From: Candidatus Omnitrophota bacterium
GTDB lineage: Bacteria; Omnitrophota; Gorgyraeia; 2-01-FULL-45-10
Direction of reading: 5' to 3'
Length of the DNA: 64,000 nt
NCBI GenBank assembly: GCA_041663425.1
Contig: JBAYMS010000001.1
Location: forward strand, 8,884 to 72,883
The position numbers were made by a program, and so were the translations under genes. Positions within the stretch are counted from its first letter, which is position 1, and every line of letters begins with the position of its first letter. Below are positions 1-64,000 of the stretch, piece by piece. The notes under the pieces are model-generated. The model had not been told where the DNA came from. It ran no database searches and saw nothing but the letters and a program-made list of their open reading frames with translations.

Positions 1-168
1 CTCTGAGCCCAACTCTTTAAGTTCGCTGCGTGGGAGGGTCTTCTCCCTCATCTGCAATATATCCACACCGCCGGAAATCGCAAGCCTGGCGATTTCTGCC
101 GCAGGCCTTCCTTTGCCGCATTCTCCACTCAATACGAGATATAAGTTATGCTCTTTTAATTTGCTCAT
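1..168 (-). CDS. thiE: Thiamine-phosphate synthase (ThiE), N-terminal part only; the gene continues beyond the window start.
   Basis: Minus-strand translation from the ATG at 168..166 gives MSKLKEHNLYLVLSGECG...AISGGVDILQMREKTL. This matches the ThiE N-terminal pattern (YLVTD..., GGVDI.QLREK). Confidence 0.5.
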   Translation of the reverse strand, partial: MSKLKEHNLYLVLSGECGKGRPAAEIARLAISGGVDILQMREKTLPRSELKELGSE

Positions 169-219
169 AGATAAAAAACCCTCGCACCATACACCAAACT
201 TATGCTGTCAAGGCTGTTC

Positions 220-1218
220 TCACAGTCTTAAGCGTTCAACATCCTCGATTGTAGCAGGTTTTACAGAGATAGTCTTTTTATCCGCCGAACCCGCCTGCCA
301 ATAATAGACGTTCAGTAATGGTTCGTTCCTGAACTTTGTATGATACGCCGCGACGCCTGCGGCCAGGGCAATGGTATTTTCATCGCCACCACCACGCAAA
401 ACCGCCAGAGGTCCCTGGTAATCTTTTAACTTAAACATGATATCTGTCTTTCCTGCCATCTCCTGAAGCGCCTCATTCTCATCCTGGTCTCTTCCCACAG
501 CCAGCTTAGCCGCTGAAGATATCCTGAAGTGACGTCCGACCGTCAGGAACTTCAGATTCTGGGGTGAGAGTTCATTGTGCTGTATAAGGTCTTTAACCCT
601 CTTCGTAAAACCGGGGTCGGTAAGAAGACACCCGCCTGCCGGGTTCGGATATTGTTTTATACCATATTGTTCGGCCAGGGTAAATTGCGGCTTACGCGAC
701 CGGCCGGATATGGCAAGCAGCCTTTCTCTGTCAACAGCACCGTCTTTTTCCGGCACTGTAGGCTCGAGCAGTTTTGCCGATAGGGGTCTGAGCAGAAAAC
801 CTTTTAAACCGGAATCTCTTGTAATGATGTTAAGCGCATCGAGCCTCTGAGACATCGGCCGCTCACCGAGCACTTCTCCCGTTATGATAAATGATGCCCC
901 AAACTCGGCCATCATTTCTTTAGCTTTTTTAAGCATAAATATTTTACAGTCGATGCACGGATTTATATTTGCACCATATCCATGGCTGGGATTTTTGAGG
1001 ACACTTATATATTCTTCGGTAATATCGACGACTCTGATCGGCACGTCGAGCGCCTTGGCAGCTTTCGTCGCGACATTCTCACCATCCTGCATGATGCAGG
1101 CGCAGAAATCTATAGAAAAATTTACCGCCTGGACCTCGACATTCTGTTCCTGCATCAGCTTTACGGCAAGAATGCTGTCAAGTCCGCCTGAAAACATAGC
1201 AATACACTTTTTGTTCAT
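220..1218 (-). CDS. PP-loop ATP pyrophosphatase, ThiI-like sulfurtransferase catalytic domain without THUMP/NFLD domains.
   Basis: N-terminal SGGLDS PP-loop. The stretches MFSGGLDSILAVKLMQEQNVEVQAVNF and IITGEVLGERPMSQRLDALN resemble my memory of the ThiI PP-loop domain. The gene lies directly upstream of thiE on the same strand. Confidence 0.5.
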   Translation of the reverse strand: MNKKCIAMFSGGLDSILAVKLMQEQNVEVQAVNFSIDFCACIMQDGENVATKAAKALDVPIRVVDITEEYISVLKNPSHGYGANINPCIDCKIFMLKKAKEMMAEFGASFIITGEVLGERPMSQRLDALNIITRDSGLKGFLLRPLSAKLLEPTVPEKDGAVDRERLLAISGRSRKPQFTLAEQYGIKQYPNPAGGCLLTDPGFTKRVKDLIQHNELSPQNLKFLTVGRHFRISSAAKLAVGRDQDENEALQEMAGKTDIMFKLKDYQGPLAVLRGGGDENTIALAAGVAAYHTKFRNEPLLNVYYWQAGSADKKTISVKPATIEDVERLRL

Positions 1219-1257
1219 ATTGATGATTATAGCTTAGTGCGGAGCAAAACTGAAGAA

Positions 1258-3705
1258 TTAGTTTCTGCGCGGCGGAATAAACCTCTCTATCCTGTCCAGG
1301 CAGAATATGACTTCCTTTCGATTTATAGCATCGAACGGAATATATATCTGATACACCCCTTTGCCGCCATTCTTTATTCCTCCCCAGATAAAATAACAGC
1401 CTTTTTTTATTATGGAGTTCAGACGCATCTGCGCATTATTCCAATCGACAAAATAAAAATTCTTAATAGCATCGGCAGGGTCATCATAGCTTGAATCCGA
1501 GAACCATCTTCCCTCTATCCATGATTTTTTCTCCACCTTGGTGCCGTTTTCATCACAATGGAAGAACCTGTTTATAAATATATTTTTTTTCGCAACATAC
1601 ACCTTCATCGGACCGTCAAAATTTTCTGCGTTCTGGCCCAGTTCAGCCATAAGTTTTTTCGCAATTTCAGGCGGGGCAGTATCGTATTGCAGCCTATCCT
1701 TTATATTAAATTTTACCGTATTGTGGCTCTCGCCGAACAGCTCATATGAATTATTTTCATTAAGCTCGTCATACTTTACCGGAACGCTCACCCACCGTCC
1801 TTTTTCCCCATCGCCCCCGGGACCCTTTTTAGCTTTTTGTCCGCGATCTATTACTATCGTTTTATACGATTCTTTCCATAGAGAATCAAATTTTTCTTTA
1901 TATTCTTTGACAGCGCACGGAATAAAGACAAGACTTTCTCTCTCTTTGGTTTTTTTACCATCCCAATCATAACTGCCGGTAACCGTCTCATTTCCTATGA
2001 CTACAAACTCATTGCTCATGAGGCGCTTGCTTACACGATCATAGGTTATCGAAATATCTCCCCTTCGATAATTATTGATTCCCGAGACAGCCTCCTGCCG
2101 TTCAGCTTTTTTCTGAAGATCGCAAAAGTACTTTTTTATGATCCCTTTCTTTTGCTGGCTCGGATCAAGCAGGATTTGAATATTAACTCCCGATTCTCTG
2201 GCATCGAATAACGCTTTTGCTATTTTTTTATTTGTGAAAGAATGTTGCGCTATGCGTATGCTGGTATCTTCTGCGGGATGTTCCAGTTTACGTATCTTTG
2301 CTTTGTGGATAGAATTTATTATTGCTGTTTCACATTCGCATTGGCTGGAAAAATATGCTCTTACACCGTCGGGCGGTGAAAGATTTCGCGGTAACAGCCG
2401 TTTTTCGCCTCCCCACAGATAATCAAATTCCTCCTGAAAGCCGTCGGCATATTGTGTTAGAACGAGGCTGTCTTCGTTTATTTTTCCCGCTTTCTCGTCC
2501 CAATCAGAGCTGCCTGTCACTACAACCTTTTTATCGACAATAATAAACTTATCATGCATAAGGCCATTGCGCGAATCATACATTATATTCACTCCGCACT
2601 TTACCAGTTTTTTACTTATATCATCGTCCGCCTGGTCCTTGTTTAACACGATCCTTACCCTGACACCCGGCCGCCTGTTTTTCAGTGCACTCAACAAGAC
2701 GTCGGATTTAAAATTATACATGACTATATCGATCGCATTGTGAGCATTTGCGATTTCTTTGGACAAAGAACCAAGGGAACTGCCGTCCGGTGAAAATAAA
2801 ACACGCGCAGGTTCGTATGCCTTCACACTGTCTATTACTGTATAGTTTAATTTGCCCTGTATCGCTTCTATGTCTTTACGATTTTTACCGTCATTGTGCC
2901 TGGCGAGGATCTCCAATACACGGCGCCGCTCAGCGGTATTGTCCATGAGATCATCCGTTATTCTGTATTCGTATCCACCGGACATTGCTGTATTTGCCGT
3001 AACCAATCCCATCTGCGCGAGCAGATCCAGGCTGCGATAAACCTTCTGTGGAGATATTTCCATTTTTTTTGCATATTCCGAAACTGTGGCTTTTCCCTTA
3101 AAGTTATACGTAAGGCATTTCAATACTTCGCTCACCGGCAAAGGTCCTGCCCTGTTATTTTCCTCTGTGATTTCTTTGTATTTTTCACAGCTTAACTCTT
3201 CAACAAAAATCCTGCGGAAAGACCGTGACCCGACCTCTATATGATTAAACGTTCTGGCCCTGCTTTTATTGCGGAAATAATGGAAAACTTTGGCACTCGA
3301 ACCGGGTCTTTGCCTATAAGTTATGTATACCCCGTCCTGTATATCGATTTTTTCTATTTTCACCCTGCTGCAATTCGGCAATTTTATAATACGCCGGAGA
3401 TCGCTAAGCGAAAGTCCTGCTTCCAGTCCTCTCGATACAAAAAAAGCTGTGTAAAGAAATGTTGTATCGCTTTCTAATTTTTCTTTCGTGTCGTTTGTAT
3501 CGCTACATACCTTAAGCTGATTATCGGCGTTTGTGATTTTCACCAATGGCGCAAATTGTGAGTTAGGGCTTATGCTTTGAATGTCGGGATAAATGGGGGC
3601 ATCGCTTAATAGCGCATATAATAAAAAAGACCATGCGGCGATCTTTATCCCACATGGTCTATGCGGCTTTTTTGCAAACCTGCTTTCTACTAAAACAATA
3701 CTCAC
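1258..3705 (-). CDS. Phospholipase-D-family (HKD) protein with an N-terminal signal peptide and a winged-HTH-like segment; possible PLD-type nuclease or lipid phosphodiesterase.
   Basis: Hydrophobic N-terminus. Canonical HxKxxxxD...GSxD motif (LMHDKFIIVDKKVVVTGSSDWD). A second, degenerate PLD-like repeat (LMSNEFVVIGNETVTGSYDWD). An HTH-like stretch (ISPQKVYRSLDLLAQMGLV). Confidence 0.55.
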   Translation of the reverse strand: MSIVLVESRFAKKPHRPCGIKIAAWSFLLYALLSDAPIYPDIQSISPNSQFAPLVKITNADNQLKVCSDTNDTKEKLESDTTFLYTAFFVSRGLEAGLSLSDLRRIIKLPNCSRVKIEKIDIQDGVYITYRQRPGSSAKVFHYFRNKSRARTFNHIEVGSRSFRRIFVEELSCEKYKEITEENNRAGPLPVSEVLKCLTYNFKGKATVSEYAKKMEISPQKVYRSLDLLAQMGLVTANTAMSGGYEYRITDDLMDNTAERRRVLEILARHNDGKNRKDIEAIQGKLNYTVIDSVKAYEPARVLFSPDGSSLGSLSKEIANAHNAIDIVMYNFKSDVLLSALKNRRPGVRVRIVLNKDQADDDISKKLVKCGVNIMYDSRNGLMHDKFIIVDKKVVVTGSSDWDEKAGKINEDSLVLTQYADGFQEEFDYLWGGEKRLLPRNLSPPDGVRAYFSSQCECETAIINSIHKAKIRKLEHPAEDTSIRIAQHSFTNKKIAKALFDARESGVNIQILLDPSQQKKGIIKKYFCDLQKKAERQEAVSGINNYRRGDISITYDRVSKRLMSNEFVVIGNETVTGSYDWDGKKTKERESLVFIPCAVKEYKEKFDSLWKESYKTIVIDRGQKAKKGPGGDGEKGRWVSVPVKYDELNENNSYELFGESHNTVKFNIKDRLQYDTAPPEIAKKLMAELGQNAENFDGPMKVYVAKKNIFINRFFHCDENGTKVEKKSWIEGRWFSDSSYDDPADAIKNFYFVDWNNAQMRLNSIIKKGCYFIWGGIKNGGKGVYQIYIPFDAINRKEVIFCLDRIERFIPPRRN

Positions 3706-3736
3706 AGGATTTCACCTTTCTTTAAAAAGGCGGGCA

Positions 3737-3770
3737 TAAAAAAATGCCTGGCGAAAATATGCCAAGCATT
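3737..3770 (-). terminator. Candidate rho-independent terminator downstream of rarA (minus strand).
   Basis: The minus-strand transcript reads aaugcuuggc-auauuuuc-gccaggcauu, a 10-bp stem with one G·U pair, followed by UUUUUUUAU. Confidence 0.4.
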
Positions 3771-3879
3771 TATTCAGTATTTTTAAAGCCTATAAAAGCT
3801 TACATTAAGAATGGGGATAAAGCAATAGGCGGGAGGCTACCTTTTTTATCTTTAATCAACTAAATTTAACAAAAGATTA

Positions 3880-5184
3880 TCACTGCTTTTTAAGATTTTC
3901 AAGCCATTCTTTGATCTTTTTCTCGTAACCCATCTCGGTTGGGATGTAATAAGCCTTGCTGGAGGGCTTATATTCCTGCTTCACATAATGATTTTTGAAA
4001 TCGTGCGCATATTTGTAATCTTTGCCGTGTCCGAATGCATCGGAATCCATAGTAGCATCTTTGAGGTGGTTAGGCACTTCCAGGACCTTACCCTCCTCAA
4101 CATCTTTCATAGCTGCCTCTATGCCCAGATACGCCGCATTTGACTTAGGTGCACATGCTACATAAACGGCTGCCTGGGCAAGCGGTATGCGCGCTTCCGG
4201 CATTCCGACAAATTCCGACACCTGCAGCGCCGCATTCGCTATTACTATCGCCTGCGGGTCTGCGTTACCCACATCTTCTGCCGCACATATCACGATTCTG
4301 CGGGCTATAAACCGCGGATCTTCGCCTGCGTAGATCATCTTTGCCAGCCAATAAAGCGCTGCGTCCGGATCCGAGCCTCTCATAGACTTTATGAATGCGG
4401 AGATCGTGTCGTAATGCCCGTCTTCGTCTTTGTCATACAATACGGACTTCTTCTGTATCGACTCCTCGGCAACTTTAAGCGTAAAATGTATTTTTTTGTC
4501 TTTGGCGGCAAGGGTGGTCAGCGCTCCTACCTCAAGCGCAGAAAGAGCCCTCCTCGCATCACCATCTGAAACTTTAGCCAGATGCTCCAGCGCTCCGGCC
4601 TCTATCTCAACCGGCATCTTACCAAGTCCGCGCTCTTTGTCTGCCAAAGCCTTTTTTAATATTGTAATTATATTTTCGTCTGAAAGTTTCTTGTATTCGA
4701 AAACCTGGGACCGGGACAGTAAGGCGGCATTTACGTAAAAGAACGGGTTATGTGTTGTTGTGCCTATCAGTATTGGGTTGCCGGCTTCAACATCCGGCAT
4801 AAGCACATCCTGCTGCGCCTTATTAAACCGGTGTATCTCGTCGACTAAAAGTATTGTCCGTTTGCCGCTGGTCGCTTCGCGCTTATGCGCCTGTTCTATT
4901 ATACGCCGCATGTCCGCGACATTGTTTGACGCGGCGTTTATACGCTCAAAATGGGAATTCGTCTTCTCGCTTATTATAAGAGCAAGTGTAGTCTTGCCGC
5001 AACCAGGAGGGCCATAAAGAATTATCGAGGAGATAGTATCGGATTCGATCAGACGGCGCAACAGCTTATCTTTGCCGAGGATATGTTCCTGGCCTACAAA
5101 ATCATCGAGCGACCCGGGCCTCATACGCGAGGCCATAGGCTCATTTTCTTTTATTTTAATTTTTTCTTTTTCGAATAGATCCAT
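3880..5184 (-). CDS. rarA: Replication-associated recombination protein A (RarA/MgsA AAA+ ATPase).
   Basis: Walker A GPPGCGKTTLA and the conserved MgsA/RarA C-terminal region are present. Length is 434 aa. Confidence 0.9.
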   Translation of the reverse strand: MDLFEKEKIKIKENEPMASRMRPGSLDDFVGQEHILGKDKLLRRLIESDTISSIILYGPPGCGKTTLALIISEKTNSHFERINAASNNVADMRRIIEQAHKREATSGKRTILLVDEIHRFNKAQQDVLMPDVEAGNPILIGTTTHNPFFYVNAALLSRSQVFEYKKLSDENIITILKKALADKERGLGKMPVEIEAGALEHLAKVSDGDARRALSALEVGALTTLAAKDKKIHFTLKVAEESIQKKSVLYDKDEDGHYDTISAFIKSMRGSDPDAALYWLAKMIYAGEDPRFIARRIVICAAEDVGNADPQAIVIANAALQVSEFVGMPEARIPLAQAAVYVACAPKSNAAYLGIEAAMKDVEEGKVLEVPNHLKDATMDSDAFGHGKDYKYAHDFKNHYVKQEYKPSSKAYYIPTEMGYEKKIKEWLENLKKQ

Positions 5185-5423
5185 ATTAAATAAAAAAATC
5201 CCCGCCTGTGCCGTGTGAACTTAATAATTTTGATCCCGATTCTCATCAGGTGGGAGCCCTCGAACAAACGCCAAAGCGTTTAACCAGTTAGGCCCCCGAT
5301 TCTAAATTATTGGGTCAAAATTTCTAATTCAATCACGCGCACCGCAGGGATATTTCTATTCCTAAATAAAGTATATCATACGATTACCGCAAAGGCAAAT
5401 TACGCCCGGGCGGTGCGATGGTT

Positions 5424-7463
5424 CTATCGTAATTTTGCGTCGAGTTTTTCTTCAAGTACACGCAGAATATTTGAATGGACAGACGTAACATCTTTTTCTT
5501 CGAGAGTTTTGGACAGATCAGCGTATTCAAGCCTGTAGGTAAGACTAACCTTACCGTCGGGAATCTGTTTACCGGCATATCTGTCGATCAGTTTTATCTC
5601 TTTTAGGATCGTCCCTGCCGTAGATTTTACCAGGTCGATAAGATCGGCATTTAAAACATCTTTGGGTACTACAAGCGACATGTCCCTGTGAGCTGACGGG
5701 TATTTCGGAAGCTCTACAAATCGCTTTTTAAGATTAGCGTGTTTTATTATAGTTTCCAGCGACAGCTCGCAGAAATATACATTGTCTTTGACGTCAAATT
5801 TATTAAGCATCTCCCTGTAAACCTCGCCTATCATGCCTATCACTTCTCCGGATATCTCAATAGATGCAGAGCATGAACGGGAATAAATATCGCCTGAGGT
5901 GGTTTTGAAAATTACTTTATCTATGCCGAGCGCTGATAAGGCCGCCTCTACCATTCCTTTTAGATCAAAAAAGCTGCAGGCCCTGGCGCCTTCTATCCAA
6001 CTCGTCACCTCTCCGGTAATGCCTATCGATAGATGTTTTTTTTCGGCAAATTTAATATCCGATTCTCTTATATATATTTTACCTATCTCAAAAAGTTTCA
6101 GATCTTTTGCTTTCCTGTTTATATTCCATAATATCGAGGAAAGCATGCCCGAGACAAGATTCGGCCGCATCACTTCCTGCTCGCTCGATAGCGGATTCTT
6201 TATCTCAACTATGGTGTTCAAAGCCGTATCAGAAACCGTAAGCATATTCTTACCAAGCAAACTATAGGTTATGATCTCGTCCGCACCCAATCCAGTCAGT
6301 ATTGTCCTTACTATTGTTTCGACTGTCATCTCAACGGGGATTTTGTTCTCCTGCTCCACTATTTCAGGTATGGTGCTCGGTATTTTATTATAACCATATA
6401 TGCGGGCCACCTCTTCCACCACGTCTATCTCTGTGTTAAGATCATACCGGAATGGCGGCGGTTCCACCACTATGCCGCTCTTTGAAGTTTTCTTTATCTT
6501 CATACCGAGGGAACTGATAATTCTCTTTGCCGTAAGCGCGGGTACTTCTATCCCCAAAGTTGCCTCAAGCTTTGAAAACCGTAACGTTATCGTTTTTTTA
6601 GCTGGAATATTTTTGCCTATGTCGATAAAATTACAAATTTCACCGCGGGCCGTTTCTTTTATAAGTGACGCCGCCCGCGAAGAGGAATACACTATATTAT
6701 TTATATCTATCTTTCTTTCAAACCGATAGCTTGAATCAGTAGATATGCCGAGCGATCGGGCAGTTCTTCTCACGGATATCTGGTCAAATGAAGCAGCTTC
6801 AAGTAGTATATTTTTCGTTGCGTTTGTAACTTCTGTATTTATACCGCCCATCACTCCGGCGATCGCGATCGCTTTCACTTTATCGGCTATTACAAGCATG
6901 GACTCGGTAAGAGTTCTTTCGACACCATCGATCGTGACTATCTTTTCGCCCTTGCGCGCCTTCCTTATAATGATCTCGCCGCCTTCGATTTTATCCATAT
7001 CGAAAGCATGCATGGGCTGGCCGGTTTCGAATAAACAGAAATTGGTTATATCGACAACGTTATTGACCGGGCGCAGGTTCATTGCATCAAGTTTTTTTCT
7101 GATCCCATCTGCGGAATCCGCGACTTTTACATCTTTTATAACCTGCAGCGTATATCTGGGACATAAGGTTTTTTCTTCAACGTTAACTTTTATCCCGGCT
7201 TTATCTTTGGAAGTTTTTATTTTCGGAAGGATGGGCAGTTTAAGTTTATTACCCGTAATGGCAGAAAGCTCTCTTGCCACTCCTATGTGCGATAGCCAAT
7301 CGGGCCTATTCGCAGTAACTTCTATTTCCAGAATGTAGTCGCTGCCTTCTTTATGCAAGATAGACTCTGTTGTAAGCCCGGACATTGTCAGCAGTTCTGC
7401 CAACTTTTCGGGCGCAGCATTCAGATTTATATAGTCTTTTAACCAGTTATAGCTTATGCGCAT
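5424..7463 (-). CDS. pheT: Phenylalanine--tRNA ligase beta subunit.
   Basis: Classic PheT start MRISYNWLKDY; B3/4 and B5 domains and a C-terminal FDX-ACB-like region. Located immediately downstream of pheS. Confidence 0.9.
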   Translation of the reverse strand: MRISYNWLKDYINLNAAPEKLAELLTMSGLTTESILHKEGSDYILEIEVTANRPDWLSHIGVARELSAITGNKLKLPILPKIKTSKDKAGIKVNVEEKTLCPRYTLQVIKDVKVADSADGIRKKLDAMNLRPVNNVVDITNFCLFETGQPMHAFDMDKIEGGEIIIRKARKGEKIVTIDGVERTLTESMLVIADKVKAIAIAGVMGGINTEVTNATKNILLEAASFDQISVRRTARSLGISTDSSYRFERKIDINNIVYSSSRAASLIKETARGEICNFIDIGKNIPAKKTITLRFSKLEATLGIEVPALTAKRIISSLGMKIKKTSKSGIVVEPPPFRYDLNTEIDVVEEVARIYGYNKIPSTIPEIVEQENKIPVEMTVETIVRTILTGLGADEIITYSLLGKNMLTVSDTALNTIVEIKNPLSSEQEVMRPNLVSGMLSSILWNINRKAKDLKLFEIGKIYIRESDIKFAEKKHLSIGITGEVTSWIEGARACSFFDLKGMVEAALSALGIDKVIFKTTSGDIYSRSCSASIEISGEVIGMIGEVYREMLNKFDVKDNVYFCELSLETIIKHANLKKRFVELPKYPSAHRDMSLVVPKDVLNADLIDLVKSTAGTILKEIKLIDRYAGKQIPDGKVSLTYRLEYADLSKTLEEKDVTSVHSNILRVLEEKLDAKLR

Positions 7464-7466
7464 ATA

Positions 7467-8507
7467 TTAAAATTGTTTCAGGAACCTCTCGTCGTTCTCA
7501 AAAAACAGCCTTATGTCATTTACTCCATACTTAAGTATTGCTATCCTGTCAGCTCCCATGCCGAATGCAAATCCGGTATATTTTTCCGGATCATATCCTA
7601 CATTTTTAAACACCTTCGGATTTACCATGCCTGAACCCAATATCTCTATCCAGCCTTTACCGCCGCAGAGACTGCATCTGGCATGACCCTTAGATCCCGA
7701 TCCTTGCCCTCCGCAAAGTATGCATGATATATCTACTTCGGCGCTGGGTTCCGTGAAAGGAAAGAAACTCGGACGGAAACGCATTCTTGTAGATTTTCCA
7801 AATAACTGCTTTGCAAATACTTCTAAAACACCTTTGAGATCGGAAAATTTTATTGATTTTCCTACTACCAGCCCCTCGATCTGATGGAACATGAAGGAGT
7901 GAGATGCGTCGGTAGCGTCAGGCCTGTAAACTTTCCCCGGAACGATTATCGAAAATGGCGGTTTATTCTTTTCCATAAAGCGCGCCTGTACTGGAGATGT
8001 ATGGCTTCTTAAAAGATATTTTTCTGCGGACTTCAGATAAAAAGTATCGAAAGCATCCCTGGAGGGATGTTCCAGCGGTATGTTCAGAGCTTCAAAATTA
8101 TAACGCTCAGTCTCTATTTCCGGCCCCTCGACTATCTTAAAACCAAGCGAGACGAATACTGAGCATATTTCGTTTATTGTCTGCGTAATAGGATGTATCT
8201 TGCCGGGTTTTCTGGCAATGCCGGGCAGCGTTACATCAATACGGTCTTTGATTTCTTCGGCATGCGAAGCTACAGCCAGCTTATCATCAAGCGTCTTGGT
8301 AAGAGTGTTCTTAAGGGCATTTACAAGGACACCTACCTCGGGTTTTTCGGCAGCGGGAAGGAGCGCCATTTTTTTAAACAACTCCGTCACCACACCTTTA
8401 CGCCCGAGATATTTTATCCTTAGAGTCTCCAGACAAGCCTTGTCGGTATTTGATGAACCTATCTCGGCAAGTGCTTCGGCTTCTATTTTTTTAAGCTCTT
8501 CTTTCAT
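7467..8507 (-). CDS. pheS: Phenylalanine--tRNA ligase alpha subunit, carrying a Cys4 insertion.
   Basis: Class II aaRS motifs (FPFTEPS, GWIEILGSGMV, GFAFGMGADR). Insertion CILCGGQGSGSKGHARCSLCGG between them. Confidence 0.9.
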   Translation of the reverse strand: MKEELKKIEAEALAEIGSSNTDKACLETLRIKYLGRKGVVTELFKKMALLPAAEKPEVGVLVNALKNTLTKTLDDKLAVASHAEEIKDRIDVTLPGIARKPGKIHPITQTINEICSVFVSLGFKIVEGPEIETERYNFEALNIPLEHPSRDAFDTFYLKSAEKYLLRSHTSPVQARFMEKNKPPFSIIVPGKVYRPDATDASHSFMFHQIEGLVVGKSIKFSDLKGVLEVFAKQLFGKSTRMRFRPSFFPFTEPSAEVDISCILCGGQGSGSKGHARCSLCGGKGWIEILGSGMVNPKVFKNVGYDPEKYTGFAFGMGADRIAILKYGVNDIRLFFENDERFLKQF

Positions 8508-8528
8508 CTGCTAAGCTTTACGTTCCTG

Positions 8529-8876
8529 CTATGCTTTTACTGCTTCTACAAGTTTTGTAAATGCCTTTTTATCAGAAACTGCAAGTTCCGCCAGTATCTT
8601 TCTGTCTATAAGAACTTTTATCTTCTTGAGGCCGTTCATGAACTTCGAGTAAGATATTTCGTTCTCTCTGCAGGCTGCATTGATCCTGACTATCCAAAGC
8701 GAACGGAAATCGCGTTTACGCGCTTTACGGTCTCTGGTGGCATACATCATGCCTTTTGCCACGGACTCCATAGCGCGTTTATGAAAACGCGACCTGCCGC
8801 CCCATTGGCCTTCGGCAAGTTTCATTACCCTTTTTTTACGTTTATGTGCCGCTACTGCATGTTTTACTTTTGACAT
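8529..8876 (-). CDS. rplT: 50S ribosomal protein L20.
   Basis: MSKVKHAVAAHKRKKRVMKLAEGQWGGRS... is the conserved L20 sequence. Sits in the infC-rpmI-rplT operon. Confidence 0.95.
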   Translation of the reverse strand: MSKVKHAVAAHKRKKRVMKLAEGQWGGRSRFHKRAMESVAKGMMYATRDRKARKRDFRSLWIVRINAACRENEISYSKFMNGLKKIKVLIDRKILAELAVSDKKAFTKLVEAVKA

Positions 8877-8887
8877 TGATCCCCCTT

Positions 8888-9088
8888 TTAAGCGCCGTAG
8901 GGCAGAAGCTTATTCATAGCGGACTCAAAACCTTTCGCTACAAATCCTGCCTTAGATAATTGGCGTTTTCTTTTTGCCGTTCTGCCCGTCAATAGATGGC
9001 TCTTATTGGCTTTGAACCTTTTTATCTTGCCGGACTTCGTTGTTCTCATTCTTTTTTTAACACTTCTGTTCGTCTTTAGTTTTGGCAT
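8888..9088 (-). CDS. rpmI: 50S ribosomal protein L35.
   Basis: MPKLKTNRSVKKRMRTTKSGKIKR... is an L35 signature; 66 aa. Confidence 0.9.
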   Translation of the reverse strand: MPKLKTNRSVKKRMRTTKSGKIKRFKANKSHLLTGRTAKRKRQLSKAGFVAKGFESAMNKLLPYGA

Positions 9089-9201
9089 CGTCTTTCTCCT
9101 TTGTTATATCAAACCATTCATAAGTTGCAAATTATAAGCTGCGAATAAATGCCTTGCTGTTACGGCTAAAGCTTAAAGCTGGTATTTACCTGACTTTGCT
9201 C

Positions 9202-9717
9202 TTATTTCGCCCTTATAACCATATTTATAAACCGGCCTTCTTGTCTGGGCGGCTCTTCTATTTCGCCTATCTGGGAAATATCGCTCGATAATCTGTCCAG
9301 TATCTTTCTGCCAAGGTCGACGTGGGCCATTTCTCTGCCTTTAAACATCATCGTGACTTTCACTTTGTCGCCTCGTTTCAAAAAGTCTTCCAGATTTCTT
9401 ACTTTAAACTGGTAGTCGTGCTCTCCTATCTTAGGGCTTAGGCGTATTTCTTTAAGACGCACTACTTTTTGTTTTTTACGAGCCTCTTTTTCCCTCTTCT
9501 CCTGTTCGTATTTATACTTTGAGTAATCCATTATTCTGCAAACAGGCGGCACAGCTGTTGGCGCTACTTCGACCAGGTCCAGGCCCGCTTCTTCAGCTCT
9601 TTTTAATGCATCCGGTGTTGCTAATACTCCGAGCTGCTCGCCGGCTTCTCCGACAACCCTGACCTCCCTGACTCTTATCCGGTTATTGATCCTCAAGTCT
9701 TTCTTAGCGATAGTCAA
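9202..9717 (-). CDS. infC: Translation initiation factor IF-3.
   Basis: IF-3 N- and C-domains are present. The start codon is TTG (revcomp of caa at 9715..9717), consistent with the unusual infC starts seen in other bacteria. It is directly adjacent to the thrS stop. Confidence 0.9.
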   Translation of the reverse strand: MTIAKKDLRINNRIRVREVRVVGEAGEQLGVLATPDALKRAEEAGLDLVEVAPTAVPPVCRIMDYSKYKYEQEKREKEARKKQKVVRLKEIRLSPKIGEHDYQFKVRNLEDFLKRGDKVKVTMMFKGREMAHVDLGRKILDRLSSDISQIGEIEEPPRQEGRFINMVIRAK

Positions 9718-11514
9718 TCACCTCACTTTCTCTTTGATCTCTTTATTTATCATCTGAATAAATTCTTCACCTGTCATTATACCCATATCTCCCTGAGCCT
9801 TAGACCTTATGGAAAGAACTTCTCCGGCGGCCTCTTTCTCGCCCACGATTATCATGTATGGGATCTTTTCAATCTCCGCATCCCGTATTTTTTTCTGCAA
9901 TCTTTCATTTCTGGAATCCAAAGAAACCCTTATATTCTGCTCAACCATATTCGCTTCAACTTTTTTCGCATAGCTGAGAGCTTTGTCAGATATCGGTATT
10001 ATAATACACTGAACCGGCGCAAGCCATAAGGGCATCGCACCCGCAAAATGTTCTATCAATGCGCCCATGAATCTTTCCAGAGAACCCAGTATTACCCTGT
10101 GAAGCATTATCGGGCGGTATTCTTTGCCGTCCTGGCCTATATATTTAAGGTTAAACCTCTCTGGAAGAGCGAAATCGCACTGGATCGTTGCGCACTGCCA
10201 TTCACGCTTAAGAGCATCTTTCAGTTTGATATCTATTTTGGGCCCGTAAAAAGCGCCGTCGCCTTCATTTATCGTGTAATTCAGGTATTTGCGTTTTAAT
10301 GCCTGGATCAGCGCCCGCTCAGCCGCTTCCCAGTCAGCATCGTTGCCTATAGATTTCTCCGGCCTGGTCGATACCTCGACGGAGAAATCCTCAAATCCAA
10401 AGACATTCAGAGTATCTATAACAAAGTTGATGACCTTTATTATCTCGTCCTCAACCTGATCTCTCAAACAGAATATGTGCGCATCATCCTGTGTAAATCC
10501 CCTGACCCTGAGAAGGCCGTGCAGAACTCCGGATTTTTCGTTTCTGTAAACAGTCCCCAGTTCAAAATATCTTAACGGCAGATCTTTGTAGCTTCTCGTT
10601 TTTGACCTGTAAACCAGGATGTGTCCCGGACAATTCATAGGCTTTATCGCATATTCCTGGCCCTCGATCTTGAACATGTACATATTTTCTTTATAATAAT
10701 CGTAATGGCCTGACTCTATCCAGATATCGCTCTTCATTATGTGCGGGCCCAGGACGAGCTCATAACCGCGCCTTAAATGCTCTCTTTTTATATAATCTTC
10801 TATGATGCTTCGAAGCCGCGCGCCTTTAGGATGATACAGCACTAACCCGGGACCAACCTCTTCATTGAAACTGAAATATTCCAGCTGCTTGCCAAGCACT
10901 CTGTGATCTCTCTTGCCGGCTTCTTCCAGGAGCGTCAAATAGCTCTGCAGCTCGTTTTCTGTTTCAAAAGCTGTCCCGTATATTCTCTGCAGCATCGGGT
11001 TGGTTTCTATACCGTGCCAATATGCTCCGGCTATCGAAAGCAATTTAAAAGCTTTTATCTGCCCTGTTGATTCAATGTGCGGCCCGCGGCACAGGTCTAT
11101 AAAATCTCCGTCCTGATATATGGTGACAACGGCTTCGGGGATTTTTTCGATTAACTCAACTTTATATTTCTCTTTTAATTTTTTAAAAAGCTTTATCGCC
11201 TCAGCCTTTTTCATCTCTTTTTTTTCAAACTTATAGTCTTTTTTTATGATCTCCTGCATCCTGTTCTCTATAAGCTCTATATCTTCCGGCGTGAAGGGAT
11301 CTTCCATGTCAAAATCGTAATAGAAACCATCTTCAATAGACGGCCCTATGGCAAGTTTTGCGTCGGGCCATAAACTTTTTACCGCCTGCGCCATAACGTG
11401 TGCAGTAGAATGTCTTAGTGTTGCTAAATCCATATACAATCTTTCTATTTTTTGTAGCCCCTCATCCTCATGAGCTAAACCGTATAGACCCGGGATAATC
11501 TTGCCCGAGCACAA
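9718..11514 (-). CDS. thrS: Threonine--tRNA ligase; appears to lack the N-terminal TGS domain. The true start may be the internal Met at about 11433.
   Basis: Editing-domain HxxxH (RHSTAHVMAQA) and CxxxH (CRGPH), class II catalytic core and C-terminal anticodon-binding domain are present. Confidence 0.9.
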   Translation of the reverse strand: MCSGKIIPGLYGLAHEDEGLQKIERLYMDLATLRHSTAHVMAQAVKSLWPDAKLAIGPSIEDGFYYDFDMEDPFTPEDIELIENRMQEIIKKDYKFEKKEMKKAEAIKLFKKLKEKYKVELIEKIPEAVVTIYQDGDFIDLCRGPHIESTGQIKAFKLLSIAGAYWHGIETNPMLQRIYGTAFETENELQSYLTLLEEAGKRDHRVLGKQLEYFSFNEEVGPGLVLYHPKGARLRSIIEDYIKREHLRRGYELVLGPHIMKSDIWIESGHYDYYKENMYMFKIEGQEYAIKPMNCPGHILVYRSKTRSYKDLPLRYFELGTVYRNEKSGVLHGLLRVRGFTQDDAHIFCLRDQVEDEIIKVINFVIDTLNVFGFEDFSVEVSTRPEKSIGNDADWEAAERALIQALKRKYLNYTINEGDGAFYGPKIDIKLKDALKREWQCATIQCDFALPERFNLKYIGQDGKEYRPIMLHRVILGSLERFMGALIEHFAGAMPLWLAPVQCIIIPISDKALSYAKKVEANMVEQNIRVSLDSRNERLQKKIRDAEIEKIPYMIIVGEKEAAGEVLSIRSKAQGDMGIMTGEEFIQMINKEIKEKVR

Positions 11515-11526
11515 CTACGGCAAAAC

Positions 11527-11613
11527 TGGTGCCGGGAGGGGGGGTCGAACCCCCGTGGCCTTGCGGCCGAGGGATTTTAAGTCCCTTGCGTCTGCCAATT
11601 CCGCCATCCCGGC
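11527..11613 (-). tRNA. tRNA-Leu (anticodon UAA).
   Basis: Revcomp is GCCGGGATGGCGGAATTGGCAGACGC...GGGACTTAAAATCCC...GGTTCGACCCCCCTCCCGGCACCA. It has a long variable arm, a CUUAAAA anticodon loop and an encoded CCA. Confidence 0.85.
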
Positions 11614-11928
11614 GTATTTATATCGTTCCCGGTCTTTTAAGGAAAATCACATAGACTTCCCAAGCACACAAAAGATATAAGATGCTAGGGATGATTTGTC
11701 TGGCTGAGATGACAGCAAATCACGAGACAGCTTCGCTATATTTACTATTTAAGCGGAACCGGTAGTAAAAAAAACACCTGCTCCTACAAAATTATCCTTA
11801 AATTCGTAAGCGCTATTATATAATTATTAATAATAATAGGCAAGGTTTTTCTCGATTAATAGAGGCGGGCCGGTGATATGTGGTCCAGAATGCTGAAATA
11901 CTTAAAAACAATGGGTATTTAACAAAAT

Positions 11929-12008
11929 TGGCGTCCCCATGGGGATTCGAACCCCAGTCGTCAGAATGAAAATCTGATGTCCTAGGCCAGGCTAGACGAT
12001 GGGGACGC
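11929..12008 (-). tRNA. tRNA-Glu (anticodon UUC).
   Basis: Revcomp is GCGTCCCCATCGTCTAGCCTGGCCTAGGACATCAGATTTTCATTCTGA...GGTTCGAATCCCCATGGGGACGCCA. Anticodon loop is UUUUCAU. The ends may be off by a base or two. Confidence 0.8.
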
Positions 12009-12017
12009 TCTTAAAAT

Positions 12018-14606
12018 TTACTTCTTCCGCTTTATCGTTTTCTTCTTGCTCTTGTCTTCTGTCTTCTTAGGCTCAGGCTTAACTTCTTTATCAACCTCTG
12101 CCGATACTTCTTCCTTAAGCTCTGTTTTTACAGTTTCTGGCTTAACAGGCTCTGCTTTAACCGGTTCTATTTTTTCGCTTTCATCTTCAGGAACTATTTT
12201 TGCTACAGACGCTACTTTGTCACCTGCATCCAGCCTCATCAGCCGGACACCTTGCGTAGAGCGGCCTGTGCTGCGGATATCTTTTATCGGGCAACGGACT
12301 ATCATGCCTTTTTCGGTCATGAGTATTATTTCATCTTTATCTGAAACGGTTGTAAGGCCTACCGCTTCACCGTTTTTACCCGTAACTTTGATATTTATAA
12401 TACCTTTTCCGCCCCTAGATTGCAACCTATATTCTTTAAATGAAGTTCTTTTGCCAAACCCCTGTCCCGTCACTGTCAGGACCGTCTGGTCGGCACGGAC
12501 AACTTCCATAGCAATACACTCATCTTTTTTGCCCAGAGTTACACCCTTAACACCCTTGGCTGCCCTGCCCATATCGCGCACTTGAGACTCTTTAAATCTT
12601 ATGGCCTTGCCTTCTTTGGTCGCCATCAGAAGCTCATCGTCGCCGGAAGTCATCTCTACTTCAATAAGCGCGTCATCTTTTTCAAGACCAATACCGATGA
12701 TGCCGCCTTTTCTCGGATTTGAGTAGGCTGTAAGAGCTGTTTTCTTGATAAGGCCGTTCTTTGTGCACATCATCAGGAAGCTGCCTTCTTTAAATTCTCT
12801 CACAGGCACAAATGCACTGATCTTCTCTCCTGCAACAAGCGAAAGCATATTCACTATCGCTTTGCCTTTGGATAGCCTACCGCCTTCGGGGATCTCATGA
12901 ACTTTGAGCCAGCGGACAGTGCCTTTATCACTGAAAAACAGCATATAGTCGTGGGTCGAGGCAATAAATAAGTGTTCGACAAAATCTTCTTCCTTCATAT
13001 CCGCACCGGTCACACCTTTACCGCCGCGATGCTGCTTTTTGTAACTGGAAACAGGGAGCCTCTTTATATAACCTGAGTGGCTAATCGTTACTACCACATC
13101 CTCTTCGGCTATCAGGTCTTCTATTTCCAGCTCTTCGGCCTCAGGCGCTACTTCCGTCCTTCTTTCATCGCCGAACTTTTCAGACAAAGCATTCATTTCT
13201 TCTTTTATGATCTCAAGGACTTTTTTCTCGCTCGCAAGAATAGATTTCAGGAATTCGATCTTCTTTATAAGTTCCAGGTATTCTTTTTCTATCTTGTCGC
13301 GTTCCAGGCCTGTCAGACGCTGTAATTGCATTTCAAGGATCGCCGTTGCCTGTTTTTCGGATAGCCCAAATTTTTTCATCAGCTCTACTTTAGCTATCTG
13401 CGGATTTGCCGATTCTTTTATAACTTTTATGATCTTTTCGAGATTGTCCAGCGCTATCTTTAATCCCTCAAGGATGTGCGCCCTATCCTGGGCTTTCGCA
13501 AGTTCAAATTTAGTTCTCCGGACAATTACTATTTTCCGGTGTTTTATAAATTCATCCAGAATTTCTTTCAGATTTAAAACTTTTGGTCTGCCGCCGACTA
13601 GCGCCAGCATAATAACACCGAAAGTTTCCTGCATCTGTGTATGTTTATACAGCTGATTCAATACGACATGCGCATTAGCACCGCGTTTCAGATCTATCAC
13701 TATCCGCATTCCGTCCTTATCGGATTCATCCCGCAAATCGGAAATGCCCTCTATTTTTTTATCTTGGATCAGGTCTGCTATAGATTTAATAAGATTTGCT
13801 TTATTGACCTGATATGGGATCTCTTTAACTATAATGGCTTCCTTGCCGCTCTTCTGTTCTTCGATGAAAGCCTTCGCATTTATTTTAAGACGCCCCCGCC
13901 CTGTCGTATATGCGTTCTTTATGCCGTCATAACCGCGGATTATTCCGCCCGTCGGGAAATCAGGTCCTTTTACTTTTTTTAGAAGGTCTTTCGATTCGCA
14001 CTCAGGATTGTCTATCACATAAATAACCGCGTCACATATCTCTCTTAAGTTGTGCGGAGGGATATTGGTTGCCATACCAACAGCTATGCCGCTCGATCCG
14101 TTAACCAGAAGATACGGCAGGCATGTGGGAAGAAGCGACGGCTCCTGAAGCGACCCGTCAAAGTTCGGAACAAAATCTACAGTGTCTTTTTCGATATCGA
14201 GAAGCATCTGATCGGTTATATGTTCAAGGCGCGCTTCCGTATACCTCATAGCAGCCGCGGAATCACCGTCTATCGAACCGAAATTTCCCTGCCCGTCAAC
14301 TAAAGGATAACGCAACGAAAAATCCTGTGCTAAACGCACAAGGGTCTCGTAAACCGCACTATCGCCATGCGGATGATATTTACCTAAAACTTCTCCGACT
14401 ATTCTTGCGCATTTTTTATATGGCTTAGTATGTTCTAGGCTAAGTTCCTTCATCGCGTAGAGGACTCTCCTGTGAACCGGCTTCAACCCGTCGCGAACGT
14501 CCGGCAGTGCGCGGCCGACAATAACGCTCATCGCGTAATTGATATACGAATCTTTCATCTCTTCTTCTATGTATCTCGGTAATACTTTTTCGTTACGTGT
14601 ATACAT
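12018..14606 (-). CDS. gyrA: DNA gyrase subunit A with a K/E/P-rich C-terminal tail.
   Basis: N-terminus [47 protein letters not shown] is highly conserved GyrA. The C-terminal beta-pinwheel repeats are followed by an extra low-complexity tail. Confidence 0.95.
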
Positions 14607-14625
14607 TTTCTCTCCTGAAATTTTT

Positions 14626-17392
<2,767 letters not shown>

Positions 17393-17396
<4 letters not shown>

Positions 17397-18490
17397 GTGA
17401 TTTGCATTGGAAGGACTACATATATATATTCGGCACCTATTCTAACAACGCCCGGTTTTTCCGGGTCGGTTACCTCGAAAGCGATTTTTTCAATTTCAGT
17501 ATTTTTTAAAAAGTCTATTAAGTAATTGGGATTGAACCCGACAGATATTTCCTTACCTTTATATTCTGCATCTATCTCTACCCGCGCCTCCCCTAAATAC
17601 GGTGTGCTTTTAGAGATCACCACTTTATCCTTACCGAGATCCATTTTTATTGCCGCGGAATCCTGGTTCGTAAACAAAGCTGCTCTTTTAACTGCCGATA
17701 AGAATATGTTTTTAGATAAGATTATTTTATCTTTGGCTTCTTTTGGTATAACCTGCTCGTAATTAGGGAATTCTCCCTCTATTAATCGTGATACAAGCCG
17801 CGTTTTACCCATATCAAAAAATATCTGGTTCTCGCTGAAACATATTTTAACTTCGCCGTCATCACCCAATGATTTATCAAGCTCATTAACAGCTTTTGTC
17901 GGCACTATAAATTTACGTTCAAGTGTTTTTGGTAATTGTAGCTTATCCTCAACCATTGCAAGACGTCTTCCGTCTGTAGCAACAAGTCTTATATATGTAG
18001 GTTTTATTACAAACAGAACTCCATTTAAAACATATCTGGATTCATCGTGGCTTATTGCGAATGATGTAAGCTTCATCATTGATTTTAGTTTTTTTTGCTG
18101 CAGCACCAAAGATTCTTTATCTTTAAATTCTGGCAGTTGTGGAAATTCTTCTTTTGGCAACCCCATTATTTTAAACACACTTTTCCCGCATTCAATGTTT
18201 ACGAGATTGTTTTTTTTCACCGAAACTGATATAGGTTCACCGTCAGGTAGTTCCTTAACTATATCTGAGAATTTTTTTGCAGGTATTGTTATAGCTCCGG
18301 TTATTTGTGGTTTTAGAGTTATTTTTGATGTTATTCCTATATCAAGATCTGTTGTTGTTAGTATTAAATTATCTTCCGTTGCTTCTATAAGAATGTTTGA
18401 TAGTATAGGAAGACTTGATTTTGAGCTTATAGCAGATTGAACTTCTTGGATACCTTTTAATAGCACATCTTTCGTTGTATTAAATTTCAT
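17393..18490 (-). CDS. dnaN: DNA polymerase III beta sliding clamp.
   Basis: MKFNTTKDVLLKGIQEVQSAISSKSSLPILSNILIE...; the three-domain beta clamp sits immediately downstream of dnaA. Confidence 0.9.
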
Positions 18491-18722
18491 CCCAAAAAAT
18501 CTCCCAAATTTATTCAGCCAAGGTGTCGGCTAAGTGTCGATATCCACCGATATCAACCTTCTATTACAAAACCTTATTTAATTTAAAAGTAACAGAATTA
18601 GTAGAGCCTGTTGATAAGTTAGTAACTTTTTAATATATTGCAAAATAACGACTTAAAAACAATTAAAACCAGCCGGAACCTATAAAACTTATCAACACAA
18701 CTAACAACATATACCCAAAAAG
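18491..18722. promoter_or_regulatory. AT-rich dnaA-dnaN intergenic region with DnaA-box-like 9-mers; candidate second part of oriC or dnaN promoter region.
   Basis: TTATCAACA sits on the top strand at about 18689..18697 and on the bottom strand at about 18609..18617. ATATCCACC is at about 18540. The region is highly AT-rich. Confidence 0.35.
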
Positions 18723-20096
18723 TTAATTCTTAATGCTTTGTATCAACTTATCCACTATCGTCTTTAAACCAGTTTTATTTTTTAGTTCGTTTTCAATTTT
18801 TTCACAGGCATGGATAACGGTTGTGTGATCCCTGCCGCCAAACTGGTCGCCGATTTCAGGAAGAGAAAAATCGGTCAATTGCCTGGCCAGATACATTGCG
18901 ATCTGTCTCGGGTATGCGATTGCCTTGCTTCTTTTCTTCGCCCGCATATCTGAAAGCTTTATATCAAAATATTCAGCGACTTTTTTCTGGATGAGATCGA
19001 TCGTTATTTTTTTCTCACCCTCTATTATCATATCTTTTAAAACTTCTTTAGCCAGCTCAACAGAAACGTCCTTGCCGATAAGTTTCGCATATGCAACTAC
19101 CCGGATCAGCGCACCCTCAAGCTCTCTTATGTTTGTCTTTACTTTCTCAGCTAAAAAATAAAACACATCTTCTGATAATGCTATCGTTTCCTTCTCGGAT
19201 TTCTTTTTCAGTATCGCGGTGCGCGTTTCGAAATCCGGCGGCTGGATGTCAGTCACAAGCCCCCACTCAAACCTTGAAATAAGGCGCTCTTCAAGAGACT
19301 GTATCTCTTTCGGAGGGCGGTCGCTTGTAACCACTATCTGTTTATGTGCATCATAAAGAGCGTTAAAGGTGTGGAAGAATTCTTCCTGGGTTGATTCCTT
19401 ACCCGCTATGAATTGTATATCATCTATAAGAAGAATGTCAACATTGCGGTACTTTTCTCTGAACTTCTGCGTCGAGCGATTCTGTATCGAGCTTATAAGC
19501 TGATTTGTAAATTCTTCACTCGAAATATACAGAACTTTTGATTTGGGTGTTTTGTGCAGAGCGCTTTGTCCGATAGCATGCATCAGGTGGGTCTTTCCGA
19601 GCCCGACGCCGCCGTATATAAAAAGAGGGTTGTATGCTTTTGCCGGCGACTCAGAAACAGCCATTGATGCCGCATGCGCAAACCTGTTGCTCGGACCTAT
19701 GACAAAACTGTCAAAAGTGTATTTTGGGCTCAATCCTATTTCTTTAGCTGTGTCCGACGCCTGCCTTACAAAAGGCCAGAAAGGTTTGGATTCTTTTTTC
19801 TGCTCTTCCGGTTTAATTTTTTTAGCCGTATCATCTTCAGGTTTTTCACACAAGACAAAATCTATACGCACTTCTTTACCGACAACTTTTTTTACAGACT
19901 CTGTAAGAAGCGGCATGTAACGATCGAGCAGCCATACCTGGAAAAATTTATTCGGCACTTCCAATAAAATAGCTTCATCTGAAAGAGAGATGAATTTTAT
20001 AGGGCTGAACCATATGTTGTAGGTCTGATCATTTGAGAGATCTTTTTTAATGATCTCCAAAGCCATAGACCAGATAGAGGTATTGTCTGATGTCAC
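18723..20096 (-). CDS. dnaA: Chromosomal replication initiator protein DnaA.
   Basis: AAA+ Walker A GGVGLGKTHLMHAIG and the C-terminal DnaA-box-binding HTH (IGDQFGGRDHTTVIHACEKI). Confidence 0.95.
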   Translation of the reverse strand: MTSDNTSIWSMALEIIKKDLSNDQTYNIWFSPIKFISLSDEAILLEVPNKFFQVWLLDRYMPLLTESVKKVVGKEVRIDFVLCEKPEDDTAKKIKPEEQKKESKPFWPFVRQASDTAKEIGLSPKYTFDSFVIGPSNRFAHAASMAVSESPAKAYNPLFIYGGVGLGKTHLMHAIGQSALHKTPKSKVLYISSEEFTNQLISSIQNRSTQKFREKYRNVDILLIDDIQFIAGKESTQEEFFHTFNALYDAHKQIVVTSDRPPKEIQSLEERLISRFEWGLVTDIQPPDFETRTAILKKKSEKETIALSEDVFYFLAEKVKTNIRELEGALIRVVAYAKLIGKDVSVELAKEVLKDMIIEGEKKITIDLIQKKVAEYFDIKLSDMRAKKRSKAIAYPRQIAMYLARQLTDFSLPEIGDQFGGRDHTTVIHACEKIENELKNKTGLKTIVDKLIQSIKN

Positions 20097-20327
20097 GGAA
20101 TGCCTTTAGTTTACGGAATTAATGTTATCCACAGCTAAACAAGCACGGTTTCAACACAAAACCGAAAGTTATGCACAAGTTGTGCACAACCGTTTTCAGC
20201 ATTGGGACACCATTATAATGAATGAAATAGGTTTTTGCAACACAAAAGATATATTTTTTGTTGACGGAATTATTTGTTATGATATAATTACGATACCGAA
20301 AGTGTCTAAAATTAGAAAGGGACAACA
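20097..20327. promoter_or_regulatory. Candidate oriC / dnaA control region with clustered DnaA boxes, plus the rpmH promoter.
   Basis: A perfect TTATCCACA at 20125..20133. TTATGCACA at 20169..20177 and TTGTGCACA at 20180..20188, all in direct orientation. Sigma70-like TTGACG-16nt-TATAAT at 20261..20288. Coding strand flips at this point. Confidence 0.5.
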
Positions 20328-20465
20328 ATGAAATACGGATTAACATGCAAATCGAACCTAAAACGTAAACGAAAACATGGTTTCAGGAAACGAATGAAAG
20401 ACCGTTGGGGCAGAGAAGTGCTTAAAAGGCGCAGACAGAAAGGCCGGCACAAGCTTACTGTATGA
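20328..20465 (+). CDS. rpmH: 50S ribosomal protein L34. Not in the ORF track because it is only 45 aa.
   Basis: Translation [45 protein letters not shown] has the L34 pattern. An ATGA overlap joins it to rnpA. Confidence 0.85.
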
Positions 20466-20821
20466 TCTCCGACGAGAGATTCTGTAAAAAAGAACATATT
20501 CTCAAGTCAAAAGAGTTCAGTAAAGTATATAAAAAAGGATCGGCAGGCAGGATAAGCGGAGTTGTTTTGTATTGCCTGGAAAATAAGCTTGAGCACAATC
20601 GTTTGGGTTTTTCAATAGGGTCAAAAAATATTAAGCGCGCCACGTCCCGCAACCGCATACGAAGGTTGTTTAGAGAAGCTTACCGGAAAAATAAACGTAA
20701 ATTTAAGTGCGGCTTTGATATTGTTATGGTAGTGCGAAAAGACCTGCACAAGGATCTGACTTACAATTCCGCAGAAGCCGCTTTTTTGAAACTTGCTAAA
20801 GAGGTAAATCTGGCGGTATAA
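20462..20821 (+). CDS. rnpA: Ribonuclease P protein component.
   Basis: 119 aa basic protein sitting between rpmH and yidD. Contains the RnpA-like RNR motif ([20 protein letters not shown]). Confidence 0.85.
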
Positions 20822-20837
20822 AAATCAGCGCGGGCAT

Positions 20838-21047
20838 ATGAAAAAAGTAGTAATTTTCCTATTAAATTTTTATCGTAAATATCTATCCCCATTGAAGTTG
20901 CAATGTTGTAGGTTCTATCCAACCTGCTCACAATATACTGTAGAATCCGTTGAGAAATACGGGGTTTTAAGAGGTTTGTTAAAAGGTGCAAAACGTATCC
21001 TTAGGTGCCATCCTTTTGCTAAGGGCGGATACGATCCAGTAGCATAG
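20838..21047 (+). CDS. yidD: Membrane protein insertion efficiency factor YidD.
   Basis: [36 protein letters not shown] is the conserved YidD motif. Confidence 0.85.
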
Positions 21048-21077
21048 TCCTAAAAGGCGTGCTTAAAAAGGAGATCG

Positions 21078-22664
21078 ATGGAAAAGAAGCTTATAACAGC
21101 AATAGCATTATCGATATTAATCATCGTAACATTCCAGTATTTTTCGCCAAAACCAACTCCTCCCCCAGCCGTTCAGGTGCAAGGTGAAGCAGGCGCTATA
21201 AAGAAAGAGATCGAGGTCATACCTGTAGCTGAGCCAAAGAATTTACCCGAAGAGAAAGAAACCGAAGTCGTAACCGGTAAATATATTTTTACATTTAGTA
21301 ACATCGGCGGGTCAATTAAGGAAATAAAGCTGGTTGACTATAAAGCGCTTGATTCTAAAGAACCTTTAAAATTAGTAGAAATAATAAATCCAAAAGATTA
21401 TATTTTTAATATAAGTAACATTAAAGGCACAGAAGTGCTGGACCTTGCCGGATATAATTTAAAAGGTAATGGTTCGGATCTGATATATGTGCTTACCACA
21501 AAAGATTTTGAGATACGGAAGAAATATATTTTACGTAAGTCAAGCTATGGCATAGACTTAGAGCTAAATATAAAAAACATTTCGGGCACCCCGAAAGAAT
21601 TTTCATATAGCATAATAAGCGGTGCAGGCCTTACCGAAAAGAGCGAACAGGATAAGAGGCTTATAGAAGCATCGGCAAATATCAATGGGAAGATGGTTGT
21701 GAGCAAACGGCCAAAACCAGGTGAGCGCACAACAAACTATGGTATAGCGGTATGGCAAGCGCTGAAAAATAAATATTTTTCGGTTATTTTGAAGCCATTC
21801 GCACAAACAAGCAGTGTTTATTCCACGGAAGACAACTCCGGTAATCTAATAATTGGTGTAAATGTTGAAAAGACCATAATACAACCAGGAGAGTCGATAG
21901 AAAATAAATATAGTTTATATGCCGGCCCAAGCAGCATACCAGACATGAAGGAGTTTGGATATGGCATAGAAGAATCTGTCAATTATGGATTTTTTGGCGG
22001 GATAAGTAAGATTTTAATAGTTGTGATGAGAATGTGCCACATGGCAGTTCGTAATTGGGGACTATCGATTATTCTTTTATCAGTGCTGCTGAACCTTGTA
22101 ACGCTTCCTCTTACCATGAAAAGTTTTAAATCCATGCAAAAGATGCAAGAATTGCATCCGCAAATGGAAAAACTAAAAGGGCAGTATAAAGACCAGCCTC
22201 AAAAGTTGAATAAAGAGATAATGGAGCTTTACAAAAAGTACAATATAAATCCGTTCAGCGGATGCCTACCTATATTGTTGCAGATGCCTATATTCATCGC
22301 TCTGTATCAAGCGCTGATGAAATCGATAGAACTTAGAAACGCGGGATTCCTATGGATTCGCGACTTATCATCGCCAGAGGCTATCCCTATCCCCATTTCA
22401 TTGCCAATAATAGGCAACACTATAAATATTTTACCGCTACTTATGGTTGGAGCGATGGTCGTTCAGCAAAAAATTTCAACCGCATCAGCCGGTTCGGCCA
22501 TTACCGAAGAGCAGAAGCAGCAGCAAAAAATAATGCTGATTGTTATGCCAATAATGTTCGGATTTATATTTTACAATATGCCGTCGGGATTAGTTTTATA
22601 CTGGATAGTAAATACTATCCTGACGATCACCGAACAAGCTTCGATATTACGTAAAGAAGCATGA
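21078..22664 (+). CDS. yidC: Membrane protein insertase YidC.
   Basis: N-terminal TM and periplasmic domain, then the conserved 60-kDa inner-membrane core (WGLSIILLSVLLNLVTLPLTMKSFKSMQKMQELHPQMEKLK). Confidence 0.9.
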   Translation: MEKKLITAIALSILIIVTFQYFSPKPTPPPAVQVQGEAGAIKKEIEVIPVAEPKNLPEEKETEVVTGKYIFTFSNIGGSIKEIKLVDYKALDSKEPLKLVEIINPKDYIFNISNIKGTEVLDLAGYNLKGNGSDLIYVLTTKDFEIRKKYILRKSSYGIDLELNIKNISGTPKEFSYSIISGAGLTEKSEQDKRLIEASANINGKMVVSKRPKPGERTTNYGIAVWQALKNKYFSVILKPFAQTSSVYSTEDNSGNLIIGVNVEKTIIQPGESIENKYSLYAGPSSIPDMKEFGYGIEESVNYGFFGGISKILIVVMRMCHMAVRNWGLSIILLSVLLNLVTLPLTMKSFKSMQKMQELHPQMEKLKGQYKDQPQKLNKEIMELYKKYNINPFSGCLPILLQMPIFIALYQALMKSIELRNAGFLWIRDLSSPEAIPIPISLPIIGNTINILPLLMVGAMVVQQKISTASAGSAITEEQKQQQKIMLIVMPIMFGFIFYNMPSGLVLYWIVNTILTITEQASILRKEA

Positions 22665-22761
22665 GCTTGGCGAATGCCTTGACAAACATGTTTTTATGAG
22701 GTATAGTTAAGAAAAATAGTTCCACGTGGAAATTGTTCCACGGGGAACAATTTCAGGGAAA

Positions 22762-23613
22762 ATGGCTAAAGTAATCGCGATCTGTAATCAAAAAGGCGGT
22801 GTGGGAAAAACCACCACCGCTATCAATCTTTCCGTCTATCTTGCCCTATCTGGAAAGCGAGTTCTTCTGATAGATATAGATCCGCAAGGTAATGCCACAA
22901 GCGGATTAGGTATCAATAAGCATAATATTAAAGCCAGCATATACGATCTTCTGATAGACGAGATAGATCCGAACGGCGTAACTATTAAAACAGCTATAAA
23001 TAACCTGTCTCTGATCCCCTCTACGATCAGTCTTACAGGTGCCGAAGTTGAGCTAGTTGGTATAATGGGCCGTGAATATAGGTTGAAAAAGGCTCTCTCC
23101 CCCATTTCTGGCACATACGATTACATAATAATAGATTGTCCACCATCTTTAGGTCTCCTTACGGTTAATTCACTTACCGTAGCCAATTCAGTTCTTATAC
23201 CTATCCAGTGTGAGTATTATGCCCTGGAAGGACTGAGCCAGCTTGTGAATACTGTTAATTTGGTAAAAGAAAATCTTAATGCAAATCTAGGGATTGAAGG
23301 TGTATTGCTTACCATGGCCGATTTCAGGACCAATTTAACCACCGAGGTTATTAAGGAAGTGCGAAATTTCTTTAAAGGCAAAGTCTATGAAACTATAATA
23401 CCGAGAAATATTCGGCTCACAGAAGCTCCGGGATTTGGTAAACCAATAGCGCTTTACGATAAAAATTCTATAGGAGCGCAAAAATATCATGAGTTTATGA
23501 ATGAATTGTTAGGGGTAAAAAAAGAAATCGCCACCAATATTATAGTAGAAGAAACGCCTAAACCAAATAATGATAATGATTTACAACAAATTAGTGAAGG
23601 AGAGATTAAGTGA
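22762..23613 (+). CDS. parA: Chromosome partitioning ATPase ParA/Soj. The ORF track starts at 22726; the likely true start is MAKVIAI at 22762.
   Basis: Deviant Walker A CNQKGGVGKTTTAINLS, plus the ParA family body. Confidence 0.9.
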   Translation: MAKVIAICNQKGGVGKTTTAINLSVYLALSGKRVLLIDIDPQGNATSGLGINKHNIKASIYDLLIDEIDPNGVTIKTAINNLSLIPSTISLTGAEVELVGIMGREYRLKKALSPISGTYDYIIIDCPPSLGLLTVNSLTVANSVLIPIQCEYYALEGLSQLVNTVNLVKENLNANLGIEGVLLTMADFRTNLTTEVIKEVRNFFKGKVYETIIPRNIRLTEAPGFGKPIALYDKNSIGAQKYHEFMNELLGVKKEIATNIIVEETPKPNNDNDLQQISEGEIK

Positions 23614-24470
23614 TGGAAAAGAGAGCTTTGGGAAAAGGTCTTAGTGCCCTTATTCCCGGTAAAGAAGTAACGCAAGAGAATGGAGAGTCAGTTTTAAAGA
23701 TTGATATATCAAAAATTAAGACAAACAAATATCAGCCTCGTTTAGAATTTAATAAAGAAAAATTAGAAGAGCTTATGAGCTCTATAAAAGAAAAGGGAGT
23801 CGTCCAGCCCGTCCTAGTCCGAAAGATCGCGGATGGCTATGAATTAATAGCTGGAGAACGGCGTTTGCGGGCCGTTACCGGCCTGGGAATGACCACAATC
23901 CCTGTTATTGTTAAAGATGTTGCGGATCTGGACATGCTTGAGCTGTCATTGATCGAAAACATTCAGCGGGAAGAGCTTAACCCGATAGAAGAAGCGGTTG
24001 CGTTCCAGAAATTCATAACAGATTTCAATTTTACACAGGAAAAGATCGCCGCATCGCTTGGCAAAGACCGTTCCACGGTAGCCAATACGATCAGACTTCT
24101 TACGCTGCCTCAAAAAATACGTGAATTCATTTCCAGCGGCAGTATAACAGCCGGCCACGCCAAAGCGATTCTGTCTTTACCGACGGAAAACGAGCAGCTT
24201 AGAGTCTGCAATCTTGTTGTTAAAAAAGGCCTATCGGTCAGAGAAACAGAATCTCTGGCATCCCGCAGAGCCAGCGGGCAGGGGGAGAAGAATGTTAAAA
24301 TAGGTAAAGACCAGAGTCTGGTCGATCTGGAAAGCCAGCTTCAGCAGTTTTTTGGTACCCGCGTCAAAATAATGCAGGGTAAAAAGCGCGGCTGCATACA
24401 GATAGAGTACTATTCCAGCGATGATTTAAACCGCATATTGGACATCTTTTCGGCAAAATCTCAAGCTTAA
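23610..24470 (+). CDS. parB: Chromosome partitioning protein ParB/Spo0J.
   Basis: ParB box GERRLRA and an HTH (QEKIAASLGKDRSTVANTIRLL). The start overlaps the parA stop. Confidence 0.9.
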   Translation: MMEKRALGKGLSALIPGKEVTQENGESVLKIDISKIKTNKYQPRLEFNKEKLEELMSSIKEKGVVQPVLVRKIADGYELIAGERRLRAVTGLGMTTIPVIVKDVADLDMLELSLIENIQREELNPIEEAVAFQKFITDFNFTQEKIAASLGKDRSTVANTIRLLTLPQKIREFISSGSITAGHAKAILSLPTENEQLRVCNLVVKKGLSVRETESLASRRASGQGEKNVKIGKDQSLVDLESQLQQFFGTRVKIMQGKKRGCIQIEYYSSDDLNRILDIFSAKSQA

Positions 24471-24475
24471 ATATC

Positions 24476-24511
24476 TTGACTAAATAATATTAAAACAATA
24501 CAATATTATAT
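24476..24511 (+). promoter_or_regulatory. Candidate sigma70-like promoter for ndk.
   Basis: TTGACT-17nt-TACAAT sits about 25 nt upstream of the ndk RBS (GGAAGGG). Confidence 0.3.
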
Positions 24512-24535
24512 TCTATATATAATAAGGAAGGGTAT

Positions 24536-25033
24536 ATGATACAACAGACATTGGTTCTTATTAAGCCTGACGGCTTAAAGAAGTCTCTGACAGGTAACGT
24601 TTTAACGCGGCTTGCCGAAACTAAGCTTGAGATCGTGGCCGGGAAGATAGTAAAAGTTTCCAGGGAACTGGCCGCAGAGCATTATAGGGAGCTTAGAGAT
24701 AAGCCGTTTTTTGAAGATCTTCTGAAATACCTGATGGGTGAATACCATAAAAAGAAAGTAATGGCTCTTGTTTATTGGGGTGAAGATGCAATAGATAAGG
24801 TCCGTAAAATATGCGGATCGACAAACCCCGAAGAGGCGGACGCCGTTTCTATACGCGGTGCTTACGGAAGGATAACGACAAAAGGTGTTTATGAAAACGT
24901 TATTCACGCCTCGGCGAATATGACCGATGCCGAACGCGAAATAAAACTTTGGTTCCAGCCCGACGAGATAATCGAAGAAATATATCCATCAAAGCTTACA
25001 AAAGTTACTGTTGAAAAAAAGATCTGGGCGTAG
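24536..25033 (+). CDS. ndk: Nucleoside diphosphate kinase with a short C-terminal extension.
   Basis: MIQQTLVLIKPDGL, and the catalytic His region NVIHASAN. Confidence 0.9.
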   Translation: MIQQTLVLIKPDGLKKSLTGNVLTRLAETKLEIVAGKIVKVSRELAAEHYRELRDKPFFEDLLKYLMGEYHKKKVMALVYWGEDAIDKVRKICGSTNPEEADAVSIRGAYGRITTKGVYENVIHASANMTDAEREIKLWFQPDEIIEEIYPSKLTKVTVEKKIWA

Positions 25034-25053
25034 AGAAGAGGAAGAGGCAAAAA

Positions 25054-25932
25054 GTGATAAATTCAATGACCGGTTTCGGGAAGGGTGAGGCGAGTTTTAA
25101 ATCAGGTAAGGTAACAGTGGAAATAAAAACCGTCAACCATAAGTTTTTTGATGCCACTCTCAAGCTCCCCAGCGGGATAATACCCTTTGAAGATAGAATA
25201 AAAGAAGTGCTGCAAAAAAGGATAAAAAGAGGAAAAATAAATTTAAATCTCACTCACGACGGAGCGCTTCTTAAAAGCGATCGGATAGCGATAAATAAAA
25301 AAGCCGCAAAGAGTTATTTTAACGAACTTGAGGCGCTTAAAAAACATCTCGGATTGCAGGAAGAAGTAAAATTAAAAGATATAATAGCGTTACCCGGCGT
25401 TTTAAGTTTCGATTCGATGGAATCGGGGCTGGCCAGTTTTTGGCCGAAGATAAAAAAAGCGCTCGATATGGCCATTGACAGTCTCATCTCCGACAGAGAA
25501 AAAGAAGGCAAGGCTCTTTGTAAAGATCTGACGTCTAGGACAAAGCAGATAGAAAAAATGCTGGCAACGATAAAATCGCGCGCCCATTTAAATATCGACG
25601 AATACAGAAAAAGATTTGCTGACAGGGTGAAGGACCTGACCGGCGGCCGTGATATAGATATGGGAAGGCTTGAAATGGAAGTAGCGATCTTTGCAAAGAA
25701 TTGTGATATTTCGGAAGAGATAACCAGACTGCAGAACCATCTTTCCAATTTCAATAAGACCATATCTTCCGGCGGGGAGGTCGGGAAAAAAATAGATTTT
25801 ATAGCACAGGAACTCCATCGCGAAATAAATACCATCGGCTCTAAGGCCAGTGATTTTAAGATATCGAAGAACGTGATCGAGATAAAAGGCGAGATAGAAA
25901 AAATACGCGAACAGGCAAAAAATTTAGAATGA
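25054..25932 (+). CDS. yicC: YicC-family stress-induced protein. GTG start.
   Basis: MINSMTGFGKGE... matches the E. coli YicC start MIRSMTAY. A DUF1732-like C-terminus is present. Confidence 0.8.
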   Translation: MINSMTGFGKGEASFKSGKVTVEIKTVNHKFFDATLKLPSGIIPFEDRIKEVLQKRIKRGKINLNLTHDGALLKSDRIAINKKAAKSYFNELEALKKHLGLQEEVKLKDIIALPGVLSFDSMESGLASFWPKIKKALDMAIDSLISDREKEGKALCKDLTSRTKQIEKMLATIKSRAHLNIDEYRKRFADRVKDLTGGRDIDMGRLEMEVAIFAKNCDISEEITRLQNHLSNFNKTISSGGEVGKKIDFIAQELHREINTIGSKASDFKISKNVIEIKGEIEKIREQAKNLE

Positions 25933-26489
25933 AGGCTAAATTGTTCGTAGTCTCCGCTCCGTCGGGATCCGGCAAAACCACCTTATGCAACAAACTATTA
26001 AAAGATGATTTAGGTCTTGCCCAATCTGTTTCCATGACTACACGGCCGCCCAGAAAAGGCGAGCAGGACGGGGTTGATTATCATTTTGTGTCAGAAAGAT
26101 CTTTTAAAGACACGATAAAGAAAAAAGGATTTCTGGAATACGAGGAAAATTTCGGCTGTTTGTACGGGACGCCGAAGAAGCTCATAGAAAAGCGTCTTAA
26201 AAAAGGTTTAAATGTTCTTTTAAGTATCGATGTAAAAGGTGCGATGAAGGTAAAAAAAGAATATCCCGACGAGAGTATTCTCATTTTTATCCTTCCGCCG
26301 TCTTTAGGGGTTTTAAAAAACAGGCTTAATTCAAGAAGATCGGAGGACAAGAAAGCGATCTCAGAGAGACTTAAGCTGGCAAAAAAAGAAATCGCATATA
26401 AAAAGAAATACGATTACACGGTCGTGAACGATCGTCTGGATGTTGCATATAAAAAATTGAAAAAAATAGTGCTTTCAGAAATTAACTAA
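25929..26489 (+). CDS. gmk: Guanylate kinase.
   Basis: P-loop SAPSGSGKTTL and guanylate-kinase motifs. Overlaps the yicC stop, the typical yicC-gmk-rpoZ arrangement. Confidence 0.9.
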   Translation: MKAKLFVVSAPSGSGKTTLCNKLLKDDLGLAQSVSMTTRPPRKGEQDGVDYHFVSERSFKDTIKKKGFLEYEENFGCLYGTPKKLIEKRLKKGLNVLLSIDVKGAMKVKKEYPDESILIFILPPSLGVLKNRLNSRRSEDKKAISERLKLAKKEIAYKKKYDYTVVNDRLDVAYKKLKKIVLSEIN

Positions 26490-26501
26490 GGAGCTAAGAA
26501 A

Positions 26502-26708
26502 ATGCAGAATTTTGATATACAGAAACTGCTGGACAAGGTCGGAAGTTTGTACAAGCTCGTCATACTTACATCTCTGCGTGCTGTGGAGTTGAGCGATGGC
26601 GCAGCGAATCTTACAGGCGAAAAACCTGATGCAAAAACGATCAATACAGCTTTGAGGGAAATATCCGAAGGAAAGATCGAGTATAAAATAAAAGAGAAAA
26701 AAGAATGA
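26502..26708 (+). CDS. rpoZ: DNA-directed RNA polymerase omega subunit.
   Basis: 68 aa; KLVILTSLRAVELSDGA is the RpoZ core. Lies downstream of gmk. Confidence 0.8.
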   Translation: MQNFDIQKLLDKVGSLYKLVILTSLRAVELSDGAANLTGEKPDAKTINTALREISEGKIEYKIKEKKE

Positions 26709-27247
26709 ACAGATCCAAGCCGGTCGTACTTGGTGTAACCGGCAGCATAGCTGCTTACAGAGCGTGCGACATAATCAGCGCGTTCAGAAGAGAAGAGATA
26801 GAAGTGCAGGCCGTTCTTACCAAAGAGGCCGCAGAATTTATCACTCCGCTTTCTCTGCAGACCCTTTCACGTAATAAAGTCATTACGGACATGTTTGCGC
26901 TGCCTGAAAAATGGGATCCTGTACATACTTCAATAGCTGAGAAGGCAGGATTGATTTTAATAGCGCCTGCTACAGCAAATGTAATCGGCAAGCTTGCCAG
27001 CGGGATATGCGACGATCTTCTGACGTGCATTGTATTTGCAACAAAAGCGCCTGTTCTTATAGCGCCGGCTATGAATGAGAAGATGTATAATCACAAAATA
27101 GTCCAGGCCAACATAGCGAAGCTGAAAGCGATAGGATACAAATTTGTAGGACCGATAAAAGGCTACCTTGCATGCGGACATGTGGATACAGGACACATTG
27201 CCGACACAGATCAGATTGTGAAGGAAGCTAAAAGACTGCTGAAGTGA
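26705..27247 (+). CDS. coaC: Phosphopantothenoylcysteine decarboxylase (CoaC flavoprotein half), encoded separately.
   Basis: Flavoprotein fold: VVLGVTGSIAAYRACDIISAF...PAMN..M. The start overlaps the rpoZ stop. Confidence 0.85.
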   Translation: MNRSKPVVLGVTGSIAAYRACDIISAFRREEIEVQAVLTKEAAEFITPLSLQTLSRNKVITDMFALPEKWDPVHTSIAEKAGLILIAPATANVIGKLASGICDDLLTCIVFATKAPVLIAPAMNEKMYNHKIVQANIAKLKAIGYKFVGPIKGYLACGHVDTGHIADTDQIVKEAKRLLK

Positions 27248-27897
27248 AATCAAAAAACGGAAAGAATATAACCGTTCTTGTGGTTGCAGGCCCGACGAGA
27301 GAAAAGATAGATCCCGTCAGGTTTATTTCAAATTATTCTACCGGAACTTTTGGTTATGCAATTGCCGGTGAAGCATCCAGGCGCGGCCATAGAACTATTT
27401 TAGTAAGCGGACCTACCTGTCTCGAGGTTCCGGAAAAAGTAGAATTTATCAGTGTTGAAAGCGCCCTCGAAATGAGGCGTGAAGTTAGGTCTCTGGCAAA
27501 GTCAGCAACATGCGTGATAATGGCCGCTGCGGTTTGTGATTGGAGGGCTGAGCTGGTTCTGCCGCGCAAGATAAAACGAAAAGGCGGCGTTAAAGTACTT
27601 AAGCTGAAAGAAAATCCGGACATACTTAAAGAGCTCGGAGAAAAGAAAAATAGTATTTTGGTAGGTTTTGCCCTGGAAACCGAACACTTAGAGAAAAATG
27701 CTATTGAGAAGCTCAAAAAAAAGAATCTAGATCTCATAATAGCAAACAGGCTTACAAAAGATAGCGGATTGTTCGGGGATAGATTGACAGACGTTTTGAT
27801 GATAGACAGGTCTTTGCAGAAATTGGTATGCCGCCGCAAGACCAAGAAGGAACTGGCCAAGATTATTCTTGACAAGGCCTTAAAGTCTAAGATATAG
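27244..27897 (+). CDS. coaB: Phosphopantothenate--cysteine ligase (CoaB half), encoded separately.
   Basis: DPVRFISNYSTGTFGYAIA... and the conserved KIKRKGG / AANRL regions. The start overlaps the coaC stop. Confidence 0.85.
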   Translation: MKSKNGKNITVLVVAGPTREKIDPVRFISNYSTGTFGYAIAGEASRRGHRTILVSGPTCLEVPEKVEFISVESALEMRREVRSLAKSATCVIMAAAVCDWRAELVLPRKIKRKGGVKVLKLKENPDILKELGEKKNSILVGFALETEHLEKNAIEKLKKKNLDLIIANRLTKDSGLFGDRLTDVLMIDRSLQKLVCRRKTKKELAKIILDKALKSKI

Positions 27898-27958
27898 TCA
27901 TTTCCTCGACGAAGCTCGGGATCGATCCTGGGTATAGTGAAGGATCAGAATTTCGCAT

Positions 27959-28387
27959 ATGATGAGAAAAAGAGCTTTTACTATTATAGAATTGCTGGTC
28001 GTTATATGTGTATTTCTAATTATGTTTGCCGCGCTGGCTCCTTTTGTGCGTATGGCAAAAATATACGCGAACAAAATAAATTGCGCTAATAATTTGCGGC
28101 AGATAAGTTTAGGGCTGCATAAATATGCGCGGGATCACGGCAAAAAGTTTCCAAAAAGCCTCGGAGAATTATATCCGGCTTATATAAATGACGGCGGAAT
28201 ATTGGATTGCCCTTCGATAAAAGACAGGGCAGCGAAAAATACGCCGGATTATACTTATACGCAGGGCCTTACAGAGGCTTCGCCGGCCAAAGAAGTGATA
28301 GTGCAGGATGCTGACGGTAATCACAAAGGGGCCGGAAGAAATGTTTTAAGGGTTGACGGCTCTGTGGATTTGATTTTGGCGCGGTAG
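27959..28387 (+). CDS. Prepilin-type N-terminal cleavage/methylation domain protein, DUF1559-like.
   Basis: N-terminus KRAFTIIELLVVICVF; C.NNLRQISLGLHKY matches the DUF1559 signature. Confidence 0.7.
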   Translation: MMRKRAFTIIELLVVICVFLIMFAALAPFVRMAKIYANKINCANNLRQISLGLHKYARDHGKKFPKSLGELYPAYINDGGILDCPSIKDRAAKNTPDYTYTQGLTEASPAKEVIVQDADGNHKGAGRNVLRVDGSVDLILAR

Positions 28388-28452
28388 CCAAGCGGTAAGG
28401 CAGGAGTCTGCAAAACTCTTATACAGCGGTTCAATTCCGCTCCGCGCCTCCA
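28378..28452 (+). tRNA. tRNA-Cys (anticodon GCA).
   Basis: GGCGCGGTAGCCAAGCGGTAAGGCAGGAGTCTGCAAAACTCT...GGTTCAATTCCGCTCCGCGCCTCCA. U73 discriminator. The first 10 nt overlap the upstream CDS stop. Confidence 0.85.
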
Positions 28453-28455
28453 GAT

Positions 28456-28532
28456 GGACGCGTAGCTCAGTTGGTTAGAGCACTACCTTGACATGGTAGG
28501 GGTCACAGGTTCGAGTCCTGTCGCGTCCACCA
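28456..28532 (+). tRNA. tRNA-Val (anticodon GAC).
   Basis: GGACGCGTAGCTCAGTTGGTTAGAGCACTACCTTGACATGGTAGGGGTCACAGGTTCGAGTCCTGTCGCGTCCACCA. Confidence 0.85.
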
Positions 28533-28595
28533 TTCTACAGTTTGAGTCGGGAATTGTGGAGTGGAGACAAAAATTTAATTTTATTTAAGGTGTGT

Positions 28596-30455
28596 ATGTG
28601 TGGAATAGTAGGATACATAGGAACAAAAAGTGCGCAGGAAGTGCTGCTGAAGGGATTGAGCCGTCTGGAATACAGGGGCTACGATTCCTCCGGCGTAGCT
28701 ATTATTGAATCTAAGAAGCTAAACCTGGTAAAACGACAGGGCAAGCTGCGCATATTGGCCGACGTCTTAAAAGAAGGTCCTTCCAAGGGTACGGTTGGTA
28801 TAGGTCATACGCGCTGGGCAACACACGGTATTCCCAATGACATAAATGCGCACCCCCATTTAGACTGCACAGGCAAGATAGCCGTAGTTCATAACGGCAT
28901 TGTCGAAAATTATCTCGAGCTCAAAAAAATCCTGATGAAAGAAGGGCACAAATTTATATCGGAAACCGATACCGAAATAATTGCGCACCTGATCGAAAAA
29001 TATTATAACGGACATCTAGAAGCCGCAGTTTTAAAAGCAATCAAACTGCTCAAAGGTTCTTATGCGATAGCTGTTGTGCATTCTGGGGAGCCGGATAAGA
29101 TAGTCGGAGCAAGGTGTGATTCACCACTTATCATAGGTCTGGGCGACGGGGAAAATTTTCTGGCAAGCGATGTTCCCGCCGTGCTTGATTATACGAAAGA
29201 CGTCATATATCTCGATAACCATGAGCTTATCATTCTGACCAAAACCGGCGTCACCATCAAAGATTATGACGGACGAGTTTTATCGAAAAAACCGTCTAAA
29301 ATAAAATGGGATATTAAACAGGCGGAAAAAGCCGGCCATGAACATTTTATGCTCAAAGAGATTTATGAGCAGGGCGACATCCTCAGAAATATACTCGACG
29401 AAAGACTGCATGGCGGCAAGGTGGTTTTTGAAGAGCTTGCCATAGAAGCCGCAGCATTCAAACATTTTAAAAAAATAGCTCTGGTAGCATGCGGTACCGC
29501 TTATCATGCGGGACTGACCGGTAAATACATGATAGAGGAATATGTCAGGATACCATGCTGGGTGGATACCTCGAGTGAATTTCGATACAGAGATCCCATT
29601 GTTGACAAGGAAACGCTCTTCATAGTTATTTCGCAGTCGGGAGAGACAGCAGATTCTCTGGCGGCGCTCCGGGAGGCAAAAAGGCGCGGGGCGACAACCT
29701 TGGGCATATGTAATGCCGTCGGAAGTTCTATAGCGAGGGAATCGGACGGAGTGATTTATACTCATGCGGGTCCGGAGATAGCGGTGGCGTCCACAAAAGC
29801 CTATACTGCACAGCTGGCGATACTTTATTTGTTGACGCTTTATATGGGCACATTGCGCGGCAATATATCGAAGACGAAACTGGAAAAGCTTATTGCAGAA
29901 TTCCGAAGAGCACCCGATCTTATGGACGAGCTCATAAGCGAATATAAAGATCCGTATAATAATATTGCAGCTTATGCGAGTGAATTTAAACGATATTACT
30001 ACGAAAAACACAATAAATCCTATTTCCTGTATCTCGGGCGTAACATAAATTATCCCAATGCGCTCGAAGGAGCTCTGAAGCTGAAGGAAATATCCTACAT
30101 CAGCGCTGAGGGGTATCCTGCCGGCGAGATGAAACACGGGCCGATAGCTCTGATAGACGAAAATCCATGGGTTGTCTGCATTGCCACACAGGCAAAGACT
30201 TATGACAAGATGTTATCCAATATCCAGGAGATAAAAGCGCGCAGCGGCATAGTAATAGCGCTTGTGACTGAAGGCGACAAAGAGATACAGCACCATAATG
30301 TCAACTATGTTATAGAGGTGCCGAAGATAGACGAGCTGTTCAGCCCGCTTTTGGTGGTGATACCGCTCCAGCTGCTTGCTTATTATGTCGCGAAAAAGTT
30401 CGGTTATGATATAGATCAGCCGCGCAATCTTGCAAAATCGGTAACAGTCGAATAA
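28596..30455 (+). CDS. glmS: Glutamine--fructose-6-phosphate aminotransferase. The ORF track starts at 28542; the canonical start is MCGIVGY at 28596.
   Basis: N-terminal Cys nucleophile MCGIVGYIG, a GATase2 domain, and two SIS domains ending in the ...SVTVE terminus. Confidence 0.9.
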   Translation: MCGIVGYIGTKSAQEVLLKGLSRLEYRGYDSSGVAIIESKKLNLVKRQGKLRILADVLKEGPSKGTVGIGHTRWATHGIPNDINAHPHLDCTGKIAVVHNGIVENYLELKKILMKEGHKFISETDTEIIAHLIEKYYNGHLEAAVLKAIKLLKGSYAIAVVHSGEPDKIVGARCDSPLIIGLGDGENFLASDVPAVLDYTKDVIYLDNHELIILTKTGVTIKDYDGRVLSKKPSKIKWDIKQAEKAGHEHFMLKEIYEQGDILRNILDERLHGGKVVFEELAIEAAAFKHFKKIALVACGTAYHAGLTGKYMIEEYVRIPCWVDTSSEFRYRDPIVDKETLFIVISQSGETADSLAALREAKRRGATTLGICNAVGSSIARESDGVIYTHAGPEIAVASTKAYTAQLAILYLLTLYMGTLRGNISKTKLEKLIAEFRRAPDLMDELISEYKDPYNNIAAYASEFKRYYYEKHNKSYFLYLGRNINYPNALEGALKLKEISYISAEGYPAGEMKHGPIALIDENPWVVCIATQAKTYDKMLSNIQEIKARSGIVIALVTEGDKEIQHHNVNYVIEVPKIDELFSPLLVVIPLQLLAYYVAKKFGYDIDQPRNLAKSVTVE

Positions 30456-30477
30456 TTTCGACGCAGAGCCTAAAATT

Positions 30478-31140
30478 ATGAACGGCACATTATATGTGGT
30501 TTCTACTCCCATAGGTAATCTGGAAGACATAACCCTGCGTGCCATAGAAACATTGAAATCGGTTGACCTTATCGCTGCCGAAGATACCCGCCACACAAAA
30601 ATACTGCTCGACAGATATGAAATAAGAACTCCGACGACAAGTTACTTCGAATATAATAAGATCCAGAAGACAGATTATCTTATAAAAGTTCTGCAGGAAG
30701 GTAAATCTGTTGCCCTGGTCTCTGATGCGGGCACGCCCGGCATATCGGATCCGGGGTATAGGGTTATCCATCTTTGTATAGAAAACGGAATATCGGTAGT
30801 GCCGATCCCGGGAGCCTCGGGGCTCATAACAGCTCTTACTATTTCAGGGAAACCTACTGATAAATTTACATTTGAAGGATTTTTATCAAATAAGGGTGCT
30901 AGAAGGAAAAATCAGCTTAAGAAATTGCACGAAGAGGGCAGAACGGCCGTTTTATATGAATCGCCGCACAGGATAGTGAAGATGCTGGAGGATGCCCTGG
31001 AAGTTTACGGCGATGTGGATATTGTTCTGGCCAGAGAGCTTACAAAGAAATTTGAGGAAGTGCGGCGCGAAAAGGTTTCCGCAACGATCGCGCACTTTAC
31101 ATCTCACGCGCCAAAAGGCGAATTTATTGTAATTATTTAA
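30478..31140 (+). CDS. rsmI: 16S rRNA (cytidine1402-2'-O)-methyltransferase RsmI-like tetrapyrrole-methylase-fold protein.
   Basis: GTLYVVSTPIGNLEDITLRAIETLKSVDLIAAEDTRHT is the RsmI N-terminal signature. The protein is shorter than usual (220 aa). Confidence 0.75.
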   Translation: MNGTLYVVSTPIGNLEDITLRAIETLKSVDLIAAEDTRHTKILLDRYEIRTPTTSYFEYNKIQKTDYLIKVLQEGKSVALVSDAGTPGISDPGYRVIHLCIENGISVVPIPGASGLITALTISGKPTDKFTFEGFLSNKGARRKNQLKKLHEEGRTAVLYESPHRIVKMLEDALEVYGDVDIVLARELTKKFEEVRREKVSATIAHFTSHAPKGEFIVII

Positions 31141-31207
31141 GCCCAAAATTACATTGACAAAATGCTTAAAGCGTGATACAATTACCACAATAAAGTTACC
31201 TTTTAAT

Positions 31208-31299
31208 GCCGGTCCAGAGAGTCCGGAAAAGGAGAAGTAAGGATGAATACCAGACCCACTTATCTGTTTTGTAAAAATGATAGGTGGGATTTTTATTTT
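31208..31299 (+). promoter_or_regulatory. PyrR-dependent transcription attenuator in the pyr leader (binding loop plus terminator).
   Basis: CCGG-UCCAGAGAGU-CCGG at about 31209..31226 matches the PyrR binding-loop consensus (UCCAGAGAGG). Downstream is a 10-bp hairpin cccacttatc/gataggtggg followed by ATTTTTATTTT (31255..31299). Confidence 0.55.
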
Positions 31300-31310
31300 A
31301 AGGCGGCCAT

Positions 31311-31859
31311 ATGACGTTCAAAGAAAAGACCAAAATACTCGATAAAGACGATATAGACAGATCCCTTCAGAGGATAGCCCACGAAATAGTAGAAAAAATA
31401 AAGGCCACCGAGGAAATAGCGATAATAGGCATAAAGAACCGCGGAGCGTATTTGGGCCAGCGGCTTGCTGAAAAAATAGGAAAGATAACCGGCTCGAAAA
31501 TACCGGTCGGTGCGCTTGATATCACACTATACAGAGACGATCTTACTGAGGCTTCAAGTCAGCCCATAGTCCATGCCACAGAAATAAATTTTGATATCGA
31601 GGGAAAAAAAATAATATTGGTAGACGATGTCCTGTATACCGGCAGGACGATAAGGTGTGCTCTGGATGCATTGATAGATTTTGGAAGGCCCGCCCAGATA
31701 CAGCTTGCCGTATTGGTTGACAGAGGCCACAGAGAGCTTCCGATAAGGGCAGATTATGTAGGTAAAAATGTCCCGACGTCTCTTAAAGAGGTCGTGGAAG
31801 TTAAGTTATCAGAGACCGAAGGCAAAGACGAAGTAGTGCTTTGCGAAAAAGATAGGTAA
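31311..31859 (+). CDS. pyrR: Bifunctional pyrimidine operon regulator / uracil phosphoribosyltransferase.
   Basis: PRTase motif [12 protein letters not shown] and PyrR family layout. First gene of the pyr cluster. Confidence 0.9.
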
Positions 31860-31863
31860 AGGG

Positions 31864-32808
31864 ATGGCAGAGAAGAAGATAGTCTGGACGAAGAAAGACC
31901 TTCTGGGGCTCGAATATCTTTCCAAAGAAGAGATCGAGCTCATTTTATATACAGCCGGAAGCTTTAAAGAAGTTACAACACGCCAGATAAAGAAAGTGCC
32001 CGCCCTGCGCGGCAAAACGGTGGTCAATTTATTCTATGAGCCCTCAACTAGAACGCGCACGTCGTTTGAACTTGCCGCAAAGCGCCTCTCAGCCGATGTC
32101 GTGAATATAGAGATAGAGACCTCCAGTGTGCGGAAAGGCGAGACCCTGATAGATACGGGGCGCAATATCGAAGCGCTGAAGATAGATATAATAGTGGTTC
32201 GGCACAACTGCAGCGGCGCTCCGATGATACTGGCGCGCAATGTGCAGGCGCGCGTGGTGAATGCCGGCGATGGATGGCATGAACATCCCACGCAGGCACT
32301 CCTGGATATGTTCACCCTGAAATCAAAACTCGGAAGAATCGAAGATCTGAAGGTAAGCATAATAGGCGACATAGCTCACTCACGTGTGGCACGGTCAAAT
32401 ATATGGGGGCTTACAAAGCTGGGCGCTAAAGTGACCGTATGCGCGCCGAAGCTTTTGGTTCCGGAAGGAATAGAAAAGATGGGCGTTAAGGTAACGACCG
32501 ACATAAGCGAAGCGCTCGAAGGGGCTGACGCGATAAATGTGCTTCGCATGCAATTTGAACGGGACGGTGCCATGGCATTTCCTTCGAAGCTGGAATATTT
32601 CAAGCAATATGGCATTACGGCCGAGCGTCTTTCGAAATGCAAAAAAGATATAGTTGTAATGCACCCGGGGCCGATAAACAGGGGCGTGGAGATGTCGAGC
32701 GAGGTAGCTGACGGGAAGAACTCGGTAATACTTGAGCAGGTGACCAACGGTATAGCGGTGAGGATGGCGGTCCTGTATCTGGTGGCTCACACAAAAGAGG
32801 CAGCATGA
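31864..32808 (+). CDS. pyrB: Aspartate carbamoyltransferase catalytic subunit.
   Basis: STRTR carbamoyl-phosphate motif, an HPTQ-type motif, and a HPGP-like region (VMHPGP). Confidence 0.9.
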   Translation: MAEKKIVWTKKDLLGLEYLSKEEIELILYTAGSFKEVTTRQIKKVPALRGKTVVNLFYEPSTRTRTSFELAAKRLSADVVNIEIETSSVRKGETLIDTGRNIEALKIDIIVVRHNCSGAPMILARNVQARVVNAGDGWHEHPTQALLDMFTLKSKLGRIEDLKVSIIGDIAHSRVARSNIWGLTKLGAKVTVCAPKLLVPEGIEKMGVKVTTDISEALEGADAINVLRMQFERDGAMAFPSKLEYFKQYGITAERLSKCKKDIVVMHPGPINRGVEMSSEVADGKNSVILEQVTNGIAVRMAVLYLVAHTKEAA

Positions 32809-34094
32809 GTAAACAATATCTTATAAAAGACGGAAGAGTGGTCGATCCCGCCAATAAAATAAACGATATTTTCGATATATTAATATCCGACGGGAAAATA
32901 GAAAAAACCGGCAAAAATTTAAATATTAAATCAGGCGAGACTATCGATGCTAAAGGAAAGATAGTTGCGCCAGGATTTATAGATATGCATGTTCATTTGC
33001 GAGAGCCCGGGCGGGAAGATGAAGAGACGGTCAGAACCGGATCCAGGGCGGCAGTCCACGGAGGATTTACCAGCATCCTTTGTATGCCAAATACCGATCC
33101 GGCTATTGATAATCCGGCAGTCGTGAAAAACCTGAAAGATATAATCGCCAAAGATGCCGTCTGCAACGTTTTTATAGCCGGCGCTGTTACCGAAGGCCGC
33201 ACGGGTAAAAAACTTACCGATTTTGATAACTTAAAATCCGCGGGAGTCATAGCGCTCTCCGATGACGGATCTCCGACGCCGGATAGTATGATCGACGAAG
33301 CTCTTAAGCGTTCAATGAAAGCAGGGCTTCTGCTCACAGAGCATTGTGAAGTGCCGCGGCTATCGCAGGGCGGTGTTATGAATAAAGGATTTATTTCAAC
33401 GAAGCTTGGCCTGAAAGGCATTTCCGCGCAATCAGAATATGAAGCGGTAAAACGCAATATCGACATCGCTGAAAAATTATCCGCGCGCATCCATATTGCC
33501 CACGTCAGCTGTAAAGAGTCGGTAGAGTTTATAAGGCAAGCTAAAAAGAAAGGCGTTCAGGTTACTACGGAGACAGCGCCGCATTACTTTGCGTTGAGTG
33601 AAGAATGCTGCGCTACATATGACACAAACACCAAGATCAACCCGCCTTTGCGGAGCATGGCGGATGTTGACGCGATAAAGGCAGGGCTTGCGGACGGCAC
33701 CATAGATGTGATAGCGACAGATCATGCACCCCACACAGATTCAGAAAAAGATGTCGAGTTTGATTATGCGCCGTTCGGGAAAATAGGCCTTGAAAGCGCT
33801 TTACCTGTCAGCGTTATGGAGCTTGTCGATAAGAAGATCTTATCATGGGATGAGCTTATAAAAAAGTTGTCAGCCAATCCTGCTAAAATACTGGGCGTGC
33901 CAGGCGGTAGATTAAGTAAAGGCGATCCTGCGGATATAACCATAATAGATCCCGATAAAGAATATATATTGAAAAAAGATATTATAGAATCGAAATCAAA
34001 AAATTCACCCTTCATAGGCTGGAAGGTGAAAGGGAGAATATCCACGGTTTTTGTAAAAGGCACAATAGTAATGAAGGATGAAATAATGTTATAA
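32805..34094 (+). CDS. pyrC: Dihydroorotase.
   Basis: Metal-binding DMHVHLREPG and the amidohydrolase fold. Overlaps the pyrB stop. Confidence 0.9.
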   Translation: MSKQYLIKDGRVVDPANKINDIFDILISDGKIEKTGKNLNIKSGETIDAKGKIVAPGFIDMHVHLREPGREDEETVRTGSRAAVHGGFTSILCMPNTDPAIDNPAVVKNLKDIIAKDAVCNVFIAGAVTEGRTGKKLTDFDNLKSAGVIALSDDGSPTPDSMIDEALKRSMKAGLLLTEHCEVPRLSQGGVMNKGFISTKLGLKGISAQSEYEAVKRNIDIAEKLSARIHIAHVSCKESVEFIRQAKKKGVQVTTETAPHYFALSEECCATYDTNTKINPPLRSMADVDAIKAGLADGTIDVIATDHAPHTDSEKDVEFDYAPFGKIGLESALPVSVMELVDKKILSWDELIKKLSANPAKILGVPGGRLSKGDPADITIIDPDKEYILKKDIIESKSKNSPFIGWKVKGRISTVFVKGTIVMKDEIML

Positions 34095-34105
34095 GAGGGA
34101 CAGCA

Positions 34106-35341
34106 ATGCCATTTATCGCCGACTTCCATATACACTCAAAATACTCACGCGCGACGGCAAAAGATATGGATCTGGCCTCGCTGGCAAAATGGGCGAAGAT
34201 AAAAGGCGTTGCAATGCTGGGCACCGGCGATTTTACCCACCCTTCGTGGTTTTCGGAACTTAAAAATAAATTAAAAGAAACAGATGCACCGGGCGTTTAT
34301 GAATACGAAGGCATATTATTCATACTGACGGCTGAAGTTTCAAATATATATTTTAAGGCAGGCAGGACCAGGAAAGTACACAATATAATATTTGCCCCAT
34401 CGCTTAATGCGGCTGAGGAAATAACTTCCGCAGTATCGGAATACGGCGAACTTTCCAGCGACGGCAGGCCGATCCTGAGTGTAGAATGCGACAGGATGGT
34501 CAGGCTCCTTACCAGGATAGACCCGAAGATTTTCTTTGTCCCCGCTCATGCGTGGACGCCGCACTTCAGTGTGTTCGGTTCGAATTCCGGATTTGACCTG
34601 CCCGAAGAGTGTTACGAAGACCAGACGGACAAAATATTTTCGATAGAGACCGGGTTGTCGAGCGATCCGGCCATGAACTGGCGCTGGTCCAGGCTCGACA
34701 GGTTTTGCATGACGTCCAACTCTGATGCGCATTCTCCGTCGAAAATAGGGCGCGAGGCGAATGTATTTAAAGATAAAATAAATTACACTGAGCTCATTGA
34801 TATACTTAAGAAAAAAGATAAGGCGCGGTTCCTTTACACGATAGAATTTTTTCCTGAAGAAGGAAAATACCACTGGGACGGGCACAGGGACTGCAAGGCA
34901 AGGTTTCCGCCGCGGGAAGCGATGAAGTTAAATAATATTTGCCCTGTCTGCGGCAAGAAGGTTACAATAGGTGTTATGCACAGGCTCGAAGGCCTGGCAG
35001 ACAGAAGCGAAGGATATGCCGATGCGGCGAGCCCTTCTTATAAAAGATTGGTGCCGCTGGCGGAGATCATAGGAAGTGCTTTTGGTGTAGGTACGGAATC
35101 CCTGAAGGTAGAAAGGGAATATTTCCGGTTAATTAAAAATTTCGGAACAGAATTTAATATGCTCCTGTATATGAACGAAAAGGAGCTTCGCGAAAGTCTC
35201 CCGGAGAGGATCGCCAGAGGAATTATAAACGTCCGCAGCGGCGATATCGAAATAAATCCGGGCTACGATGGAGAATACGGGAAAGTAACGGTTTTCAAAG
35301 AAGGCGACACGGCTCAGGATAAGCAGATGAGCTTCTTATAG
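34106..35341 (+). CDS. PHP-domain endonuclease Q (EndoQ)-like protein with a C-terminal zinc finger.
   Basis: DFHIHSKYSRAT, GTGDFTHPSW, PAHAWTP, LSSDPA, SNSDAHSP and IGREANVF motifs plus CPVCGKK...HRLEGLADRSE and RLVPLAEIIG. These align with my memory of archaeal EndoQ, which cleaves 5' of deaminated bases. Confidence 0.65.
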   Translation: MPFIADFHIHSKYSRATAKDMDLASLAKWAKIKGVAMLGTGDFTHPSWFSELKNKLKETDAPGVYEYEGILFILTAEVSNIYFKAGRTRKVHNIIFAPSLNAAEEITSAVSEYGELSSDGRPILSVECDRMVRLLTRIDPKIFFVPAHAWTPHFSVFGSNSGFDLPEECYEDQTDKIFSIETGLSSDPAMNWRWSRLDRFCMTSNSDAHSPSKIGREANVFKDKINYTELIDILKKKDKARFLYTIEFFPEEGKYHWDGHRDCKARFPPREAMKLNNICPVCGKKVTIGVMHRLEGLADRSEGYADAASPSYKRLVPLAEIIGSAFGVGTESLKVEREYFRLIKNFGTEFNMLLYMNEKELRESLPERIARGIINVRSGDIEINPGYDGEYGKVTVFKEGDTAQDKQMSFL

Positions 35342-35347
35342 GAAAAC

Positions 35348-36151
35348 ATGAAACAGCTGAACGAAAAAATACTGGATAATAAAAAGATGGGTGCAGGGTT
35401 CTGGCGCATGCGCATCTGTTCTGCGTATCTCGCCGGAAAGGCAAAGCCGGGGCAGTTTGTAGAGGTGAGGTGTTCGGCAGGCTCGGATCCGCTTTTGCGC
35501 AGGCCTTTGGGCATTCACAGGATCATAAAAGGCGGCGCGGAACTTTTATATGAAGTGGTCGGCAAAGGTACGGACATACTCTCTCAGAAGAAGAAGGGCG
35601 AGGAACTCGACCTGATAGGGCCCCTCGGAAACGGTTTTGATGTCCCCGGCCGTAAAGGGATAGCGATACTTGTTGCCGGCGGTAACGGAGTGGCTCCGTT
35701 ATTCGCGCTTGCGGAGAAAATTGAAAAGCTGGGATGGAAAGTTAAAGTGCTGATAGGTGCGCGCCACAATACGCATATTTTATGCGAAAAAGAATTTAAA
35801 TCGCTCGGGGCAGAGGTTATCGTTGCCACAGAGGATGGGTCAAAAGGACACAAAGGCCTTGTGACGCATCTACTGAAAACGGAGCTGGCAGGGGCACAAA
35901 CCGGTAAAGTAGTGAATGTATATGCCTGCGGGCCCATGGGGATGCTTAAGGCTGTCGCAAATATAGCGCGCGATTACAGAGCGCCGTGTCAGGTTTCGCT
36001 CGAGGAACGCATGGCATGCGGTGTAGGCGTGTGTCTGGGCTGCCCTGTTAAAATAAAAATAGGGCACGGGATAAACGAAGCCGGCTATACATATAAGATG
36101 GTTTGTAAAGACGGGCCTGTATTCGATGCAGAAGAAGTTTTCTGGGAATAA
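35348..36151 (+). CDS. pyrK: Dihydroorotate dehydrogenase electron-transfer subunit.
   Basis: FAD/NAD-binding ferredoxin-reductase fold, with a C-terminal 2Fe-2S Cys cluster (CGVGVCLGCPV). Confidence 0.85.
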   Translation: MKQLNEKILDNKKMGAGFWRMRICSAYLAGKAKPGQFVEVRCSAGSDPLLRRPLGIHRIIKGGAELLYEVVGKGTDILSQKKKGEELDLIGPLGNGFDVPGRKGIAILVAGGNGVAPLFALAEKIEKLGWKVKVLIGARHNTHILCEKEFKSLGAEVIVATEDGSKGHKGLVTHLLKTELAGAQTGKVVNVYACGPMGMLKAVANIARDYRAPCQVSLEERMACGVGVCLGCPVKIKIGHGINEAGYTYKMVCKDGPVFDAEEVFWE

Positions 36152-37079
36152 AAATATGAAACCTGATCTTCAAGTAAAAATAGGAACGCTGAAACTTAAA
36201 AACCCGGTCATGGTAGCGTCGGGGACATTCGGCGCTGAATACCGGGAGCTTGTCGATGTCGGTAAGCTGGGTGCGATAGTCACCAAGACCATTACGCTAA
36301 ACGGTCGCGCCGGCAATCCTGCCCCGAGAGTGGCGGAGGCATCTTCAGGTATGCTCAATTCGATAGGACTGGAAAACAAAGGGCTGGAAGATTTTATAAA
36401 CAAAAAAATACCGGCTTTTCCGGGCGGTGATACCAAACTTATTGTAAGTATTGCCGGAGACACCGAAGGTGAATTTACGCGCATGGTCGGAGAGCTCGAC
36501 AAAGTGAAGAAGGTGAGCGCTATAGAGATCAACCTCTCCTGCCCAAACGTAAAGCACGGCAGCAGGACCGGACTTACTGCCCAGGATGAGGACGCATCAT
36601 ACAGTGTAGTGCGCGCTGTGCGCAGGGCGACGGGACTGCCGATCATAGCGAAGCTTACTCCGAACGTAACCGATATAGCGAAGATAGCTGTGGCTGTGGA
36701 GAAGGCCGGTGCCGACGCTATCCTCGCAGTTAATACATTTGCCGCTATGGCTATCGATATCGAGACCCGCAGGCCTAAGCTCGGGAACGTGACGGGCGGT
36801 TTAAGCGGTCCGGCGATAAAACCTATAGCGCTGAAGATGATATGGGACATTTACAATAAAGTAGAAATCCCTATAATAGGTGTGGGCGGTATCATGAATT
36901 ATAAAGATGCCGTTGAATTTATGCTCTGCGGCGCGGCAGCGATACAGGTCGGCACGGCTACATTTGTAAATCCAAACACAGCGATCGAGATCATAAAAGG
37001 ACTTAATAAATACTGCAGTGATAAAAATATAAAAAATATGTCCGAGCTCGTCGGAAATATTAATATAGGCCGCTTGTAG
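36126..37079 (+). CDS. pyrD: Dihydroorotate dehydrogenase catalytic subunit (class 1B). The likely true start is MKPDLQVKI at about 36156.
   Basis: MVASGTFG, catalytic NLSCPN and the GVGGI motifs of PyrD. Confidence 0.85.
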   Translation: MQKKFSGNKNMKPDLQVKIGTLKLKNPVMVASGTFGAEYRELVDVGKLGAIVTKTITLNGRAGNPAPRVAEASSGMLNSIGLENKGLEDFINKKIPAFPGGDTKLIVSIAGDTEGEFTRMVGELDKVKKVSAIEINLSCPNVKHGSRTGLTAQDEDASYSVVRAVRRATGLPIIAKLTPNVTDIAKIAVAVEKAGADAILAVNTFAAMAIDIETRRPKLGNVTGGLSGPAIKPIALKMIWDIYNKVEIPIIGVGGIMNYKDAVEFMLCGAAAIQVGTATFVNPNTAIEIIKGLNKYCSDKNIKNMSELVGNINIGRL

Positions 37080-37087
37080 AACTCGCG

Positions 37088-37122
37088 GCACTTAGCCACA
37101 CCGTGGCTTAATAAACTTGGAG
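37088..37122 (+). repeat. Copy A of a conserved ~35-nt hairpin motif, immediately upstream of the pyrF start.
   Basis: gcacttagccacaccgtggcttaataaacttggag contains a perfect AGCCAC/GTGGCT stem. Related copies occur at 55046..55134. GGAG lies 5 nt upstream of the pyrF ATG. Confidence 0.4.
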
Positions 37123-37126
37123 CATT

Positions 37127-37840
37127 ATGACATCCATTAATAAATTGATAGTAGCGCTCGATGTAAATACCGAAGAAAAAGCGGTCGCCCTGGCTGAGAC
37201 GCTGAAAAATGAAGTGAGATTTCTCAAGATAGGCCTTGAGTTATTTTCAGCATGCGGGCCGAAGATAGTGGAGAGGATAAAAGAGACCGGCTGCGATGTA
37301 TTCCTCGACCTGAAATTTCATGACATTCCGACAACAGTTATGAAAGCCGCAGCAGCGGTAACTGCGCTCGAGCCTTTCATGTTCAATGTGCACGCGCTGG
37401 GCGGATATGAGATGATGAAACGGACTGCCGAGGCTGTAGCGAGCGAGACCTCAAGGCTCGAAATAGTAAAACCGAAAGTTCTGGCGGTGACGATACTTAC
37501 CAGCATGGACGAAAAGGCGATGAGAGAGATAGGGCTATCCTTAAATCCGAAAGACGCGGTTCTGAAATTGGCTGCTCTGGCGAAAAAAGCGGGCTTAGAC
37601 GGAGTGGTGGCTTCACCGTCCGAGACGAAAGCCATAAGGGAAGAGCTGGGCGAGGATTTTATTATAGTGACTCCGGGTGTGCGTCCGGAATGGGCCGCAG
37701 TAAATGATCAGAAGAGGGTCGCCACACCGAAAGCGGCAATAAAAGACGGCGCAAATTATATAGTTGTCGGCCGTCCGATAACGGAATATAAAGATCCTGC
37801 CGAAGCGGCCAGGCAGATACGAAAAGAGATGGAGATATGA
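37127..37840 (+). CDS. pyrF: Orotidine 5'-phosphate decarboxylase.
   Basis: LIVALDV...FLDLKFHDIPTT and the (I/V)VGR C-terminal motif. Confidence 0.9.
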   Translation: MTSINKLIVALDVNTEEKAVALAETLKNEVRFLKIGLELFSACGPKIVERIKETGCDVFLDLKFHDIPTTVMKAAAAVTALEPFMFNVHALGGYEMMKRTAEAVASETSRLEIVKPKVLAVTILTSMDEKAMREIGLSLNPKDAVLKLAALAKKAGLDGVVASPSETKAIREELGEDFIIVTPGVRPEWAAVNDQKRVATPKAAIKDGANYIVVGRPITEYKDPAEAARQIRKEMEI

Positions 37841-38406
37841 ACGAGAAAGAAGTTTTGGATGTATTTAATAAAAAGAATGCGTTGTTAACAGGCCATTTCA
37901 AATTATCGAGCGGCCTTCACAGTAAAAATTATCTGCAATGCGCCCTGATATTGCAGTATCCGGACATCGCGGAAGAGCTTTCGAAAGAGATAGCGAAAAG
38001 AGTTTCAAAAGAAAATATAGATGTGGTTGTAGGACCAGCTCTGGGCGGGGTAACATTTGCTTATGAGATCGCGAGAGCACTTAAAGTGCGCGGGCTATTT
38101 ACGGAACGACAGGAAGGTGCGATGGTGCTGCGCCGCGGTTTTACTATATCGCCGGGTGAGAAAGTTCTTGTGGCAGAAGACGTTATAACAACGGGCGGTT
38201 CTACTAAAGAAGTCATCGAAGTTGTAAAAAAGCTGGGCGGTATCGTGGTCGGAGTAGCGAGCATAATAGACAGAAGCTCAGAGCCTGTGGACTTCGGCGT
38301 GCCGTTTACGGCTCTTGCCAGGATAAAGGTTGAGACTTTCAAAGAAGAAGATTGTCCTCTCTGTAAGGCAAAAACCCCGATAACAAAGCCCGGCTCGAGA
38401 AAATAA
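37837..38406 (+). CDS. pyrE: Orotate phosphoribosyltransferase.
   Basis: PRTase motif VLVAEDVITTGGS. Overlaps pyrF and ends the operon. Confidence 0.9.
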   Translation: MNEKEVLDVFNKKNALLTGHFKLSSGLHSKNYLQCALILQYPDIAEELSKEIAKRVSKENIDVVVGPALGGVTFAYEIARALKVRGLFTERQEGAMVLRRGFTISPGEKVLVAEDVITTGGSTKEVIEVVKKLGGIVVGVASIIDRSSEPVDFGVPFTALARIKVETFKEEDCPLCKAKTPITKPGSRK

Positions 38407-38466
38407 GCATAAATTCTAAATTATTGCGTCCGGACGGGCGGTTATGGTATTATATTTTCCACTTTA

Positions 38467-38541
38467 GGGCAAGTAGCTCAATGGCGGAGCAATCGGTTTA
38501 CATCCGATAGGTTACAGGTTCGACCCCTGTCTTGCCCACCA
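38467..38541 (+). tRNA. tRNA-Val (anticodon UAC).
   Basis: GGGCAAGTAGCTCAATGGCGGAGCAATCGGTTTACATCCGAT...GGTTCGACCCCTGTCTTGCCCACCA. Confidence 0.85.
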
Positions 38542-38592
38542 CTTCTCTGAATAACCCAAGCCATGCAGTCCCGAGGAGATGTGGTTTGACTG

Positions 38593-38859
38593 ATGCGACG
38601 AGGGACACTTAACCCTATGAGCAAGTGGACTGTTTATATTCTTAAATGTAATGACGCTTCTTTATATACCGGCATTACGACCGATCTTGAAAAACGGGTA
38701 AAAAAGCACAATGAAGGCCGTGCTGCGAAGTACACGAGAGCAAAAAGGCCTGTTTCAGTGGTTTATACTGAAGGCGCTGTTAATTCATCCTCAGCTAAAA
38801 AGAGAGAAGCCGAGATAAAAAAATTATCTCGACAAGCTAAGGTAGAGCTGATAAAATAA
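38593..38859 (+). CDS. GIY-YIG nuclease family protein (UPF0213-like). The likely start is MSKWTVYIL at about 38617.
   Basis: WTVYILKCNDASLYTGITTDLEKRVKKHNEG..AKYTRAKRPV is the GIY-YIG core. The gene is sandwiched between two tRNA genes. Confidence 0.7.
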   Translation: MRRGTLNPMSKWTVYILKCNDASLYTGITTDLEKRVKKHNEGRAAKYTRAKRPVSVVYTEGAVNSSSAKKREAEIKKLSRQAKVELIK

Positions 38860-38873
38860 GCTTCCAGATTTCC

Positions 38874-38950
38874 GGGGACGTAGTTCAGTTGGTTAGAACG
38901 TCAGATTGTCGATCTGAAGGTCGCGGGTTCGACCCCCGTCGTCCCCGCCA
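38874..38950 (+). tRNA. tRNA-Asp (anticodon GUC).
   Basis: GGGGACGTAGTTCAGTTGGTTAGAACGTCAGATTGTCGATCTGA...GGTTCGACCCCCGTCGTCCCCGCCA. Confidence 0.85.
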
Positions 38951-39104
38951 TATAGAAACAGTAACTGGTTTAATACCAGATGATTAGCCGTAACAAGTTG
39001 TAAATTCAACTGGTTACGGCTATTTTATTTATCTTGCGTGTTTTGGAAATTAGCGCTATTCTTGGAAGTGATGGCACAAAAATGGCACAGTCATAGGGCT
39101 CCGA

Positions 39105-39599
39105 ATGGCGAATAATATTGATGTTTCAAAACTTCCGCTAAGCAAGATATTGATTTTGTTTGGCGACTTAATGGATGAGCTGAAGAAAAGAGGCGTTGTT
39201 AGAACGCGTAATAATCCGGTAGCTGACTATGCCGAATGGCTAACGGTAAGAGTCTTTAGTCTTGGCATCCAAACAAGCTCTAACAAAGGCTTTGATGCCA
39301 TTGATAAAAAAGGAATTCGATACCAAATAAAAGGCCGTAGGCTCGATGCTTCAAACCCATCCCGGCAATTGGGGGTTATTCGCGATCTTGATAAAAAGGG
39401 ATTCGATTTTCTTATCGCTATCATATTTAACAAAGATTTTACTATTCACGATGCCTATAAAATTCCGCACGAGCTCATAGGCGAATACGCTCGTTATAGT
39501 AAACATCAAAATGGATATATATTACACCTTAAAGGAAAAATTCTTCTGGCAAAAGGCGTTGAGAATATTACCGGAGCATTAAGCAAAGTTTCGGCATGA
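39105..39599 (+). CDS. Hypothetical small protein, possibly a PD-(D/E)xK-like nuclease or DNA-binding fold. First gene of a two-gene module.
   Basis: 164 aa. GFDAIDKKGIRYQIKGRR fits a D...(E/Q)xK pattern after an upstream acidic residue (ADYAEW). It sits in AT-rich DNA and ends 7 nt before the next ORF. Confidence 0.35.
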   Translation: MANNIDVSKLPLSKILILFGDLMDELKKRGVVRTRNNPVADYAEWLTVRVFSLGIQTSSNKGFDAIDKKGIRYQIKGRRLDASNPSRQLGVIRDLDKKGFDFLIAIIFNKDFTIHDAYKIPHELIGEYARYSKHQNGYILHLKGKILLAKGVENITGALSKVSA

Positions 39600-39606
39600 G
39601 GAGATT

Positions 39607-42477
39607 ATGAACTATCCACGAGGGTCGGAATGGAGAAAATGGGACTTACATTTACACACACCGTCTTCTTATGATTACGATGACAAGAGCGTCACAGATG
39701 AGCAATTGATTAAAACCTTAAAAGAAAACGAAATTACCGTTGTAGCTATAACGGATCATCATTTTATAGATGTTGAAAAGATAAAGAAACTACAAGAATT
39801 AGCAAAAGACGAAATTACAATATTCCCGGGGATTGAGCTTCGAGCAGAGCTGGGAGGTAGCGAATCCATCCATTTTATAGGAATATTCCCAGAGGATTCT
39901 GATGTAAATGATATTTGGACAAAATTACAGGGGCAGTTAGAATTAACGCCAGCGGATGTAAAGAAAAAAGGTAATGATAAGATTTATTGCCATTTGAATA
40001 AGGCCGCCGAGCTTATTCATCAGTTGGGAGGCATTATAACTATTCATGCTGGCTCGAAAAGTAACTCGGTTGAAAAAATCACTAATGCGCTTCCATATAA
40101 AGAAGCGCTTAAAGAAGACATTGTGAAATCTATCAATGTCTATGAAATCGGGAATTCAGCCGATGTGGAAGGATACAGAAGCAATGTTTTTCCGAACATA
40201 GGGATTAAAATTCCTTTGGTAATTTGTTCTGACAACCACGATATAAAAAAGTATGTGTTAAAAGAGAATTGTTGGATAAAAGCAGATCCAACATTTACCG
40301 GGTTAAAGCAGATTATATTAGAGCCGGAGGATAGGGTATATATTGGCAAAGCTCCAACGAGGAGGAAAAACCTCGCCAGCGTAATCGACAAGATTGAGAT
40401 TAGTAATTCTAACGGGTGGTTTGAGGAATCCCCTATTGTTTTAAACGAAGACTTGGTCACCATAATAGGAGAAAAAGGTGCCGGTAAGACCGCGCTTGCC
40501 GATTTTATAGCTCTGGCGGGCGGGGATTTTGGGCTTCAAAAAAGCGATGCTAGCTCTTTTGTATTCAAAGCTCTAACCCCTACCAAACAAATCGAGAAGA
40601 CCATTGAAAATTGTCAAGTAACTATCAAATGGAAAGAGGGCAATCCCGACCAGATAACTATAAACAAAGAGCTGGTTGATTATAAACCTACGAAGAAAGT
40701 AAAATATTTATCTCAAAGTTTTATTGAGGAAAAATGTCGCCCAGAACACGCTGATGAATTGAGAAAAGAAATCGAGAATATCGTTTTTCAATATATACCA
40801 ACATCCGATAGGCTTGGGCAAACAACATTTAACGATTTAAAACGTTTAATGACGCGGGGTATTGAAGTAGAAAAAAGTAACTGCAGACAGCTTTTATTCG
40901 ACCTCAATGGTGAAATTTCTATTCTAAGAGACGAGATAGATAATCTCGAAGTACAAAAGTCAACTAAGAAGAAAACTGAAGATGAAATAACTCAGTTAAA
41001 TGAACAGAAACCAAAACCTGCTGATGCCGAGGAAAAAGCCATCGAAGATAAGCTGGCTATTTTATATACCAAGAAAAGTGAGATTAACGAAAAAGTTGCA
41101 GAATGCAAGTTGCAATTAAGCACCATAGAATCTATAAAAACAAAGCTGCTAGCTCTAAGTCAATACGTTGAAAAAGAATTGATTAGCATTAAGACGGACC
41201 TTGATTCAATAGCTTTAGGCAGTATTTACAACAAGCTAACATTTTCAATAAATCCAGAATTTCATACGAAGCTTGATGAAGCTAAGAATAAGCTGACGAA
41301 ACAGATTAAAGATTTTGAAGGAGCGCCGGAAAAAGTATCGTCCCTCACCGAAGATGAGAAAAAACTAGAGCTGATAACGACTGATTTTGTCAATGGGCTC
41401 ACACTTTCTCGTTTAGATGTAATTATAGAATGGCTAGAAACAAAATCGAGCATTGCCTATGATGCAAGAAAAGTTATTAAGGATTTCGAAGAGAAAATAG
41501 AGAAAAATAAGAAAGCAGTAGCATCTTTAGAAAAAAGCATCGCCGAGGTAGAGAAAACAAAAAAACCTACTCTTGCGAAGAAAATCGAGGAAAGAAATAG
41601 TGCCTATAAAAGTTATTTCACTTTGCTCCAAAAAGAAAAAAGTGTATTTGAAAGCCTGAGCGCACCTATTAAAACAAAAATTGATTCAGAGAATGTTGGT
41701 GATAAGCAGATAGGTTACTCAGCAAGAATTGAATTTGATGTTAATGGATTTTATGAAAAAGCATGTGAAATAATAAATTTCAAAGCAGCTGGTCATTATC
41801 ATCAAGATGGCCAACTGTTATTTAAAGATATCAAAGCCATAGCAGAAAAGATTGAGCTCGCAGAAGATGCCGATGTTTGCGCTTGTCTTGTAGACCGGTT
41901 CATTCAAACATTCGAAAAAGATGATGGTAGCGATGTTGATATTAAAACTCAACTGAAAAAAGGTAAAAAACAAATTGATTTTGATGCATGGCTTTTTGGT
42001 ATTTCATTCTTCAGCGTGACATATAGCATAAAATACCAAGATACTTATATTGAATTGCTATCTCCTGGAAAAAAAGGGATAGTGTTGTTACTAATGTATC
42101 TCACGTTAGATGCTGAGAGTGGCATACCGTTGATTATAGACCAACCAGAAGAAAATCTAGACAACAAATCCGTATATGCGCATCTAATAGAATACTTCCG
42201 CCAAGCCAAGAAGCGGCGGCAAATTATCGTTGTAACACACAATCCGAATTTAGTATTAAATACAGATGCCGAACAAGTGCTTGTTGCTGATTTTCAAGTC
42301 GTACCACCTGCGGGGCAAGCAAGAATAAGATATATAAGCGGGTCTATAGAAAATTCGTTTATTAACGAGTCTCTCAAAGACCCTCTCAGAAGACAGGGTA
42401 TTCGCGAGCATGGTGCCGAGATATTGGAGGGCGGTAAAAAGGCCTTTATTCAGCGAAAAGATAAGTACGAATACTAA
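39607..42477 (+). CDS. Fusion protein: N-terminal PHP phosphoesterase domain plus a Rad50/SbcC/RecN-like coiled-coil ABC ATPase.
   Basis: PHP motifs WDLHLHT, ITDHH, GIE and SDNHD in roughly the first 230 aa. Walker A GEKGAGKT. About 350 aa of K/E-rich coiled coil. C-terminal signature LSPGKKG, Walker B LIIDQPEENLD and H-loop VVTHNP. Confidence 0.65.
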   Translation: MNYPRGSEWRKWDLHLHTPSSYDYDDKSVTDEQLIKTLKENEITVVAITDHHFIDVEKIKKLQELAKDEITIFPGIELRAELGGSESIHFIGIFPEDSDVNDIWTKLQGQLELTPADVKKKGNDKIYCHLNKAAELIHQLGGIITIHAGSKSNSVEKITNALPYKEALKEDIVKSINVYEIGNSADVEGYRSNVFPNIGIKIPLVICSDNHDIKKYVLKENCWIKADPTFTGLKQIILEPEDRVYIGKAPTRRKNLASVIDKIEISNSNGWFEESPIVLNEDLVTIIGEKGAGKTALADFIALAGGDFGLQKSDASSFVFKALTPTKQIEKTIENCQVTIKWKEGNPDQITINKELVDYKPTKKVKYLSQSFIEEKCRPEHADELRKEIENIVFQYIPTSDRLGQTTFNDLKRLMTRGIEVEKSNCRQLLFDLNGEISILRDEIDNLEVQKSTKKKTEDEITQLNEQKPKPADAEEKAIEDKLAILYTKKSEINEKVAECKLQLSTIESIKTKLLALSQYVEKELISIKTDLDSIALGSIYNKLTFSINPEFHTKLDEAKNKLTKQIKDFEGAPEKVSSLTEDEKKLELITTDFVNGLTLSRLDVIIEWLETKSSIAYDARKVIKDFEEKIEKNKKAVASLEKSIAEVEKTKKPTLAKKIEERNSAYKSYFTLLQKEKSVFESLSAPIKTKIDSENVGDKQIGYSARIEFDVNGFYEKACEIINFKAAGHYHQDGQLLFKDIKAIAEKIELAEDADVCACLVDRFIQTFEKDDGSDVDIKTQLKKGKKQIDFDAWLFGISFFSVTYSIKYQDTYIELLSPGKKGIVLLLMYLTLDAESGIPLIIDQPEENLDNKSVYAHLIEYFRQAKKRRQIIVVTHNPNLVLNTDAEQVLVADFQVVPPAGQARIRYISGSIENSFINESLKDPLRRQGIREHGAEILEGGKKAFIQRKDKYEY

Positions 42478-42655
42478 GTTTAATAATCAATTGCTGAGAA
42501 TAAATATAAACAAGAACTGATTAATCGCTGGTCTAAGCTTTATGGTAAACAGATAACCGAAGAAGAATATCGACAGATTTGTGATAATTTAAGCGGTTAC
42601 ATTAAACTTTTGTATGAGTGGGATATGAAAGATAAAACGCAAAAAGGAGAGCACA

Positions 42656-42880
42656 ATGCCAAGGATAGCAAGTAATGTTTGCCCAGCGTGTCATAATAAG
42701 TTTCCTGCACACAAAGGTAACACGAAAACTTTTAGACAACTTACGCCGGCGGAGAGAAGTAGGTCTATTAGAATGATGGCTATCAATTTAAAGAAGGCTA
42801 TAAATGCTGACTTGCCATCGACCCGTATCAGACGGCTTTTTTGGGTTATAGATTATATGGCGCGGCAGGGAAGCAGGTAA
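42656..42880 (+). CDS. Hypothetical small protein, low confidence; lies in a region of gene remnants beside the IS.
   Basis: 74-aa ORF with a single CPAC motif. An unanchored open frame upstream (42497..42679) has no start codon. Likely decayed island cargo. Confidence 0.2.
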   Translation: MPRIASNVCPACHNKFPAHKGNTKTFRQLTPAERSRSIRMMAINLKKAINADLPSTRIRRLFWVIDYMARQGSR

Positions 42881-43037
42881 CAAATGATACATGAAAAAAA
42901 CGTATTTAACGATATCTTCGCTGATTTGATTTGCCATTCCCAGTTTGATGGAGGGCATAATCCTTTAGATTATTTGCACTATATGGACAAAATGGAACAG
43001 GCTAGAAAAAATAATAATGAAGAAGTGACCTTACCCC

Positions 43038-43751
43038 TTACACTGCACAGCTCGTAAGGTGAATTTCTGGTGTTTTTTGTTGTTCTTTCCAGGCCTTGGT
43101 GAACTCTGCCGGAGTTAGACCGTCTAACGATCCGTGAGGCCTGAATGTATTATACTCCACTCTCCAGTCTTCGATAATCTTTTTTGCTTCTTCAATCGTA
43201 ACGAAGTAATGTTGATTGAGGCATTCGTGCCGTAGCCTACCATTGAACGACTCGATAAAAGCGTTCTGTATGGGCTTGCCGGGCTTTATAAAGTCAAGCC
43301 TAGCACCGTTATCATACGCCCATTTATCAAGGGCTCGTCCCGCGAACTCAGGACCGTTATCGGTCGTGATTACTTGCGGACATCCTCTTGTAAGAACTAG
43401 CCAATCAAGCACTCTCGTTACTCTGTTACCGTCTATAGACGTATCGACTTCGATAGAGAGACATTCTTTAGTAAAGATATCAAGCACGTTCAGCGTCTTT
43501 ATCTTCCTGCCGTTCCATAACCCGTCTGACATAAAGTCCATCGCCCAGCGTTCATTGGGCTTCGAGGCTTCCGGTAGCTCTAGTCTGATCATTGAGGCTC
43601 TCTTGTGACGTTTGCGAAGCTTTAGCGCGAGGCTATTCTCCTTATAGATGCGCTCGGTGCGCTTATGGTTTACTACAAGTCCCTCACGATGCAATATATC
43701 GTGAAGCATCGGAAGTCCCCAGCTCTTATGCGTAGCTATAAGCTCCTTCAT
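43038..43751 (-). CDS. IS3-family transposase OrfB (integrase core / DDE). It probably extends upstream to about 43888 as an OrfAB fusion through frameshifting.
   Basis: rve-domain motifs: WAMDFM...D, the VITTDNGPEF region, and ...E at FIESFNGRLRHECLN. Confidence 0.8.
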   Translation of the reverse strand: MKELIATHKSWGLPMLHDILHREGLVVNHKRTERIYKENSLALKLRKRHKRASMIRLELPEASKPNERWAMDFMSDGLWNGRKIKTLNVLDIFTKECLSIEVDTSIDGNRVTRVLDWLVLTRGCPQVITTDNGPEFAGRALDKWAYDNGARLDFIKPGKPIQNAFIESFNGRLRHECLNQHYFVTIEEAKKIIEDWRVEYNTFRPHGSLDGLTPAEFTKAWKEQQKTPEIHLTSCAV

Positions 43752-43888
43752 ACGGTCTAATATCTTCGCATCGTTATTAGCTCTACTGGTCTTGTAATAA
43801 TAGCTTGATCTATTAAGCTCTACAAGCCTGCATGATCTAGCCTTCGACAGCCCAAAGCGCTCTTTTAACCGAGCTACAGCAAGTCTCT

Positions 43889-44167
43889 TTACTTTGGGCT
43901 TAGGAAGTTTTTTGAGTTGAGCGCCTTTAACGCCTGGTTATCGAGTGTTAAGTCCGCGACTATGTTCTTTAGTCTGCGGTTCTCATCCTCGAGCGCCCTT
44001 AGTTTCTTCGCGTCTGATACTTCCATGCCGCCATACTTCGATATCCACTTATAGATCGTGCCTTCACAGACATTAGCTTCTCTTGAGATATCTGAAACCG
44101 CCACTCCTTGCTCATGTCTCTTTAAAAAAGCTATTATCTGTTCCTCTGTAAATCTTTTGCGTGACAT
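43889..44167 (-). CDS. IS3-family transposase OrfA (HTH).
   Basis: MSRKRFTEEQIIAFLKRHEQGVAVSDISREANVCEGTIYKWISKY...LEDENRRLKN is the typical IS3 OrfA with a leucine zipper. Confidence 0.8.
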   Translation of the reverse strand: MSRKRFTEEQIIAFLKRHEQGVAVSDISREANVCEGTIYKWISKYGGMEVSDAKKLRALEDENRRLKNIVADLTLDNQALKALNSKNFLSPK

Positions 44168-44517
44168 ATCCCGAGCCTCCTTTACGTAGCTATTGGTAGC
44201 TACGGTTATACACTAGGAAACTCGCCTTGTAAACTGTCTAGTTTAGCGGGGTAGGGTCACTTTCGTCAGTTTAAATTATGGCGAGCCCGCAGATTTTTAC
44301 ATTGTCCCAAGCAAAGTCGTTGCAACCTTCATAAAAAAACATAATCGAAAGTGGCTTAAGACCCCCGGCAGAAAAGGCCAGAAACACAACCAAACCTCAA
44401 TGAGACAATTTAGAGACGACGAACAGCGATATCGTAACGCATATTACCTCATGAAGTTGTAATATTTTGTAAATTTATATAATAGTTTAAGGGACGGTTC
44501 TGACGAAAATCTGACCG

Positions 44518-45084
44518 GTGACATACCACCGACAGGTTCCTATGATACTCAAAGACTATGACATATCGTTAGTATATAGGCTACTTGAGCCGGGCCCGGT
44601 TGTGATGGTAACAACATCGCGGGATGGCAGGCCCAATGTTATGACTATGTCCTGGCATACCATGATGGAATTTACCCCGCCTCTTATAGGATGTGTTATA
44701 AGTGACAGGAATTACACATTCGATGCGCTCAAAGCCACAAAAGAATGCGTTATTGCGATACCTTCGGTAAAGCTTGCAGGCAAAGTGGTGCAGGTGGGCA
44801 GTGTTTCAGGCCGGAACACGGATAAATTTAAAACAATAGGACTTACTCCGAAACCCGCCTTTATAGTGAAAGCGCCTATCATAGCCGAATGTTTTGCAAA
44901 CATAGAATGCAGGGTGGTAGATACCTCGCTGGTAAATAAATATAATTTCTTCATAATGGAAGCGGTGAAAGCTTCCATAGATCACGCGCAAAAAAATCCG
45001 AAAACCCTCCATCATCATGGTAAAGGAACGTTCGTTTCCGATGGCGTAAAAATAAGGCGTAAATTTAACAGCCTTGAGCCATAG
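44518..45084 (+). CDS. Flavin reductase-like (FMN-binding split-barrel) domain protein.
   Basis: GPVVMVTTSRDGRPNVMTMSWHTMM and ...GSVSGRNTDKF are typical Flavin_Reduct motifs. Confidence 0.65.
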   Translation: MTYHRQVPMILKDYDISLVYRLLEPGPVVMVTTSRDGRPNVMTMSWHTMMEFTPPLIGCVISDRNYTFDALKATKECVIAIPSVKLAGKVVQVGSVSGRNTDKFKTIGLTPKPAFIVKAPIIAECFANIECRVVDTSLVNKYNFFIMEAVKASIDHAQKNPKTLHHHGKGTFVSDGVKIRRKFNSLEP

Positions 45085-45126
45085 AAAATAAAAATCGCAC
45101 TTATATTTGACACTTGCACATACATC

Positions 45127-47085
45127 ATGTATACTTCATCAAAAACCGAAAGGAAATTAATGTCAAATAAATCTATATTTGCGGCAGTAATAACAGTATT
45201 TGTTTTATTTATAACTTCCGTTTCTTTTGCAAGTCAAGCGTCAACCACTTCCACCAATCAAAGCGAGATCAAACCCTACTGGTTTTTAGATGCGCCTAAA
45301 GAATGGCCCGCCCAGGTAATGCCTGGTATGCGCGGCGGGACTGAGAAACTTAAAAGCTATATCGACAATCTCATCCCTGTTTTTGGCACAAAAGATATCA
45401 TACTATTTGCTGATTATAAATCTGTTATGGGAGCCAGAGGTTCAAACGAAGAGAATATAGGAATAGGGTTAAGAGATCTTCTCTTCGACGAAAAGCTTAT
45501 CCTGGGAGGCAATTTCTTCTATGATACCCGCTATACGGAAAACAAGATAAGGCATCATCAGCTGGCATTTGGTTTGGAGGGTTTGACGAAATGGGTAGAT
45601 GTAAGGTCTAATTTTTACTTTCCGATATCGGGTAGGCAGATGCTAAGCGGTGATACTACATATTTATTCGGCTCGAAAAGCCTGGATGTGCAGAACACAT
45701 ACGAAGAACCGTTAACCGGCATTGATTACGAAGCAGGTGTTCTTATACCATGTTTGTCTGATTACGTTGAGACAAGAGCATTTCTGGGAGGATATAACTA
45801 TTTTCCCGGCATAGGTAAAGGGCTTAACGGTATAAAGGCAAGGTTTGAAGTCCGTCCCATAAAGGCGCTTACGGTAAATGTTGAGATGAAAAGCGATAAT
45901 TACGGTGCGCCCCAATATTTTGTTGAAGGTTTTATGACAATCCCTCTCGATACGATGAACGTATTCAAAATAAAAAATCCATTTACCGAATTTGGAAAAT
46001 ACTTCTCCTATAAAAAGGGCATTAGGTCTTTAAGAGAACGTATGGTTGATAGAGTAGTGAGAGACATAGACGTAACCGCTAAAAGCACTCCTACGGTACG
46101 GTCAAAAGCTCATGATCTTACCTATGTAGACAACACATATTATAGCGGATACTCGAATGGTTCGCTGGATCGCCCGTATACGACTATAGCCGATGGTATA
46201 ACAAATGCCACGGGAGACCATTGGATTTACGTAAAAGGCACCGGCACTAATTATGCCGGCAATCTTAACCTCCCCTCAAACTACGTTCTTTGGGGTAGTG
46301 CTTATAATGGAGGCTTCCAGAATCTCGGCGTAAGCGGTGTTTATCCCGTCATAAGCGGCGGCACTCAATGCTTAACTATTAATAATAATAATACGGTTAT
46401 GGGGATGAAGATGCAGAGCGCCACGGACAACGGTATCAAATTTACCGCAGGGACCACATTAACCGGAACGATAAAACATAATATCTGTAATAGCAACGGC
46501 AACAACGGAATAGATCTGGACAGCAACACAGCTACGATCACAAGCTTCACCATCGACAGTAATACGCTCAATAGTAATACCAGTAATGGAATAAACTTTG
46601 GAGGCAATAGCGGGACGATGCGTAACGTTACTATTTCCAATAATATGATAGACAGCAACGGGGATGATGCAATAAGGATGTGGGCAAACTCAGGGACACT
46701 GACCGGTTTTCTCATCTCTAATAATACGTGCAGCAATGCCGGCCTTCACCATGGAATAGATATGGATGGCAATGGTGGCACTATGAGTAATTTTACGTTC
46801 TTGCGTAACGTCATAACAGGTAATAACCGGGACGGAATAATGATGAAGGGCGGGACTATAACCGGCATTAATTTTGGCGATGGCACAGCAGGCGGCTATA
46901 ACTCCATCTATAATAACAACCAAGCGGCTGGCAGCTATTACGATTTTGAAAACCAAACCGGAAACGCTGTCTACGCCCAGTATAACTGGTGGGGACAGGC
47001 TACCGGACCGGGCGCAGGGCAGATTTACAATAGTGCCACTAGCAGCACAAATTCTTCAAATTACCTATCCTCAAATCCAAACTAA
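45127..47085 (+). CDS. Secreted protein: an inverse-autotransporter-like N-terminal beta-barrel region followed by right-handed parallel beta-helix repeats. A signal peptide probably begins at the MSNKSIF Met near 45160.
   Basis: Signal peptide. The N-terminal region reads as an intimin/invasin-type beta-domain. Then repeated N/G/T-rich ~22-aa units follow (NNGIDLDSNTATITSFTIDSN..., GNNRDGIMMKGGTITGINF). Confidence 0.5.
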   Translation: MYTSSKTERKLMSNKSIFAAVITVFVLFITSVSFASQASTTSTNQSEIKPYWFLDAPKEWPAQVMPGMRGGTEKLKSYIDNLIPVFGTKDIILFADYKSVMGARGSNEENIGIGLRDLLFDEKLILGGNFFYDTRYTENKIRHHQLAFGLEGLTKWVDVRSNFYFPISGRQMLSGDTTYLFGSKSLDVQNTYEEPLTGIDYEAGVLIPCLSDYVETRAFLGGYNYFPGIGKGLNGIKARFEVRPIKALTVNVEMKSDNYGAPQYFVEGFMTIPLDTMNVFKIKNPFTEFGKYFSYKKGIRSLRERMVDRVVRDIDVTAKSTPTVRSKAHDLTYVDNTYYSGYSNGSLDRPYTTIADGITNATGDHWIYVKGTGTNYAGNLNLPSNYVLWGSAYNGGFQNLGVSGVYPVISGGTQCLTINNNNTVMGMKMQSATDNGIKFTAGTTLTGTIKHNICNSNGNNGIDLDSNTATITSFTIDSNTLNSNTSNGINFGGNSGTMRNVTISNNMIDSNGDDAIRMWANSGTLTGFLISNNTCSNAGLHHGIDMDGNGGTMSNFTFLRNVITGNNRDGIMMKGGTITGINFGDGTAGGYNSIYNNNQAAGSYYDFENQTGNAVYAQYNWWGQATGPGAGQIYNSATSSTNSSNYLSSNPN

Positions 47086-47107
47086 TTCTTAGGTAGATTG
47101 AAACCGC

Positions 47108-47156
47108 GGGGACGGCTCTGAATGTAATTTCAGAACCGTCCCCAAATTTTTATTTT
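47108..47156 (+). terminator. Rho-independent terminator after the beta-helix protein gene.
   Basis: A 15-bp stem GGGGACGGCTCTGAA / TTCAGAACCGTCCCC with one mismatch and a 6-nt loop, followed by AAATTTTTATTTT. Confidence 0.6.
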
Positions 47157-47237
47157 ATATTATCATTATCAAAAACTTGTCAACCGTGCATTTTTAATGT
47201 AAGCTTAAACCGCTGATGTTAAAAACAGAGGAGCGGC

Positions 47238-47642
47238 ATGGCCCAGAAAATATTGATAGTAGATGACGAAAAAGATTTTATCGATATGCTTGCCGAAAGG
47301 CTTATGGCAAAAGGATTTAACATAGTCGAAGCCTTTAACGGAAAAGATGGGCTCGATAAAGCGCATGCAGAAAAGCCTGATGTGATAGTGCTCGACCTGA
47401 CAATGCCGGAGATGAGCGGTTATGATGTATGCAGAAAGCTTAAAATAGATAAAAATTATAAAGACATACCGATCATAATGTTGACTGGAAAGTTCCAGCC
47501 AAACGATATAGAGTTCGGCAGGGAAATGGGAGCAGATGCGTATCTGACAAAACCGCTGGAGTTGAAAGCGTTATCCCACAAGATAGACGCGCTCTTACGC
47601 CTTCGGGATAAAAATAAAAAAATAAAAGGAGTATCAAGATGA
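47238..47642 (+). CDS. Single-domain response regulator (CheY-like receiver).
   Basis: ILIVDDEKDF...PDVIVLDLTMPEMSG...LTGK are the receiver-domain motifs; no output domain. Confidence 0.8.
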   Translation: MAQKILIVDDEKDFIDMLAERLMAKGFNIVEAFNGKDGLDKAHAEKPDVIVLDLTMPEMSGYDVCRKLKIDKNYKDIPIIMLTGKFQPNDIEFGREMGADAYLTKPLELKALSHKIDALLRLRDKNKKIKGVSR

Positions 47643-48745
47643 AGAAAATGCTTGTTGCGCTGTTCGGCATTGTGTTTTTAACATCATCAGTAATAATTCC
47701 TGCCGAGGCCTGCACAAGTTTTCTTTTAAAAACCAAAAACGGCAGCCCTGTTTATGGACGCACATGTGAGTGGGGTGCTTTTGATACCGAGCCAGATATT
47801 GTAATGGTGCCGCGCAACTATAAATTTACTTCTAAGCTGAAAGACGGCAAATTGGGAATGACCTGGAAAAATAAATATGGATACGTTGCTATAAACGCTC
47901 TTAACCTGCCATTCTACCTGGACGGCATGAATGAAACCGGTCTTACCATAGGCGGTTTGTATTTACCGGCGTTCGCCGAATTTCAGCCCTTTAAAGCCAG
48001 TGAGCAATCTGTTACTGTAAATAATCTCGATCTGATAGGTTATATACTGGGCCAGTTCAAGACGACAGGAGAGGTCAGGGCCGCATTGCCAAAACTACGC
48101 ATTGTAGAATTGTCTAAAGATGTTCTCAACGTGCCTATGCCTCTGCATTATGTTGTTACAGACAGCACGGGGAATTCTATAGTGATCGAATATGTTAAAG
48201 GCTCGCTGAATATTTACGATAATACAATCGGGGTTATGACTAATTCCCCGGGTTACGACTGGCATATAATAAATTTACGCAACTATACTCATCTTACGCC
48301 ATACGGCGAAGAACCAGGCGATAAAGAAATAAACGGTGCTAATTTTACTCCCGTTGGTGTAGGCGACGGTATGACGGGTCTGCCCGGCGACTACTCGTCG
48401 GCATCCCGCTTTATCCGGGCTTTTTTCTATACAGAGACGTCCCTTCCGCTCGAAGATGCTGACGCGGCGATAAATCAGGCATCCCGCATTCTTAATAACT
48501 TCGATTATCCCAAAGGTTTTGAACGCAATGGAACTTCGGAAAAATATACGCTTGGATATACGCAGTGGAGTGTGATAGGCGACATCCGGAATAAGCGCTA
48601 CTATTGGTGGACGGAATGGAACCGCCAGATGCGCATGGTCGATCTGAATAAATTGAGTTTCAGCGGCAGTGAAATTGCTGTCAGCCAGCTGGACAAGGTG
48701 CGGATGCAAAACGTAGACGACCGGACCAGGGATTTCCAAAAATGA
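47639..48745 (+). CDS. Choloylglycine hydrolase / linear amide C-N hydrolase (Ntn hydrolase) family protein, secreted.
   Basis: A signal peptide is followed by AEACTSFLLKT, placing the nucleophile Cys at the mature N-terminus. A conserved NSP/GYDWH-like region follows. Confidence 0.7.
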   Translation: MKKMLVALFGIVFLTSSVIIPAEACTSFLLKTKNGSPVYGRTCEWGAFDTEPDIVMVPRNYKFTSKLKDGKLGMTWKNKYGYVAINALNLPFYLDGMNETGLTIGGLYLPAFAEFQPFKASEQSVTVNNLDLIGYILGQFKTTGEVRAALPKLRIVELSKDVLNVPMPLHYVVTDSTGNSIVIEYVKGSLNIYDNTIGVMTNSPGYDWHIINLRNYTHLTPYGEEPGDKEINGANFTPVGVGDGMTGLPGDYSSASRFIRAFFYTETSLPLEDADAAINQASRILNNFDYPKGFERNGTSEKYTLGYTQWSVIGDIRNKRYYWWTEWNRQMRMVDLNKLSFSGSEIAVSQLDKVRMQNVDDRTRDFQK

Positions 48746-49833
48746 AACAAAAAAAACGGGAGGTGTGGGTGCATAAATATTTCGCAGTATTATTGGCATT
48801 TATTTTTGTATTATTTATTTCGCCAGCTGCATTATTGGCCGGTGAGAAATCGGCAGAAATAAAGAAGACGACATGGAATGATATCTTTTCCGGAGTGGTT
48901 GGAAATTACCCGCTTAGTATGGAACAGACCAGCCCTGAGCCAGCTCAAAAAAACAAGCTCAGCATACCGAAAAACTGGGAATTCAACGCGGAAATAAAAC
49001 GTTATCTTACAAGCCATACTTCGTATGAATTTGGAAGCCCTGAAGCTCCTTTTACAAAGCCGCTAAGCCGGCTCGAATTTCCAGTTAATACATGGTGGTT
49101 AAATCTTGATCTGCGCCGGACTTCTCCGCGATGGTCTGTCGGAGGCAGGGCAGGGTTAAGCCTTAACCGCAATTCAAACCAATGGATGGAGGATTCGGAT
49201 TGGGGCCCTTCCGGCAGCGTAAATGCGTTAACCAACTATTCCAGAAATTATTGTGATATAAGGAACGCATTCCTGTTCCGTGGAGATGTAGACGTGAATA
49301 TTTCGGACTGGCTGCGTCTGCCGTCCGCGTGGGAGATCAGACCGCTTTTTGCGTTCCAGTTCCAGAGGTTCAAAGCAGTGGCGCACGATGGTGTTCAGTG
49401 GAACTACGATAAAGATACTTCCGAGCCGCTGGACGGGGATGCCATAAGCTTCCGGCAGGATTGGTATACATATATGATCGGGCTCAGAGGCTCATATAGT
49501 AAGAATTTAAACAAGAATGTAACGATTAAACTCAGAGGAGAGGCTGATTGGGGACCTGCTGTCGGATATAACGAAGATCATCATCTTCTGCGCGGGAATA
49601 GGTTTACCTATGAAAAGACATCCGGCCAGGCTCTTTACTTCTCGACCGGACTGGACATGACCGTTTCAAAAACTATAACCATGGGTGTCGGTATAGACTA
49701 TCTGCAGATAAGAACTTCAGGTATACACAGATGGTGGGATACTGCAGAAGCCGCTGATCAATGCTGGTCAGACGGGGTGAAGGCCTGGTCCGATCAGTTC
49801 GGCCTGAGCACACACATATCGTATGCATTTTAA
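48742..49833 (+). CDS. Putative outer-membrane beta-barrel protein.
   Basis: Signal peptide, alternating amphipathic beta-strand-like segments, and a C-terminal ...HISYAF aromatic terminus. Start overlaps the upstream stop. Confidence 0.4.
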   Translation: MKQKKREVWVHKYFAVLLAFIFVLFISPAALLAGEKSAEIKKTTWNDIFSGVVGNYPLSMEQTSPEPAQKNKLSIPKNWEFNAEIKRYLTSHTSYEFGSPEAPFTKPLSRLEFPVNTWWLNLDLRRTSPRWSVGGRAGLSLNRNSNQWMEDSDWGPSGSVNALTNYSRNYCDIRNAFLFRGDVDVNISDWLRLPSAWEIRPLFAFQFQRFKAVAHDGVQWNYDKDTSEPLDGDAISFRQDWYTYMIGLRGSYSKNLNKNVTIKLRGEADWGPAVGYNEDHHLLRGNRFTYEKTSGQALYFSTGLDMTVSKTITMGVGIDYLQIRTSGIHRWWDTAEAADQCWSDGVKAWSDQFGLSTHISYAF

Positions 49834-49853
49834 AAGAGTGATATAATTAATAT

Positions 49854-50480
49854 ATGCTTATACTGATCGAGAAAATACCGTTTCACAGGCTTGGAGCGCT
49901 GATAGACGGTGTATTTGCGATAGTCATGACGATACTTGTCCTCGATATAAAAGTTCCTCATGACATGGCTGTATTTAAAAGTTTAAGTTTAGAGCACTTC
50001 CTCACCGGACAGTTCCAGGATATAGTTATCTACATGGTAGTCTTTATGGTCCTCGCGTATCTGTGGATAATAAATCACAGCGAGTCACACTTTATAAAAT
50101 TTACCGACTATGTCCACTTATGGCTTACCATACTATGTCTTATGTTCGTAGCGCTTCTTCCTTTCTCATCCGCTCTGGTGAATAAATATCCGCAAGATGA
50201 GATCGCGGAGCTGTTCCTTGCGGGGAATGTTCTGATAATAGGCATATTTAACTATATCAGCTGGGCATATATTATAAAGCGTCCGGCGCTGCTGGAGTCT
50301 ACGCTCACTGAGAAACAAACAGCCACAGAGAAGAAGAAGCTTCTGATAATGCCTCTTGTGGCCGTTATGGCAATGGCGGTTGCTCTTATATATCCCCTGG
50401 GGTCATCGTATACGCTTCTTTTAGCTCCGGTAGCAATGTTCTTTATGGAATTGCGATGGGGAGCTAGGAATAAAAGGTAA
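49854..50480 (+). CDS. DUF1211 / TMEM175-like membrane protein (putative cation channel family).
   Basis: RLGALIDGVFAIVMTILVLDI matches the DUF1211 signature (FSDGVFAIAITLLVLE). About six predicted TM segments. Confidence 0.55.
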   Translation: MLILIEKIPFHRLGALIDGVFAIVMTILVLDIKVPHDMAVFKSLSLEHFLTGQFQDIVIYMVVFMVLAYLWIINHSESHFIKFTDYVHLWLTILCLMFVALLPFSSALVNKYPQDEIAELFLAGNVLIIGIFNYISWAYIIKRPALLESTLTEKQTATEKKKLLIMPLVAVMAMAVALIYPLGSSYTLLLAPVAMFFMELRWGARNKR

Positions 50481-50609
50481 GGCATTGTATTTCTCTTCAA
50501 CATATGCTATACTATAGGTGAGGCCAAGGGAGAAGGGATTTAGACAGTAGCCCATAAGCCTCACAAGGTTTTGCCCATCTACCAAATACGGTATAAACAG
50601 AAAAGGTAG

Positions 50610-52148
50610 GTGGGTTTTCTTTTAGATAAAAACAGCACAATATCCGCATATCTGATGAATCAGGAACGAAAAAATATATTTTTCCTGCCTATTATTTCAA
50701 TAATCATTTTAGGGGCTATTTGTTATGCCGGCTCTCTGAATGGGAAATTTATACTGGATGATGAGCTTCTGGTAAAAGAGAACGCGCTCATAGCGAACAG
50801 GGCAGGTCCTGGTACATTTCTTTCTACCAATATCATGGCAGGGGCCGGCATGGTCTCCGCTTTTTACCGTCCATTGCAGATGATCACCTATGCGCTGGAT
50901 CATGCCATATGGGATCTTAATCCGTTCGGATATCATATTACTAATATATTTATTCATATTCTTACCGCACTATGCATATATTGGCTGATCAATATTTTAT
51001 ATAATGATAATAAATTATCCTTTTTAACCGCCGCATTATTCGTGGTTCATCCGATGCATACCGAAGCCGTAAGCTATATCTCTGGCAGGGCAGATCCTCT
51101 TTCCGCATTATCTATGCTTCTATGCGCGATAATATATATAAAACAAGTGAAGCTGGGCAGGGCAGGTGTTTCGGGCTGCGCACTGCTCATATTAACTTAT
51201 GTTTTAGCGCTTCTTTCGAAAGAGATGAGTGTGGTGCTGCCGCTACTGCTCCTTCTTTATCATTTTGTTTTCAAAAAGAAGGTGCGTTGGCCGGCATTTG
51301 TGTCTTTACTGAGCGTCCTGGCTGTCTATCTGTTAGTCAGGTTCACTTATCTTAGAGATATATCTTTTCCGACGAATATTGGGATCGATACGATGCTTAA
51401 CAGGATTCCCGGATTCTTCGCCGCAATACTGAATTATATAAAGCTTTTATTTGTGCCGATCCCGCTTCATATGGAATACGGGGCCAGACTGTTCCGATTT
51501 GCGGACCCAATAGTAGTTTCCGGCATGGTAGTAGTTTTTAATATACTCGTTTTTGCCTATACGAAAAGAAACAACAAGGTAGTCCTATTTTCAATAGGCT
51601 GGTTTTTTCTGGCCTTGCTTCCGTCGGCTAATTTATACAAAGTAAACGCATACATGGCGGAACATTTTCTTTATCTGCCTTCCATAGGATTTTTCCTGTT
51701 GGCAGCCTATGTTTTAACAAATATTTATAATAATAAAAGGTATAAAATTATCGGACTTGCGCTGATGGTGACTGCTATCTTATTTTATTCGGTCCTTACG
51801 ATAAAACAAAACGAATACTGGAGAGACCCTATAACATTTTACACAAGGACCATAGAATTTGCCCCACCCAGTGCGAACATTTATTATGGCCGTGGAATAA
51901 TTTATGATAAAAAAGGTGACTATGATAAAGCCATATCAGATTACACCATGGCTATTAAAATAAAACCTGACTATACGGATGCATACAATAATAGGGGTAT
52001 CGTCCACAGTAAAATGGGCAATTATGAACAAGCCATATCAGATTATGCTATGGCTATAAAGATAGATCCGGACTATATTCCCGCCCAGAAAAATCTTATA
52101 AAAGCACGTAAAGATAGCGGCAGGATTGCAGAGGGCCATAGCAGATGA
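50610..52148 (+). CDS. Polytopic membrane protein with C-terminal TPR repeats (DUF2723 / PMT_2-like glycosyltransferase-type). Paralog of the gene at 60284..61870.
   Basis: About 11 TM segments with the conserved blocks LDDELL and HPMHTEAVSYISGR. A C-terminal TPR run follows (YYGRGIIYDKKGDYDKAISDYTMAIKIKPDY...). Confidence 0.55.
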   Translation: MGFLLDKNSTISAYLMNQERKNIFFLPIISIIILGAICYAGSLNGKFILDDELLVKENALIANRAGPGTFLSTNIMAGAGMVSAFYRPLQMITYALDHAIWDLNPFGYHITNIFIHILTALCIYWLINILYNDNKLSFLTAALFVVHPMHTEAVSYISGRADPLSALSMLLCAIIYIKQVKLGRAGVSGCALLILTYVLALLSKEMSVVLPLLLLLYHFVFKKKVRWPAFVSLLSVLAVYLLVRFTYLRDISFPTNIGIDTMLNRIPGFFAAILNYIKLLFVPIPLHMEYGARLFRFADPIVVSGMVVVFNILVFAYTKRNNKVVLFSIGWFFLALLPSANLYKVNAYMAEHFLYLPSIGFFLLAAYVLTNIYNNKRYKIIGLALMVTAILFYSVLTIKQNEYWRDPITFYTRTIEFAPPSANIYYGRGIIYDKKGDYDKAISDYTMAIKIKPDYTDAYNNRGIVHSKMGNYEQAISDYAMAIKIDPDYIPAQKNLIKARKDSGRIAEGHSR

Positions 52149-53068
52149 AGCATCTTAATAAGATAGCCGGTTATTTTACGGAATATATGGTGGCATGGGT
52201 GGTTGTCGCCGTAGTGCTGGCATATATATTTCCATCTGCATTCATTCCTCTCAAACCTTATATAGACTGGCTATTTGCCTGCACCATGTTCGGCATAGGT
52301 GCGCTCCTTTCGGTAAAAGATTTCGAGCCAATAGTTAAAAAACCCAGGCTTGTTCTTTTAGGCATTCTGGCGCAATTTGCCATCATGCCGTTTGCAGCTT
52401 TTGTGATCGTGCGCATATTAAATCTTCCTCCCGCGATAGCATTCGGACTCATACTTGCCGGAGCGGTTCCCGACGCTATGGCCGCAGGTGTGATGTCTTA
52501 TATAGCGGAGGCGGATGTCGCGTTATCGGTAGCGCTTACTACAGGGACGACGTTAATCTCGCCATTGGTTACACCCGCGCTCATGTATATATTTGCCAGG
52601 GAATATATTCCGGTCCAGTTTTTCCCGATGTTCAAAAGCATAATGTTCATGGTTATTGTCCCGCTTTTCTTAGGACTTATGGTGCGGTATCGTTTCCAGA
52701 GGCATGTAGAAATGATACGTCCGGTATTTCCGGCCTTATCCACAATATTTATAGCGTTCATCTGCGGACTGGTAGTCGCGCTTAACAGAGATGCACTAGG
52801 TCAGATCACGGCGATAGTATTTTTTGCGGTCGTGCTTCTTAATCTGGCAGGATTGGTGTTGGGATATGGTGCGGGTCTGCTATTTAAATTTAACAAAAAA
52901 CAATGCCGCACTCTCGCCATAGGAGTGGGGATGCAGAATGCCGGTCTCGGCGCTGTTCTCGCGATAAAGTATGCCTCGCCCGAAGCTGCTATACCAAACG
53001 CGCTTTTCGCAACGTGGTGCATCGTCAGCGCGGCCATACTTGCCGGTGTGTGGAGCAGGAACGTATGA
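52145..53068 (+). CDS. Bile acid:sodium symporter (BASS/SBF) family transporter.
   Basis: MKHLNKIAGYFTEYMVAWVVV..., the GIGALLSVKDF region, and SBF-like core helices. Confidence 0.65.
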   Translation: MKHLNKIAGYFTEYMVAWVVVAVVLAYIFPSAFIPLKPYIDWLFACTMFGIGALLSVKDFEPIVKKPRLVLLGILAQFAIMPFAAFVIVRILNLPPAIAFGLILAGAVPDAMAAGVMSYIAEADVALSVALTTGTTLISPLVTPALMYIFAREYIPVQFFPMFKSIMFMVIVPLFLGLMVRYRFQRHVEMIRPVFPALSTIFIAFICGLVVALNRDALGQITAIVFFAVVLLNLAGLVLGYGAGLLFKFNKKQCRTLAIGVGMQNAGLGAVLAIKYASPEAAIPNALFATWCIVSAAILAGVWSRNV

Positions 53069-54969
53069 AGGTCTCCGATTATTTAATCAAGCATGAGAGC
53101 CTCATAGTTTCTATAGCAGCCGTGATTCTATCAGCGCTGTCTGCATTTGTATACGGTTATGAATATGGAATAACCCCAAACCATATACAATCGCTTCCTT
53201 TTATAGCAAAGATCCACGACCCATCTCTTTTTCCTAATGATTATTTTGTAAATACCTTAAGCCGGTTTCCGAGCGTTTACACATATATAATGGCGTATTT
53301 ATCTAACTGGATAAATCTGGAGATGCTGCACCTTGTGCTGTATTTCGTATTTAAATTTGCACTTTTTATATTTGCTTATCAGCTGGCCTGTTTTTTATTC
53401 CGGTCCAGGCGGACGGGGATAATAACCATGTTCCTTTTTGCTTTCTCTCCGCTTATTAACGCTTACGGCCTTTTAGGGCACGACCCTTTCATGAAAACAT
53501 CGTTTTATCAGACGAGCGCAGTCTCGCCGCTTGCCCTCGCAGCTATCCTGATGTTCCTGAGGAAAAAATACATGACGGCATATACTATTCTTGCCTGCAT
53601 ATACTATATAAATGCGCTCATAGGGAATTTTCTGATAATACTTTTTATCGCAGCGTCGGGATATGAGTATATGCGCAAAAGGAATTTCGCAGAGTTTAAG
53701 TATATAATGCGCCCCGCCTTGTTCTTCGCGGCATTGATGATACCCGGCATAGTATGGCTCACACACCTGAACATAACAAATCCGGCGCATGCAGCAGCAA
53801 ATTTCCCCTTATATCTTAAATTGTGGTATACGGGCCATTACTTTCCATCGTTCTTTACGGCACACCAGTGGTATCATTTTGCCGTCATATGTATATTTTT
53901 CATTATTTTTTTCCGGAAGGGATTCGGACGTTGCAGTGAAAAAGACACGGTGCGAGTGTTCATATATACACTCTTCGCAATGTGGCTATTCGCGGCCTTA
54001 TGCGCAGAGATCCTGCCGGTGCGGAGTTTTATACTGCTCCAGTTCCTGCGCAGCGACGTATTCTTTATAGTCCTGGGTATTATATTCGCGGCAGATTATA
54101 TAAGGTCGCTTCTATATGGTAAATCGTTGCGCAGTATAGCTATCGGCGGGCTTATGGTGCTTGCGCTGACAGAGTTTTCTCAGCCATCTTATATAGAATT
54201 TATACTGATAGCGCTTTTATTGACAGAATTTGAACTTCCAATAAAAAATTTTTTGAGAAAAGCAACGCAAGACCCCGAAGGATTGTTTAATCTTCTGTGG
54301 TTTTTCTTCACATTGGCTATAGTCGCGTTTTCTGCCGTTCCTATCCTGCTTCATAAAGCATCGCCAAAAATGAGCTGTTTTTTATTTTTCGCGGTAATGC
54401 TGATGGTGTCGGGAGATAAAAAAGCACCGCAGCGGTTTAAAAATTTAGTTGCCGCGCTGGTGCTCGCAGCGGCTGTATTTGCATATATTCATATAATCGA
54501 ATACAGAGCGGTGAGTATGAATTTTTCTAATATGCTCACTGAAAGCGATGCTGACTGGAAAAAAGTTCAGCTGTGGGCCAGAGACAACACCCCGGTTTCT
54601 TCGGTATTCATTGCACCGCTTAATATGAACGGCTTCCGCGTTTTCTCAAACCGCTCTGTATTTTTTGATTGGGTTGACGGTGCGGCCATGCACTGGTCTG
54701 CGGGTTTTGAATATGAGTGGGCGCAAAGGCTTTCGAGGCTCGGAATGGGCGAAGGCCTGACGAAAGACCGTGCCGGGCTTATCTGCGGAATGGGTGCTGC
54801 GAATGAAAAGCCTATACATAGGCTGATATACGAAAATCTGACAGAAAATGATTTCAGACATATCGCTGAAGAATGCGGTGCGGGATATGTTGTAGAGTAT
54901 GTCACCCGACCGCTTAATTTTAAAACTGTATACGAAAACGCAACATTCCGTATCTATCGGATAAGTTAA
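53065..54969 (+). CDS. Large polytopic membrane protein of unknown function. The likely start is ATG 53065 (MKVSDYL), not the ORF-track 52903.
   Basis: ATGA overlap with the upstream stop, and 12+ hydrophobic segments. The 52903..53064 extension overlaps the BASS gene in another frame. Confidence 0.5.
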   Translation: MKVSDYLIKHESLIVSIAAVILSALSAFVYGYEYGITPNHIQSLPFIAKIHDPSLFPNDYFVNTLSRFPSVYTYIMAYLSNWINLEMLHLVLYFVFKFALFIFAYQLACFLFRSRRTGIITMFLFAFSPLINAYGLLGHDPFMKTSFYQTSAVSPLALAAILMFLRKKYMTAYTILACIYYINALIGNFLIILFIAASGYEYMRKRNFAEFKYIMRPALFFAALMIPGIVWLTHLNITNPAHAAANFPLYLKLWYTGHYFPSFFTAHQWYHFAVICIFFIIFFRKGFGRCSEKDTVRVFIYTLFAMWLFAALCAEILPVRSFILLQFLRSDVFFIVLGIIFAADYIRSLLYGKSLRSIAIGGLMVLALTEFSQPSYIEFILIALLLTEFELPIKNFLRKATQDPEGLFNLLWFFFTLAIVAFSAVPILLHKASPKMSCFLFFAVMLMVSGDKKAPQRFKNLVAALVLAAAVFAYIHIIEYRAVSMNFSNMLTESDADWKKVQLWARDNTPVSSVFIAPLNMNGFRVFSNRSVFFDWVDGAAMHWSAGFEYEWAQRLSRLGMGEGLTKDRAGLICGMGAANEKPIHRLIYENLTENDFRHIAEECGAGYVVEYVTRPLNFKTVYENATFRIYRIS

Positions 54970-55045
54970 AAATAAAATTTAAGTTCGATGAAACTTTTTT
55001 ATCCAATCTCTTGTCTAATATTCGAAGCCTACGCCAGGAGACATA

Positions 55046-55134
55046 GGCACTTAGCTAACTGTGTGGCTGAATAAACTTGGCTGATGTCAGAGACATCAGC
55101 ACTTAGTCAGCAGCGTGGCTGAATAAACTTGGAG
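55046..55134 (+). repeat. Two tandem diverged copies of the ~35-nt motif seen at 37088, separated by a perfect hairpin.
   Basis: Copy 1 is gcacttagctaactgtgtggctgaataaacttggc; copy 2 is gcacttagtcagcagcgtggctgaataaacttggag. Between them lies ctgatgtc-aga-gacatcag. GGAGG follows copy 2 just before the start codon. Confidence 0.4.
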
Positions 55135-55716
55135 GGATTGGATATGTTAAAACAAATACTAAAATGTAAGGTAACGACGGCTCTTTGTTTGGCGCTGGTT
55201 TTATGCTCTCAGGAAGCATTTGCCAGAGGGGGAGGCGGGCCCGGACCTGAGCCGCGGCATCGCGGAGATTATTATTATCGCGGAGATCAGTTGTATAGGC
55301 ATGGATGGCTAGGGTTTGATATTGCTGTTGCGGCGCTGACTATAGGCGCAATAGTAGATTCTCTTCCGCCAAGGTATAACACGGTTGTGGTCGGAGGGGT
55401 GCCGTACTACTATTATGGGAATGCCTACTATAGGCCATGTCCGGGCGGTTACGTTGTTGTTCCGCCGCCTATTGCAACTCAACCCATTATAGTAGCGTCT
55501 GAAGCGGTCCAGCCGGTTACCGTGGTTACTCCGGTGGTCGCTGCTCAAACTCAGGCCCAGACCGCTGAAACGGTGACAATCAATATCCCCAGTTCAAAAG
55601 GCGGGTATAAAGCGATATCGCTCAAAAAATCAGGCAACGGGTTTATCGGGCCTCAGGGCGAGTATTATTATGAGCATCCCACAGTTGAGCAGTTAAAAAC
55701 ATTGTATGGAAGTTAA
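55129..55716 (+). CDS. Secreted Tyr/Gly/Pro-rich hypothetical protein. The likely start is MLKQ, the ATG at about 55144.
   Basis: Signal peptide (ALCLALVLCSQEAFA) and repeats such as GDYYYRGDQLYRHGW and GVPYYYYGNAYYRPCPGGY. Confidence 0.45.
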   Translation: MEGLDMLKQILKCKVTTALCLALVLCSQEAFARGGGGPGPEPRHRGDYYYRGDQLYRHGWLGFDIAVAALTIGAIVDSLPPRYNTVVVGGVPYYYYGNAYYRPCPGGYVVVPPPIATQPIIVASEAVQPVTVVTPVVAAQTQAQTAETVTINIPSSKGGYKAISLKKSGNGFIGPQGEYYYEHPTVEQLKTLYGS

Positions 55717-55742
55717 AAACAGAAATAAAAAAGGAGGGCACC

Positions 55743-56288
55743 ATGAAGTATATTATGGGTATTCTGATAGTGTTGTGTTGTGCGGTAGCGATGGTATCGT
55801 CGAGCGTATTTGCCAACGAGTGTCCTATGGGTAAAGACGGGGTTGGGCCCCAGTATGGGAAAATGGCCCGTGGTATGGACAAGGACAACATCTTTTTTTA
55901 TAAAGCGCATTTCGTTATGGAAAATGCGGCCGAGCTGGGTTTAAGTAACGAACAGATAGAAAAAATAAAAACGCTTAAATACGGCATCGAAAAAAATAGC
56001 ATAAAGAAAGATGCAGATATAATGATCCTTGCCCTTGATATTAAAGAGGCGCTTGGCAAAGACGAGACAGATATTAATGCTGTAAATGCTCTCATAGACC
56101 AGAAATATGCGCTGAAAGCTCAGAAGGCGAAAGAAGAGATGGATGCATGCGTAAGCCTTAAGAAGATCCTGACTCCTGAGCAGCTCAAAAAAATGAAAGA
56201 GATGCATCGGAAAGGCCCTAAGGGATGGGGCAAAGGCCCTGATGCGGCAAAAGTGCCTATGGCTGAAATGGAAGAGCGCGGCGAATAA
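55743..56288 (+). CDS. Periplasmic Spy/CpxP-family (LTxxQ motif) chaperone-like protein.
   Basis: Signal peptide; helical K/E-rich body carrying LTPEQLKKMKEM. Confidence 0.55.
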   Translation: MKYIMGILIVLCCAVAMVSSSVFANECPMGKDGVGPQYGKMARGMDKDNIFFYKAHFVMENAAELGLSNEQIEKIKTLKYGIEKNSIKKDADIMILALDIKEALGKDETDINAVNALIDQKYALKAQKAKEEMDACVSLKKILTPEQLKKMKEMHRKGPKGWGKGPDAAKVPMAEMEERGE

Positions 56289-56307
56289 AAAAATAATACT
56301 GTAAGCG

Positions 56308-56338
56308 GGGCCGGGCAAAACGCCCGGCCCTTTTTGTT
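56308..56338 (+). terminator. Rho-independent terminator.
   Basis: A perfect 9-bp GC stem GGGCCGGGC-aaaac-GCCCGGCCC followed by TTTTTGTTT. Confidence 0.7.
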
Positions 56339-56396
56339 TATGACAGCTAAAAATACTTGCATAGTCGCAAAGATGTGATATAATTATTATGAACAT

Positions 56397-56723
56397 ATGT
56401 TCATAATAGAGGATATGATGAGACCGAAAAAAACGAGATGGATAAAGTGCCTGCCCGGCGAAAGATGTTTTAAACCGATGTGCAAACCTTTAAACAAAGT
56501 TAAATGTGTTTGTCTGACCCTGGACGAGTTTGAGGCTGTTAGGTTGGCCGACCTGGAAGGTATGGAACAGGCTGAGGCTGCCAAAATGCTTAAAATATCA
56601 AGACCGACATTCTCGAGGATAGCGGCTTCCGCCCGCAAAAAAATCGCTGACGGACTGGTAAATATCAAAGCTATCAGGATAGAAGGCGGCTGCTGCAAAG
56701 TCGTAAGGAGAAAAATAAGATGA
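56397..56723 (+). CDS. DUF134-family predicted DNA-binding protein (sigma-70 region-4-like HTH).
   Basis: LTLDEFEAVRLADLEGMEQAEAAKMLKISRPTFSRI is the DUF134 HTH core. Sits upstream of the permease. Confidence 0.55.
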   Translation: MFIIEDMMRPKKTRWIKCLPGERCFKPMCKPLNKVKCVCLTLDEFEAVRLADLEGMEQAEAAKMLKISRPTFSRIAASARKKIADGLVNIKAIRIEGGCCKVVRRKIR

Positions 56724-58024
56724 AAGATTTGAAGAAATTCTGGTGGCTCGTAGGTATATTCATAGTGATGTACTTTCTGCCGCTGGGTAACCCCAAGGTA
56801 TCGAACGCCATCTTTGAGGCGTTTAAGCTTCTTCAATGGTATGTCATTAACCATACACTAGCCTGTGTTGTTCCAGCCATGTTCATAGCAGGGGCTATAT
56901 CGACGTTTTTGTCGCAGGCCTCAGTAATGAGATATCTCGGACCGGATGCGAATCGACCACTAGCTTATACGGTAGCGTCTGTCTCAGGGATTATCCTCGC
57001 GGTATGCTCATGCAGTGTGCTTCCGATGTTTGCGGGTATTTATACTATGGGAGCAGGTCTTGGGCCCGCAAGCGCTTTTCTTTATTCAGGCCCGGCGATA
57101 AATGTTATGGCTGTATTTCTTTCTGCGCGCGTTCTAGGGTTTGATATAGGACTGGCCAGGGCTATTGGTGCGATCGGTTTTGCCTTTATCATAGGTCTTT
57201 CTATGGCATTTATATTTAGGAAGTCGGAGCACGTGCGTAATAAAGCCGCTATGGCTCTGCCGCCAGCCCCGAAACCTACCAGACAACTCTGGAAGACAGG
57301 TCTTTACTTCTTCTGTATGATAATGTTCCTTGTCTTTAGCGATTGGTATAACACTAACGACGTCACTCTTAATTTGAAAACCGGCACTACAATGAAAGCA
57401 AGCATACAATACTCAACACAGGATTTCATCGAAGTAAAAGAATATAAGGCCGACGGGATGATAGCTATAGATGCTGTGCGCCTTGACCGTAAAGATATTG
57501 CTAAAATAACCCCGGAAGATAATTTCGTAATGAGGGTACACGCTATTAAGTGGTACCTTGCCGGTCTTATGTTGTTAGCTATCCTGATCATGCTAAAAAA
57601 ATGGTTTACTCGTGCTGAGATAAAAGAGTGGATGACTGCAACCTGGGATTTTGGGATGATGATCGTTCCTCTTCTTTTTGGAGGCGTATTTGTAACAGGA
57701 TTTATCGGCGGAATTATGCCGGAGAAGGCAGTGGCTACTTTTGTGGGAGGCAACGGATTCTTCTCAAACCTTGTTGCGTCTGTCATAGGCTCACTCTGGT
57801 ATTTTGCGACGCTAACCGAGATACCGATCACCGAAATGCTGATGCGTCTGGGGATGGGCAAAGGACCTGCGCTTGCGCTTCTTCTGGCTGGCCCGGCATT
57901 GTCGCTCCCGAGCATTTTAGTCATTAACAAAATATTAAAGTGGCGGAAAACACTTATATTCTGTTTGCTTGTAGTTGGATTTTCTACTATCGTGGGATAT
58001 ATCTTTGGAATGATAGCACATTAA
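56720..58024 (+). CDS. COG0701/DUF318 permease, ArsP-like (putative organoarsenical/thiol-compound permease).
   Basis: Polytopic, with a membrane CSCS motif (ILAVCSCSVLPMF) resembling the ArsP TPFCSCS motif. Followed by TIGR00412-like thioredoxin genes. Confidence 0.6.
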   Translation: MKDLKKFWWLVGIFIVMYFLPLGNPKVSNAIFEAFKLLQWYVINHTLACVVPAMFIAGAISTFLSQASVMRYLGPDANRPLAYTVASVSGIILAVCSCSVLPMFAGIYTMGAGLGPASAFLYSGPAINVMAVFLSARVLGFDIGLARAIGAIGFAFIIGLSMAFIFRKSEHVRNKAAMALPPAPKPTRQLWKTGLYFFCMIMFLVFSDWYNTNDVTLNLKTGTTMKASIQYSTQDFIEVKEYKADGMIAIDAVRLDRKDIAKITPEDNFVMRVHAIKWYLAGLMLLAILIMLKKWFTRAEIKEWMTATWDFGMMIVPLLFGGVFVTGFIGGIMPEKAVATFVGGNGFFSNLVASVIGSLWYFATLTEIPITEMLMRLGMGKGPALALLLAGPALSLPSILVINKILKWRKTLIFCLLVVGFSTIVGYIFGMIAH

Positions 58025-58067
58025 ATATCAGTATCTGTATGTAATAATCTTTGCAAGTATCTACTAA

Positions 58068-58313
58068 ATGGAGGAGAGGATGAAAATTGAAATATTAGGA
58101 GTTGGTTGCCCGAAATGCAAACAGCTTACCGCCAATGCTGAAGCAGCGGTGCAAGAGTTAAATATTCAGGCCGAAATCGGTAAAGTCACCGATATTGTCA
58201 AAATTACAGAATATGGGATCATGATGACTCCGGCATTAGCGATCGATGGTACTGTTGTATCTGTGGGTAAGGTATTAAGTAAAGATGAGATCAAAAAGAT
58301 TATATCAAAATAA
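58068..58313 (+). CDS. Thioredoxin-fold 'redox-active disulfide protein 2'-like small protein (CPKC). The likely start is MKIEILG at 58080.
   Basis: KIEILGVGCPKCKQL...IDGTVVSVG. This family typically accompanies COG0701 permeases. Confidence 0.55.
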   Translation: MEERMKIEILGVGCPKCKQLTANAEAAVQELNIQAEIGKVTDIVKITEYGIMMTPALAIDGTVVSVGKVLSKDEIKKIISK

Positions 58314-58329
58314 ATACAGGGGAGGGTAA

Positions 58330-58767
58330 GTGAAAAAAATATTTCCAGTTCTTCTGGCGGTTGCCGTGCTAATTAGTAGCGGCCTAATTATTTCTTTGCC
58401 GGCCCAAGCAGAAGATAATGCCAAAAGCGCGCAAGTTGTTGCTTATTATTTTCACGGAGATATGCGTTGTCCCACTTGCCATAAGCTGGAGCAATATTCT
58501 AAAGAAGCGGTGGAGACTAACTTTAAGGATGCGGTTGCATCCGGAAAATTAGACTTTAAAGTTATCAATGTAGAAGATAAAGGCAACGAACACTATGCTA
58601 GCGATTACCAGCTTTACACCAAATCGCTTATTTTGTCTTTAGTTAAAGACGGTAAGGAAATAAAATGGAAGAATATGGATAAGATATGGGAGTATGTACA
58701 TAATAAAGAGAAATTTATTGATTATGTAAAGAGCGGGGTTGCCGATTTATTAAAGGAAACCAAATGA
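58330..58767 (+). CDS. Secreted thioredoxin-like protein with a CPTC motif.
   Basis: Signal peptide, then VVAYYFHGDMRCPTCHKLE. Confidence 0.45.
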   Translation: MKKIFPVLLAVAVLISSGLIISLPAQAEDNAKSAQVVAYYFHGDMRCPTCHKLEQYSKEAVETNFKDAVASGKLDFKVINVEDKGNEHYASDYQLYTKSLILSLVKDGKEIKWKNMDKIWEYVHNKEKFIDYVKSGVADLLKETK

Positions 58768-59444
58768 CAGAGATGCTTATAGCTTTTGCGTCAGCATTAT
58801 GGCTAGGTATATTAACTTCAATAAGCCCGTGCCCTTTGGCTAGCAATGTAGCCGCTATTTCTTTTTTATCTAAAAAGATAACACATCCAGCGCTTGTGTT
58901 TATTTCAGGCCTTGCCTACATGTTTGGTAGAATGGTATCTTATGCGATCTTGGGATGGATTATTATTAGTTCCCTTATAAGTGTCCCTCAAGTCGCCCAG
59001 TTCTTACAGAAATACATGGGGAAGGCTTTGGGGCTCATTCTGATTCTTGTCGGCCTCGTCCTGCTTGAGGTGCTAACGCTTCGTTTGCCCGGGTTGTCGT
59101 TGTCGCAAAAACATCACAAAAGAATAGCAGAGTCCGGCGCTCCGGGGGCCTTTTTGCTTGGCTTTATCTTTGCCCTTTCTTTTTGTCCTATTTCCGCCGC
59201 ATTATTTTTCGGAAGCCTTATACCTCTTGCGGTAGATAGTAAAATAGGCCTGGCCCTGCCATTTGTATATGGAATAGGAACAGGCCTTCCTGTATTTATT
59301 TTTGCTCTGGGTATTGCGCTGGGGGTTGCATCCTTAAGTCATTGGTTTAAGAAGCTGATAGCGATCGAAATATATGCCAGGAAAATCACAGGGGTGGTTT
59401 TTATTGCTGTGGGGTTGTATTATATTTTAAGATACATAGTATAA
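58764..59444 (+). CDS. CcdA/DsbD-family transmembrane thiol-disulfide electron transporter.
   Basis: Membrane Cys in TM1 (SISPCPL) and TM4 (SFCPIS); six TM segments. Confidence 0.6.
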   Translation: MTEMLIAFASALWLGILTSISPCPLASNVAAISFLSKKITHPALVFISGLAYMFGRMVSYAILGWIIISSLISVPQVAQFLQKYMGKALGLILILVGLVLLEVLTLRLPGLSLSQKHHKRIAESGAPGAFLLGFIFALSFCPISAALFFGSLIPLAVDSKIGLALPFVYGIGTGLPVFIFALGIALGVASLSHWFKKLIAIEIYARKITGVVFIAVGLYYILRYIV

Positions 59445-59451
59445 AGATAAT

Positions 59452-60282
59452 GTGAGGACATACATGAAAAATATAAAAAGCAAGGTTAGAGAAGGATACG
59501 CGAAGATCGCCAAAACAAACGGTTCATGCTGCGGCGGAAGCCCATGCTGTTCCGGGGCAAATCCGGCCGAGACTATAAGCAAGAATGTAGGATATAAAGA
59601 CGAGGATATGAAAAATGTGCCTGAAGGTGCAAACCTGGGGCTTGGCTGCGGTAACCCAATCGCTCTGGCATCTTTAAAGGCCGGTGAAGCCGTACTTGAC
59701 TTAGGGTCCGGTGCAGGCTTTGACGCGTTTCTGGCAGCTAAAAAAGTCGGAAAAGATGGCCGGGTGATAGGAGTAGACATGACGCCCGAGATGGTCGAGA
59801 AAGCGCGCGGCAATGCAGATAAGGGCGGATATAAAAATGTAGAGTTCCGCTTAGGAGAGATCGAAAGCCTGCCCGTCGCAGACGCCTGCGTCGATGTCAT
59901 AATATCGAACTGTGTTATTAATCTCTCGCCCGATAAGCAAAAAGTATTTCAGGAGGCTATGAGGGTTTTAAAGAATGGCGGAAGGCTTATGGTTTCTGAT
60001 CTGGTGCTTCGCAAAGAGCTGCCCGGGGTAATAAAAAAGTCGGTCGAAGCTTATGTAGGCTGCATTTCAGGAGCCGTTCTGAAAAAAGAGTATCTGGAAT
60101 ATATAAAAAATGCCGGTTTTGAAAATATTGACGTGGTTGGTGAGACATCATTTCCTATGGACGATATGGCTCACGATATAACCGCAAAAGCGATCAAAGA
60201 TAACATCGACTTAACTCCGGACGATATTAAAGCACTGGAAGGGTCAGTGGTCAGCATAAAAGTATCCGCTATAAAAAAATAA
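59452..60282 (+). CDS. arsM: Arsenite S-adenosylmethionine methyltransferase.
   Basis: N-terminal Cys pairs (CCGGSPCCSG), SAM motif LDLGSGAGFD, and the conserved SNCVINLS cysteine. Confidence 0.75.
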   Translation: MRTYMKNIKSKVREGYAKIAKTNGSCCGGSPCCSGANPAETISKNVGYKDEDMKNVPEGANLGLGCGNPIALASLKAGEAVLDLGSGAGFDAFLAAKKVGKDGRVIGVDMTPEMVEKARGNADKGGYKNVEFRLGEIESLPVADACVDVIISNCVINLSPDKQKVFQEAMRVLKNGGRLMVSDLVLRKELPGVIKKSVEAYVGCISGAVLKKEYLEYIKNAGFENIDVVGETSFPMDDMAHDITAKAIKDNIDLTPDDIKALEGSVVSIKVSAIKK

Positions 60283-60283
60283 T

Positions 60284-61870
60284 ATGCATGAAAATAACAA
60301 TAAAATTTTAAACCCTGTTTTTTTAACGCTTATTTTATGTGTAGCTGGGTTTATTATTTATTCCAATACTCTTGCCGGCTCTTTTCAGCTCGACGATCAT
60401 ATAGTCATTATTGATAATACCGCAGTAAAAAATATATCAAACCCAGGCGGTATCTGGAAGTATTGGCCCACGCGCTTTATTACGAATTTTTCATTTGCTG
60501 TAAATTATCAGATGGGGAAGCTTAACGTGTTATATTACCATCTGTTCAATCTTCTTATTCATATAGGTTCTGCGATATTGGTGTGGCGGCTTATGCTGCT
60601 TACTCTTATATCTCCCGGCATGAAGGGGCAGGGAATCACAAATTATAGAGAGGAAATAGCATTCTTCGCAGGATTAGTATTTTTAACTCATCCTATTCAG
60701 ACTCAGGCGGTAAGCTACATAGTCCAGAGAGCCACTTCAATGTCAGGGTTTTTTTGTATCCTGTCTATGTATCTTTACGCCAGGGCGGCATTGTTAGATG
60801 GAAAGTTTTACTTTGGAGCATTGCTGGCAGGAATAATAGCTATGTTTACAAAAGAGAGTGCCGTGATCCTGCCATTTACCATAATGCTCTACGATTTCTT
60901 TTTTATTACTGAATCCCAGTCCTCCAGATGGAAGCGGATCGCGCCTTTTCTTTTTACGCTATTTATAATTCCTGCGACCATGTTTTTTACCAGATCAATC
61001 GATTTTGCGAATATGTGCAGGGTCCAGGAGGGCTCGCCCGGCATTGCACCCGCAAACTATTTAATGACGCAATTCGGAGTTATTGTAGAATATATGAAGC
61101 TTCTGATCGTGCCCGTGAGCCAAAACGTAGACCACGATTATCGCGTTGCTTTATCTTTTACACAGCCGCAGGTTTTTATGCCCATGACTGCCCTTATATT
61201 TGTTCTTATTATAGGAGTTAAAACATTTTCGAAATACAAGCTGATCTCATTCGGGATCTTCTGGTTTTTTATTACTCTTTTACCGGAATCGAGCGTTATT
61301 CCGATAGCCGACGTTATGTTTGAACACAGGCTGTATCTGCCGATGTTAGGATATAGCGTTTTTCTGGCAGGGTTAATATATTACGCCTTAGAACGCACTG
61401 GAATAAAGACTGTGAAGACAGTCATGATGTGTTTAGTAATCATTTATTGTGCGATGACTTATAGCAGGAACTTTGTCTGGCAGAGCGAGGTCAGTCTGTG
61501 GGATGACGCAGTGAGAAAATCCCCCGCTAAAAGCCGGGTTTATAATAACCGCGGCTATGCTTATCTCGAAAAGGATAGGTTTGACCTTGCCATAAAAGAT
61601 TTCGATAAAGCGATTGCCCTTGAGCCAGATATTGAAGCAGGATATTATTACAACCGCGGCAATGTCTATAATTACACAGATAAGCCCGACGCTGCGATCG
61701 CCGATTATAGCAAGGCTATTGAGATGAATCCTTATTATGGCTTTGCATATATCGGAAGAGCATTTGCTTATTTTAAAAAGAAGGACTTCGATAAAAGTAA
61801 GGCAGATGTAGCCCGGGCAAAATCTCTTGGCTATGAAACAGATGCGATAAGCGCCGCTTTAGGACAATAA
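60284..61870 (+). CDS. Polytopic membrane protein with C-terminal TPR repeats; paralog of the gene at 50610..52148.
   Basis: Shares the blocks LDDHIVI, HPIQTQAVSYIVQRA and FEHRLYLP with its paralog, then a TPR run (YNNRGYAYLEKDRFDLAIKDFDKAIALEPD...). Confidence 0.55.
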   Translation: MHENNNKILNPVFLTLILCVAGFIIYSNTLAGSFQLDDHIVIIDNTAVKNISNPGGIWKYWPTRFITNFSFAVNYQMGKLNVLYYHLFNLLIHIGSAILVWRLMLLTLISPGMKGQGITNYREEIAFFAGLVFLTHPIQTQAVSYIVQRATSMSGFFCILSMYLYARAALLDGKFYFGALLAGIIAMFTKESAVILPFTIMLYDFFFITESQSSRWKRIAPFLFTLFIIPATMFFTRSIDFANMCRVQEGSPGIAPANYLMTQFGVIVEYMKLLIVPVSQNVDHDYRVALSFTQPQVFMPMTALIFVLIIGVKTFSKYKLISFGIFWFFITLLPESSVIPIADVMFEHRLYLPMLGYSVFLAGLIYYALERTGIKTVKTVMMCLVIIYCAMTYSRNFVWQSEVSLWDDAVRKSPAKSRVYNNRGYAYLEKDRFDLAIKDFDKAIALEPDIEAGYYYNRGNVYNYTDKPDAAIADYSKAIEMNPYYGFAYIGRAFAYFKKKDFDKSKADVARAKSLGYETDAISAALGQ

Positions 61871-61871
61871 T

Positions 61872-63233
61872 TTATTTTGGCAGGAAAGTTTTTACCTTGC
61901 TGAGCAGCTTCTCAGGAGCATATGGCTTCTGGATAAAGTCATCCGCGCCCATGTCGCGCACCTTCTTCTCAAGATCGTCTTCGACATTGCCGGTGGAAAT
62001 GATCACCGGAATATTGCGCGTAGCATCAATCTGACGGAGATTTTTCAGCACAAAATAGTCATCTACCCCAGGCAGGCTTAGATCGAGAATGATGAGAGAC
62101 GGATTTTCTGTCTGAGCGCTTTTCAGCCCTCCCGCAGCGTCGTTGTTTACCAAGGCTTCGTAACCATTCGCTATAACCATATTTGCGAGCGCGGAAGCAA
62201 AATTTTTGTCATCTTCTATTATAAGTATCTTGTTATTATTTGTATGCACGTGTCTCTCCTTTTGCGCCAACGGCGCTAAAATAGTAAAGCAGTTTGGTTT
62301 TCTAGGTCCGCTGGTTGCCCATACTCTGCCGTTATGAAGCTCTATTATATCTTTTGCTATTGCCAACCCGAGGCCGTGGCCTTCCACGGAAGCATCGAGG
62401 CGTTCAAATTTATCAAATATCTTCTCCAGCATATTTTCAGCTATGGGAGTTCCTGTATTCAAGAATTCCATCCGCGCAAAGCCAGGTTCGGGCAGCATCC
62501 GGATAATGACTTTGCCTCCGGGGGGAGTATATTTTATAGAATTATTCAAGAGGTTGTTGATTGCGCGAACCATCTTTTCCCGGTCAGCGTGGACGGCAAG
62601 TTCTTTTTTAGAAGGCTCTATCAGCAACGTAATATTTTTTGAAACGGCTATGGCTTCAAGCTCGCGTTTCTGTTCGTCAACGATATCGCGCAGATCGAAT
62701 AAGCTTAAATTTAATTTAGCTATGCGTGCTTCATACTTGTATGTGTCGATCAGCTCCATGATTATGGAGTTCATCCTGTCCGTAACGCTGTCGCAGCTCA
62801 AAATGCATTCTTTTTGTTTTGCCGTAAGGTCTCCGTGGTAGCCCGCCCTTAACCCTGCTATATCGGCTTTAATTGCGGACAGGGGGCTTTTGAGGTCGTG
62901 AGCAAGAGACATAGCAAATTTTGATTTTAACTCATCCGCTTTTTTTGCCCTCGTCGCATAACTAAGGATTTTATTAATTATCTCCTCGAGAACTTTATAG
63001 CCGATGGTATAACCGAGAAGAATTATAACGCCGGCCAGGATGCAGATCCGTGTGAGGTCGGCGACAGATGTCTCAGCAGTGAAATTATTACTATAAATTA
63101 TATAAATCAGGGTAAGGATAGGGATGATGCTTATCAGGAGAAATGCAAGGTTAAGCTGCCTGTAAGGATTTTCATTTAGTTCCTGCAGTAATAGCCGGAG
63201 CTTGCTGTCTTTTTTCATGATACAAGGATACAT
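61872..63233 (-). CDS. Hybrid sensor histidine kinase / response regulator.
   Basis: Two N-terminal TM segments, HisKA (SLAHDLKSPL), HATPase_c (N, G1, G2 boxes) and a C-terminal receiver (ILIIEDD...ILDLSLPG). Confidence 0.8.
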   Translation of the reverse strand: MYPCIMKKDSKLRLLLQELNENPYRQLNLAFLLISIIPILTLIYIIYSNNFTAETSVADLTRICILAGVIILLGYTIGYKVLEEIINKILSYATRAKKADELKSKFAMSLAHDLKSPLSAIKADIAGLRAGYHGDLTAKQKECILSCDSVTDRMNSIIMELIDTYKYEARIAKLNLSLFDLRDIVDEQKRELEAIAVSKNITLLIEPSKKELAVHADREKMVRAINNLLNNSIKYTPPGGKVIIRMLPEPGFARMEFLNTGTPIAENMLEKIFDKFERLDASVEGHGLGLAIAKDIIELHNGRVWATSGPRKPNCFTILAPLAQKERHVHTNNNKILIIEDDKNFASALANMVIANGYEALVNNDAAGGLKSAQTENPSLIILDLSLPGVDDYFVLKNLRQIDATRNIPVIISTGNVEDDLEKKVRDMGADDFIQKPYAPEKLLSKVKTFLPK

Positions 63234-63361
63234 TCAGGTGTAGGAAAAGTCAAGGCATGGCGTAAAAGATTTTGAGTAACAGCAAAAATACCGCCTGAAA
63301 ATTATTGCTATAATTAATTTTAACGGCTATAATAAAACAAATACCAAAATAACGGGATGCT

Positions 63362-64000
63362 ATGGGATATAAAAGGCATAAAAAAGCATTTACGATAATC
63401 GAACTGTTAATAATTTTTTCGGTTATTGTAATCATCATCGGCATCTCTATACCGCGGTTTAAAGGGATGGCAGATTCAGCCGCCTATGCCAAAGCCAAAA
63501 AAGAGCTGGTCATGCTCTCATCGGCGGTAGAAAGTTTCTCTATCCATAATAATAAAGTGTATCCTGTAGCCTTAGCAAATCTTGTTGCTACCGTGCCTCT
63601 TATAGTTAAATCGTTACCGTTGGACCCATTTAAAAAAGATGCTGATTATGGGTATTATTTATCCCCAAACGGTAAATACTACATAATTTTCTCCGCTGGA
63701 TTTAACGGTGTTGCCACAATAGGCGGTATAGACGATACAGGCACACCTACCGGATCAGTAGGGGACGATGTCTATGTATCCAACGGCGGGTCTTCTACGG
63801 GCGGACTTACGTATAGCTGGAGCATGAATGAAGGTTCCGGAAAGACGGTAGGGGAAGGGCTTTATTCCGGGCAGATAGTAGGAAATGCGGCGTGGACGGA
63901 TGGCAAAGTAGGTGCAGCCCTGGATTTTGACGGCACCGGCAGCCATGTTTCTGTGCCAGACTCTTCCGTGCTCGACCTGACTACACAAGGAACTGTTGCA
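63362..64000 (+). CDS. Prepilin-type N-terminal domain protein with a LamG/concanavalin-like C-terminal region. Partial; it continues past the window end and is absent from the ORF track.
   Basis: MGYKRHKKAFTIIELLIIFSVIVII... is the pilin-like N-terminus. ...WTDGKVGAALDFDGTGSHVSVPDSSVLDLT is a LamG-type motif. No stop codon before 64000. Confidence 0.55.
   Translation, partial: MGYKRHKKAFTIIELLIIFSVIVIIIGISIPRFKGMADSAAYAKAKKELVMLSSAVESFSIHNNKVYPVALANLVATVPLIVKSLPLDPFKKDADYGYYLSPNGKYYIIFSAGFNGVATIGGIDDTGTPTGSVGDDVYVSNGGSSTGGLTYSWSMNEGSGKTVGEGLYSGQIVGNAAWTDGKVGAALDFDGTGSHVSVPDSSVLDLTTQGTVA

Follow-up and report, generated by a model that had tools for sequence, protein, structure and literature searches.

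A bacterial-type endonuclease Q homolog encoded between pyrC and pyrK in a pyrimidine biosynthesis operon of Candidatus Omnitrophota

The DNA analysed here (the window) is a stretch of 64,000 nt from a Candidatus Omnitrophota bacterium (GCA_041663425.1, contig JBAYMS010000001.1, positions 8,884-72,883, forward strand). A pyrimidine biosynthesis operon of eight genes was identified in it, with the order pyrR-pyrB-pyrC-endoQ-pyrK-pyrD-pyrF-pyrE (Table 1), and glmS and rsmI were located upstream. The neighbours of endoQ were assigned by Pfam and NCBIfam models, and these assignments bore out the order pyrR-B-C-x-K-D-F-E given by the first-pass annotation, whose placement of the inserted gene between pyrC and pyrK, with gaps of 11 and 6 nt, was exact by coordinates. 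The 11-nt gap after the pyrC stop codon holds a Shine-Dalgarno-like GAGGG, and the ATG of pyrK follows the endoQ stop codon after 6 nt, while some neighbouring pyr genes of the operon overlap. The pyrK product scored about 198 bits against the NCBIfam equivalogs NF000798 and NF000799, under their cut-offs of 219 and 314. The GC and GC3 of endoQ were similar to those of the neighbour genes. For carA, carB, fpg and the SLOG protein, no tblastn match was obtained anywhere in the window.

Table 1. Features of the pyrimidine operon and of the endoQ product in the window
Feature	Coordinates	Strand	Remarks
Sigma-70-type promoter	31154..31182	+	TTGACA, 17 nt, TACAAT, with TG ahead of the -10 hexamer; 11/12 matches
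Putative PyrR-type transcription attenuator	31195..31296	+	upstream of pyrR
pyrR, bifunctional regulator / uracil phosphoribosyltransferase	31311..31859	+	NCBIfam NF003549 equivalog, 258 bits vs cut-off 138
pyrB, aspartate carbamoyltransferase	31864..32808	+	NF002032, 410 bits vs cut-off 263
pyrC, dihydroorotase	32805..34094	+	TIGR00857, 424 bits vs cut-off 279
endoQ, PHP nuclease + zinc-binding + C-terminal helical domains	34106..35341	+	411 aa, ATG start
Zinc finger H260-x2-C263 ... C279-x2-C282	34883..34951	+	aligned to P. furiosus C249, C252, C268, C271
QMSFL, beta-clamp-binding-type motif at the C-terminus	35324..35338	+	on low-confidence (disordered) tail
pyrK, dihydroorotate dehydrogenase electron-transfer subunit	35348..36151	+	Pfam PF10418 + PF00175
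pyrD, dihydroorotate dehydrogenase class 1B catalytic subunit	36126..37079	+	NF005574, 391 bits vs cut-off 269
pyrF, OMP decarboxylase	37127..37840	+	NF001273, 290 bits vs cut-off 193
pyrE, orotate phosphoribosyltransferase	37837..38406	+	TIGR01367, 234 bits vs cut-off 150

The promoter ahead of pyrR, a strong one by its sequence, was the best promoter-like site within 30400-39000, and a TTGACA-type promoter was present at the equivalent position in related loci. It is followed in the leader by a putative attenuator: a hairpin of the PyrR-binding type at 31199-31232 with the loop UCCAGAGAG, a terminator hairpin at 31255-31288, and then a U-run at 31290-31299. Both hairpins appeared in the minimum free energy fold of the leader. 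In a local 231-nt search, Rfam RF00515 matched the leader with 47.3 bits (E 8.4e-06), below the gathering score of 54, and the scan of the whole window at gathering thresholds reported no PyrR element. The leader hairpin was kept in 15 Omnitrophota loci, where the stem sequences differ and the pairing, judged on individual folds, is retained. In related loci, the leaders came to light when the 200 nt upstream of pyrR were inspected; most of them had escaped an exact search for CCAGAGAG.

Inside the operon no convincing terminator was found on the + strand, the count of promoter-like sites was at chance level, and there is no room for signals at the endoQ junctions. It is likely from this arrangement that endoQ is co-transcribed with the pyr genes under PyrR, and we infer both a single transcript and PyrR control. 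The co-regulation claimed at first thus gained a promoter, a putative attenuator upstream of pyrR and junctions without space for signals, and still stands as a reading of the DNA.

The product of endoQ could be aligned with endonuclease Q (EndoQ) of Pyrococcus furiosus over nearly its entire length, with phmmer on PDB giving 5zb8/7k30 at E 3.5e-55 (query 5-399 on 5zb8 chain 5-385), a similarity that chance does not come near to explaining. The metal ligands of the PHP site, H8, H10, E77, H92, H148, D207 and H209, correspond to P. furiosus H8, H10, E76, H84, H139, D193 and H195, and were unchanged across 83 aligned homologs. In the pocket for the deaminated base (P. furiosus H139, T142, E167, L168, G169, L170, N191 and D193), as defined solely from the 2018 apo-structure paper (PMC5961232), seven of the eight positions were identical, and L168 was replaced by T182. 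The side chains T151, E181 and L184 of the lesion pocket were kept, H148 and D207 also line it, and G183 and N205 (P. furiosus G169 and N191) were kept as well; the G169, N191 and L168 positions touch the base by main chain (PMC5961232). The metal-ligand and pocket positions were invariant in all 18 pyr-linked homologs compared. Elsewhere, P. furiosus W144 was changed to His and K320 to Leu.

The predicted structure was in line with this alignment. The AF2 model had a pLDDT of 86.4 and a pTM of 0.87, and it retained the three-domain EndoQ fold composed of a PHP barrel, a Zn domain and, at the C-terminus, a helical domain. When it was compared with PDB by Foldseek, 5zb8 and 7k30 ranked first with TM 0.81-0.87, and the following matches did not exceed TM 0.34. 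The idea of a barrel partner resembling pyrC, or of a nucleotide phosphoesterase, was weighed and rejected, the Foldseek matches to dihydroorotase and to PHP phosphoesterases having TM of at most 0.34 with low probability. A four-ligand His-Cys-Cys-Cys zinc-binding domain is kept in the window protein, as judged by alignment, and its first ligand was His in 83 of 83 aligned bacterial-type relatives. The C-terminal tail was modelled with pLDDT below 50 for residues 403-411, and a Q[LM]x[FL][FL] motif was found at the extreme C-terminus in all 120 close homologs; EndoQ would probably be tethered to the beta sliding clamp via the QMSFL tail. That bacterial EndoQ homologs end in a beta-clamp motif had been pointed out before (PMC4858679).

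The window protein scored 187.5 bits against NCBIfam TIGR00375, under the cut-off of 326.6 of this narrow hypothetical-equivalog model. Its close relatives are Candidatus Omnitrophota proteins with the NCBI name "endonuclease Q family protein" and Pfam PF27218. The EndoQ-like PHP endonuclease proposed by the first-pass annotation was backed by sequence, catalytic residues and predicted fold. The motifs on which the proposal was built could all be located (ADFHIHSKYS, LGTGDF, PAHAWTP, SNSDAHSP, CPVC and PLAEII), the AlphaFold model matched the known EndoQ structures 5zb8/7k30 at TM 0.84-0.87, and the alignment revealed no lost catalytic residue or zinc ligand, the first zinc ligand being His instead of Cys. 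By sequence and model, the window protein is best described as a full-length bacterial-type endonuclease Q homolog, an ordinary member of the family which would need no new mechanism; enzymatic activity and clamp binding are predicted.

EndoQ was long viewed as an archaeal enzyme with few bacterial homologs. A scan of species-representative genomes gave at least 600 matching stretches, which spanned Omnitrophota, Patescibacteria, WOR-3, Nitrospirota, Thermodesulfobacteriota, DPANN archaea and others, and the gene context was taken from the best 80 loci. Among these 80, endoQ was located directly after pyrC in 16 Omnitrophota species genomes; two metagenome places (L001 and L002) showed the same order, and the linkage persisted down to about 51-55% EndoQ identity. 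In the 59 EndoQ loci of other phyla among the best 80 of at least 600, this linkage was absent. The pyrC-linked endoQ genes formed one clade in a neighbour-joining tree, and the spacing around endoQ was tight or overlapping in many related loci. While carAB, fpg, the SLOG gene and tRNA-Arg were gained or lost among lineages, endoQ remained beside pyrC, except in one subclade with Omnitrophota-type EndoQ (L004, L011, L024 and L035), in which the pyrC linkage was lost and endoQ retained.

The linked loci are not uniform in layout. Two sister loci (L010 and L014) had a wider gap between pyrC and endoQ with promoter-like sequences in it, and tRNA-Arg came immediately after endoQ in six sister-clade loci, which may mean a divided unit, with a separate promoter for endoQ, in the lineages concerned. 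The wider neighbourhood was syntenic too, with glmS-rsmI upstream and tRNA-Val and tRNA-Asp downstream; thus the conservation of the linkage may reflect general synteny.

The position of endoQ after pyrC appears to be old, common to most of the sampled Omnitrophota lineages and vertically inherited. A recent horizontal insertion of endoQ was ruled out because synteny is conserved and the composition of the gene resembles that of its surroundings. A recent accident had been named as the reading to be drawn if related pyr operons lacked the insertion, and many of them carry it. Literature searches on EndoQ (TIGR00375/MJ0043/yqxK) and pyrimidine operons, and on pyrimidine genes of Omnitrophota, brought up no account of the pyr-operon context of endoQ. 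The novelty suggested at first thus applies to the operon context, apparently undescribed, and not to the protein, whose relatives already bore the EndoQ family name.

The operons of sister lineages also hold fpg (mutM), carAB, a SLOG protein and tRNA-Arg, and the fpg product reached 278.7 with TIGR00577 (cut-off 203.3). Unrelated passengers were seen in Omnitrophota pyr operons as well, namely genes for PEMT-like, LolA-like and flavodoxin-like proteins and YjbQ, and a 152-aa ORF. Membership of the pyr operon alone does not imply a pyrimidine-related role, as these genes show, and their sharing of the operon makes it less safe to argue from co-location to functional coupling.

Taken together, we consider it probable that a functional bacterial-type EndoQ is encoded here as one cistron of a PyrR-gated, eight-gene pyr operon, in an ancient position after pyrC. 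As a zinc-dependent PHP-domain nuclease, the enzyme would flip the lesion (uracil, hypoxanthine, xanthine or an abasic site) into a pocket that is rigid, and would nick the strand immediately 5' of it. The operon would be transcribed from the promoter ahead of pyrR and gated by the PyrR/UMP-responsive attenuator. Under such gating, EndoQ levels would be expected to go up at a shortage of pyrimidine nucleotides and to drop when their supply is ample.

It is very improbable that the protein has a different role, whether as a phosphoesterase of the PHP family with a pyrimidine nucleotide or intermediate as substrate, or by partnering the pyr enzymes structurally. PHP domains do include nucleotide phosphoesterases, and 2anu, 3e0f and 2yb1 were matched weakly by Foldseek; the gene occupies the carAB slot of Bacillus-type operons, and the residue at P. 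furiosus K320 has changed. Nevertheless, the other PHP enzymes match the barrel only (TM 0.25-0.34), whereas the window protein keeps the entire three-domain EndoQ architecture, including the zinc finger and the C-terminal helical DNA-binding domain, together with a conserved lesion pocket and a clamp-type tail, and UvrD helicase fusions occur in close relatives. If the protein is an EndoQ, its place in the operon could be that of a neutral passenger: a housekeeping EndoQ gene came to lie after pyrC early in Omnitrophota ancestry, and its co-transcription since then has no physiological logic, on the premise that compact genomes retain gene order and tolerate mixed operons. We give this explanation about an even chance. 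It agrees with the presence of PEMT-like, LolA-like and flavodoxin-like genes, YjbQ, tRNA-Arg and the 152-aa ORF in the operons of various lineages, with the synteny of the glmS-rsmI and tRNA-Val/tRNA-Asp flanks, and with the lineages that lost the pyrC linkage and kept endoQ. It fits less well with endoQ being the most persistent non-pyr gene, with a stable place after pyrC against the gain or loss of carAB, fpg and SLOG, or with fpg in the sister operons, as a second base-damage repair gene there goes beyond the expectation for random passengers.

The same two repair genes could be explained by adaptive coupling, in which EndoQ, and Fpg in sister lineages, were placed under PyrR so that repair of lesions such as uracil scales with de novo pyrimidine (dUMP/dUTP) flux or growth; dUTP misincorporation and replication-associated repair demand would then peak at high de novo flux or growth. 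This is a possible explanation, though a doubtful one. The linkage was kept across lineages at about 50% protein identity, with tight or overlapping spacing in many loci and a conserved putative PyrR attenuator, two different base-lesion enzymes (EndoQ and Fpg) share one operon, and the clamp-binding-type tail suggests replication-coupled action. Yet de-repression by PyrR occurs when pyrimidines are scarce, a state with no obvious rise in dUTP, the same operons contain unrelated passengers, and in some lineages possible internal promoters and the tRNA gene part endoQ from the downstream genes. It is unlikely, in our judgement, that the UMP-sensing PyrR attenuator controls base-lesion repair (by EndoQ, and by Fpg in sister lineages) alongside pyrimidine synthesis and thereby tunes the removal of uracil and other damaged bases to pyrimidine-nucleotide status. 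Our leaning is to take the co-transcription as real and any functional logic dedicated to it as weak or absent; to connect repair adaptively with the pyrimidine pool is speculative.

The operon context of endoQ, rather than the enzyme, holds a modest interest. In this one phylum, endoQ keeps a fixed place within a pyrimidine operon that is probably PyrR-gated, with Fpg also there in sister lineages. If the co-transcription is functional, DNA repair capacity would be set by a nucleotide-pool sensor, and the way in which uncultured bacteria with small genomes deal with uracil in DNA could be approached by concrete tests. If repair is truly tuned by PyrR, this would be a direct and previously undescribed regulatory connection of nucleotide-pool sensing with DNA repair. 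If the co-transcription is not functional, the locus offers a clean example of a biosynthetic operon in which passenger genes have persisted for long.

Among known systems, EndoQ of P. furiosus (5zb8; 7k30-7k33 with dU/dI DNA) shares with the window protein the full-length three-domain architecture, all Zn ligands of the PHP site and the pocket residues T142, E167, G169, L170 and N191. The two proteins are about 36% identical and differ at W144 (His in the window protein), L168 (Thr) and K320 (Leu), in the first zinc-finger ligand (Cys in P. furiosus, His here) and at the C-terminus, where P. furiosus EndoQ has a PIP box and the window protein the beta-clamp-type QMSFL. The hosts differ also, one being a hyperthermophilic archaeon and the other a mesophilic-type bacterial MAG with the gene in a pyr operon. 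The EndoQ of Bacillus is a bacterial member of the family like the window protein, and according to the citing passage of PMC5961232, the bacterial enzyme (Bacillus pumilus / B. subtilis, Shiraishi et al. 2017) cuts dU, dI and AP sites like the archaeal one.

The closest relatives outside the Omnitrophota clade are the N-terminal 400 aa of EndoQ-UvrD helicase fusions (about 1000-1200 aa, from uncultured bacteria), with 45-52% identity. The His-Cys-Cys-Cys finger is common to them and the window protein, and they carry a QxxLF motif after the EndoQ module, whereas the window protein stands alone and its gene has no helicase gene beside it. Fusion to UvrD-type helicases is frequent among these nearest out-of-clade relatives, which speaks for DNA as the substrate. 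As for the operon, the PyrR-attenuated pyr operon of Bacillus type has the order pyrR-pyrP-pyrB-pyrC-pyrAA-pyrAB-pyrK-pyrD-pyrF-pyrE. The pyr genes of the window follow the same order, and both systems have PyrR, with a putative PyrR-binding hairpin and terminator in the leader of the window operon; in contrast to the Bacillus type, the window operon has a single putative attenuator and no pyrP, carAB is absent, and endoQ stands in the slot after pyrC.

ORF X, the reading frame between pyrC and pyrK, was called an endonuclease Q (EndoQ)-like PHP endonuclease in the first-pass annotation, and all the motifs quoted there were found in its translation. The sole matches of a phmmer search against PDB sequences were Pyrococcus furiosus EndoQ (5zb8, 7k30-7k33), the best of which (E 3.5e-55, about 36% identity) was end to end, query 5-399 against chain 5-385. 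In the 2018 crystal structure of P. furiosus EndoQ (PMC5961232), the PHP-site Zn ligands are H8, H10, E76, H84, H139 and D193 with H195 nearby, and the lesion pocket consists of H139, T142, E167, L168, G169, L170, N191 and D193. The zinc-finger residues of that enzyme are C249, C252, C268 and C271. The metal ligands of ORF X (H8, H10, E77, H92, H148, D207, H209) were identical in the alignment, while the pocket had a single change, L168 to T182, at a main-chain contact. The catalytic residues were invariant in all 83 aligned bacterial-type sequences. The finger was H260-C263-C279-C282 (His-x2-Cys...Cys-x2-Cys), and His occupied its first position in 83/83 of these sequences as well, so by this alignment it is not a defect of ORF X and the zinc ligands can be regarded as retained.

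The AlphaFold2 model of ORF X (mean pLDDT 86.4, pTM 0.87) was superposed on 5zb8 and 7k30 with TM 0.81-0.87 over about 400 columns, and the next PDB structures were bare PHP barrels (TM <=0.34), which bears out the EndoQ assignment. NCBIfam TIGR00375 matched end to end with 187.5 bits, under its strict cut-off of 326.6. The nearest database relatives were Candidatus Omnitrophota MAG proteins (65-89% identity), named "endonuclease Q family protein" by NCBI and belonging to Pfam PF27218. ORF X ended in QMSFL, on a low-confidence tail of the model, and Q[LM]x[FL][FL] was the C-terminal end in 120/120 close homologs, which fits the beta-clamp-binding consensus. Clamp motifs in bacterial EndoQ homologs were already noted by Shiraishi et al. 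2016 (PMC4858679), as the counterpart of the PIP box coupling archaeal EndoQ to PCNA.

The closest cluster representatives from outside the Omnitrophota clade shared 45-52% identity and were mostly 1000-1200 aa long. In the three scanned (P0123, P0128, P0133) the EndoQ module was fused to a UvrD-type helicase, and a QxxLF motif followed the module in 71 of 118 long representatives. Two other relatives, P0121 and P0125, carried LAGLIDADG-containing insertions within the EndoQ domain, with an intein splicing domain detected in one, and are read from their sequences as intein-containing. Taken together, the PDB match, kept residues, modelled fold, clamp-type tail and helicase-fused relatives point to a DNA-lesion nuclease, a function far more likely for ORF X than any other. 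The same homology, residue and fold evidence makes a small-molecule phosphoesterase role unlikely, and any function outside DNA highly improbable.

Features of the pyr operon region and of related loci (L numbers, loci with EndoQ-type genes; other positions refer to the window)
Feature	Position	Evidence or remark
6S RNA gene	5195-5353 (-)	RF00013, 77.5 bits
glmS	28542-30455	Pfam + NCBIfam
rsmI	30478-31140	Pfam + NCBIfam
Sigma-70-like promoter	31154-31182	TTGACA, 17 nt, TG-TACAAT; near-consensus, extended -10; best of region
Hairpin	31199-31232	PyrR-binding-type loop UCCAGAGAG
Intrinsic terminator	31255-31299	GC-rich hairpin, then U-run
pyrR	31311-31859	Pfam + NCBIfam
pyrB	31864-32808	Pfam + NCBIfam
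pyrC	32805-34094	passes subfamily-domain model
ORF X (endoQ)	34106-35341 (+)	ATG start, 411 aa
Zinc finger of ORF X	34883-34951	residues 260-282
pyrK	35348-36151	Pfam domains; equivalog matches just under cut-off
pyrD	36126-37079	Pfam + NCBIfam
pyrF	37127-37840	Pfam + NCBIfam
pyrE	37837-38406	Pfam + NCBIfam
tRNA-Val(TAC)	38467-38541	same strand as operon
tRNA-Asp(GTC)	38874-38950	same strand as operon
tRNA-Val/tRNA-Asp pair	L017:17015-17221	distant Omnitrophota locus
tRNA-Arg(CCG)	L010:11092-11164; L014:11311-11382	also L015, L017, L023, L025
SLOG cluster-4 / TIGR00725	L025:7297-7797; L014:11415-11870	sister-clade pyr operons
fpg/mutM	L025:12197-12994; L014:13486-14283	sister Omnitrophota pyr operons; also L010, L017, L018, L023
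152-aa ORF	L015:9065-9523	between pyrC and endoQ
Sequence similar to 152-aa ORF	L021 gap, 3696-4159	

Most pyr genes passed curated equivalog cut-offs, the exceptions being pyrC and pyrK. Adjoining cistrons overlapped or almost touched, and the gaps around ORF X (11 nt upstream, 6 nt downstream), exactly as first annotated, each held a Shine-Dalgarno-like purine run. The 170-nt gap 5' of pyrR contained the complete set of elements of a PyrR-type leader, namely a sigma-70-like promoter, a PyrR-type hairpin and a terminator (31154-31299). This layout was also present 5' of pyrR in related loci, with the hairpin recognisable in 15 of them, where stems differed in sequence and pairing was kept. 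The full-length alignment to Rfam RF00515 (PyrR) gave 47.3 bits against a gathering score of 54 (E 8.4e-06, local search), which suggests that the model under-detects Omnitrophota attenuators. Promoter-like matches inside the operon were at the level of shuffled sequence, and no convincing + strand terminator was seen there. From these leader elements, the chance-level internal promoter-like matches, the lack of a convincing terminator and the touching cistrons, we infer a single transcript from 31183 onward, over which PyrR and UMP/UTP would exert the same control as in Bacillus. Two tRNA genes, for Val and Asp, lay 3' of the operon, and the same pair followed the pyr operon in a distant locus of Omnitrophota. 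As the search detected no intrinsic terminator separating pyrE from tRNA-Val, the operon transcript might extend into these tRNAs.

The order pyrC-endoQ-pyrK-pyrD-pyrF-pyrE was also found on contigs with 73% and 68% identical homologs, where glmS-rsmI-pyrR-pyrB preceded pyrC wherever the contig reached upstream. An EndoQ family alignment scanned against one genome per species of GTDB r232 matched at least 600 stretches, of which the best 80 were inspected for context, many on short contigs, with pyr genes sought by tblastn using the window's own pyr proteins. When these best 80 were ordered by similarity to ORF X, the first 21 included 16 with pyrR-pyrB-pyrC directly upstream of endoQ; the 16 were labelled Omnitrophota, "uncultured Planctomycetia" (n=5) or "uncultured bacterium" (n=1), with identity down to 51-55% for EndoQ and 44-56% for PyrC. 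In the other 59 (WOR-3, Patescibacteria, Nitrospirota, Thermodesulfobacteriota, Aminicenantes, Bipolaricaulota, DPANN archaea and others) no pyr genes were found near endoQ within the locus DNA examined. A 51%-identical stand-alone homolog was placed among genes for a CCA-adding enzyme, HIT and lpxK (CCA-adding enzyme, HIT, endoQ, lpxK). In a neighbour-joining tree without bootstrap support, the pyr-linked endoQ genes formed a single clade, inside which a subgroup had lost the linkage, and the GC and GC3 of endoQ matched those of neighbouring genes. Linkage, tree and composition in the loci inspected thus indicate that the arrangement goes back to an ancestor of much of the phylum and did not arise by a recent accident.

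Several lineages had an endoQ-pyrK distance of 3.5-6 kb, and the inserted genes were identified by Pfam, NCBIfam and ARAGORN. A same-strand tRNA-Arg(CCG) directly 3' of endoQ, in 6/6 sister-clade loci checked, may mark where a transcript ends or begins, or where an insertion took place long ago. It was followed by a LOG-like SLOG protein, possibly nucleotide-processing. The inserts also held carA and carB, or half-size carB (only this form, about 520-534 aa, in L014, L010 and L017). In sister lineages the stretch from carB to pyrK carried a genuine fpg/mutM, which scored 278.7 with TIGR00577 (cut-off 203.3) and gives the operon a second gene for repair of damaged bases. Some lineages added a flavodoxin-like protein, YjbQ or a PEMT-like methyltransferase, and some had LolA-like ORFs or a 152-aa ORF 5' of endoQ; the latter in L015 had no NCBIfam match, and its sequence may resemble a Mut7-C/PIN-like nuclease domain. 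Sister lineages kept carAB between endoQ and pyrK, while homology searches found no carA, carB, fpg or SLOG homologs anywhere in the 64-kb window. The compact form, as in the window, and the carAB-containing form each occurred on two separate tree branches, an indication that the middle segment was lost in parallel.

On sequence and model evidence, ORF X is probably a co-transcribed, active EndoQ. It would nick 5' of dU, dI, dX or AP sites, would probably be recruited by the beta clamp and, if made from pyr operon mRNA, would rise in level with pyrimidine limitation. The coupling may differ between lineages, since the larger pyrC-endoQ gaps of L010 and L014 had their own promoter-like hexamers and the tRNA-Arg may divide the unit in six sister-clade loci.

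That this coupling has no dedicated purpose is about as likely as not. The operon also collected plainly unrelated genes, so membership says little about a role in the pathway and endoQ could be carried along without one, although it was the most persistent non-pyr gene, staying beside pyrC while others came and went, and a second base-damage enzyme shared the operon. The idea that uracil and base-lesion repair is matched to growth or to de novo pyrimidine flux has its appeal, given that the operon holds two lesion enzymes and that endoQ survives loss of the middle segment, but the physiological argument is speculative and we hold such a match to be rather doubtful.

No literature was found that brings endonuclease Q together with a pyrimidine biosynthesis operon, nor under TIGR00375, MJ0043 or yqxK, and no title or abstract of Omnitrophota papers mentioning pyrimidine dealt with the endoQ-pyr combination, subscription papers being only partly covered in each search. 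What appears new is the combination of EndoQ with a probably PyrR-attenuated pyr operon, of which we could not find a description, though this is not proof of novelty. The result is a firm gene-order finding at the scale of the phylum, from which a testable hypothesis on regulation follows; it involves no new enzyme and no new mechanism. ORF X is an ordinary EndoQ family member, whose relatives are already annotated so. It shares the His-Cys-Cys-Cys finger and clamp motif with the bacterial-type relatives examined, whereas the archaeal finger is Cys4, and the operon itself is a Bacillus-type pyr operon with a probable PyrR attenuator.

Follow-up and report, generated by a model that had tools for sequence, protein, structure and literature searches.

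The window analysed here, a stretch of 64,000 nucleotides of Candidatus Omnitrophota DNA, contains the gene pairs pyrD-pyrF and dnaA-dnaN and a gene for a secreted DUF6515-like protein, and directly upstream of pyrF, of dnaN, and of the secreted-protein gene it carries copies of a short non-coding sequence (Table 1). It was at the pyrF junction that a preliminary description of this DNA had located a 35-nt sequence, gcacttagccacaccgtggcttaataaacttggag, at 37088-37122, and both this sequence and its AGCCAC/GTGGCT stem were confirmed here; its place directly upstream of pyrF also stands, with the distance to the ATG at 37127 being 4 nt instead of the 5 nt given. Two tandem copies had been described before the secreted-protein gene, and two are indeed present there, but their extent is 55027-55131, with the next ATG at 55144. 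Three copies had been counted in total; the window has four, the extra one being located before dnaN on the minus strand. We also found that each copy is preceded by a hairpin that differs in sequence (GCCGC../..GCGGC, GCCUA../..UAGGC, GCUGAUGUC/GACAUCAGC, and GUUGAUAUC/GAUAUCGAC) yet is paired in every case, and therefore, the real unit is about 52 nt long (51-53 nt in the window) instead of the approximately 35 nt claimed, with the 35-nt motif being its 3' two-thirds plus GAG.

The degenerate pattern GTGGCTNAATAAACTTGG, with up to 3 mismatches allowed, had 4 matches in the window against a shuffle mean of 0.17, with 0/100 shuffles reaching 4, and a covariance model built on the full layout recovered these four copies, and no others above the noise level, in the 64 kb. 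The second unit of the tandem pair is followed by GAGGG and then by the ATG of the secreted protein, and the dnaN copy, which occupies the part of the dnaA-dnaN spacer next to dnaN, has GGAG after it and then the dnaN ATG at 18490. The DnaN and PyrF encoded in the window have 100% identity to proteins from NCBI MAGs.

Table 1. Positions of the repeat units in the window, of their parts, and of neighbouring or related features.
Feature	Position	Strand	Remarks
Single 51-nt unit between pyrD and pyrF	37069..37119	+	64 bits with the covariance model; RNAfold z -2.15; site empty in four relatives
P1 of the pyrD-pyrF unit	37069-37089	+	
CACUUAG of the pyrD-pyrF unit	37089-37095	+	
P2 of the pyrD-pyrF unit	37094-37108	+	
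Tail of the pyrD-pyrF unit, UAAUAAACUUG	37109-37119	+	
TAG stop of pyrD, from the P1 loop of the inserted unit	37077..37079	+	Comparison with relatives
Rebuilt pyrF ribosome-binding site: last G of the unit and GAGCATT, then the ATG at 37127	37119..37129	+	
Unit 1 of the tandem pair, 53 nt	55027..55079	+	46 bits; P1 partly degenerate (7/9 pairs); unit 2 directly after
Unit 2 of the tandem pair, 52 nt	55080..55131	+	72 bits; perfect P1, GCUGAUGUC/GACAUCAGC
Fourth copy, 53 nt, before dnaN	18505..18557	-	66 bits; z -2.72; P1 GUUGAUAUC/GAUAUCGAC
GIY-YIG ORF in L155	16817-17107		
GIY-YIG ORF in L156	16743-17006		
GIY-YIG ORF in L159	3923-4165		
GIY-YIG ORF in L161	3931-4176		
Possible GIY-YIG ORF in the window	38593-38859		

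Besides the repeat, the dnaA-dnaN spacer (18491-18722) contains two TTATCAACA boxes (GTGTTGATAAGTTTT and ACTTATCAACAGG) that are conserved in 5/5 relatives and resemble DnaA boxes, and the genes switch strand at about 20.2-20.4 kb (region 20097-20461 of the window), which indicates that the window spans the replication origin; the dnaN copy lies at the edge of this putative oriC. A 6S RNA (Rfam RF00013, 77.5 bits) is encoded on the minus strand at 5195-5353, with a canonical TTGCCT-17-TATACT promoter upstream.

Anatomy, folding, and distribution of the unit

From 5' to 3', the unit consists of a first hairpin, P1 (G1 to C21, with a 9-bp stem and a loop of 3-4 nt), the heptamer CACUUAG, a second hairpin, P2 (5-6 bp), and the tail U(G/U)AAUAAACUUG. 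P2 is the stem of the preliminary description, which had rightly noticed that this stem, the U(G/U)AAUAAA tract, and CUUGG are kept at constant spacing. The ends of the unit (GCCUCGG.. and ..AAACUUG) are not inverted repeats of each other, and the unit consensus contains no terminal inverted repeats.

The pairing of P1 was assessed in 90 distinct copies, where 89% of the cells are paired and cells changed on both sides number 74 versus 21 +/- 3.4 in shuffles, a value that 0/500 shuffles reached, and where shifting the 3' partner by 1-3 columns lowered the pairing to 24-42%. Compensatory changes occur at 9/9 pairs of P1, with pairs 6-8 alternating among G-C, U-A, A-U, and C-G. Pairs 4-5 form a UC/UC internal loop in about 55-60% of the copies, so that CCUCGG is present twice in direct order, and other P1 subfamilies have a perfect inverted repeat instead of the doubled CCUCGG. 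The P1 loop is variable (GGA, AGA, UAAA, UGA, or GCCA), and the P1 stem of the main subfamily is itself a GAGG/CCUC duplex resembling a Shine-Dalgarno (SD) and anti-SD pair. P2 is 95% paired and varies almost solely on its 5' side (C to U, A to G), and its support is the weaker because its 3' arm was fixed by the search pattern. When the numbers of G-U and A-C were compared as a test of pairing at the RNA level, P1 gave 9 versus 10, and P2 gave 38 versus 2, the latter biased by the same pattern-fixed 3' arm.

RNAfold formed both P1 and P2 and left the tail and the SD unpaired, with z-scores of about -2.2 and -2.7 for two of the window copies; the commonest P1 variant, with the UC/UC loop, folds no better than shuffled sequence, with a z-score of -0.06 for its consensus. 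No part of the unit matched Rfam at the gathering threshold when the whole window was searched, and at E<=10 over 54980-55180 the sole match was a chance MAT2A_C hit (E=7.5). Known small ribozymes and the preQ1-I layout were discarded, since there is no model match and no complementarity between loop and tail, and so was P1 as an intrinsic terminator, since it lacks a U tract and the genome has ordinary U-tract terminators.

The preliminary description had held that just three copies genome-wide, with no covariation in the stem, would speak for a chance or remnant repeat; instead, an exact-pattern scan of one genome per GTDB species gave 25 loci in six Omnitrophota MAGs, and an exact-pattern scan of metagenomes gave 116 stretches. 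The remaining 11 matches of the GTDB-species scan, in Microcoleus, two Gammaproteobacteria MAGs, and one Chitinophagaceae MAG, have no P1 and score poorly, and judging from these sequences they are probably chance matches. Viral contigs contained no match to the repeat pattern. As far as sampled, the family is confined to one clade of Candidatus Omnitrophota. A fuzzy search across the collected Omnitrophota MAG and metagenome loci (given below by their L numbers) brought the total to about 190 copies (183 counted as distinct) in 139 arrays, 98 of them single, 38 double, and 3 triple, with a tandem period of always exactly 52 nt, head to tail. Units of the same array (e.g., L015 2295-2399, L057 525-629, L073 1534-1638, and L066 3592-3696) have an identical P2/core variant together with P1 stems that often belong to different subfamilies, a pattern that neither simple tandem duplication nor independent insertion explains well.

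Insertion at G^G and repair of the Shine-Dalgarno sequence

That the element recurs directly upstream of unrelated start codons, as first noticed in the window, holds for the whole family, whose downstream genes were sorted into 95 protein clusters that are unrelated and share no theme; their products include DnaN, PyrF, L21, FtsH, NusB, PanB, a ParA-like ATPase, pilin, OsmC, an LTXXQ chaperone, DUF2582, DUF2934, and small secreted proteins. Among the arrays with a called downstream gene, 115/125 are co-oriented with that gene, and of all arrays, 118/139 end 4-29 nt before a start codon, the most frequent distance from the last G being 8-11 nt. This coupling to the start codon is kept where the upstream gap exceeds 100 nt (26/33) and where the upstream gene is divergent (9/13), and therefore, it is not a by-product of tight gene spacing. 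About a third of the units sit in tight operon junctions, and where the upstream gene is co-directional its stop codon lies <=15 nt from the unit in 47/111 arrays. One copy, at L010 7463-7514 on the minus strand, is inverted relative to its neighbouring gene; in reverse complement, its P1 (..GAGGC) precedes by 4-13 nt the ATG of a gene on the opposite strand that encodes a protein with a signal peptide, as if the CCUC arm, read backwards, acted as an SD.

The sites themselves were compared with those of relatives having no unit. At pyrF, four relatives (PyrF 71-84% identical) lack it and have pyrD and pyrF overlapping by ATGA, with the junction (marked by a caret here and below) reading ..ACATAG^GAGCATTATGA in a relative versus ..ATATAG(51 nt)GAGCATTATGA in the window. 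In the alignment with L159, ...AATATTAACATAG^GAGCATTATGAC stands against ...AATATTAATATAG(GCCGC...CTTG)GAGCATTATGAC in the window, which places the 51 nt exactly between two G of the SD AGGAG, in the last codons of pyrD. As a result of the UAG in the P1 loop, PyrD ends in ..IGRL in the window versus ..IGAL in the relatives. At dnaN, five relatives (DnaN 70-90% identical) have ...TAGAAGGGAG... or similar with no unit, that is, ..GAAGGGAG.. in the relatives versus ...TAGAAG(53 nt)GGAG... in the window. Target duplication is absent in these two exact filled/empty comparisons, where the G run leaves the junction ambiguous by one or two bases. The covariance model found no copy in 105 kb of the relatives' origin regions, and the nearest relative (GCA_028715345.1, MAG STD1_87) has the repeat at other loci. 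Reciprocally, units were found elsewhere before pyrB (whose protein is 92% identical to that of the window), gyrB (two units), gyrA, and parB, where the window is empty. Orthologous arrays contain 1, 2, or 3 units and differ in unit number and P1 subtype, as at ftsH (94% identity, 2 versus 3 units) and rplU (88%), and the L150 orthologue of the secreted-protein gene at 55 kb, at 54% identity, also has one unit.

Empty sites in such close relatives mean that the unit is dispensable, and together with the reciprocal filled sites, they indicate an inserted, proliferating repeat instead of a conserved operator or promoter. The argument that conservation despite divergence implies function and not duplication is thus not supported, given that relatives carrying the repeat elsewhere are empty at dnaN and pyrF, that other genomes are filled before pyrB, gyrA, gyrB, and parB, and that orthologous arrays vary in unit number and subtype. 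From this polymorphism and from the turnover of arrays, the conservation is that of a proliferating repeat family.

Two further observations were made in these genomes. Small stand-alone GIY-YIG proteins of 80-96 aa follow gyrA or pyrE in several relatives (Table 1), and their recurrence suggests another small mobile or selfish gene family. In L005 and L017 (MAG Modern_marine_planktonic.mb.39), where the gyrase genes lie downstream of the repeat, GyrB exceeds 1011 aa and GyrA has 1806 aa, compared with 813 and 862 aa in the window, and the alignment falls into separated blocks, which suggests, from the ORFs as read, that they contain inteins.

The flanks of the units reveal the target. On the left of first units, position -1 is G in 88% and positions -2 and -3 are A in 62-66%; on the right, the flank reads G (84%), A (64%), G (75%), and G (62%), and therefore, the last G of the unit completes GGAGG. 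Both junctions are G^G in about 85% of the arrays, and removal of the unit typically restores AAG^GAGG. About 16% of the right junctions are not GG, being CTTG^A, CTTG^C, or CTTG^T before -35 boxes and tRNAs, and the only thing that these minority contexts share is that the 3' end of the unit replaces the equivalent A-rich ...G of the target.

Among the tRNA contexts, the tRNA-Gly(UCC) of L060 starts at the last G of the unit. In L048 (about 100-223, minus strand), a tRNA-Thr(CGU)-like 5' half, with acceptor, D arm, and anticodon stem and loop, starts in the same way, but its similarity to tRNA is lost beyond the anticodon loop; it is called by neither ARAGORN nor Rfam, and it may be an intron-containing or truncated tRNA. 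Other structured RNAs were seen at these loci: in L041 (426-974, minus strand), a class A RNase P RNA of 175 bits has repeat units on both sides and spans 549 nt versus the 367 positions of the model, so it carries large insertions, and in L124 (10050-10704), an Omnitrophota contig, a tRNA is followed about 370 nt on by a group I intron match (RF00028, 86 bits).

The unit enters at G^G, typically the GG of a Shine-Dalgarno sequence (AAG^GAGG), in one orientation and with neither inverted ends nor target duplication being needed, and it repairs what it interrupts. Every reading frame meets a stop codon within the unit: CACUUAG contains a UAG, the tail a UGA or UAA, and the P1 loop frequently one of UAA, UAG, and UGA; upstream ORFs that overlap the ribosome-binding site are ended by these stops. 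A long upstream ORF is terminated inside the unit in 40/137 arrays (about 29%), 20 times at the TAG of CACTTAG, 11 times in P1, and 7 times in the tail (UGA/UAA), with all three frames covered. At the other end, the A-rich 3' end ...AAUAAACUUG gives the SD back its first G and its A-rich surroundings.

We think it rather probable, without being certain, that the window copies are members of an undescribed 52-nt, non-coding, strand-specific interspersed repeat family of one Omnitrophota clade that spreads by insertion. When a unit lands beside a resident copy, in the G^G at its end, a perfect 52-nt head-to-tail array would result. The GG dinucleotide is not palindromic, and hence, a GG-directed exchange fixes the orientation; since sense-strand GG in A/T-rich intergenic DNA is mostly that of an SD, this would explain both the orientation bias and the position. 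The conserved motifs that appear unpaired would be kept as signals for stop and RBS repair and as recombination ends, and not for the binding of a regulator.

An autonomous parent element was looked for and not found: there were no half-elements flanking a gene and no solo left ends, with three solo or divergent tails only; no transposase or autonomous element with the same ends was found in 1.1-1.2 Mb of flanking DNA; no serine-recombinase motif of the [YF]xRVSSxxQ type was found among ORFs >=120 aa in about 1.2 Mb of Omnitrophota DNA, in what was a crude search of incomplete genomes; and no viral contig matched.

Transcriptional context and possible host functions

An internal promoter was among the functions first proposed for the element, and in one version the unit would be a portable alternative-sigma promoter starting transcription at its last G. 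The sequence offers an ECF-like geometry (GCACTT, 16 nt, KAATA, 5-6 nt, then G), the tRNA-Gly of L060 starts exactly at that G, and a precedent exists in Neisseria REP2, which has a promoter plus a ribosome-binding site (PMC3184786). However, in the 60 arrays with room upstream, strong canonical sigma-70 promoters cluster with the -10 ending 13-24 nt before G1 (at least 13 arrays; e.g., TTGACA-17-TATAGT in L141 and TTGACA-17-TATAAT in L055), and in about 9 arrays the terminal TTG of the unit doubles as the first half of a canonical -35 box, with TGnTAnAAT after a 17-nt spacer (L041, L077 twice, L082, L124, L152, L135, and L140, with L151 close by). The unit itself contains no sigma-70 hexamer pair (TTGACA, 16-18 nt, TATAAT), and host promoters before two tRNAs and the 6S RNA are canonical (TTGnnn-17-TAnnnT). 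With unrelated canonical promoters directly upstream of some arrays and directly downstream of others, with the location of about a third of the units in tight operon junctions, and with no role for the covariation of P1, we hold the portable promoter to be very improbable. The related sigma-54, extended -10, ECF, and T7-like readings fail on spacing or key bases, with canonical promoters flanking the unit, and the tail alone, either as a general promoter or as an RBS motif, is not enriched in the window (39 matches versus 37.8 expected).

The promoters upstream of the units are mutually non-homologous, which speaks against a longer, promoter-bearing version of the repeat and indicates that the unit entered short leaders already present in the host and would be part of the 5' UTR. 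Judging from these promoter positions and from RNAfold, the unit would be co-transcribed with host genes as leader or intercistronic RNA, with P1 (and P2) folded and the tail and SD single-stranded. At two paralogous sites in L077 (3035-3102 and 4302-4369), a full unit is immediately preceded by a solo tail (GGCTTAATAAACTTG), and one of the sites has an inverted tail (CAAGTTTATTAA) as well. Downstream of each lies a promoter of the TTGACA type, and then a leader of about 130 nt that is nearly the same at the two sites and closes with a hairpin resembling a terminator (GGGCGGGATTTTTTGTTTTT); this leader may be an unrecognised attenuator or riboswitch.

A translational operator had also been proposed, in which an RNA-binding protein would recognise CACUUAG and/or the tail beside the hairpins and co-regulate the downstream genes. 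The single-stranded motifs are, of course, nearly invariant, flanked by hairpins, and located at the ribosome-binding site, and the P1 loop is often GGA, with the SD giving a second GGA; a GGA in a hairpin loop plus a second one at the SD is a layout like that of CsrA targets. The P1 loop is not conserved, however, which led us to discard a CsrA-type operator, and for operators in general the conserved motifs are already accounted for by the three-frame stops and the SD repair, the downstream genes have no theme, and close relatives differ in their filled and empty sites. An operator is not needed, and it fits poorly with insertion polymorphism, with copies before promoters, and so outside the downstream transcript, and with copies abutting tRNA genes; we regard it as improbable.

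The 3' boundary of the unit, which is where the SD begins and, at two tRNA-like genes, where nucleotide +1 lies, could also be read as an RNA processing signal or as the cleavage site of a small self-cleaving ribozyme that punctuates polycistronic transcripts, and a tail of the ..AAACUU^G type resembles a good RNase P leader. Such a role appears extremely improbable to us, given that there is no Rfam ribozyme match even at E<=10, that on inspection the conserved single-stranded segments have no tertiary complementarity, that RNase P recognises the tRNA body and not the leader, and that insertion at a G accounts equally well for the boundary.

More serious, although still unlikely in our judgement, is that the unit is a domesticated leader or intercistronic module that is kept for the benefit of the host, however it spread, with hairpins that insulate the RBS from structure upstream, uncouple translation, and protect either the 3' end of the mRNA before them or the 5' end of the one after them, and with an A-rich tail acting as a ribosome standby site or enhancer. 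Several features agree with this: the unit abuts the SD even in long intergenic regions, RNAfold leaves tail and SD unpaired, many of the downstream genes are likely highly expressed (L21, FtsH, pilin, and small secreted proteins), units in tandem often combine identical cores with unlike P1 stems, by which misfolding would be avoided, and arrays are common to orthologues at 54-94% identity. The sharing of arrays down to 54% identity could, from the sequences compared, reflect long retention under selection, i.e., a host function. Against it are the close relatives without the unit at dnaN, pyrF, pyrB, gyrA, and gyrB, the roughly 9 arrays that lie upstream of the downstream gene's own promoter and hence outside its mRNA, and the lack of a bias toward G-U over A-C in P1. 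A combined view is conceivable, and we advance it only as a speculation with a modest chance of being right: an SD-homing mobile element, mobilised by a GG-specific recombinase, became a self-contained gene-junction cassette, in which stops in three frames, a pair of insulating hairpins, an A-rich tract for standby, and the first SD base are combined, and which these streamlined genomes recruited as a portable module to uncouple and reset translation between adjacent genes.

With the reading as an inserted repeat family, a conserved motif before unrelated Omnitrophota genes is explained for annotation as a repeat, and not as a riboswitch, operator, or promoter, and upstream proteins are seen to get altered C-termini wherever the unit provides the stop codon, as in the arrays counted above. 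Insertion into a ribosome-binding site, even within the preceding gene, with both genes left intact, is an unusually refined kind of harmless insertion. The insertion polymorphism and the variable tandem number provide strain markers for an uncultivated phylum, and if it is true that the unit modulates translation or mRNA stability, it would correspond, in nature, to the insulator parts that synthetic designs place before RBSs.

Comparison with known repeats and mobile elements

Our literature search found no paper mentioning the repeat sequence, and two Omnitrophota genome preprints do not mention such a repeat. The combination of SD insertion, three-frame stops, SD repair, and exact 52-nt arrays in Omnitrophota appears to be undescribed. 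By analogy, the closest known kinds seem to be Neisseria REP2, the mycobacterial MIRU, and IS607-type GG-targeting transposition, with Neisseria REP2/Borrelia IR and the MIRUs being the most similar among described repeats.

Of the three candidates in the preliminary description, a miniature REP-like element came nearest and pointed in the right direction, but the features of REP membership are lacking. The REP/BIME sequences associated with RAYT are likewise very short (21-65 bp), G+C-rich intergenic hairpins that are co-transcribed and can affect the stability of the neighbouring message. However, REPs have a GTAG-type tetranucleotide 5' of the hairpin, whereas the conserved Omnitrophota heptamer comes after it, and REPs lie mostly 3' of genes, in both orientations and in inverted pairs unrelated to the SD, in contrast to the co-oriented Omnitrophota arrays 5' of the gene. 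Classical MITEs (Correia, RUP, and ERIC) are also non-autonomous miniature repeats that are co-transcribed and can alter expression, but their insertions occur in both orientations and are bounded by terminal inverted repeats and a duplicated target (often TA), and the Omnitrophota unit has neither such repeats nor a duplication.

Neisseria REP2 and Borrelia IR have no terminal inverted repeats, have two 5' stem-loops, and lie immediately upstream of ORFs, bearing an RBS (PMC3184786). By this description, they share with the Omnitrophota unit the absence of terminal inverted repeats, two internal stem-loops near the 5' end, a single orientation before ORFs, and the involvement of the downstream RBS. 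REP2 is longer, however, and has its own promoter, RBS, and ATG, whereas the Omnitrophota unit has 52 nt, has promoters outside it, and supplies only the first G of the SD; it also forms tandem arrays and inserts exactly into pre-existing SDs.

The MIRUs, as far as the account of Supply 1997 is relayed in PMC3184786, are intercistronic elements of 40-100 bp with variable tandem number and with sites that are filled in some relatives and empty in others; a genome has tens of copies, which lie within operons, between genes that are transcribed together and whose ends they overlap. Similarly, 41/139 Omnitrophota arrays have 2-3 units, the number of units varies between orthologous arrays, and the arrays are co-oriented. 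In the same relayed account, MIRUs contain small reading frames that are in phase with the adjacent genes, and their filled sites show direct repeats of four nucleotides, whereas the Omnitrophota unit, with 52 nt (not a multiple of 3) and three-frame stops, ends the upstream ORF and needs no target duplication.

The insertion chemistry would be most like the GG-for-GG exchange of an IS607-family serine transposase acting in trans, and this is the weakest step of the mechanism proposed here. IS607-family elements insert exclusively at GG, preferably at (G)GG, and do so without duplicating the target site; they lack terminal inverted repeats and have GG termini and short direct repeats at their ends (PMC6188088). 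The Omnitrophota unit likewise inserts at GG without duplication, as in ..CATAG^GAGCATT.. versus ..TATAG(51 nt)GAGCATT.. at pyrF, and most of its copies have CCUCGG twice in direct order, which may be comparable to the short direct repeats at IS607 ends, although other subfamilies have a perfect inverted repeat in its place. In contrast, IS607 elements have 1.7-2.5 kb and encode TnpA, which binds those direct repeats, with or without TnpB, whereas the unit has 52 nt, is non-coding, and has no cognate transposase that we could find. A strict exchange of 2 bp of GG would not leave the right junctions that are not GG, and P1 has compensatory changes and so evolves as a hairpin, whereas the ends of IS607 are described as direct repeats. 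Given these junctions, this mode of evolution, and the missing transposase, we suggest keeping in mind that the Omnitrophota unit works like an IS607 element, instead of being one.

Follow-up and report, generated by a model that had tools for sequence, protein, structure and literature searches.

What kind of DNA follows the pyr operon in this uncultured Omnitrophota bacterium, where does the conserved gene order give way to it, and how did it arrive? The sequence-only reading of the window (the whole stretch of 64,000 nucleotides analysed here, to which all positions refer) had placed the start of a tRNA-flanked, integrated island at 38467. The features at that left-hand edge are:

38467..38541, forward strand: tRNA-Val, anticodon TAC (ARAGORN; Rfam 68.5 bits)
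38617..38859, forward strand: stand-alone GIY-YIG protein of 80 aa, between both tRNAs (Pfam PF01541, 6.7e-20)
38874..38950, forward strand: tRNA-Asp, anticodon GTC (ARAGORN; Rfam 72.9 bits)
38985..39022, forward strand: hairpin with 16-nt arms (inverted repeat, 94% complementary), then a T-rich run

The pyr operon (pyrR, pyrB, pyrC, pyrK, pyrD, pyrF, pyrE) lies immediately upstream of tRNA-Val, and the tRNA-Val, GIY-YIG nuclease and tRNA-Asp described directly after it were all recovered by ARAGORN, Rfam and Pfam. Do they belong to the island? Two close relatives, L001 and L108, formed the comparison set, one of the two being a 1.2-kb contig. In both, tRNA-Val takes the same place after pyrE, and the order tRNA-Val, GIY-YIG, tRNA-Asp is kept in L108 (88% nucleotide identity) and in L001 (about 76%); the GIY-YIG protein, its position unchanged, is 92.5% identical to that of L108 and 80% to that of L001. 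The hairpin, a probable terminator of the tRNA cluster, recurs only in the more distant relative L001, where window 38962-39030 corresponds to 11197-11264, and is assigned to the core because it is common to L001. Judged by these alignments, 38467-39030 (tRNA-Val, GIY-YIG gene, tRNA-Asp and hairpin) is core and lies outside the accessory DNA, which rules out a start at 38467. Since both tRNAs are conserved core, the islet is not "tRNA-flanked" either, and touches tRNA-Asp alone.

Beyond the hairpin the content changes, as far as a flavin-reductase gene that serves as the right-hand anchor:

39031..44517, no strand: variable AT-rich accessory interval, from the tRNA-Asp terminator to the flavin-reductase gene, without similarity to L001
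39105..39599, forward strand: BisI-family modification-dependent (Type IIM) restriction endonuclease, PD-QxK type, 164 aa (PDB, PADLOC and Pfam matches)
39607..42477, forward strand: TrlF-family protein, 956 aa, with an N-terminal PHP phosphoesterase and a Rad50/SMC-like ABC ATPase with coiled-coil insert (NCBIfam NF045780)
44542..45084, forward strand: flavin-reductase-domain gene, conserved anchor (Pfam Flavin_Reduct, 5e-31)

Three-way alignments of the window, L001 and L108 were made at both boundaries. L001 is collinear with window 28595-38950. Past tRNA-Asp its alignment is limited to the hairpin (38962-39030) and the flavin reductase (44541-45084), without any match from window 39030 to 44541. 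The flavin-reductase gene, for which GTG at 44518 is a possible alternative start, shares 74% amino-acid identity with L001 17809-18369. The L108 alignment (88% identity) ends at window 38949, the tRNA-Asp 3' end, and then diverges. In the same interval L001 has 6.5 kb of different DNA, with 39.5% GC versus 52% in its flanks. A comparison with relatives for an empty site had been proposed, and its outcome was mixed: both available relatives (n=2) differ from the window in content after tRNA-Asp, and an empty site was seen in neither.

The two nuclease/ATPase genes that had been placed in AT-rich DNA were found at 39105-39599 and 39607-42477, and composition sets them apart. Their GC (39105-42477) is 0.372, with z = -2.6 against the 0.433 +/- 0.023 of the remaining 3.4-kb windows, and lies under the lowest of these (0.378). 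Their tetranucleotide distance has z = 4.9, equalled by 0 of 129 control windows, and GC3 is 0.335-0.345 in both genes against about 0.45. Across 39031..44517 without the insertion sequence, GC is 0.374 versus 0.43 for the window. A compositional shift, which sliding-window GC and k-mer checks were expected to reveal, is therefore present.

One possibility is that there is no island at all, and that lineage-specific native genes lie at a synteny breakpoint, their AT-richness a consequence of gene function or expression level. Synteny with L001 is in fact lost once more just past the flavin reductase, with no compositional change there, so that ordinary rearrangement could explain part of the difference, and the comparison rests on two relatives. 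Native genes are nevertheless hardly credible here: the composition lies beyond every control window, both large-gene families occur across phyla, plasmids and viral contigs, L001 has other AT-rich DNA in the same interval, and gene remnants and an insertion sequence are present. The interval after tRNA-Asp does look horizontally acquired, as had been suggested, in its deviant composition, defence-type genes, remnants, insertion sequence and differing relatives. On alignment and composition, some 5.5 kb of foreign-looking AT-rich DNA, from 39030 to about 44520, probably make up a small hotspot for accessory genes.

How much of this islet is still intact? Downstream of the two nuclease genes it contains:

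42487..42679, forward strand: ORF without a start, decayed from a 53-aa gene (the homologous start position has no ATG, GTG or TTG; ribosome-binding site absent)
42656..42880, forward strand: 74-aa ORF of a small protein family, containing a CxxC motif and preceded by a good ribosome-binding site
42884..43025, forward strand: head of an ORF, 47 codons, entering the insertion sequence (ORF listing)
43026..44259, reverse strand: intact IS3-family insertion sequence, 1234 bp (NCBIfam transpos_IS3 2.8e-61; Pfam rve, HTH_Tnp_1)
43038..43913, reverse strand: IS3 orfB, DDE/rve transposase, with a -1 frameshift at an A_AAA_AAC heptamer
43889..44167, reverse strand: IS3 orfA, 92 aa, HTH_Tnp_1 (Pfam)
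44260..44462, forward strand: 3' remnant (last 67 codons and stop) of a protein of ~150 aa with a PD-(D/E)xK-like motif, cut exactly at the IS end

The start-less fragment of the earlier description is real: 42487-42679 has a homologue in a called gene of 53 aa elsewhere (L179 4302-4463; 58% identity over 43 aa, E = 7e-13). For the 74-aa ORF, a 1.84-billion-protein library gave 11 homologues, the best with E = 1.4e-10; they are 53-691 aa long, and nine measure 53-91 aa. The ORF from 42884 runs into the IS end just as described. No homologues came up for 42884..43025, all matches of the read-through ORF falling 3' of the IS; it is an orphan or else a truncated gene. On the other side of the IS, tblastn placed residues 79/84-145/150 of homologues P0241-P0253 on 44259-44459 (74-88% identity), and did not find their N-terminal 83 residues in the window. 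This piece (44260-44462) is a third gene remnant, missed by the sequence-only reading. Decay of the islet is plain: one gene is without a start, and another is without its first 83 codons and ends at the IS terminus. Homologues of the remnants sit in ICE/defence islands; those of the 150-aa gene are found in an element with tyrosine integrase, resolvase and TraG beside CBASS, and in a TIR/SNF2 island.

The IS3-family element itself was correctly recognised and can now be delimited as 43026-44259; the 64-kb window holds one copy. It resembles its family in having orfA and orfB with an A_AAA_AAC -1 site, a DDE (rve) transposase, TG...CA terminal inverted repeats and a length of about 1.2 kb. The heptamer lies at 43913-43907 in the orfA frame, and the orfB frame, open across it, is stop-free for 280 aa and 51% identical to ISKpn34-type transposases, the nearest annotated relatives. 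The imperfect TG...CA repeats read TGACC(C/T)TACCCC at both ends. Unlike other IS3 elements, this copy has no 3-5-bp target-site duplication: it is bordered by AAG and CTT, and wherever the ends are plausibly drawn the flanks show no direct repeat. The flanks moreover derive from unrelated sequences, which together with the absent duplication suggests that the IS brought about a deletion next to itself, or that two IS copies recombined. Either event would have taken the 5' part of the 150-aa gene plus adjoining DNA, and what was lost could have held an integrase or att site.

Genomic and defence islands are found at asp, leu and phe tRNAs in Enterobacteria. The islet is like such tRNA-adjacent islands and core-genome defence hotspots in lying directly downstream of a tRNA, in being AT-rich, in its defence-type cargo, insertion sequence and pseudogenes, and, on the two relatives compared, in cargo that varies between conserved flanks. 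It differs from them in its size (only 5.5 kb), in the absence of an integrase and of an attL/attR copy of the tRNA 3' end, and in that its foreign DNA begins past the tRNA terminator and not inside the tRNA. Could it nevertheless be an integrase-mediated island in the tRNA-Asp 3' end, as originally proposed, with integrase and distal att since decayed? The islet adjoins tRNA-Asp, the alignment with L108 breaks off exactly where tRNA-Asp ends, the homologues of the truncated 150-aa gene lie within an element that carries a tyrosine integrase, resolvase and TraG, and an IS without target duplication fits a deletion that could have taken the integrase. However, two hallmarks of integration at tRNA-Asp are absent. 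Family profile searches found no integrase or recombinase ORF in 38.9-44.5 kb, the IS3 transposase being the only DDE enzyme. Nor is the tRNA-Asp 3' end repeated further on: between 39 and 44.5 kb, blastn-short with 38874-39035 matched chance stretches of 9-11 nt and nothing of at least 12 nt, and find_repeats gave no such repeat either. The different cargo of L001 likewise has no integrase, and the hairpin shared with L001 means that foreign DNA starts about 80 nt past tRNA-Asp, not within it. We regard integrase-mediated entry as unlikely.

Are the two large genes one system or two? The protein of the first matches Eco15I (PDB 8q5m, E = 1.2e-42) and NhoI (8q5n, 1.4e-19), as well as PADLOC mREase_II (3.1e-60) and Pfam DUF6998. 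BisI-family enzymes cut GCNGC only when several of its cytosines are 5mC or 5hmC, and Eco15I depends on PD-(D/E)XK-type catalytic residues, namely a helix Glu, an Asp and QxK (PMC11347163). In the islet protein E44, D64, Q74 and K76 align with the active-site residues of Eco15I and NhoI; E44, D64 and K76 are invariant in 15 homologues and Q74 nearly so (E in one). The likeness to Eco15I extends to size (164 aa, compared with a catalytic unit of about 170 aa), a gap-free alignment to Eco15I_Ntd (E = 1e-42), the catalytic E...D...QxK, the Arg98 equivalent and a gene that stands alone. The islet protein differs in having no C-terminal domain and in its host, an uncultured Omnitrophota bacterium. 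The family's methyl pocket consists of an (H/R)(V/I/T/M) motif and a proximal Arg, in Eco15I His139-Val140 and Arg98 (PMC11347163). Here, with residues mapped through the HMMER alignment at a numbering offset of +5, R93 and H134 are conserved and the second pocket residue is Q135, within an HQNG conserved throughout this subfamily; with H-Q instead of (H/R)(V/I/T/M), modification specificity may differ. By homology to Eco15I and NhoI, the protein would be a dimer and would cut DNA bearing several 5-methyl- or 5-hydroxymethyl-cytosines inside a short site, from which restriction of phages and plasmids with modified DNA is predicted; an anti-phage role is thus suggested by its family.

The second protein matches NF045780 at 566.4 bits (cut-off 350), with residues 5-955 on profile positions 1-944, and so resembles Photorhabdus TrlF and the NCBIfam TrlF family in a full-length match over the curated cut-off and in its PHP and ABC-ATPase architecture. 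In the PHP domain D13, H15, H17, D50, E77 and D209 are invariant and H211 nearly so (90% or more); in the ATPase, G288-K294 (Walker A), Q370 (Q-loop), S819-G821 (signature), D845-E848 (Walker B) and H878 (H-loop) are invariant. Foldseek with the AF2 model (pLDDT 82.6) retrieved Rad50, SMC and JetC heads and the PHP domains of RNase AM and Pol III. The Photorhabdus Trl (temperature restriction) locus is a trlR-trlF-trlG operon, and is in the literature searched the sole link of TrlF to a phenotype, its mutations being in trlG, not trlF (bioRxiv 10.1101/2020.06.02.129163). Unlike that locus, the islet has no TrlG (Alba_2/HATPase_c_4) or TrlR partner: Pfam searches gave no Alba_2 or HATPase_c_4 match near the islet gene, the BisI-like gene lying upstream and small ORFs downstream. 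Relatives of TrlF occur alone on plasmids, amid toxin-antitoxin pairs or next to R-M genes, and the islet gene is like many plasmid members in having no conserved family-specific partner, its BisI-like neighbour being unrelated. That literature gave no anti-phage phenotype or biochemical function for TrlF.

Ppl, a PHP-NTPase anti-phage protein, was considered as an identity for the islet TrlF and rejected: the NF042955 cut-off is 1000 bits and the score 120, with only residues 6-305 matching, and the PADLOC Ppl match is likewise confined to the N-terminal part. Both are single large proteins in a defence-island setting, with the PHP nuclease domain at the N terminus and an NTPase after it; the islet TrlF differs in its Rad50/SMC-like ATPase with a long coiled coil. 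ATP-controlled head engagement may recognise DNA ends or structures, which the PHP nuclease would then degrade, in a manner resembling Mre11-Rad50/SbcCD and Ppl. Both this mechanism and an anti-phage role are suggested by fold and family.

The BisI-like and TrlF genes lie head to tail on the same strand with 7 bp between them, the TrlF ribosome-binding site GGAG overlaps the stop codon of the BisI-like gene, and the two are probably co-transcribed. It is conceivable that they cooperate, the endonuclease breaking both strands of modified invader DNA and TrlF loading on the ends and destroying it; the spacing, common strand and overlapping GGAG would fit, as would their similar GC and GC3, and Ppl is reported to act on endonuclease-made 3'-OH ends (PMC12904381). 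If true, this would be coupled defence against hypermodified phage DNA, and TrlF would gain a role as an end-sensing effector that degrades the phage genome processively. We consider such a pair very improbable, however. Among 55 other loci, the BisI-like gene is present in 0 of 45 TrlF loci and TrlF in 0 of 10 BisI-like loci; the nearest homologues of each (78% identity for BisI-like, 62% for TrlF) lack the other gene; and BisI-family enzymes with solved structures act alone (PMC11347163). The "PHP-ATPase module" of the sequence-only reading is thus no conserved two-gene unit: these are two unrelated, independent single-gene nucleases of known anti-phage types.

On the observed gene identities, boundaries, composition, truncations and non-co-occurrence of the nucleases, the islet is likely to be an accessory hotspot with two independent single-gene nucleases, decay downstream of them and IS-associated loss. 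For annotation, two "hypothetical proteins" of an Omnitrophota MAG can be named, as a BisI-family Type IIM enzyme and a TrlF-family PHP/Rad50-like nuclease-ATPase, and the island boundaries shift to exclude both tRNAs and the GIY-YIG gene. TrlF is the most useful lead, its predicted fold being that of a single-chain Mre11-Rad50 analogue with a PHP nuclease; the HQNG pocket variant is a modest lead for changed modification specificity. Small and accessory, the islet beside tRNA-Asp is an ordinary one of its kind, and suggests that traces of how DNA arrived can be wiped out by an insertion sequence. Uncultured Omnitrophota appear to use small, fast-turnover, tRNA-adjacent defence hotspots, as well-studied bacteria do.

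The locus downstream of tRNA-Asp is a decayed accessory/defence islet of about 5.5 kb, made up of members of known families and lying in a variable interval. The window belongs to a Candidatus Omnitrophota metagenome-assembled genome; a deposited contig of 99.5 kb encodes identical proteins under the identifiers WCY36_00290 and WCY36_00295. Upstream lies a complete pyrimidine operon (pyrR, pyrB, pyrC, a TIGR00375-family gene, pyrK, pyrD, pyrF, pyrE); the TIGR00375-family gene, between pyrC and pyrK (34106-35341, 411 aa), scores below the cut-off for its model (187 against 326 bits). The succession that a sequence-only reading had seen after this operon (a tRNA, a stand-alone GIY-YIG gene, a second tRNA, two nuclease/ATPase genes, ORF fragments and an IS3-family element) was recovered with ARAGORN, Rfam, Pfam and the searches described below:

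38467-38541, tRNA-Val(TAC), by ARAGORN and Rfam
38617-38859, GIY-YIG ORF of 80 aa between the two tRNAs (Pfam, 6.7e-20)
38874-38950, tRNA-Asp(GTC), by ARAGORN and Rfam
39105-39599, plus strand, BisI-like gene, 164 aa
39607-42477, plus strand, TrlF gene, 956 aa
42487-42679, start-less ORF
42656-42880, ORF of 74 aa
43026-44259, minus strand, IS3-family element of 1234 bp with TG...CA inverted repeats
44260-44462, gene remnant
44542-45084, plus strand, flavin-reductase gene

The limits of the islet come from relatives found with PyrE: species-representative genomes and metagenome contigs were each scanned once, which yielded two that were useful. The first, L001, another Omnitrophota MAG (PyrE identity 92%, nucleotide identity about 76%), aligns collinearly with the window from 28595 on, across the pyr operon, tRNA-Val, the GIY-YIG gene (80% amino-acid identity) and tRNA-Asp, and matches again at a hairpin terminator (38962-39030), beyond which similarity is limited to the flavin-reductase gene (44541-45084). 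The second, L108, is a contig of 1.2 kb whose nucleotide identity to the window is 88%; it shares pyrE, tRNA-Val, the GIY-YIG gene (92.5%) and tRNA-Asp, and its similarity stops precisely at the 3' end of tRNA-Asp, beyond which lies a second, different GIY-YIG gene. Both tRNAs and the first GIY-YIG gene are present in the two relatives and so belong to the conserved backbone, and the earlier picture of a “tRNA-flanked” island starting at 38467 has to be given up; these alignments place the variable interval at 39031 to about 44517.

The corresponding part of L001 (11265-17808) is filled by 6.5 kb of different genes, namely three unknown ORFs, a TPR protein, DUF748 and MscL, with no defence match by PADLOC and NCBIfam among the six ORFs scanned, which did not include MscL. 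The GC content of this DNA is 39.5% against 52% in the flanks, and 32-36% in the first three, unknown ORFs. Holding different AT-rich cargo in the two genomes, the site thus acts like a foreign-DNA hotspot, subject to the caveat that synteny between the window and L001 is lost once more past the flavin reductase. L001 and L108 each differ from the window in content at this site. The empty site that the sequence-only reading proposed to look for in relatives was not seen at strain level: exact-protein look-ups with PyrE, GIY-YIG and TrlF returned nothing but short contigs that match the window at 100% identity, and the metagenome scan yielded L108 and no further relative.

The backbone itself has a peculiarity. 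The GIY-YIG gene sits 75 nt past tRNA-Val and 14 nt ahead of tRNA-Asp, a layout kept in three genomes, which suggests that it is co-transcribed with the flanking tRNAs and its mRNA freed by tRNA processing. The second GIY-YIG gene of L108 (region 812-1143, 83 aa, 44% identical to the conserved one) directly follows tRNA-Asp and is enclosed by an 18-nt inverted repeat, 94% complementary, whose left arm overlaps the last tRNA bases; in this lineage, small GIY-YIG genes may be mobile in their own right near tRNA genes.

The AT-rich composition proposed for the two large genes is real by three measures: their GC content is 0.372 against 0.433 +/- 0.023 for all other 3.4-kb windows (minimum 0.378), their tetranucleotide distance has z = 4.9 (equally extreme control windows, 0/129), and their GC3 is 0.335-0.345 against about 0.45. 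Other ORFs of low GC/GC3, at 17393-18490 and 21078-23613 (0.351/0.276, 0.382/0.388, 0.390/0.334), may be further acquired genes.

The 164-aa protein is, by sequence matches to enzymes of known structure and to a family model, a predicted BisI-family modification-dependent restriction endonuclease. Its alignment with the N-terminal domain of Eco15I, whose structure is solved (8q5m), has no gaps (E = 1.2e-42); the protein also matches NhoI (8q5n) at 1.4e-19 and the PADLOC Type II methyl-directed REase model at 3.1e-60, and keeps catalytic E44, D64, Q74 and K76 together with R93, the equivalent of Eco15I Arg98. BisI-family enzymes are dimers with a PD-(D/E)XK-type site, and their cleavage within GCNGC requires several cytosines to be 5mC or 5hmC (PMC11347163). 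In place of the methyl-pocket motif (H/R)(V/I/T/M) of characterised enzymes there is H-Q here, within an HQNG (residues 134-137) conserved in the subfamily, suggesting that the modification specificity of this subfamily may differ.

The BisI-like and TrlF genes are 7 bp apart and probably co-transcribed. A conserved pair is ruled out by the contexts inspected (four and three close, two plasmid and 44 viral-contig loci): the two genes did not co-occur at any of 45 TrlF and 10 BisI-like loci. The nearest BisI-like homologues (58-78% identity) either occur by themselves or have type I R-M genes as neighbours. The nearest TrlF homologues (50-62%) adjoin a type I R-M system, are flanked by toxin-antitoxin pairs, or have a methyltransferase on one side and a helicase on the other; on plasmids, TrlF is found alone. 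Rather than the PHP-ATPase “module” once suggested, we take the two genes to be separate one-gene defences that lie stacked within a single islet.

Signs of decay follow. Over 43 residues, the start-less ORF (42487-42679) shares 58% identity (E = 7e-13) with a called 53-aa gene of L179, and at the corresponding position it has neither a start codon nor a ribosome-binding site. With 11 homologues and a ribosome-binding site of good quality, the 74-aa ORF is probably a genuine small gene. Searches of the small ORFs against Pfam and PHROGs gave only weak, unusable matches. Two contigs from other samples and assemblies, 100% identical to the window, end at 42860 and 42873, about 150 nt short of the IS, and may mark population heterogeneity starting near the end of the 74-aa ORF.

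The IS3-family element looks intact, with orfA, an A_AAA_AAC slippery site (43913-43907) and an open 280-aa orfB frame, its transposase being 51% identical to ISKpn34-type transposases. The ORF at 42884 does run into the IS end, as previously noted, and is in frame across the IS, giving a 114-aa read-through. Simple IS insertion into one gene is nevertheless ruled out: homologues of the joined product, 145-159-aa proteins, match only the 67 codons past the IS (74-88% identity), and their first 83 residues are missing from the window, so 44260-44462, overlooked before, is the 3' remnant of a gene truncated precisely where the IS ends. The IS flanks, AAG and CTT, do not match and show no target-site duplication; taken together, these two features suggest either an IS-associated deletion or recombination involving two copies of the IS.

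Homologues of the truncated gene adjoin a divergent XRE regulator in two settings, an element with CBASS, resolvase, tyrosine integrase and TraG, and an island with an SNF2 helicase and a TIR protein, where the 53-aa gene is also found. This ~150-aa family (L177, 7691-8453; L179, 7720-8453), paired with the divergent XRE-type HTH gene inside defence/ICE islands in both contexts seen, has a PD-QxK-like GVDILV...IQVKT motif and no model in Pfam, PADLOC or NCBIfam, and may represent a new group of small nucleases or toxins. Its occurrence in an integrase/TraG element and a TIR island suggests that a larger mobile element may once have occupied the site.

Such an element would fit the idea of integration followed by decay, the evidence for integration itself being gone. 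Decay is borne out by the start-less ORF and the cut gene. The direct repeat of the tRNA-Asp 3' end proposed for 44.3-44.5 kb was not found there or elsewhere in the interval (blastn-short of tRNA-Asp plus the downstream 85 nt against the window, and a repeat search, gave chance matches only), and no integrase or recombinase genes are encoded in the interval; site-specific integration at tRNA-Asp is thus unproven. The original observation was largely right, its island limits, “tRNA-flanked” and “module” wrong.

The 956-aa protein is assigned to the TrlF family by its score to NCBIfam NF045780 (566 bits, cut-off 350); the anti-phage Ppl model matches over the N-terminal PHP domain only (120 bits against 1000). 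The Walker A, Q-loop, signature, Walker B and H-loop residues do not vary across 21 homologues, and the PHP metal ligands vary little or not at all. Sequence search gave no match among solved structures; at fold level, the AlphaFold model (pLDDT 82.6) matches Rad50, SMC, JetC and MukB heads with coiled coils, and its N-terminal domain the PHP domains of RNase AM and Pol III alpha. TrlF would accordingly be an ATP-gated nuclease sensing DNA ends or structures, a putative functional analogue of Mre11-Rad50/SbcCD, whose activity would resemble that of Ppl, described as an exonuclease released from NTP inhibition that acts on 3'-OH ends (PMC12904381). The sole relevant item found in the literature on TrlF is a preprint on the Photorhabdus temperature-restriction locus from which it is named, where the phenotype mapped to trlG, not trlF (bioRxiv 10.1101/2020.06.02.129163); TrlG and TrlR genes are absent here. 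A functional test of the TrlF family would be the most useful follow-up.

Follow-up and report, generated by a model that had tools for sequence, protein, structure and literature searches.

A cysteine-rich DUF134 protein and a predicted palindromic operator at the head of an Omnitrophota arsenic operon

Six + strand open reading frames in the window (the whole 64-kb stretch of Candidatus Omnitrophota DNA analysed here) form one co-directional arsenic-type gene cluster, an arsenic-detoxification operon whose parts are mostly known already. It is probably switched not by ArsR but by a cysteine-rich protein of DUF134, an uncharacterised family; what is new here is that a likely operator for DUF134 can be named, a conserved 20-bp palindrome, TTATGAACATATGTTCATAA, predicted from the sequence. 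Taken as a whole, the locus is probably a DUF134-autorepressed operon that would handle trivalent (methyl)arsenicals by thiol chemistry.

Gene content and conservation of the operon

The operon is bounded on its 5′ side by the intrinsic terminator of an upstream LTXXQ/Spy-like gene (56307–56340, + strand), whose 10-bp stem, 9 of its pairs being G-C, is followed by a T-tract. All six proteins score above the cut-offs of curated family models. The first gene (56418–56723) encodes a DUF134/UPF0251 helix-turn-helix protein of 101 aa (PF02001, 80 bits; cut-off 27); it is followed on the same strand by a 434-aa PF03773 (ArsP_1) permease of the long type (56720–58024; 245 bits, cut-off 32), ArsE with a CPKC motif (58080–58313; TIGR00412 'MTH895/ArsE family thioredoxin-like', 106 bits, cut-off 62), ArsF with a CPTC motif (58330–58767; NF040494 'ArsF family', 121 bits, cut-off 60), ArsG (58764–59444; NF040495 'ArsG family transporter', 275 bits, cut-off 200; Pfam DsbD_2 and DsbD_TM), and a short-type ArsM of 272 aa (59464–60282; NF008823 arsenite methyltransferase, 355 bits, cut-off 263). 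The DUF134 stop overlaps the permease start by 4 nt (56720–56723), as does the ArsF stop the ArsG start (58764–58767), which suggests translational coupling within each pair. The six reading frames and their strand are as the first-pass annotation of this DNA had them, although three start codons need trimming; those of ArsE and ArsM, which we take from gene calls on an identical contig (L001), are probably at 58080 and 59464.

ArsM is, on sequence grounds, assigned as an As(III) S-adenosylmethionine methyltransferase with all catalytic cysteines. Its C66, C154 and C204 align with C72, C174 and C224 of CmArsM, C26, C27, C32, C33, C66, C154 and C204 are each kept in 41–42 of 42 homologues, and its best PDB relatives are the arsenite methyltransferases 5evj, 4fr0 and 4kw7. 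The first-pass annotation had named a UbiE-like protein lacking the ArsM cysteines as the outcome that would count against this identity; the score of approximately 64 bits against the UbiE model, versus 355 bits against NF008823, and the aligned cysteines point the other way. The same annotation's ArsP-like permease with a CSCS motif also holds, at family level: the protein belongs to the ArsP Pfam family, and its conserved cysteines are C49 and the C96-S-C98 motif, with CSC present in 48 of 50 homologues. The permease carries approximately 100 residues more than the 294-position PF03773 profile, an insertion for which a Pfam search gave no match, and its matches to specific NCBIfam models, which are confined to SaoE and the SO_0444 Cu/Zn efflux family, stay under the cut-offs.

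The grouping of these genes is far beyond chance, the order DUF134–permease–[ArsM]–ArsE–ArsF–ArsG being found in approximately 80 species-level Omnitrophota genomes, from groundwater, lakes and sediment, at 71–94% identity. In a collection with one genome per species, at least 514 candidate stretches encode ArsG, and 45 well-flanked loci were used to count gene orders. DUF134 is the first gene in 40 of the 45; the order with ArsM between permease and ArsE accounts for 24, and the same order without ArsM for 11. ArsM is present in 27 loci and missing from 18, usually lying between permease and ArsE when present, whereas in the window it comes last, after ArsG. Methylation is thus not the core function and ArsM is an optional add-on; the conserved core is export and thiol handling, and the earlier reading of the locus as a pathway for methylarsenite production and export needs revision to that extent. 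ArsE is itself absent from some operons (L008, L037, L073).

The module of permease, ArsE, ArsF and ArsG also occurs with ArsR in ars operons of Bacteroidota, in one case with ArsC and ACR3. A Prevotella nigrescens plasmid has the order ArsR-like, ArsF, ArsG, Trx, permease, ArsC, ACR3, and Fulvitalea has ArsR, Trx, ArsF, ArsG, permease; Leptolinea has ArsR, Trx and a long permease, an ArsE–permease pair without ArsF or ArsG. The four module proteins of these other phyla are true homologues (30–51% identity, with the CXXC and CSC motifs kept), and these ars contexts link the module to arsenic independently of ArsM. In Omnitrophota, DUF134 stands at the position that ArsR holds in the homologous Bacteroidota and Chloroflexota operons.

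The predicted operator and the DUF134 protein

A sigma-70-type promoter can be read from the sequence at 56357–56384 (+ strand), with a −35 element TTGCAT (56357–56362), a 16-nt spacer and a −10 element TATAAT (56379–56384). Directly after the −10 box, and before the DUF134 start codon, lies the predicted operator, a perfect 24-bp palindrome, TATTATGAACATATGTTCATAATA (56385–56408), whose conserved core TTATGAACATATGTTCATAA occupies 56387–56406 and is itself a perfect palindrome. The expected transcription start would therefore be covered by this element, the 3′ end of which abuts or overlaps the ribosome-binding site. The arrangement of promoter, palindrome, ribosome-binding site and ATG is kept in 58 homologous loci, whose promoter consensus, TTGACA-N17-TGnTAnAnT, keeps its position with respect to the palindrome; in 53 of them the end of the palindrome lies 14–18 nt upstream of the start codon.

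In the 64-kb window the palindrome is single even at up to 3 mismatches (0 expected), and the strict palindrome pattern is matched in 35 loci, with one copy each, always upstream of DUF134. Among 120 exact metagenome sites of the 20-mer, 83 directly precede a close DUF134 homologue; of those remaining, some precede divergent DUF134 genes, Nitro_FeMo-Co/NifX-like genes (in each of four sampled plasmid records, a gene of this family comes after generic DUF134) or DUF5320 genes.

The half-sites co-vary with the DUF134 recognition helix, I-S-R-P-T-F-S-R in the window: Pro63 goes with ATGAAC and Ser63 with ATGCAC. Every one of 40 Pro63 proteins has ATG[A/G]xC on at least one arm, none having a fully ATGCAC-type operator, whilst for each of the 18 Ser63 proteins at least one operator arm has ATGC, and a fully ATGAAC-type operator never occurs. 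Four ISRSTFSR proteins are 91–95% identical to ISRPTFSR proteins outside the helix, and two of the four carry hybrid operators in which one half-site is converted. Such co-variation has the appearance of a direct-readout signature, and would place the predicted contact of DUF134 on the palindrome.

The DUF134 start is most likely the ATG at 56418 (MRPKK, as in 57 of 57 homologous loci) or that at 56415, which corresponds to a 102-aa NCBI protein (P0121); the start previously placed at 56397 lies inside the operator palindrome and is wrong by 18–21 nt. In the AlphaFold2 (AF2) model the core (residues 30–85; pLDDT 75–90) superimposes at approximately 1 Å both on region 4 of sigma-70 and on the operator-bound DNA-binding domains of DeoR. 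The cysteine-bearing N- and C-terminal tails have pLDDT values below 50. Five cysteines, C11, C17, C22, C92 and C93, are 97–100% conserved in 58 clade members, and at least four of them are absent from generic DUF134; in the wider family position 17 is Y/F, position 22 is G, position 92 is N/P/A and position 93 is V/Y/F. We hold with good confidence that DUF134 binds the palindrome and autoregulates. That As(III) or MAs(III) induces the operon and is sensed by the DUF134 cysteines is an evenly balanced prediction; these residues could equally be Zn or Fe-S ligands or a redox switch. The proposal in the first-pass annotation of a regulator other than ArsR gains from the conserved operator, the protein–DNA co-variation and the presence of ArsR at the same operon position elsewhere.

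It is very unlikely that the palindrome is instead a 5′-UTR RNA hairpin, a LexA-type SOS box or another regulator's site, with DUF134 in a different role. Fully transcribed, it could fold at −9.5 kcal/mol (z = −4), and an RNA stem would likewise survive symmetric substitutions; however, with a start approximately 7 nt downstream of the −10 box the left arm is cut and the hairpin cannot form, and loci L027, L032, L035 and L071 tolerate hybrid operators whose two arms do not match. The core GAAC-N4-GTTC resembles the Gram-positive Cheo box, but it occurs only once in the window, and wherever the gene downstream of an operator site was examined, it was never recA, lexA or a uvr gene. Approximately nine metagenome contigs hold the 20-mer within a longer, 34-bp palindrome in unrelated contexts; against this, the box goes with DUF134-family genes across lineages at differing spacings, and the half-site tracks a single helix residue among otherwise near-identical proteins.

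A proposed thiol relay and its alternatives

We propose that the single sigma-70 promoter transcribes the whole operon and that, most likely, a DUF134 dimer on the 20–24-bp palindrome over the transcription start represses its own operon. C11, C17, C22 and the vicinal pair C92-C93 would most likely make up the site that senses a thiophilic inducer (As(III) or methylarsenite), and occupation of this site would release the repressor. After induction, ArsM would methylate As(III) and the C-S-C permease would export trivalent (methyl)arsenicals, whilst ArsE (cytoplasm), ArsG (membrane; CcdA-like cysteine pair) and ArsF (periplasm) would form a thiol relay across the inner membrane, supporting arsenical chemistry on the periplasmic side. 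If this is true, DUF134 replaces ArsR as the regulator of this Omnitrophota arsenic operon.

The trio had been described in the first-pass annotation as a cytoplasmic and an exported CXXC thioredoxin-fold protein with a CcdA-like membrane protein; this composition stands, although the trio is not new but is the named ArsE/ArsF/ArsG set. ArsE is cytoplasmic, without a signal peptide, and has CPKC in 73 of 73 homologues. ArsF begins with a signal-like N-terminus, MKKIFPVLLAVAVLISSGLIISLPAQA, and its CPTC, present in 79 of 80 homologues, lies at the N-terminus of helix 1. The AF2 model of its mature domain (pLDDT 70–96) has a β-α-β-α-β-β-α topology, and its top Foldseek PDB matches are overwhelmingly thioredoxins or related disulfide oxidoreductases, with no flavin nitroreductase among them. 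A conserved cis-Pro is typical of thiol-disulfide oxidoreductases, but ArsF lacks that residue (alignment A3). ArsG is a membrane protein of six helices, DsbD_2/CcdA-like, in which the motifs S-P-C23-P and F-C141-P are invariant (alignment A1); CcdA (5VKV) is its sole sequence relative in the PDB and aligns along the whole protein, although the second cysteine motif is C-P in ArsG and P-C in CcdA. We tentatively suggest, at somewhat under even chances, that ArsE→ArsG→ArsF moves reducing equivalents and not arsenicals, which fits the fold and topology but differs from the published assignment, in which ArsEF reportedly reduces the nitro group of nitroaromatic arsenicals and ArsG is the efflux protein.

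In keeping with that assignment, the nitro group of trivalent roxarsone or nitarsone could be reduced by ArsE and ArsF jointly, with ArsG exporting the resulting aminoaryl arsenicals and the permease and ArsM being extras in an operon for aromatic-arsenical detoxification. The three proteins exceed the cut-offs of NCBIfam models bearing these names, NCBI annotates identical proteins in an Omnitrophota MAG likewise, reviews credit ArsEFG with organoarsenical resistance, and DsbD-like proteins may in principle be transporters. We nevertheless consider it improbable. Roxarsone and nitarsone are synthetic feed additives of the 20th century and so cannot explain an operon conserved across approximately 80 environmental species; in three phyla the N-terminus of ArsF is signal-like whilst ArsE has no such N-terminus, so that the two would lie in different compartments and could not make up one soluble enzyme; and ArsF is a small CXXC protein of thioredoxin fold without similarity to flavin nitroreductases.

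Unlikely too, if less so, is a Mer-like ligand-exchange relay, in which As(III) or MAs(III) would pass from the ArsE CXXC through the ArsG cysteine pair to the ArsF CXXC, parallel to the permease or feeding it. MerP–MerT–NmerA sets an example of a soft metal being passed across a membrane from dithiol to dithiol, every component has an invariant dithiol (CPKC, SPCP with FCP, CPTC, CSC), the cis-Pro loop of true disulfide oxidoreductases is missing from ArsF, and such a relay would bring the CcdA fold into line with the annotation of ArsG as an efflux permease. Against it, CcdA homologues are known as electron transporters, the ArsE family comprises redox-active thioredoxin-like proteins, and the operon already encodes a dedicated permease. 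Least probable is a general system for disulfide reduction in the envelope or for cytochrome c maturation (CcdA with a ResA/TlpA-like pair) which merely neighbours arsenic genes, as might be read from the DsbD_2/DsbD_TM assignment, the JGI label of ArsG homologues ('cytochrome c biogenesis protein CcdA') and the thioredoxin fold of ArsF. The absent cis-Pro loop argues against this as well, and ArsG exceeds the equivalog cut-off of an ArsG-specific model; moreover, the module lies within ars operons of three phyla. In Prevotella it is flanked by ArsR and by ArsC/ACR3; in Omnitrophota ArsM is interleaved with it, and module and permease stand under one promoter and operator.

Gene content and conservation of the operon

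The arsenic operon comprises six ORFs on the + strand, all found where the first-pass annotation had placed them, with three starts revised. The first encodes a DUF134 protein (56397–56723; PF02001, 80 bits, cut-off 27, profile positions 5–94 of 98) and the second an ArsP_1 permease (56720–58024; PF03773, 245 bits, cut-off 32, profile positions 5–293 of 294). These are followed by ArsE, with a CPKC motif (58068–58313; TIGR00412 'MTH895/ArsE family thioredoxin-like', 106 bits, cut-off 62), ArsF, with a CPTC motif (58330–58767; NF040494 'ArsF family', 121 bits, cut-off 60), ArsG (58764–59444; NF040495 'ArsG family transporter', 275 bits, equivalog cut-off 200; also Pfam DsbD_2 (PF13386, 59 bits)/DsbD_TM), and ArsM (59452–60282; NF008823 arsenite methyltransferase, 355 bits, cut-off 263). 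The DUF134 start is corrected to 56418 (MRPKK, as in 57 of 57 homologous loci) or to 56415 (the 102-residue NCBI protein), that of ArsE to 58080, and that of ArsM to 59464. The NCBI annotation of a Candidatus Omnitrophota MAG includes identical proteins; the contig is the same (L001 among the loci compared with the window). The two thioredoxin-fold proteins and the CcdA-like transporter of the first-pass annotation are present, but as a trio they are not new, being the named ArsE, ArsF and ArsG. The operon as a whole is a variation on known arsenic operons, and its chief value lies in offering a testable function, an operator and a specificity determinant for the DUF134 protein.

By family score and cysteines ArsM is a predicted As(III) S-adenosylmethionine methyltransferase, and the identity first proposed for it stands: the UbiE model NF001244 scores it at 64 bits (cut-off 216) against 355 for NF008823, and all top PDB matches are arsenite methyltransferases. 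In the alignment, C66, C154 and C204 fall on C72, C174 and C224 of CmArsM, an N-terminal CC-x4-CC spans the position of CmArsM C44, and C32 aligns with a Chlamydomonas cysteine, the ArsM cysteines being kept in 41–42 of 42 homologues. The closest PDB relatives, CmArsM (4FR0/4FS8) and Chlamydomonas ArsM (5EVJ), have the SAM-binding fold in common with the window protein; the latter is of the short, 272-residue bacterial type, as in Rhodopseudomonas palustris, in which the C-terminal domain of the algal enzymes is missing.

The permease falls in the ArsP Pfam family, as proposed at first pass, and its C96-S-C98 pair, located in a transmembrane helix, is kept in 48 of 50 homologues; C49 is also conserved. 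The only specific NCBIfam models matched, SaoE (107 bits, cut-off 325) and SO_0444 (106 bits, cut-off 300), are reached at about one third of threshold. The protein has 434 residues, with an insertion of ~100 residues (residues ~175–300) between its two halves for which no Pfam match was found. Permeases of three size classes occur (434, about 390 and about 320 residues), all PF03773; the short class, for example in L008 and L015, carries TPFCSCS, and the window protein AVCSCS. The long form is also present in L031, L054 and a Leptolinea plasmid (444 residues), most Omnitrophota copies having 390 or ~320 residues. ArsP of C. jejuni exports MAs(III) and trivalent roxarsone, not arsenite (Chen et al. 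2015, as summarised in PMC6205960), and two arsP clades of possibly differing function are reported. Compared at family level, the C. jejuni and window proteins are alike in PF03773 membership, the C-x-C in a membrane helix, and the ars-operon context; the window protein differs in its length, its insertion and its AVCSCS motif, the canonical form being the short one with TPFCSCS. A plasmid search with the permease returned one record only.

Conservation of the operon was assessed by a one-genome-per-species scan with the ArsG alignment (A1), which yielded at least 514 candidate ArsG-encoding stretches; the best 80 of these are nearly all from Omnitrophota and are 71–81% identical. In the best loci the ORFs, matched to the window proteins, lie on one strand in the order DUF134–permease–[ArsM]–ArsE–ArsF–ArsG. 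Gene content was counted in the 45 loci whose flanks were long enough: the full set is found in 24 and the same set without ArsM in 11, and DUF134 comes first in 40. ArsE is occasionally missing, as in L008, L037 and L073. The place of ArsM varies, usually being between the permease and ArsE, and the ArsM-last order of the window is common, among the compared loci, only to L045. ArsM is present in just 27 of the 45 loci, which does not bear out methylarsenite production as the centre of the system, as had been supposed. The survey points to a widespread capacity to methylate and export arsenic in Omnitrophota, a phylum abundant in groundwater and sediment, and such capacity is relevant to arsenic speciation in aquifers. 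Copies of the operon with 72–80% identity were also seen in L045 (JAZDIE010000003.1) and in loci labelled Planctomycetia, Syntrophaceae, Auribacterota and Deltaproteobacteria; these Omnitrophota-like operons under other phylum labels probably reflect mis-binning or mislabelling of MAG contigs, not transfer.

Architecture of the proposed operator and the DUF134 recognition helix

A strong terminator of the preceding gene (56307–56340) is followed by a −35 box TTGCAT (56357–56362), a −10 box TATAAT (56379–56384), and a perfect 24-bp palindrome (56385–56408; core TTATGAACATATGTTCATAA), after which come the RBS and start codon. A consensus promoter scanner missed this promoter because of the TTGCAT −35 box and the 16-nt spacer (the by-eye score is 10/12), and its 18 hits against 16.2 expected gave no sign of an internal promoter beyond background. 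The layout TTGACA-N17-TGnTAnAnT, then palindrome, is common to 58 loci, the distance from palindrome end to start codon being 14–18 nt in 53 of them. Within the window the operator 20-mer has no second occurrence at 3 or fewer mismatches (expected 0), and the strict operator pattern occurs once each in 35 loci, just upstream of DUF134 wherever positions were compared. An exact 20-mer scan of metagenome contigs gave at least 120 sites on at least 119 contigs; for 83 of the 120 listed sites a close DUF134 homologue begins no more than 80 nt downstream, with the permease and other operon genes after it. Several of the remaining listed sites precede divergent, Cys-poor DUF134 genes, and others precede Nitro_FeMo-Co (NifX-like), DUF5320 or radical-SAM genes or a CusB/HlyD adaptor.

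Variants of the operator change symmetrically and track the recognition helix of the adjoining DUF134. The helix I-S-R-P-T-F-S-R is found with the half-site ATGAAC (also ATGAGC and ATGGAC), both I-S-R-S-T-F-S-R and V-H-R-S-T-[IV]-S-R with ATGCAC, and I-H-Q-S-T-I-S-R with ATGCATA. The 40 proteins with Pro63 never go with a fully C-type operator, nor do the 18 with Ser63 go with a fully A-type one; hybrid operators are present in four loci (L027, L035, L032 and L071). Four ISRSTFSR proteins are 91–95% identical to ISRPTFSR proteins outside the helix, so that a single Pro-to-Ser substitution coincides with the A-to-C change; in L032 and L071 one arm is changed, in L015 and L017 both. Such co-variation is the signature expected of direct readout by a dimer, and would be poorly explained by shared ancestry alone. 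Given that a conserved site of dyad symmetry overlaps its own promoter, and that the half-site co-varies with its recognition helix, DUF134 is predicted to be an operator-binding autorepressor. A test of its function needs the 20-bp operator and the one-residue switch, that is, Pro63/Ser63 against A/C at half-site position 4.

Two other explanations of the palindrome are considered unlikely. Fully transcribed, the palindrome would fold as an RNA hairpin at −9.5 kcal/mol, but this hairpin cannot form from a transcription start ~7 nt after the −10 box. The GAAC-N4-GTTC core resembles the Gram-positive LexA box, and an SOS role was rejected on context: no SOS gene lies downstream of any palindrome site whose downstream gene was examined, and the loose GAAC-N4-GTTC motif occurs only once in the window. 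A tblastn search with E. coli LexA found no homologue in 1.9 Mb of collected DNA.

The AF2 core of DUF134 (pLDDT 75–90) superposes at ~1 Å on sigma-70 region 4 and on DNA-bound DeoR DNA-binding domains; a PDB sequence search found no DUF134 structure. The window protein has no match to PF01022 (winged-helix HTH_5) and does not belong to the ArsR/SmtB family, though it may work like an ArsR. As in ArsR/SmtB systems, it is a small HTH protein encoded by the first gene, with a palindrome at the promoter and a Cys cluster with a vicinal pair; vicinal Cys pairs serve some ArsR As(III) sites. ArsR fills the same operon place in Prevotella, Fulvitalea and Leptolinea. The two differ in that ArsR/SmtB proteins are winged-helix, whereas DUF134 belongs to an unrelated fold family (sigma-70 region 4/DeoR N-terminal HTH) with another operator sequence. 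The first-pass view of DUF134 as a non-ArsR regulator appears largely right, given its conserved predicted operator, the helix/half-site co-variation, and the presence of ArsR at this operon position in other phyla. Regulators of ars genes outside ArsR have precedent, for example a MarR subfamily (bioRxiv 10.1101/2021.08.12.456183).

Three further arrangements were observed among the listed sites. A 34-bp perfect palindrome, GGTCAGTTTATGAACATATGTTCATAAACTGACC, encloses the exact 20-mer in L084, L085, L093, L131, L136, L151, L167, L186 and L187; these contigs (about nine) have unrelated contexts with no DUF134 gene adjoining the site, and GGTCAGTTTATGAACATATGTTCATAAACTGACC looks like a different, unexplained repeat element. 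Tandem distinct palindromes, ATTATGGGCATATGCCCATTAT then TTATGAACATATGTTCATAA, lie by a DUF5320 gene in L097 (~10440–10489) and L177 (~4711–4760), which hints at two DUF134-type specificities at one promoter. In L090 (2250–2420) the operator accompanies a TTGACA/TATATT promoter with no DUF134 adjoining; 85 nt further down comes a gene for a CusB/HlyD-type RND adaptor, which may be an additional regulon member.

Candidate sensor cysteines and the wider DUF134 family

C11, C17, C22, C92 and C93 are present in 97–100% of the clade of 58 Cys-rich Omnitrophota DUF134 proteins. An exhaustive search of the family gave 3,547 representatives at 50% identity, and residues were read in the best 150: there, position 17 is Y/F, 22 is G (126/151), 92 is N/P/A and 93 is V/Y/F, the full Cys set occurring, in the best 150 of the 3,547, in only one representative besides the query. 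On these counts the cysteines are an innovation of the arsenic-linked branch. Both Cys-bearing tails are modelled by AF2 at pLDDT <50. Binding of As(III) or MAs(III) by these cysteines is the most economical reading; binding of Zn or an Fe–S cluster, or a disulfide switch, are possible alternatives. DUF134 is a candidate for a structurally new class of arsenic-responsive regulator, of use in biosensors and in annotating ars operons seemingly without a regulator.

Literature searches found no characterisation of DUF134, UPF0251, COG1342 or DUF5320 ('DUF134' matching mostly DUF1343 and similar). By protein similarity alone, DUF134 genes are present on 197 plasmid records, including those of clinical Klebsiella, Citrobacter and E. 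coli. In all four plasmids sampled (Proteus, Citrobacter, Salinivibrio and Peptoclostridium) a NifB/NifX-family gene follows DUF134, and in three of the four there are CATATG-centred boxes within ~70 nt of the start (TGGCATATGCT; TTGCATATGCCA; TGACATATGCCA / TGGCATATGTCA), the fourth having degenerate versions. In these four records the boxes suggest CATATG as a candidate family-wide DUF134 core motif. The plasmid DUF134–NifB/NifX genes (L203–L206 and the 197 records) are common in Klebsiella, Citrobacter, E. coli, Proteus, Salinivibrio and Clostridia, and are often accompanied by PaaI thioesterase or Mrp-type ATPases.

Generic DUF134/UPF0251 proteins are like the Omnitrophota clade in Pfam family, HTH core, first place in a small operon, and CATATG-centred boxes upstream, but are without C17, C22, C92 and C93 and have NifX-like, Mrp ATPase or DUF5320 genes as cargo; linkage to arsenic genes is seen only in the Omnitrophota clade. 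The outcome is a concrete and cheaply testable function proposed for a DUF of anaerobic bacteria, archaea and enterobacterial plasmids.

The ArsE–ArsF–ArsG module and its genomic setting

Annotated plasmid records of other phyla contain related modules: ArsR-like, ArsF, ArsG, thioredoxin, permease, ArsC and ACR3 in Prevotella nigrescens; ArsR, thioredoxin, ArsF, ArsG and permease in Fulvitalea axinellae; and ArsR, 'redox-active disulfide protein 2' and a long permease in Leptolinea. By BLASTP the plasmid-module proteins are related to those of the window at 40–51% for ArsE, 35–37% for ArsF, 35–42% for ArsG and about 30% for the permease, with CSC kept, and all three regulators match PF01022 (ArsR family). 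This homology, together with the PF01022 matches, argues that the module is a cross-phylum component of arsenic operons; in Omnitrophota, DUF134 occupies the regulator's place. Judged from these sequences, the arsenic link of the module, in which permease, ArsE, ArsF and ArsG are conserved across phyla, holds independently of ArsM.

The CPKC motif of ArsE is present in 73 of 73 homologues. AF2 gives ArsF a confident b-a-b-a-b-b-a model in which CPTC marks the N-terminal end of helix 1, and its top matches in a Foldseek search of the PDB are overwhelmingly thioredoxins or related disulfide oxidoreductases, with 0 flavin nitroreductases. A signal-like N-terminus is found on ArsF in three phyla, and never on ArsE. 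ArsG has two invariant motifs in A1, S-P-C23-P-L and F-C141-P-I, and, as in CcdA/DsbD transporters, its two conserved membrane cysteines lie in Pro-containing motifs in pseudo-symmetric halves. Its only solved sequence relative, the electron transporter CcdA (5VKV), is a marginal match with a full-length alignment, the first Cys being in register, the second 2 residues out.

The ArsEFG of Shewanella putrefaciens 200 is reported to have a nitroaromatic-arsenical function (Chen, Zhang and Rosen 2019, Environ Sci Technol 53:6182; cited in PMC9144182). The three families and the arsenic operon are the same in the window, each member of the trio scoring above its NCBIfam cut-off. In contrast to the Shewanella system, the window and Bacteroidota trios are always joined to a PF03773 permease, the Omnitrophota trio is under putative DUF134 control instead of ArsR and frequently goes with ArsM, and the host is of an uncultured anaerobe phylum with no plausible history of exposure to nitroaromatic arsenicals. 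A nitroaromatic function is unlikely to be the selective reason for a phylum-wide operon of uncultured environmental anaerobes, and ArsE and ArsF as one soluble enzyme are difficult to reconcile with the module topology. The modelled fold and topology favour a thiol relay across the membrane over a soluble nitroreductase; they clash with the automatic names 'nitroreductase subunit' and 'aromatic aminobenzylarsenical efflux permease', and the natural role of the module calls for re-examination.

A thiol relay from the cytoplasm through the membrane to the periplasm would require just the topology predicted here. The transmembrane relay of the first-pass annotation would fit it, though with less certainty than was proposed; against a classical relay, ArsF is without a conserved cis-Pro and the second membrane motif of ArsG is C-P, not P-C. 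Like the CcdA/DsbD–ResA/TlpA/CcmG relays, the trio combines a thioredoxin-like donor in the cytoplasm, a membrane protein of six helices with two Cys, and an exported CXXC acceptor of thioredoxin fold, whereas these same two departures, and an arsenic rather than cytochrome-maturation context, set the window trio apart. Also at odds with a classical relay is the pairing of ArsE with the permease where ArsF and ArsG are absent (Leptolinea). By analogy with MerP–MerT, the module might alternatively carry the metalloid itself by ligand exchange, a reading that would bring the name 'efflux permease' into line with the CcdA fold. The broadest synthesis, which we consider unlikely, is that the widespread DUF134/UPF0251 family, for which no function is assigned, are dimeric repressors of CATATG palindromes, the Omnitrophota branch with its 4–5-Cys site being a new class of As(III)/methylarsenite sensor that displaces ArsR, and that ArsE–ArsG–ArsF form a Mer-like dithiol hand-over chain on a CcdA scaffold, carrying trivalent metalloid across the membrane; the trio would then not be a nitroreductase, nor would it relay electrons alone.

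Among window ORFs of at least 150 residues, arsC, acr3, arsB and arsR were not found, and an upstream BASS transporter considered as ACR3 was ruled out by NCBIfam. Just upstream of the operon, and set apart from it by a strong terminator, are genes for a DUF6515 protein and an LTXXQ/Spy-like periplasmic protein (55129–56288), and DUF6515 homologues lie near the cluster in L051 and L079 too. Two similar membrane proteins with C-terminal TPR repeats (512 and 528 residues) flank the region at 50610–52148 and 60284–61870. The latter gene begins 1 nt past the ArsM stop with no terminator between, and may be co-transcribed in the window; it was rejected as an operon member, its neighbourhood with the cluster not being kept in other loci.

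Elsewhere in the window, 12018–24470 is a chromosomal replication-origin region, with dnaA (18723–20096), dnaN, gyrB and gyrA on the − strand, yidC, parA and parB on the + strand, and a flip in GC-skew sign at ~20 kb; oriC is probably in the gap at 20.1–21.0 kb. A further region (38467–43751) contains tRNA-Val and tRNA-Asp followed by a low-GC (0.36) stretch with a 956-residue SMC_N/AAA_21 ATPase (39607–42477) and an rve-family integrase or transposase (43038–43751, − strand), and may be an integrated island or defence locus.
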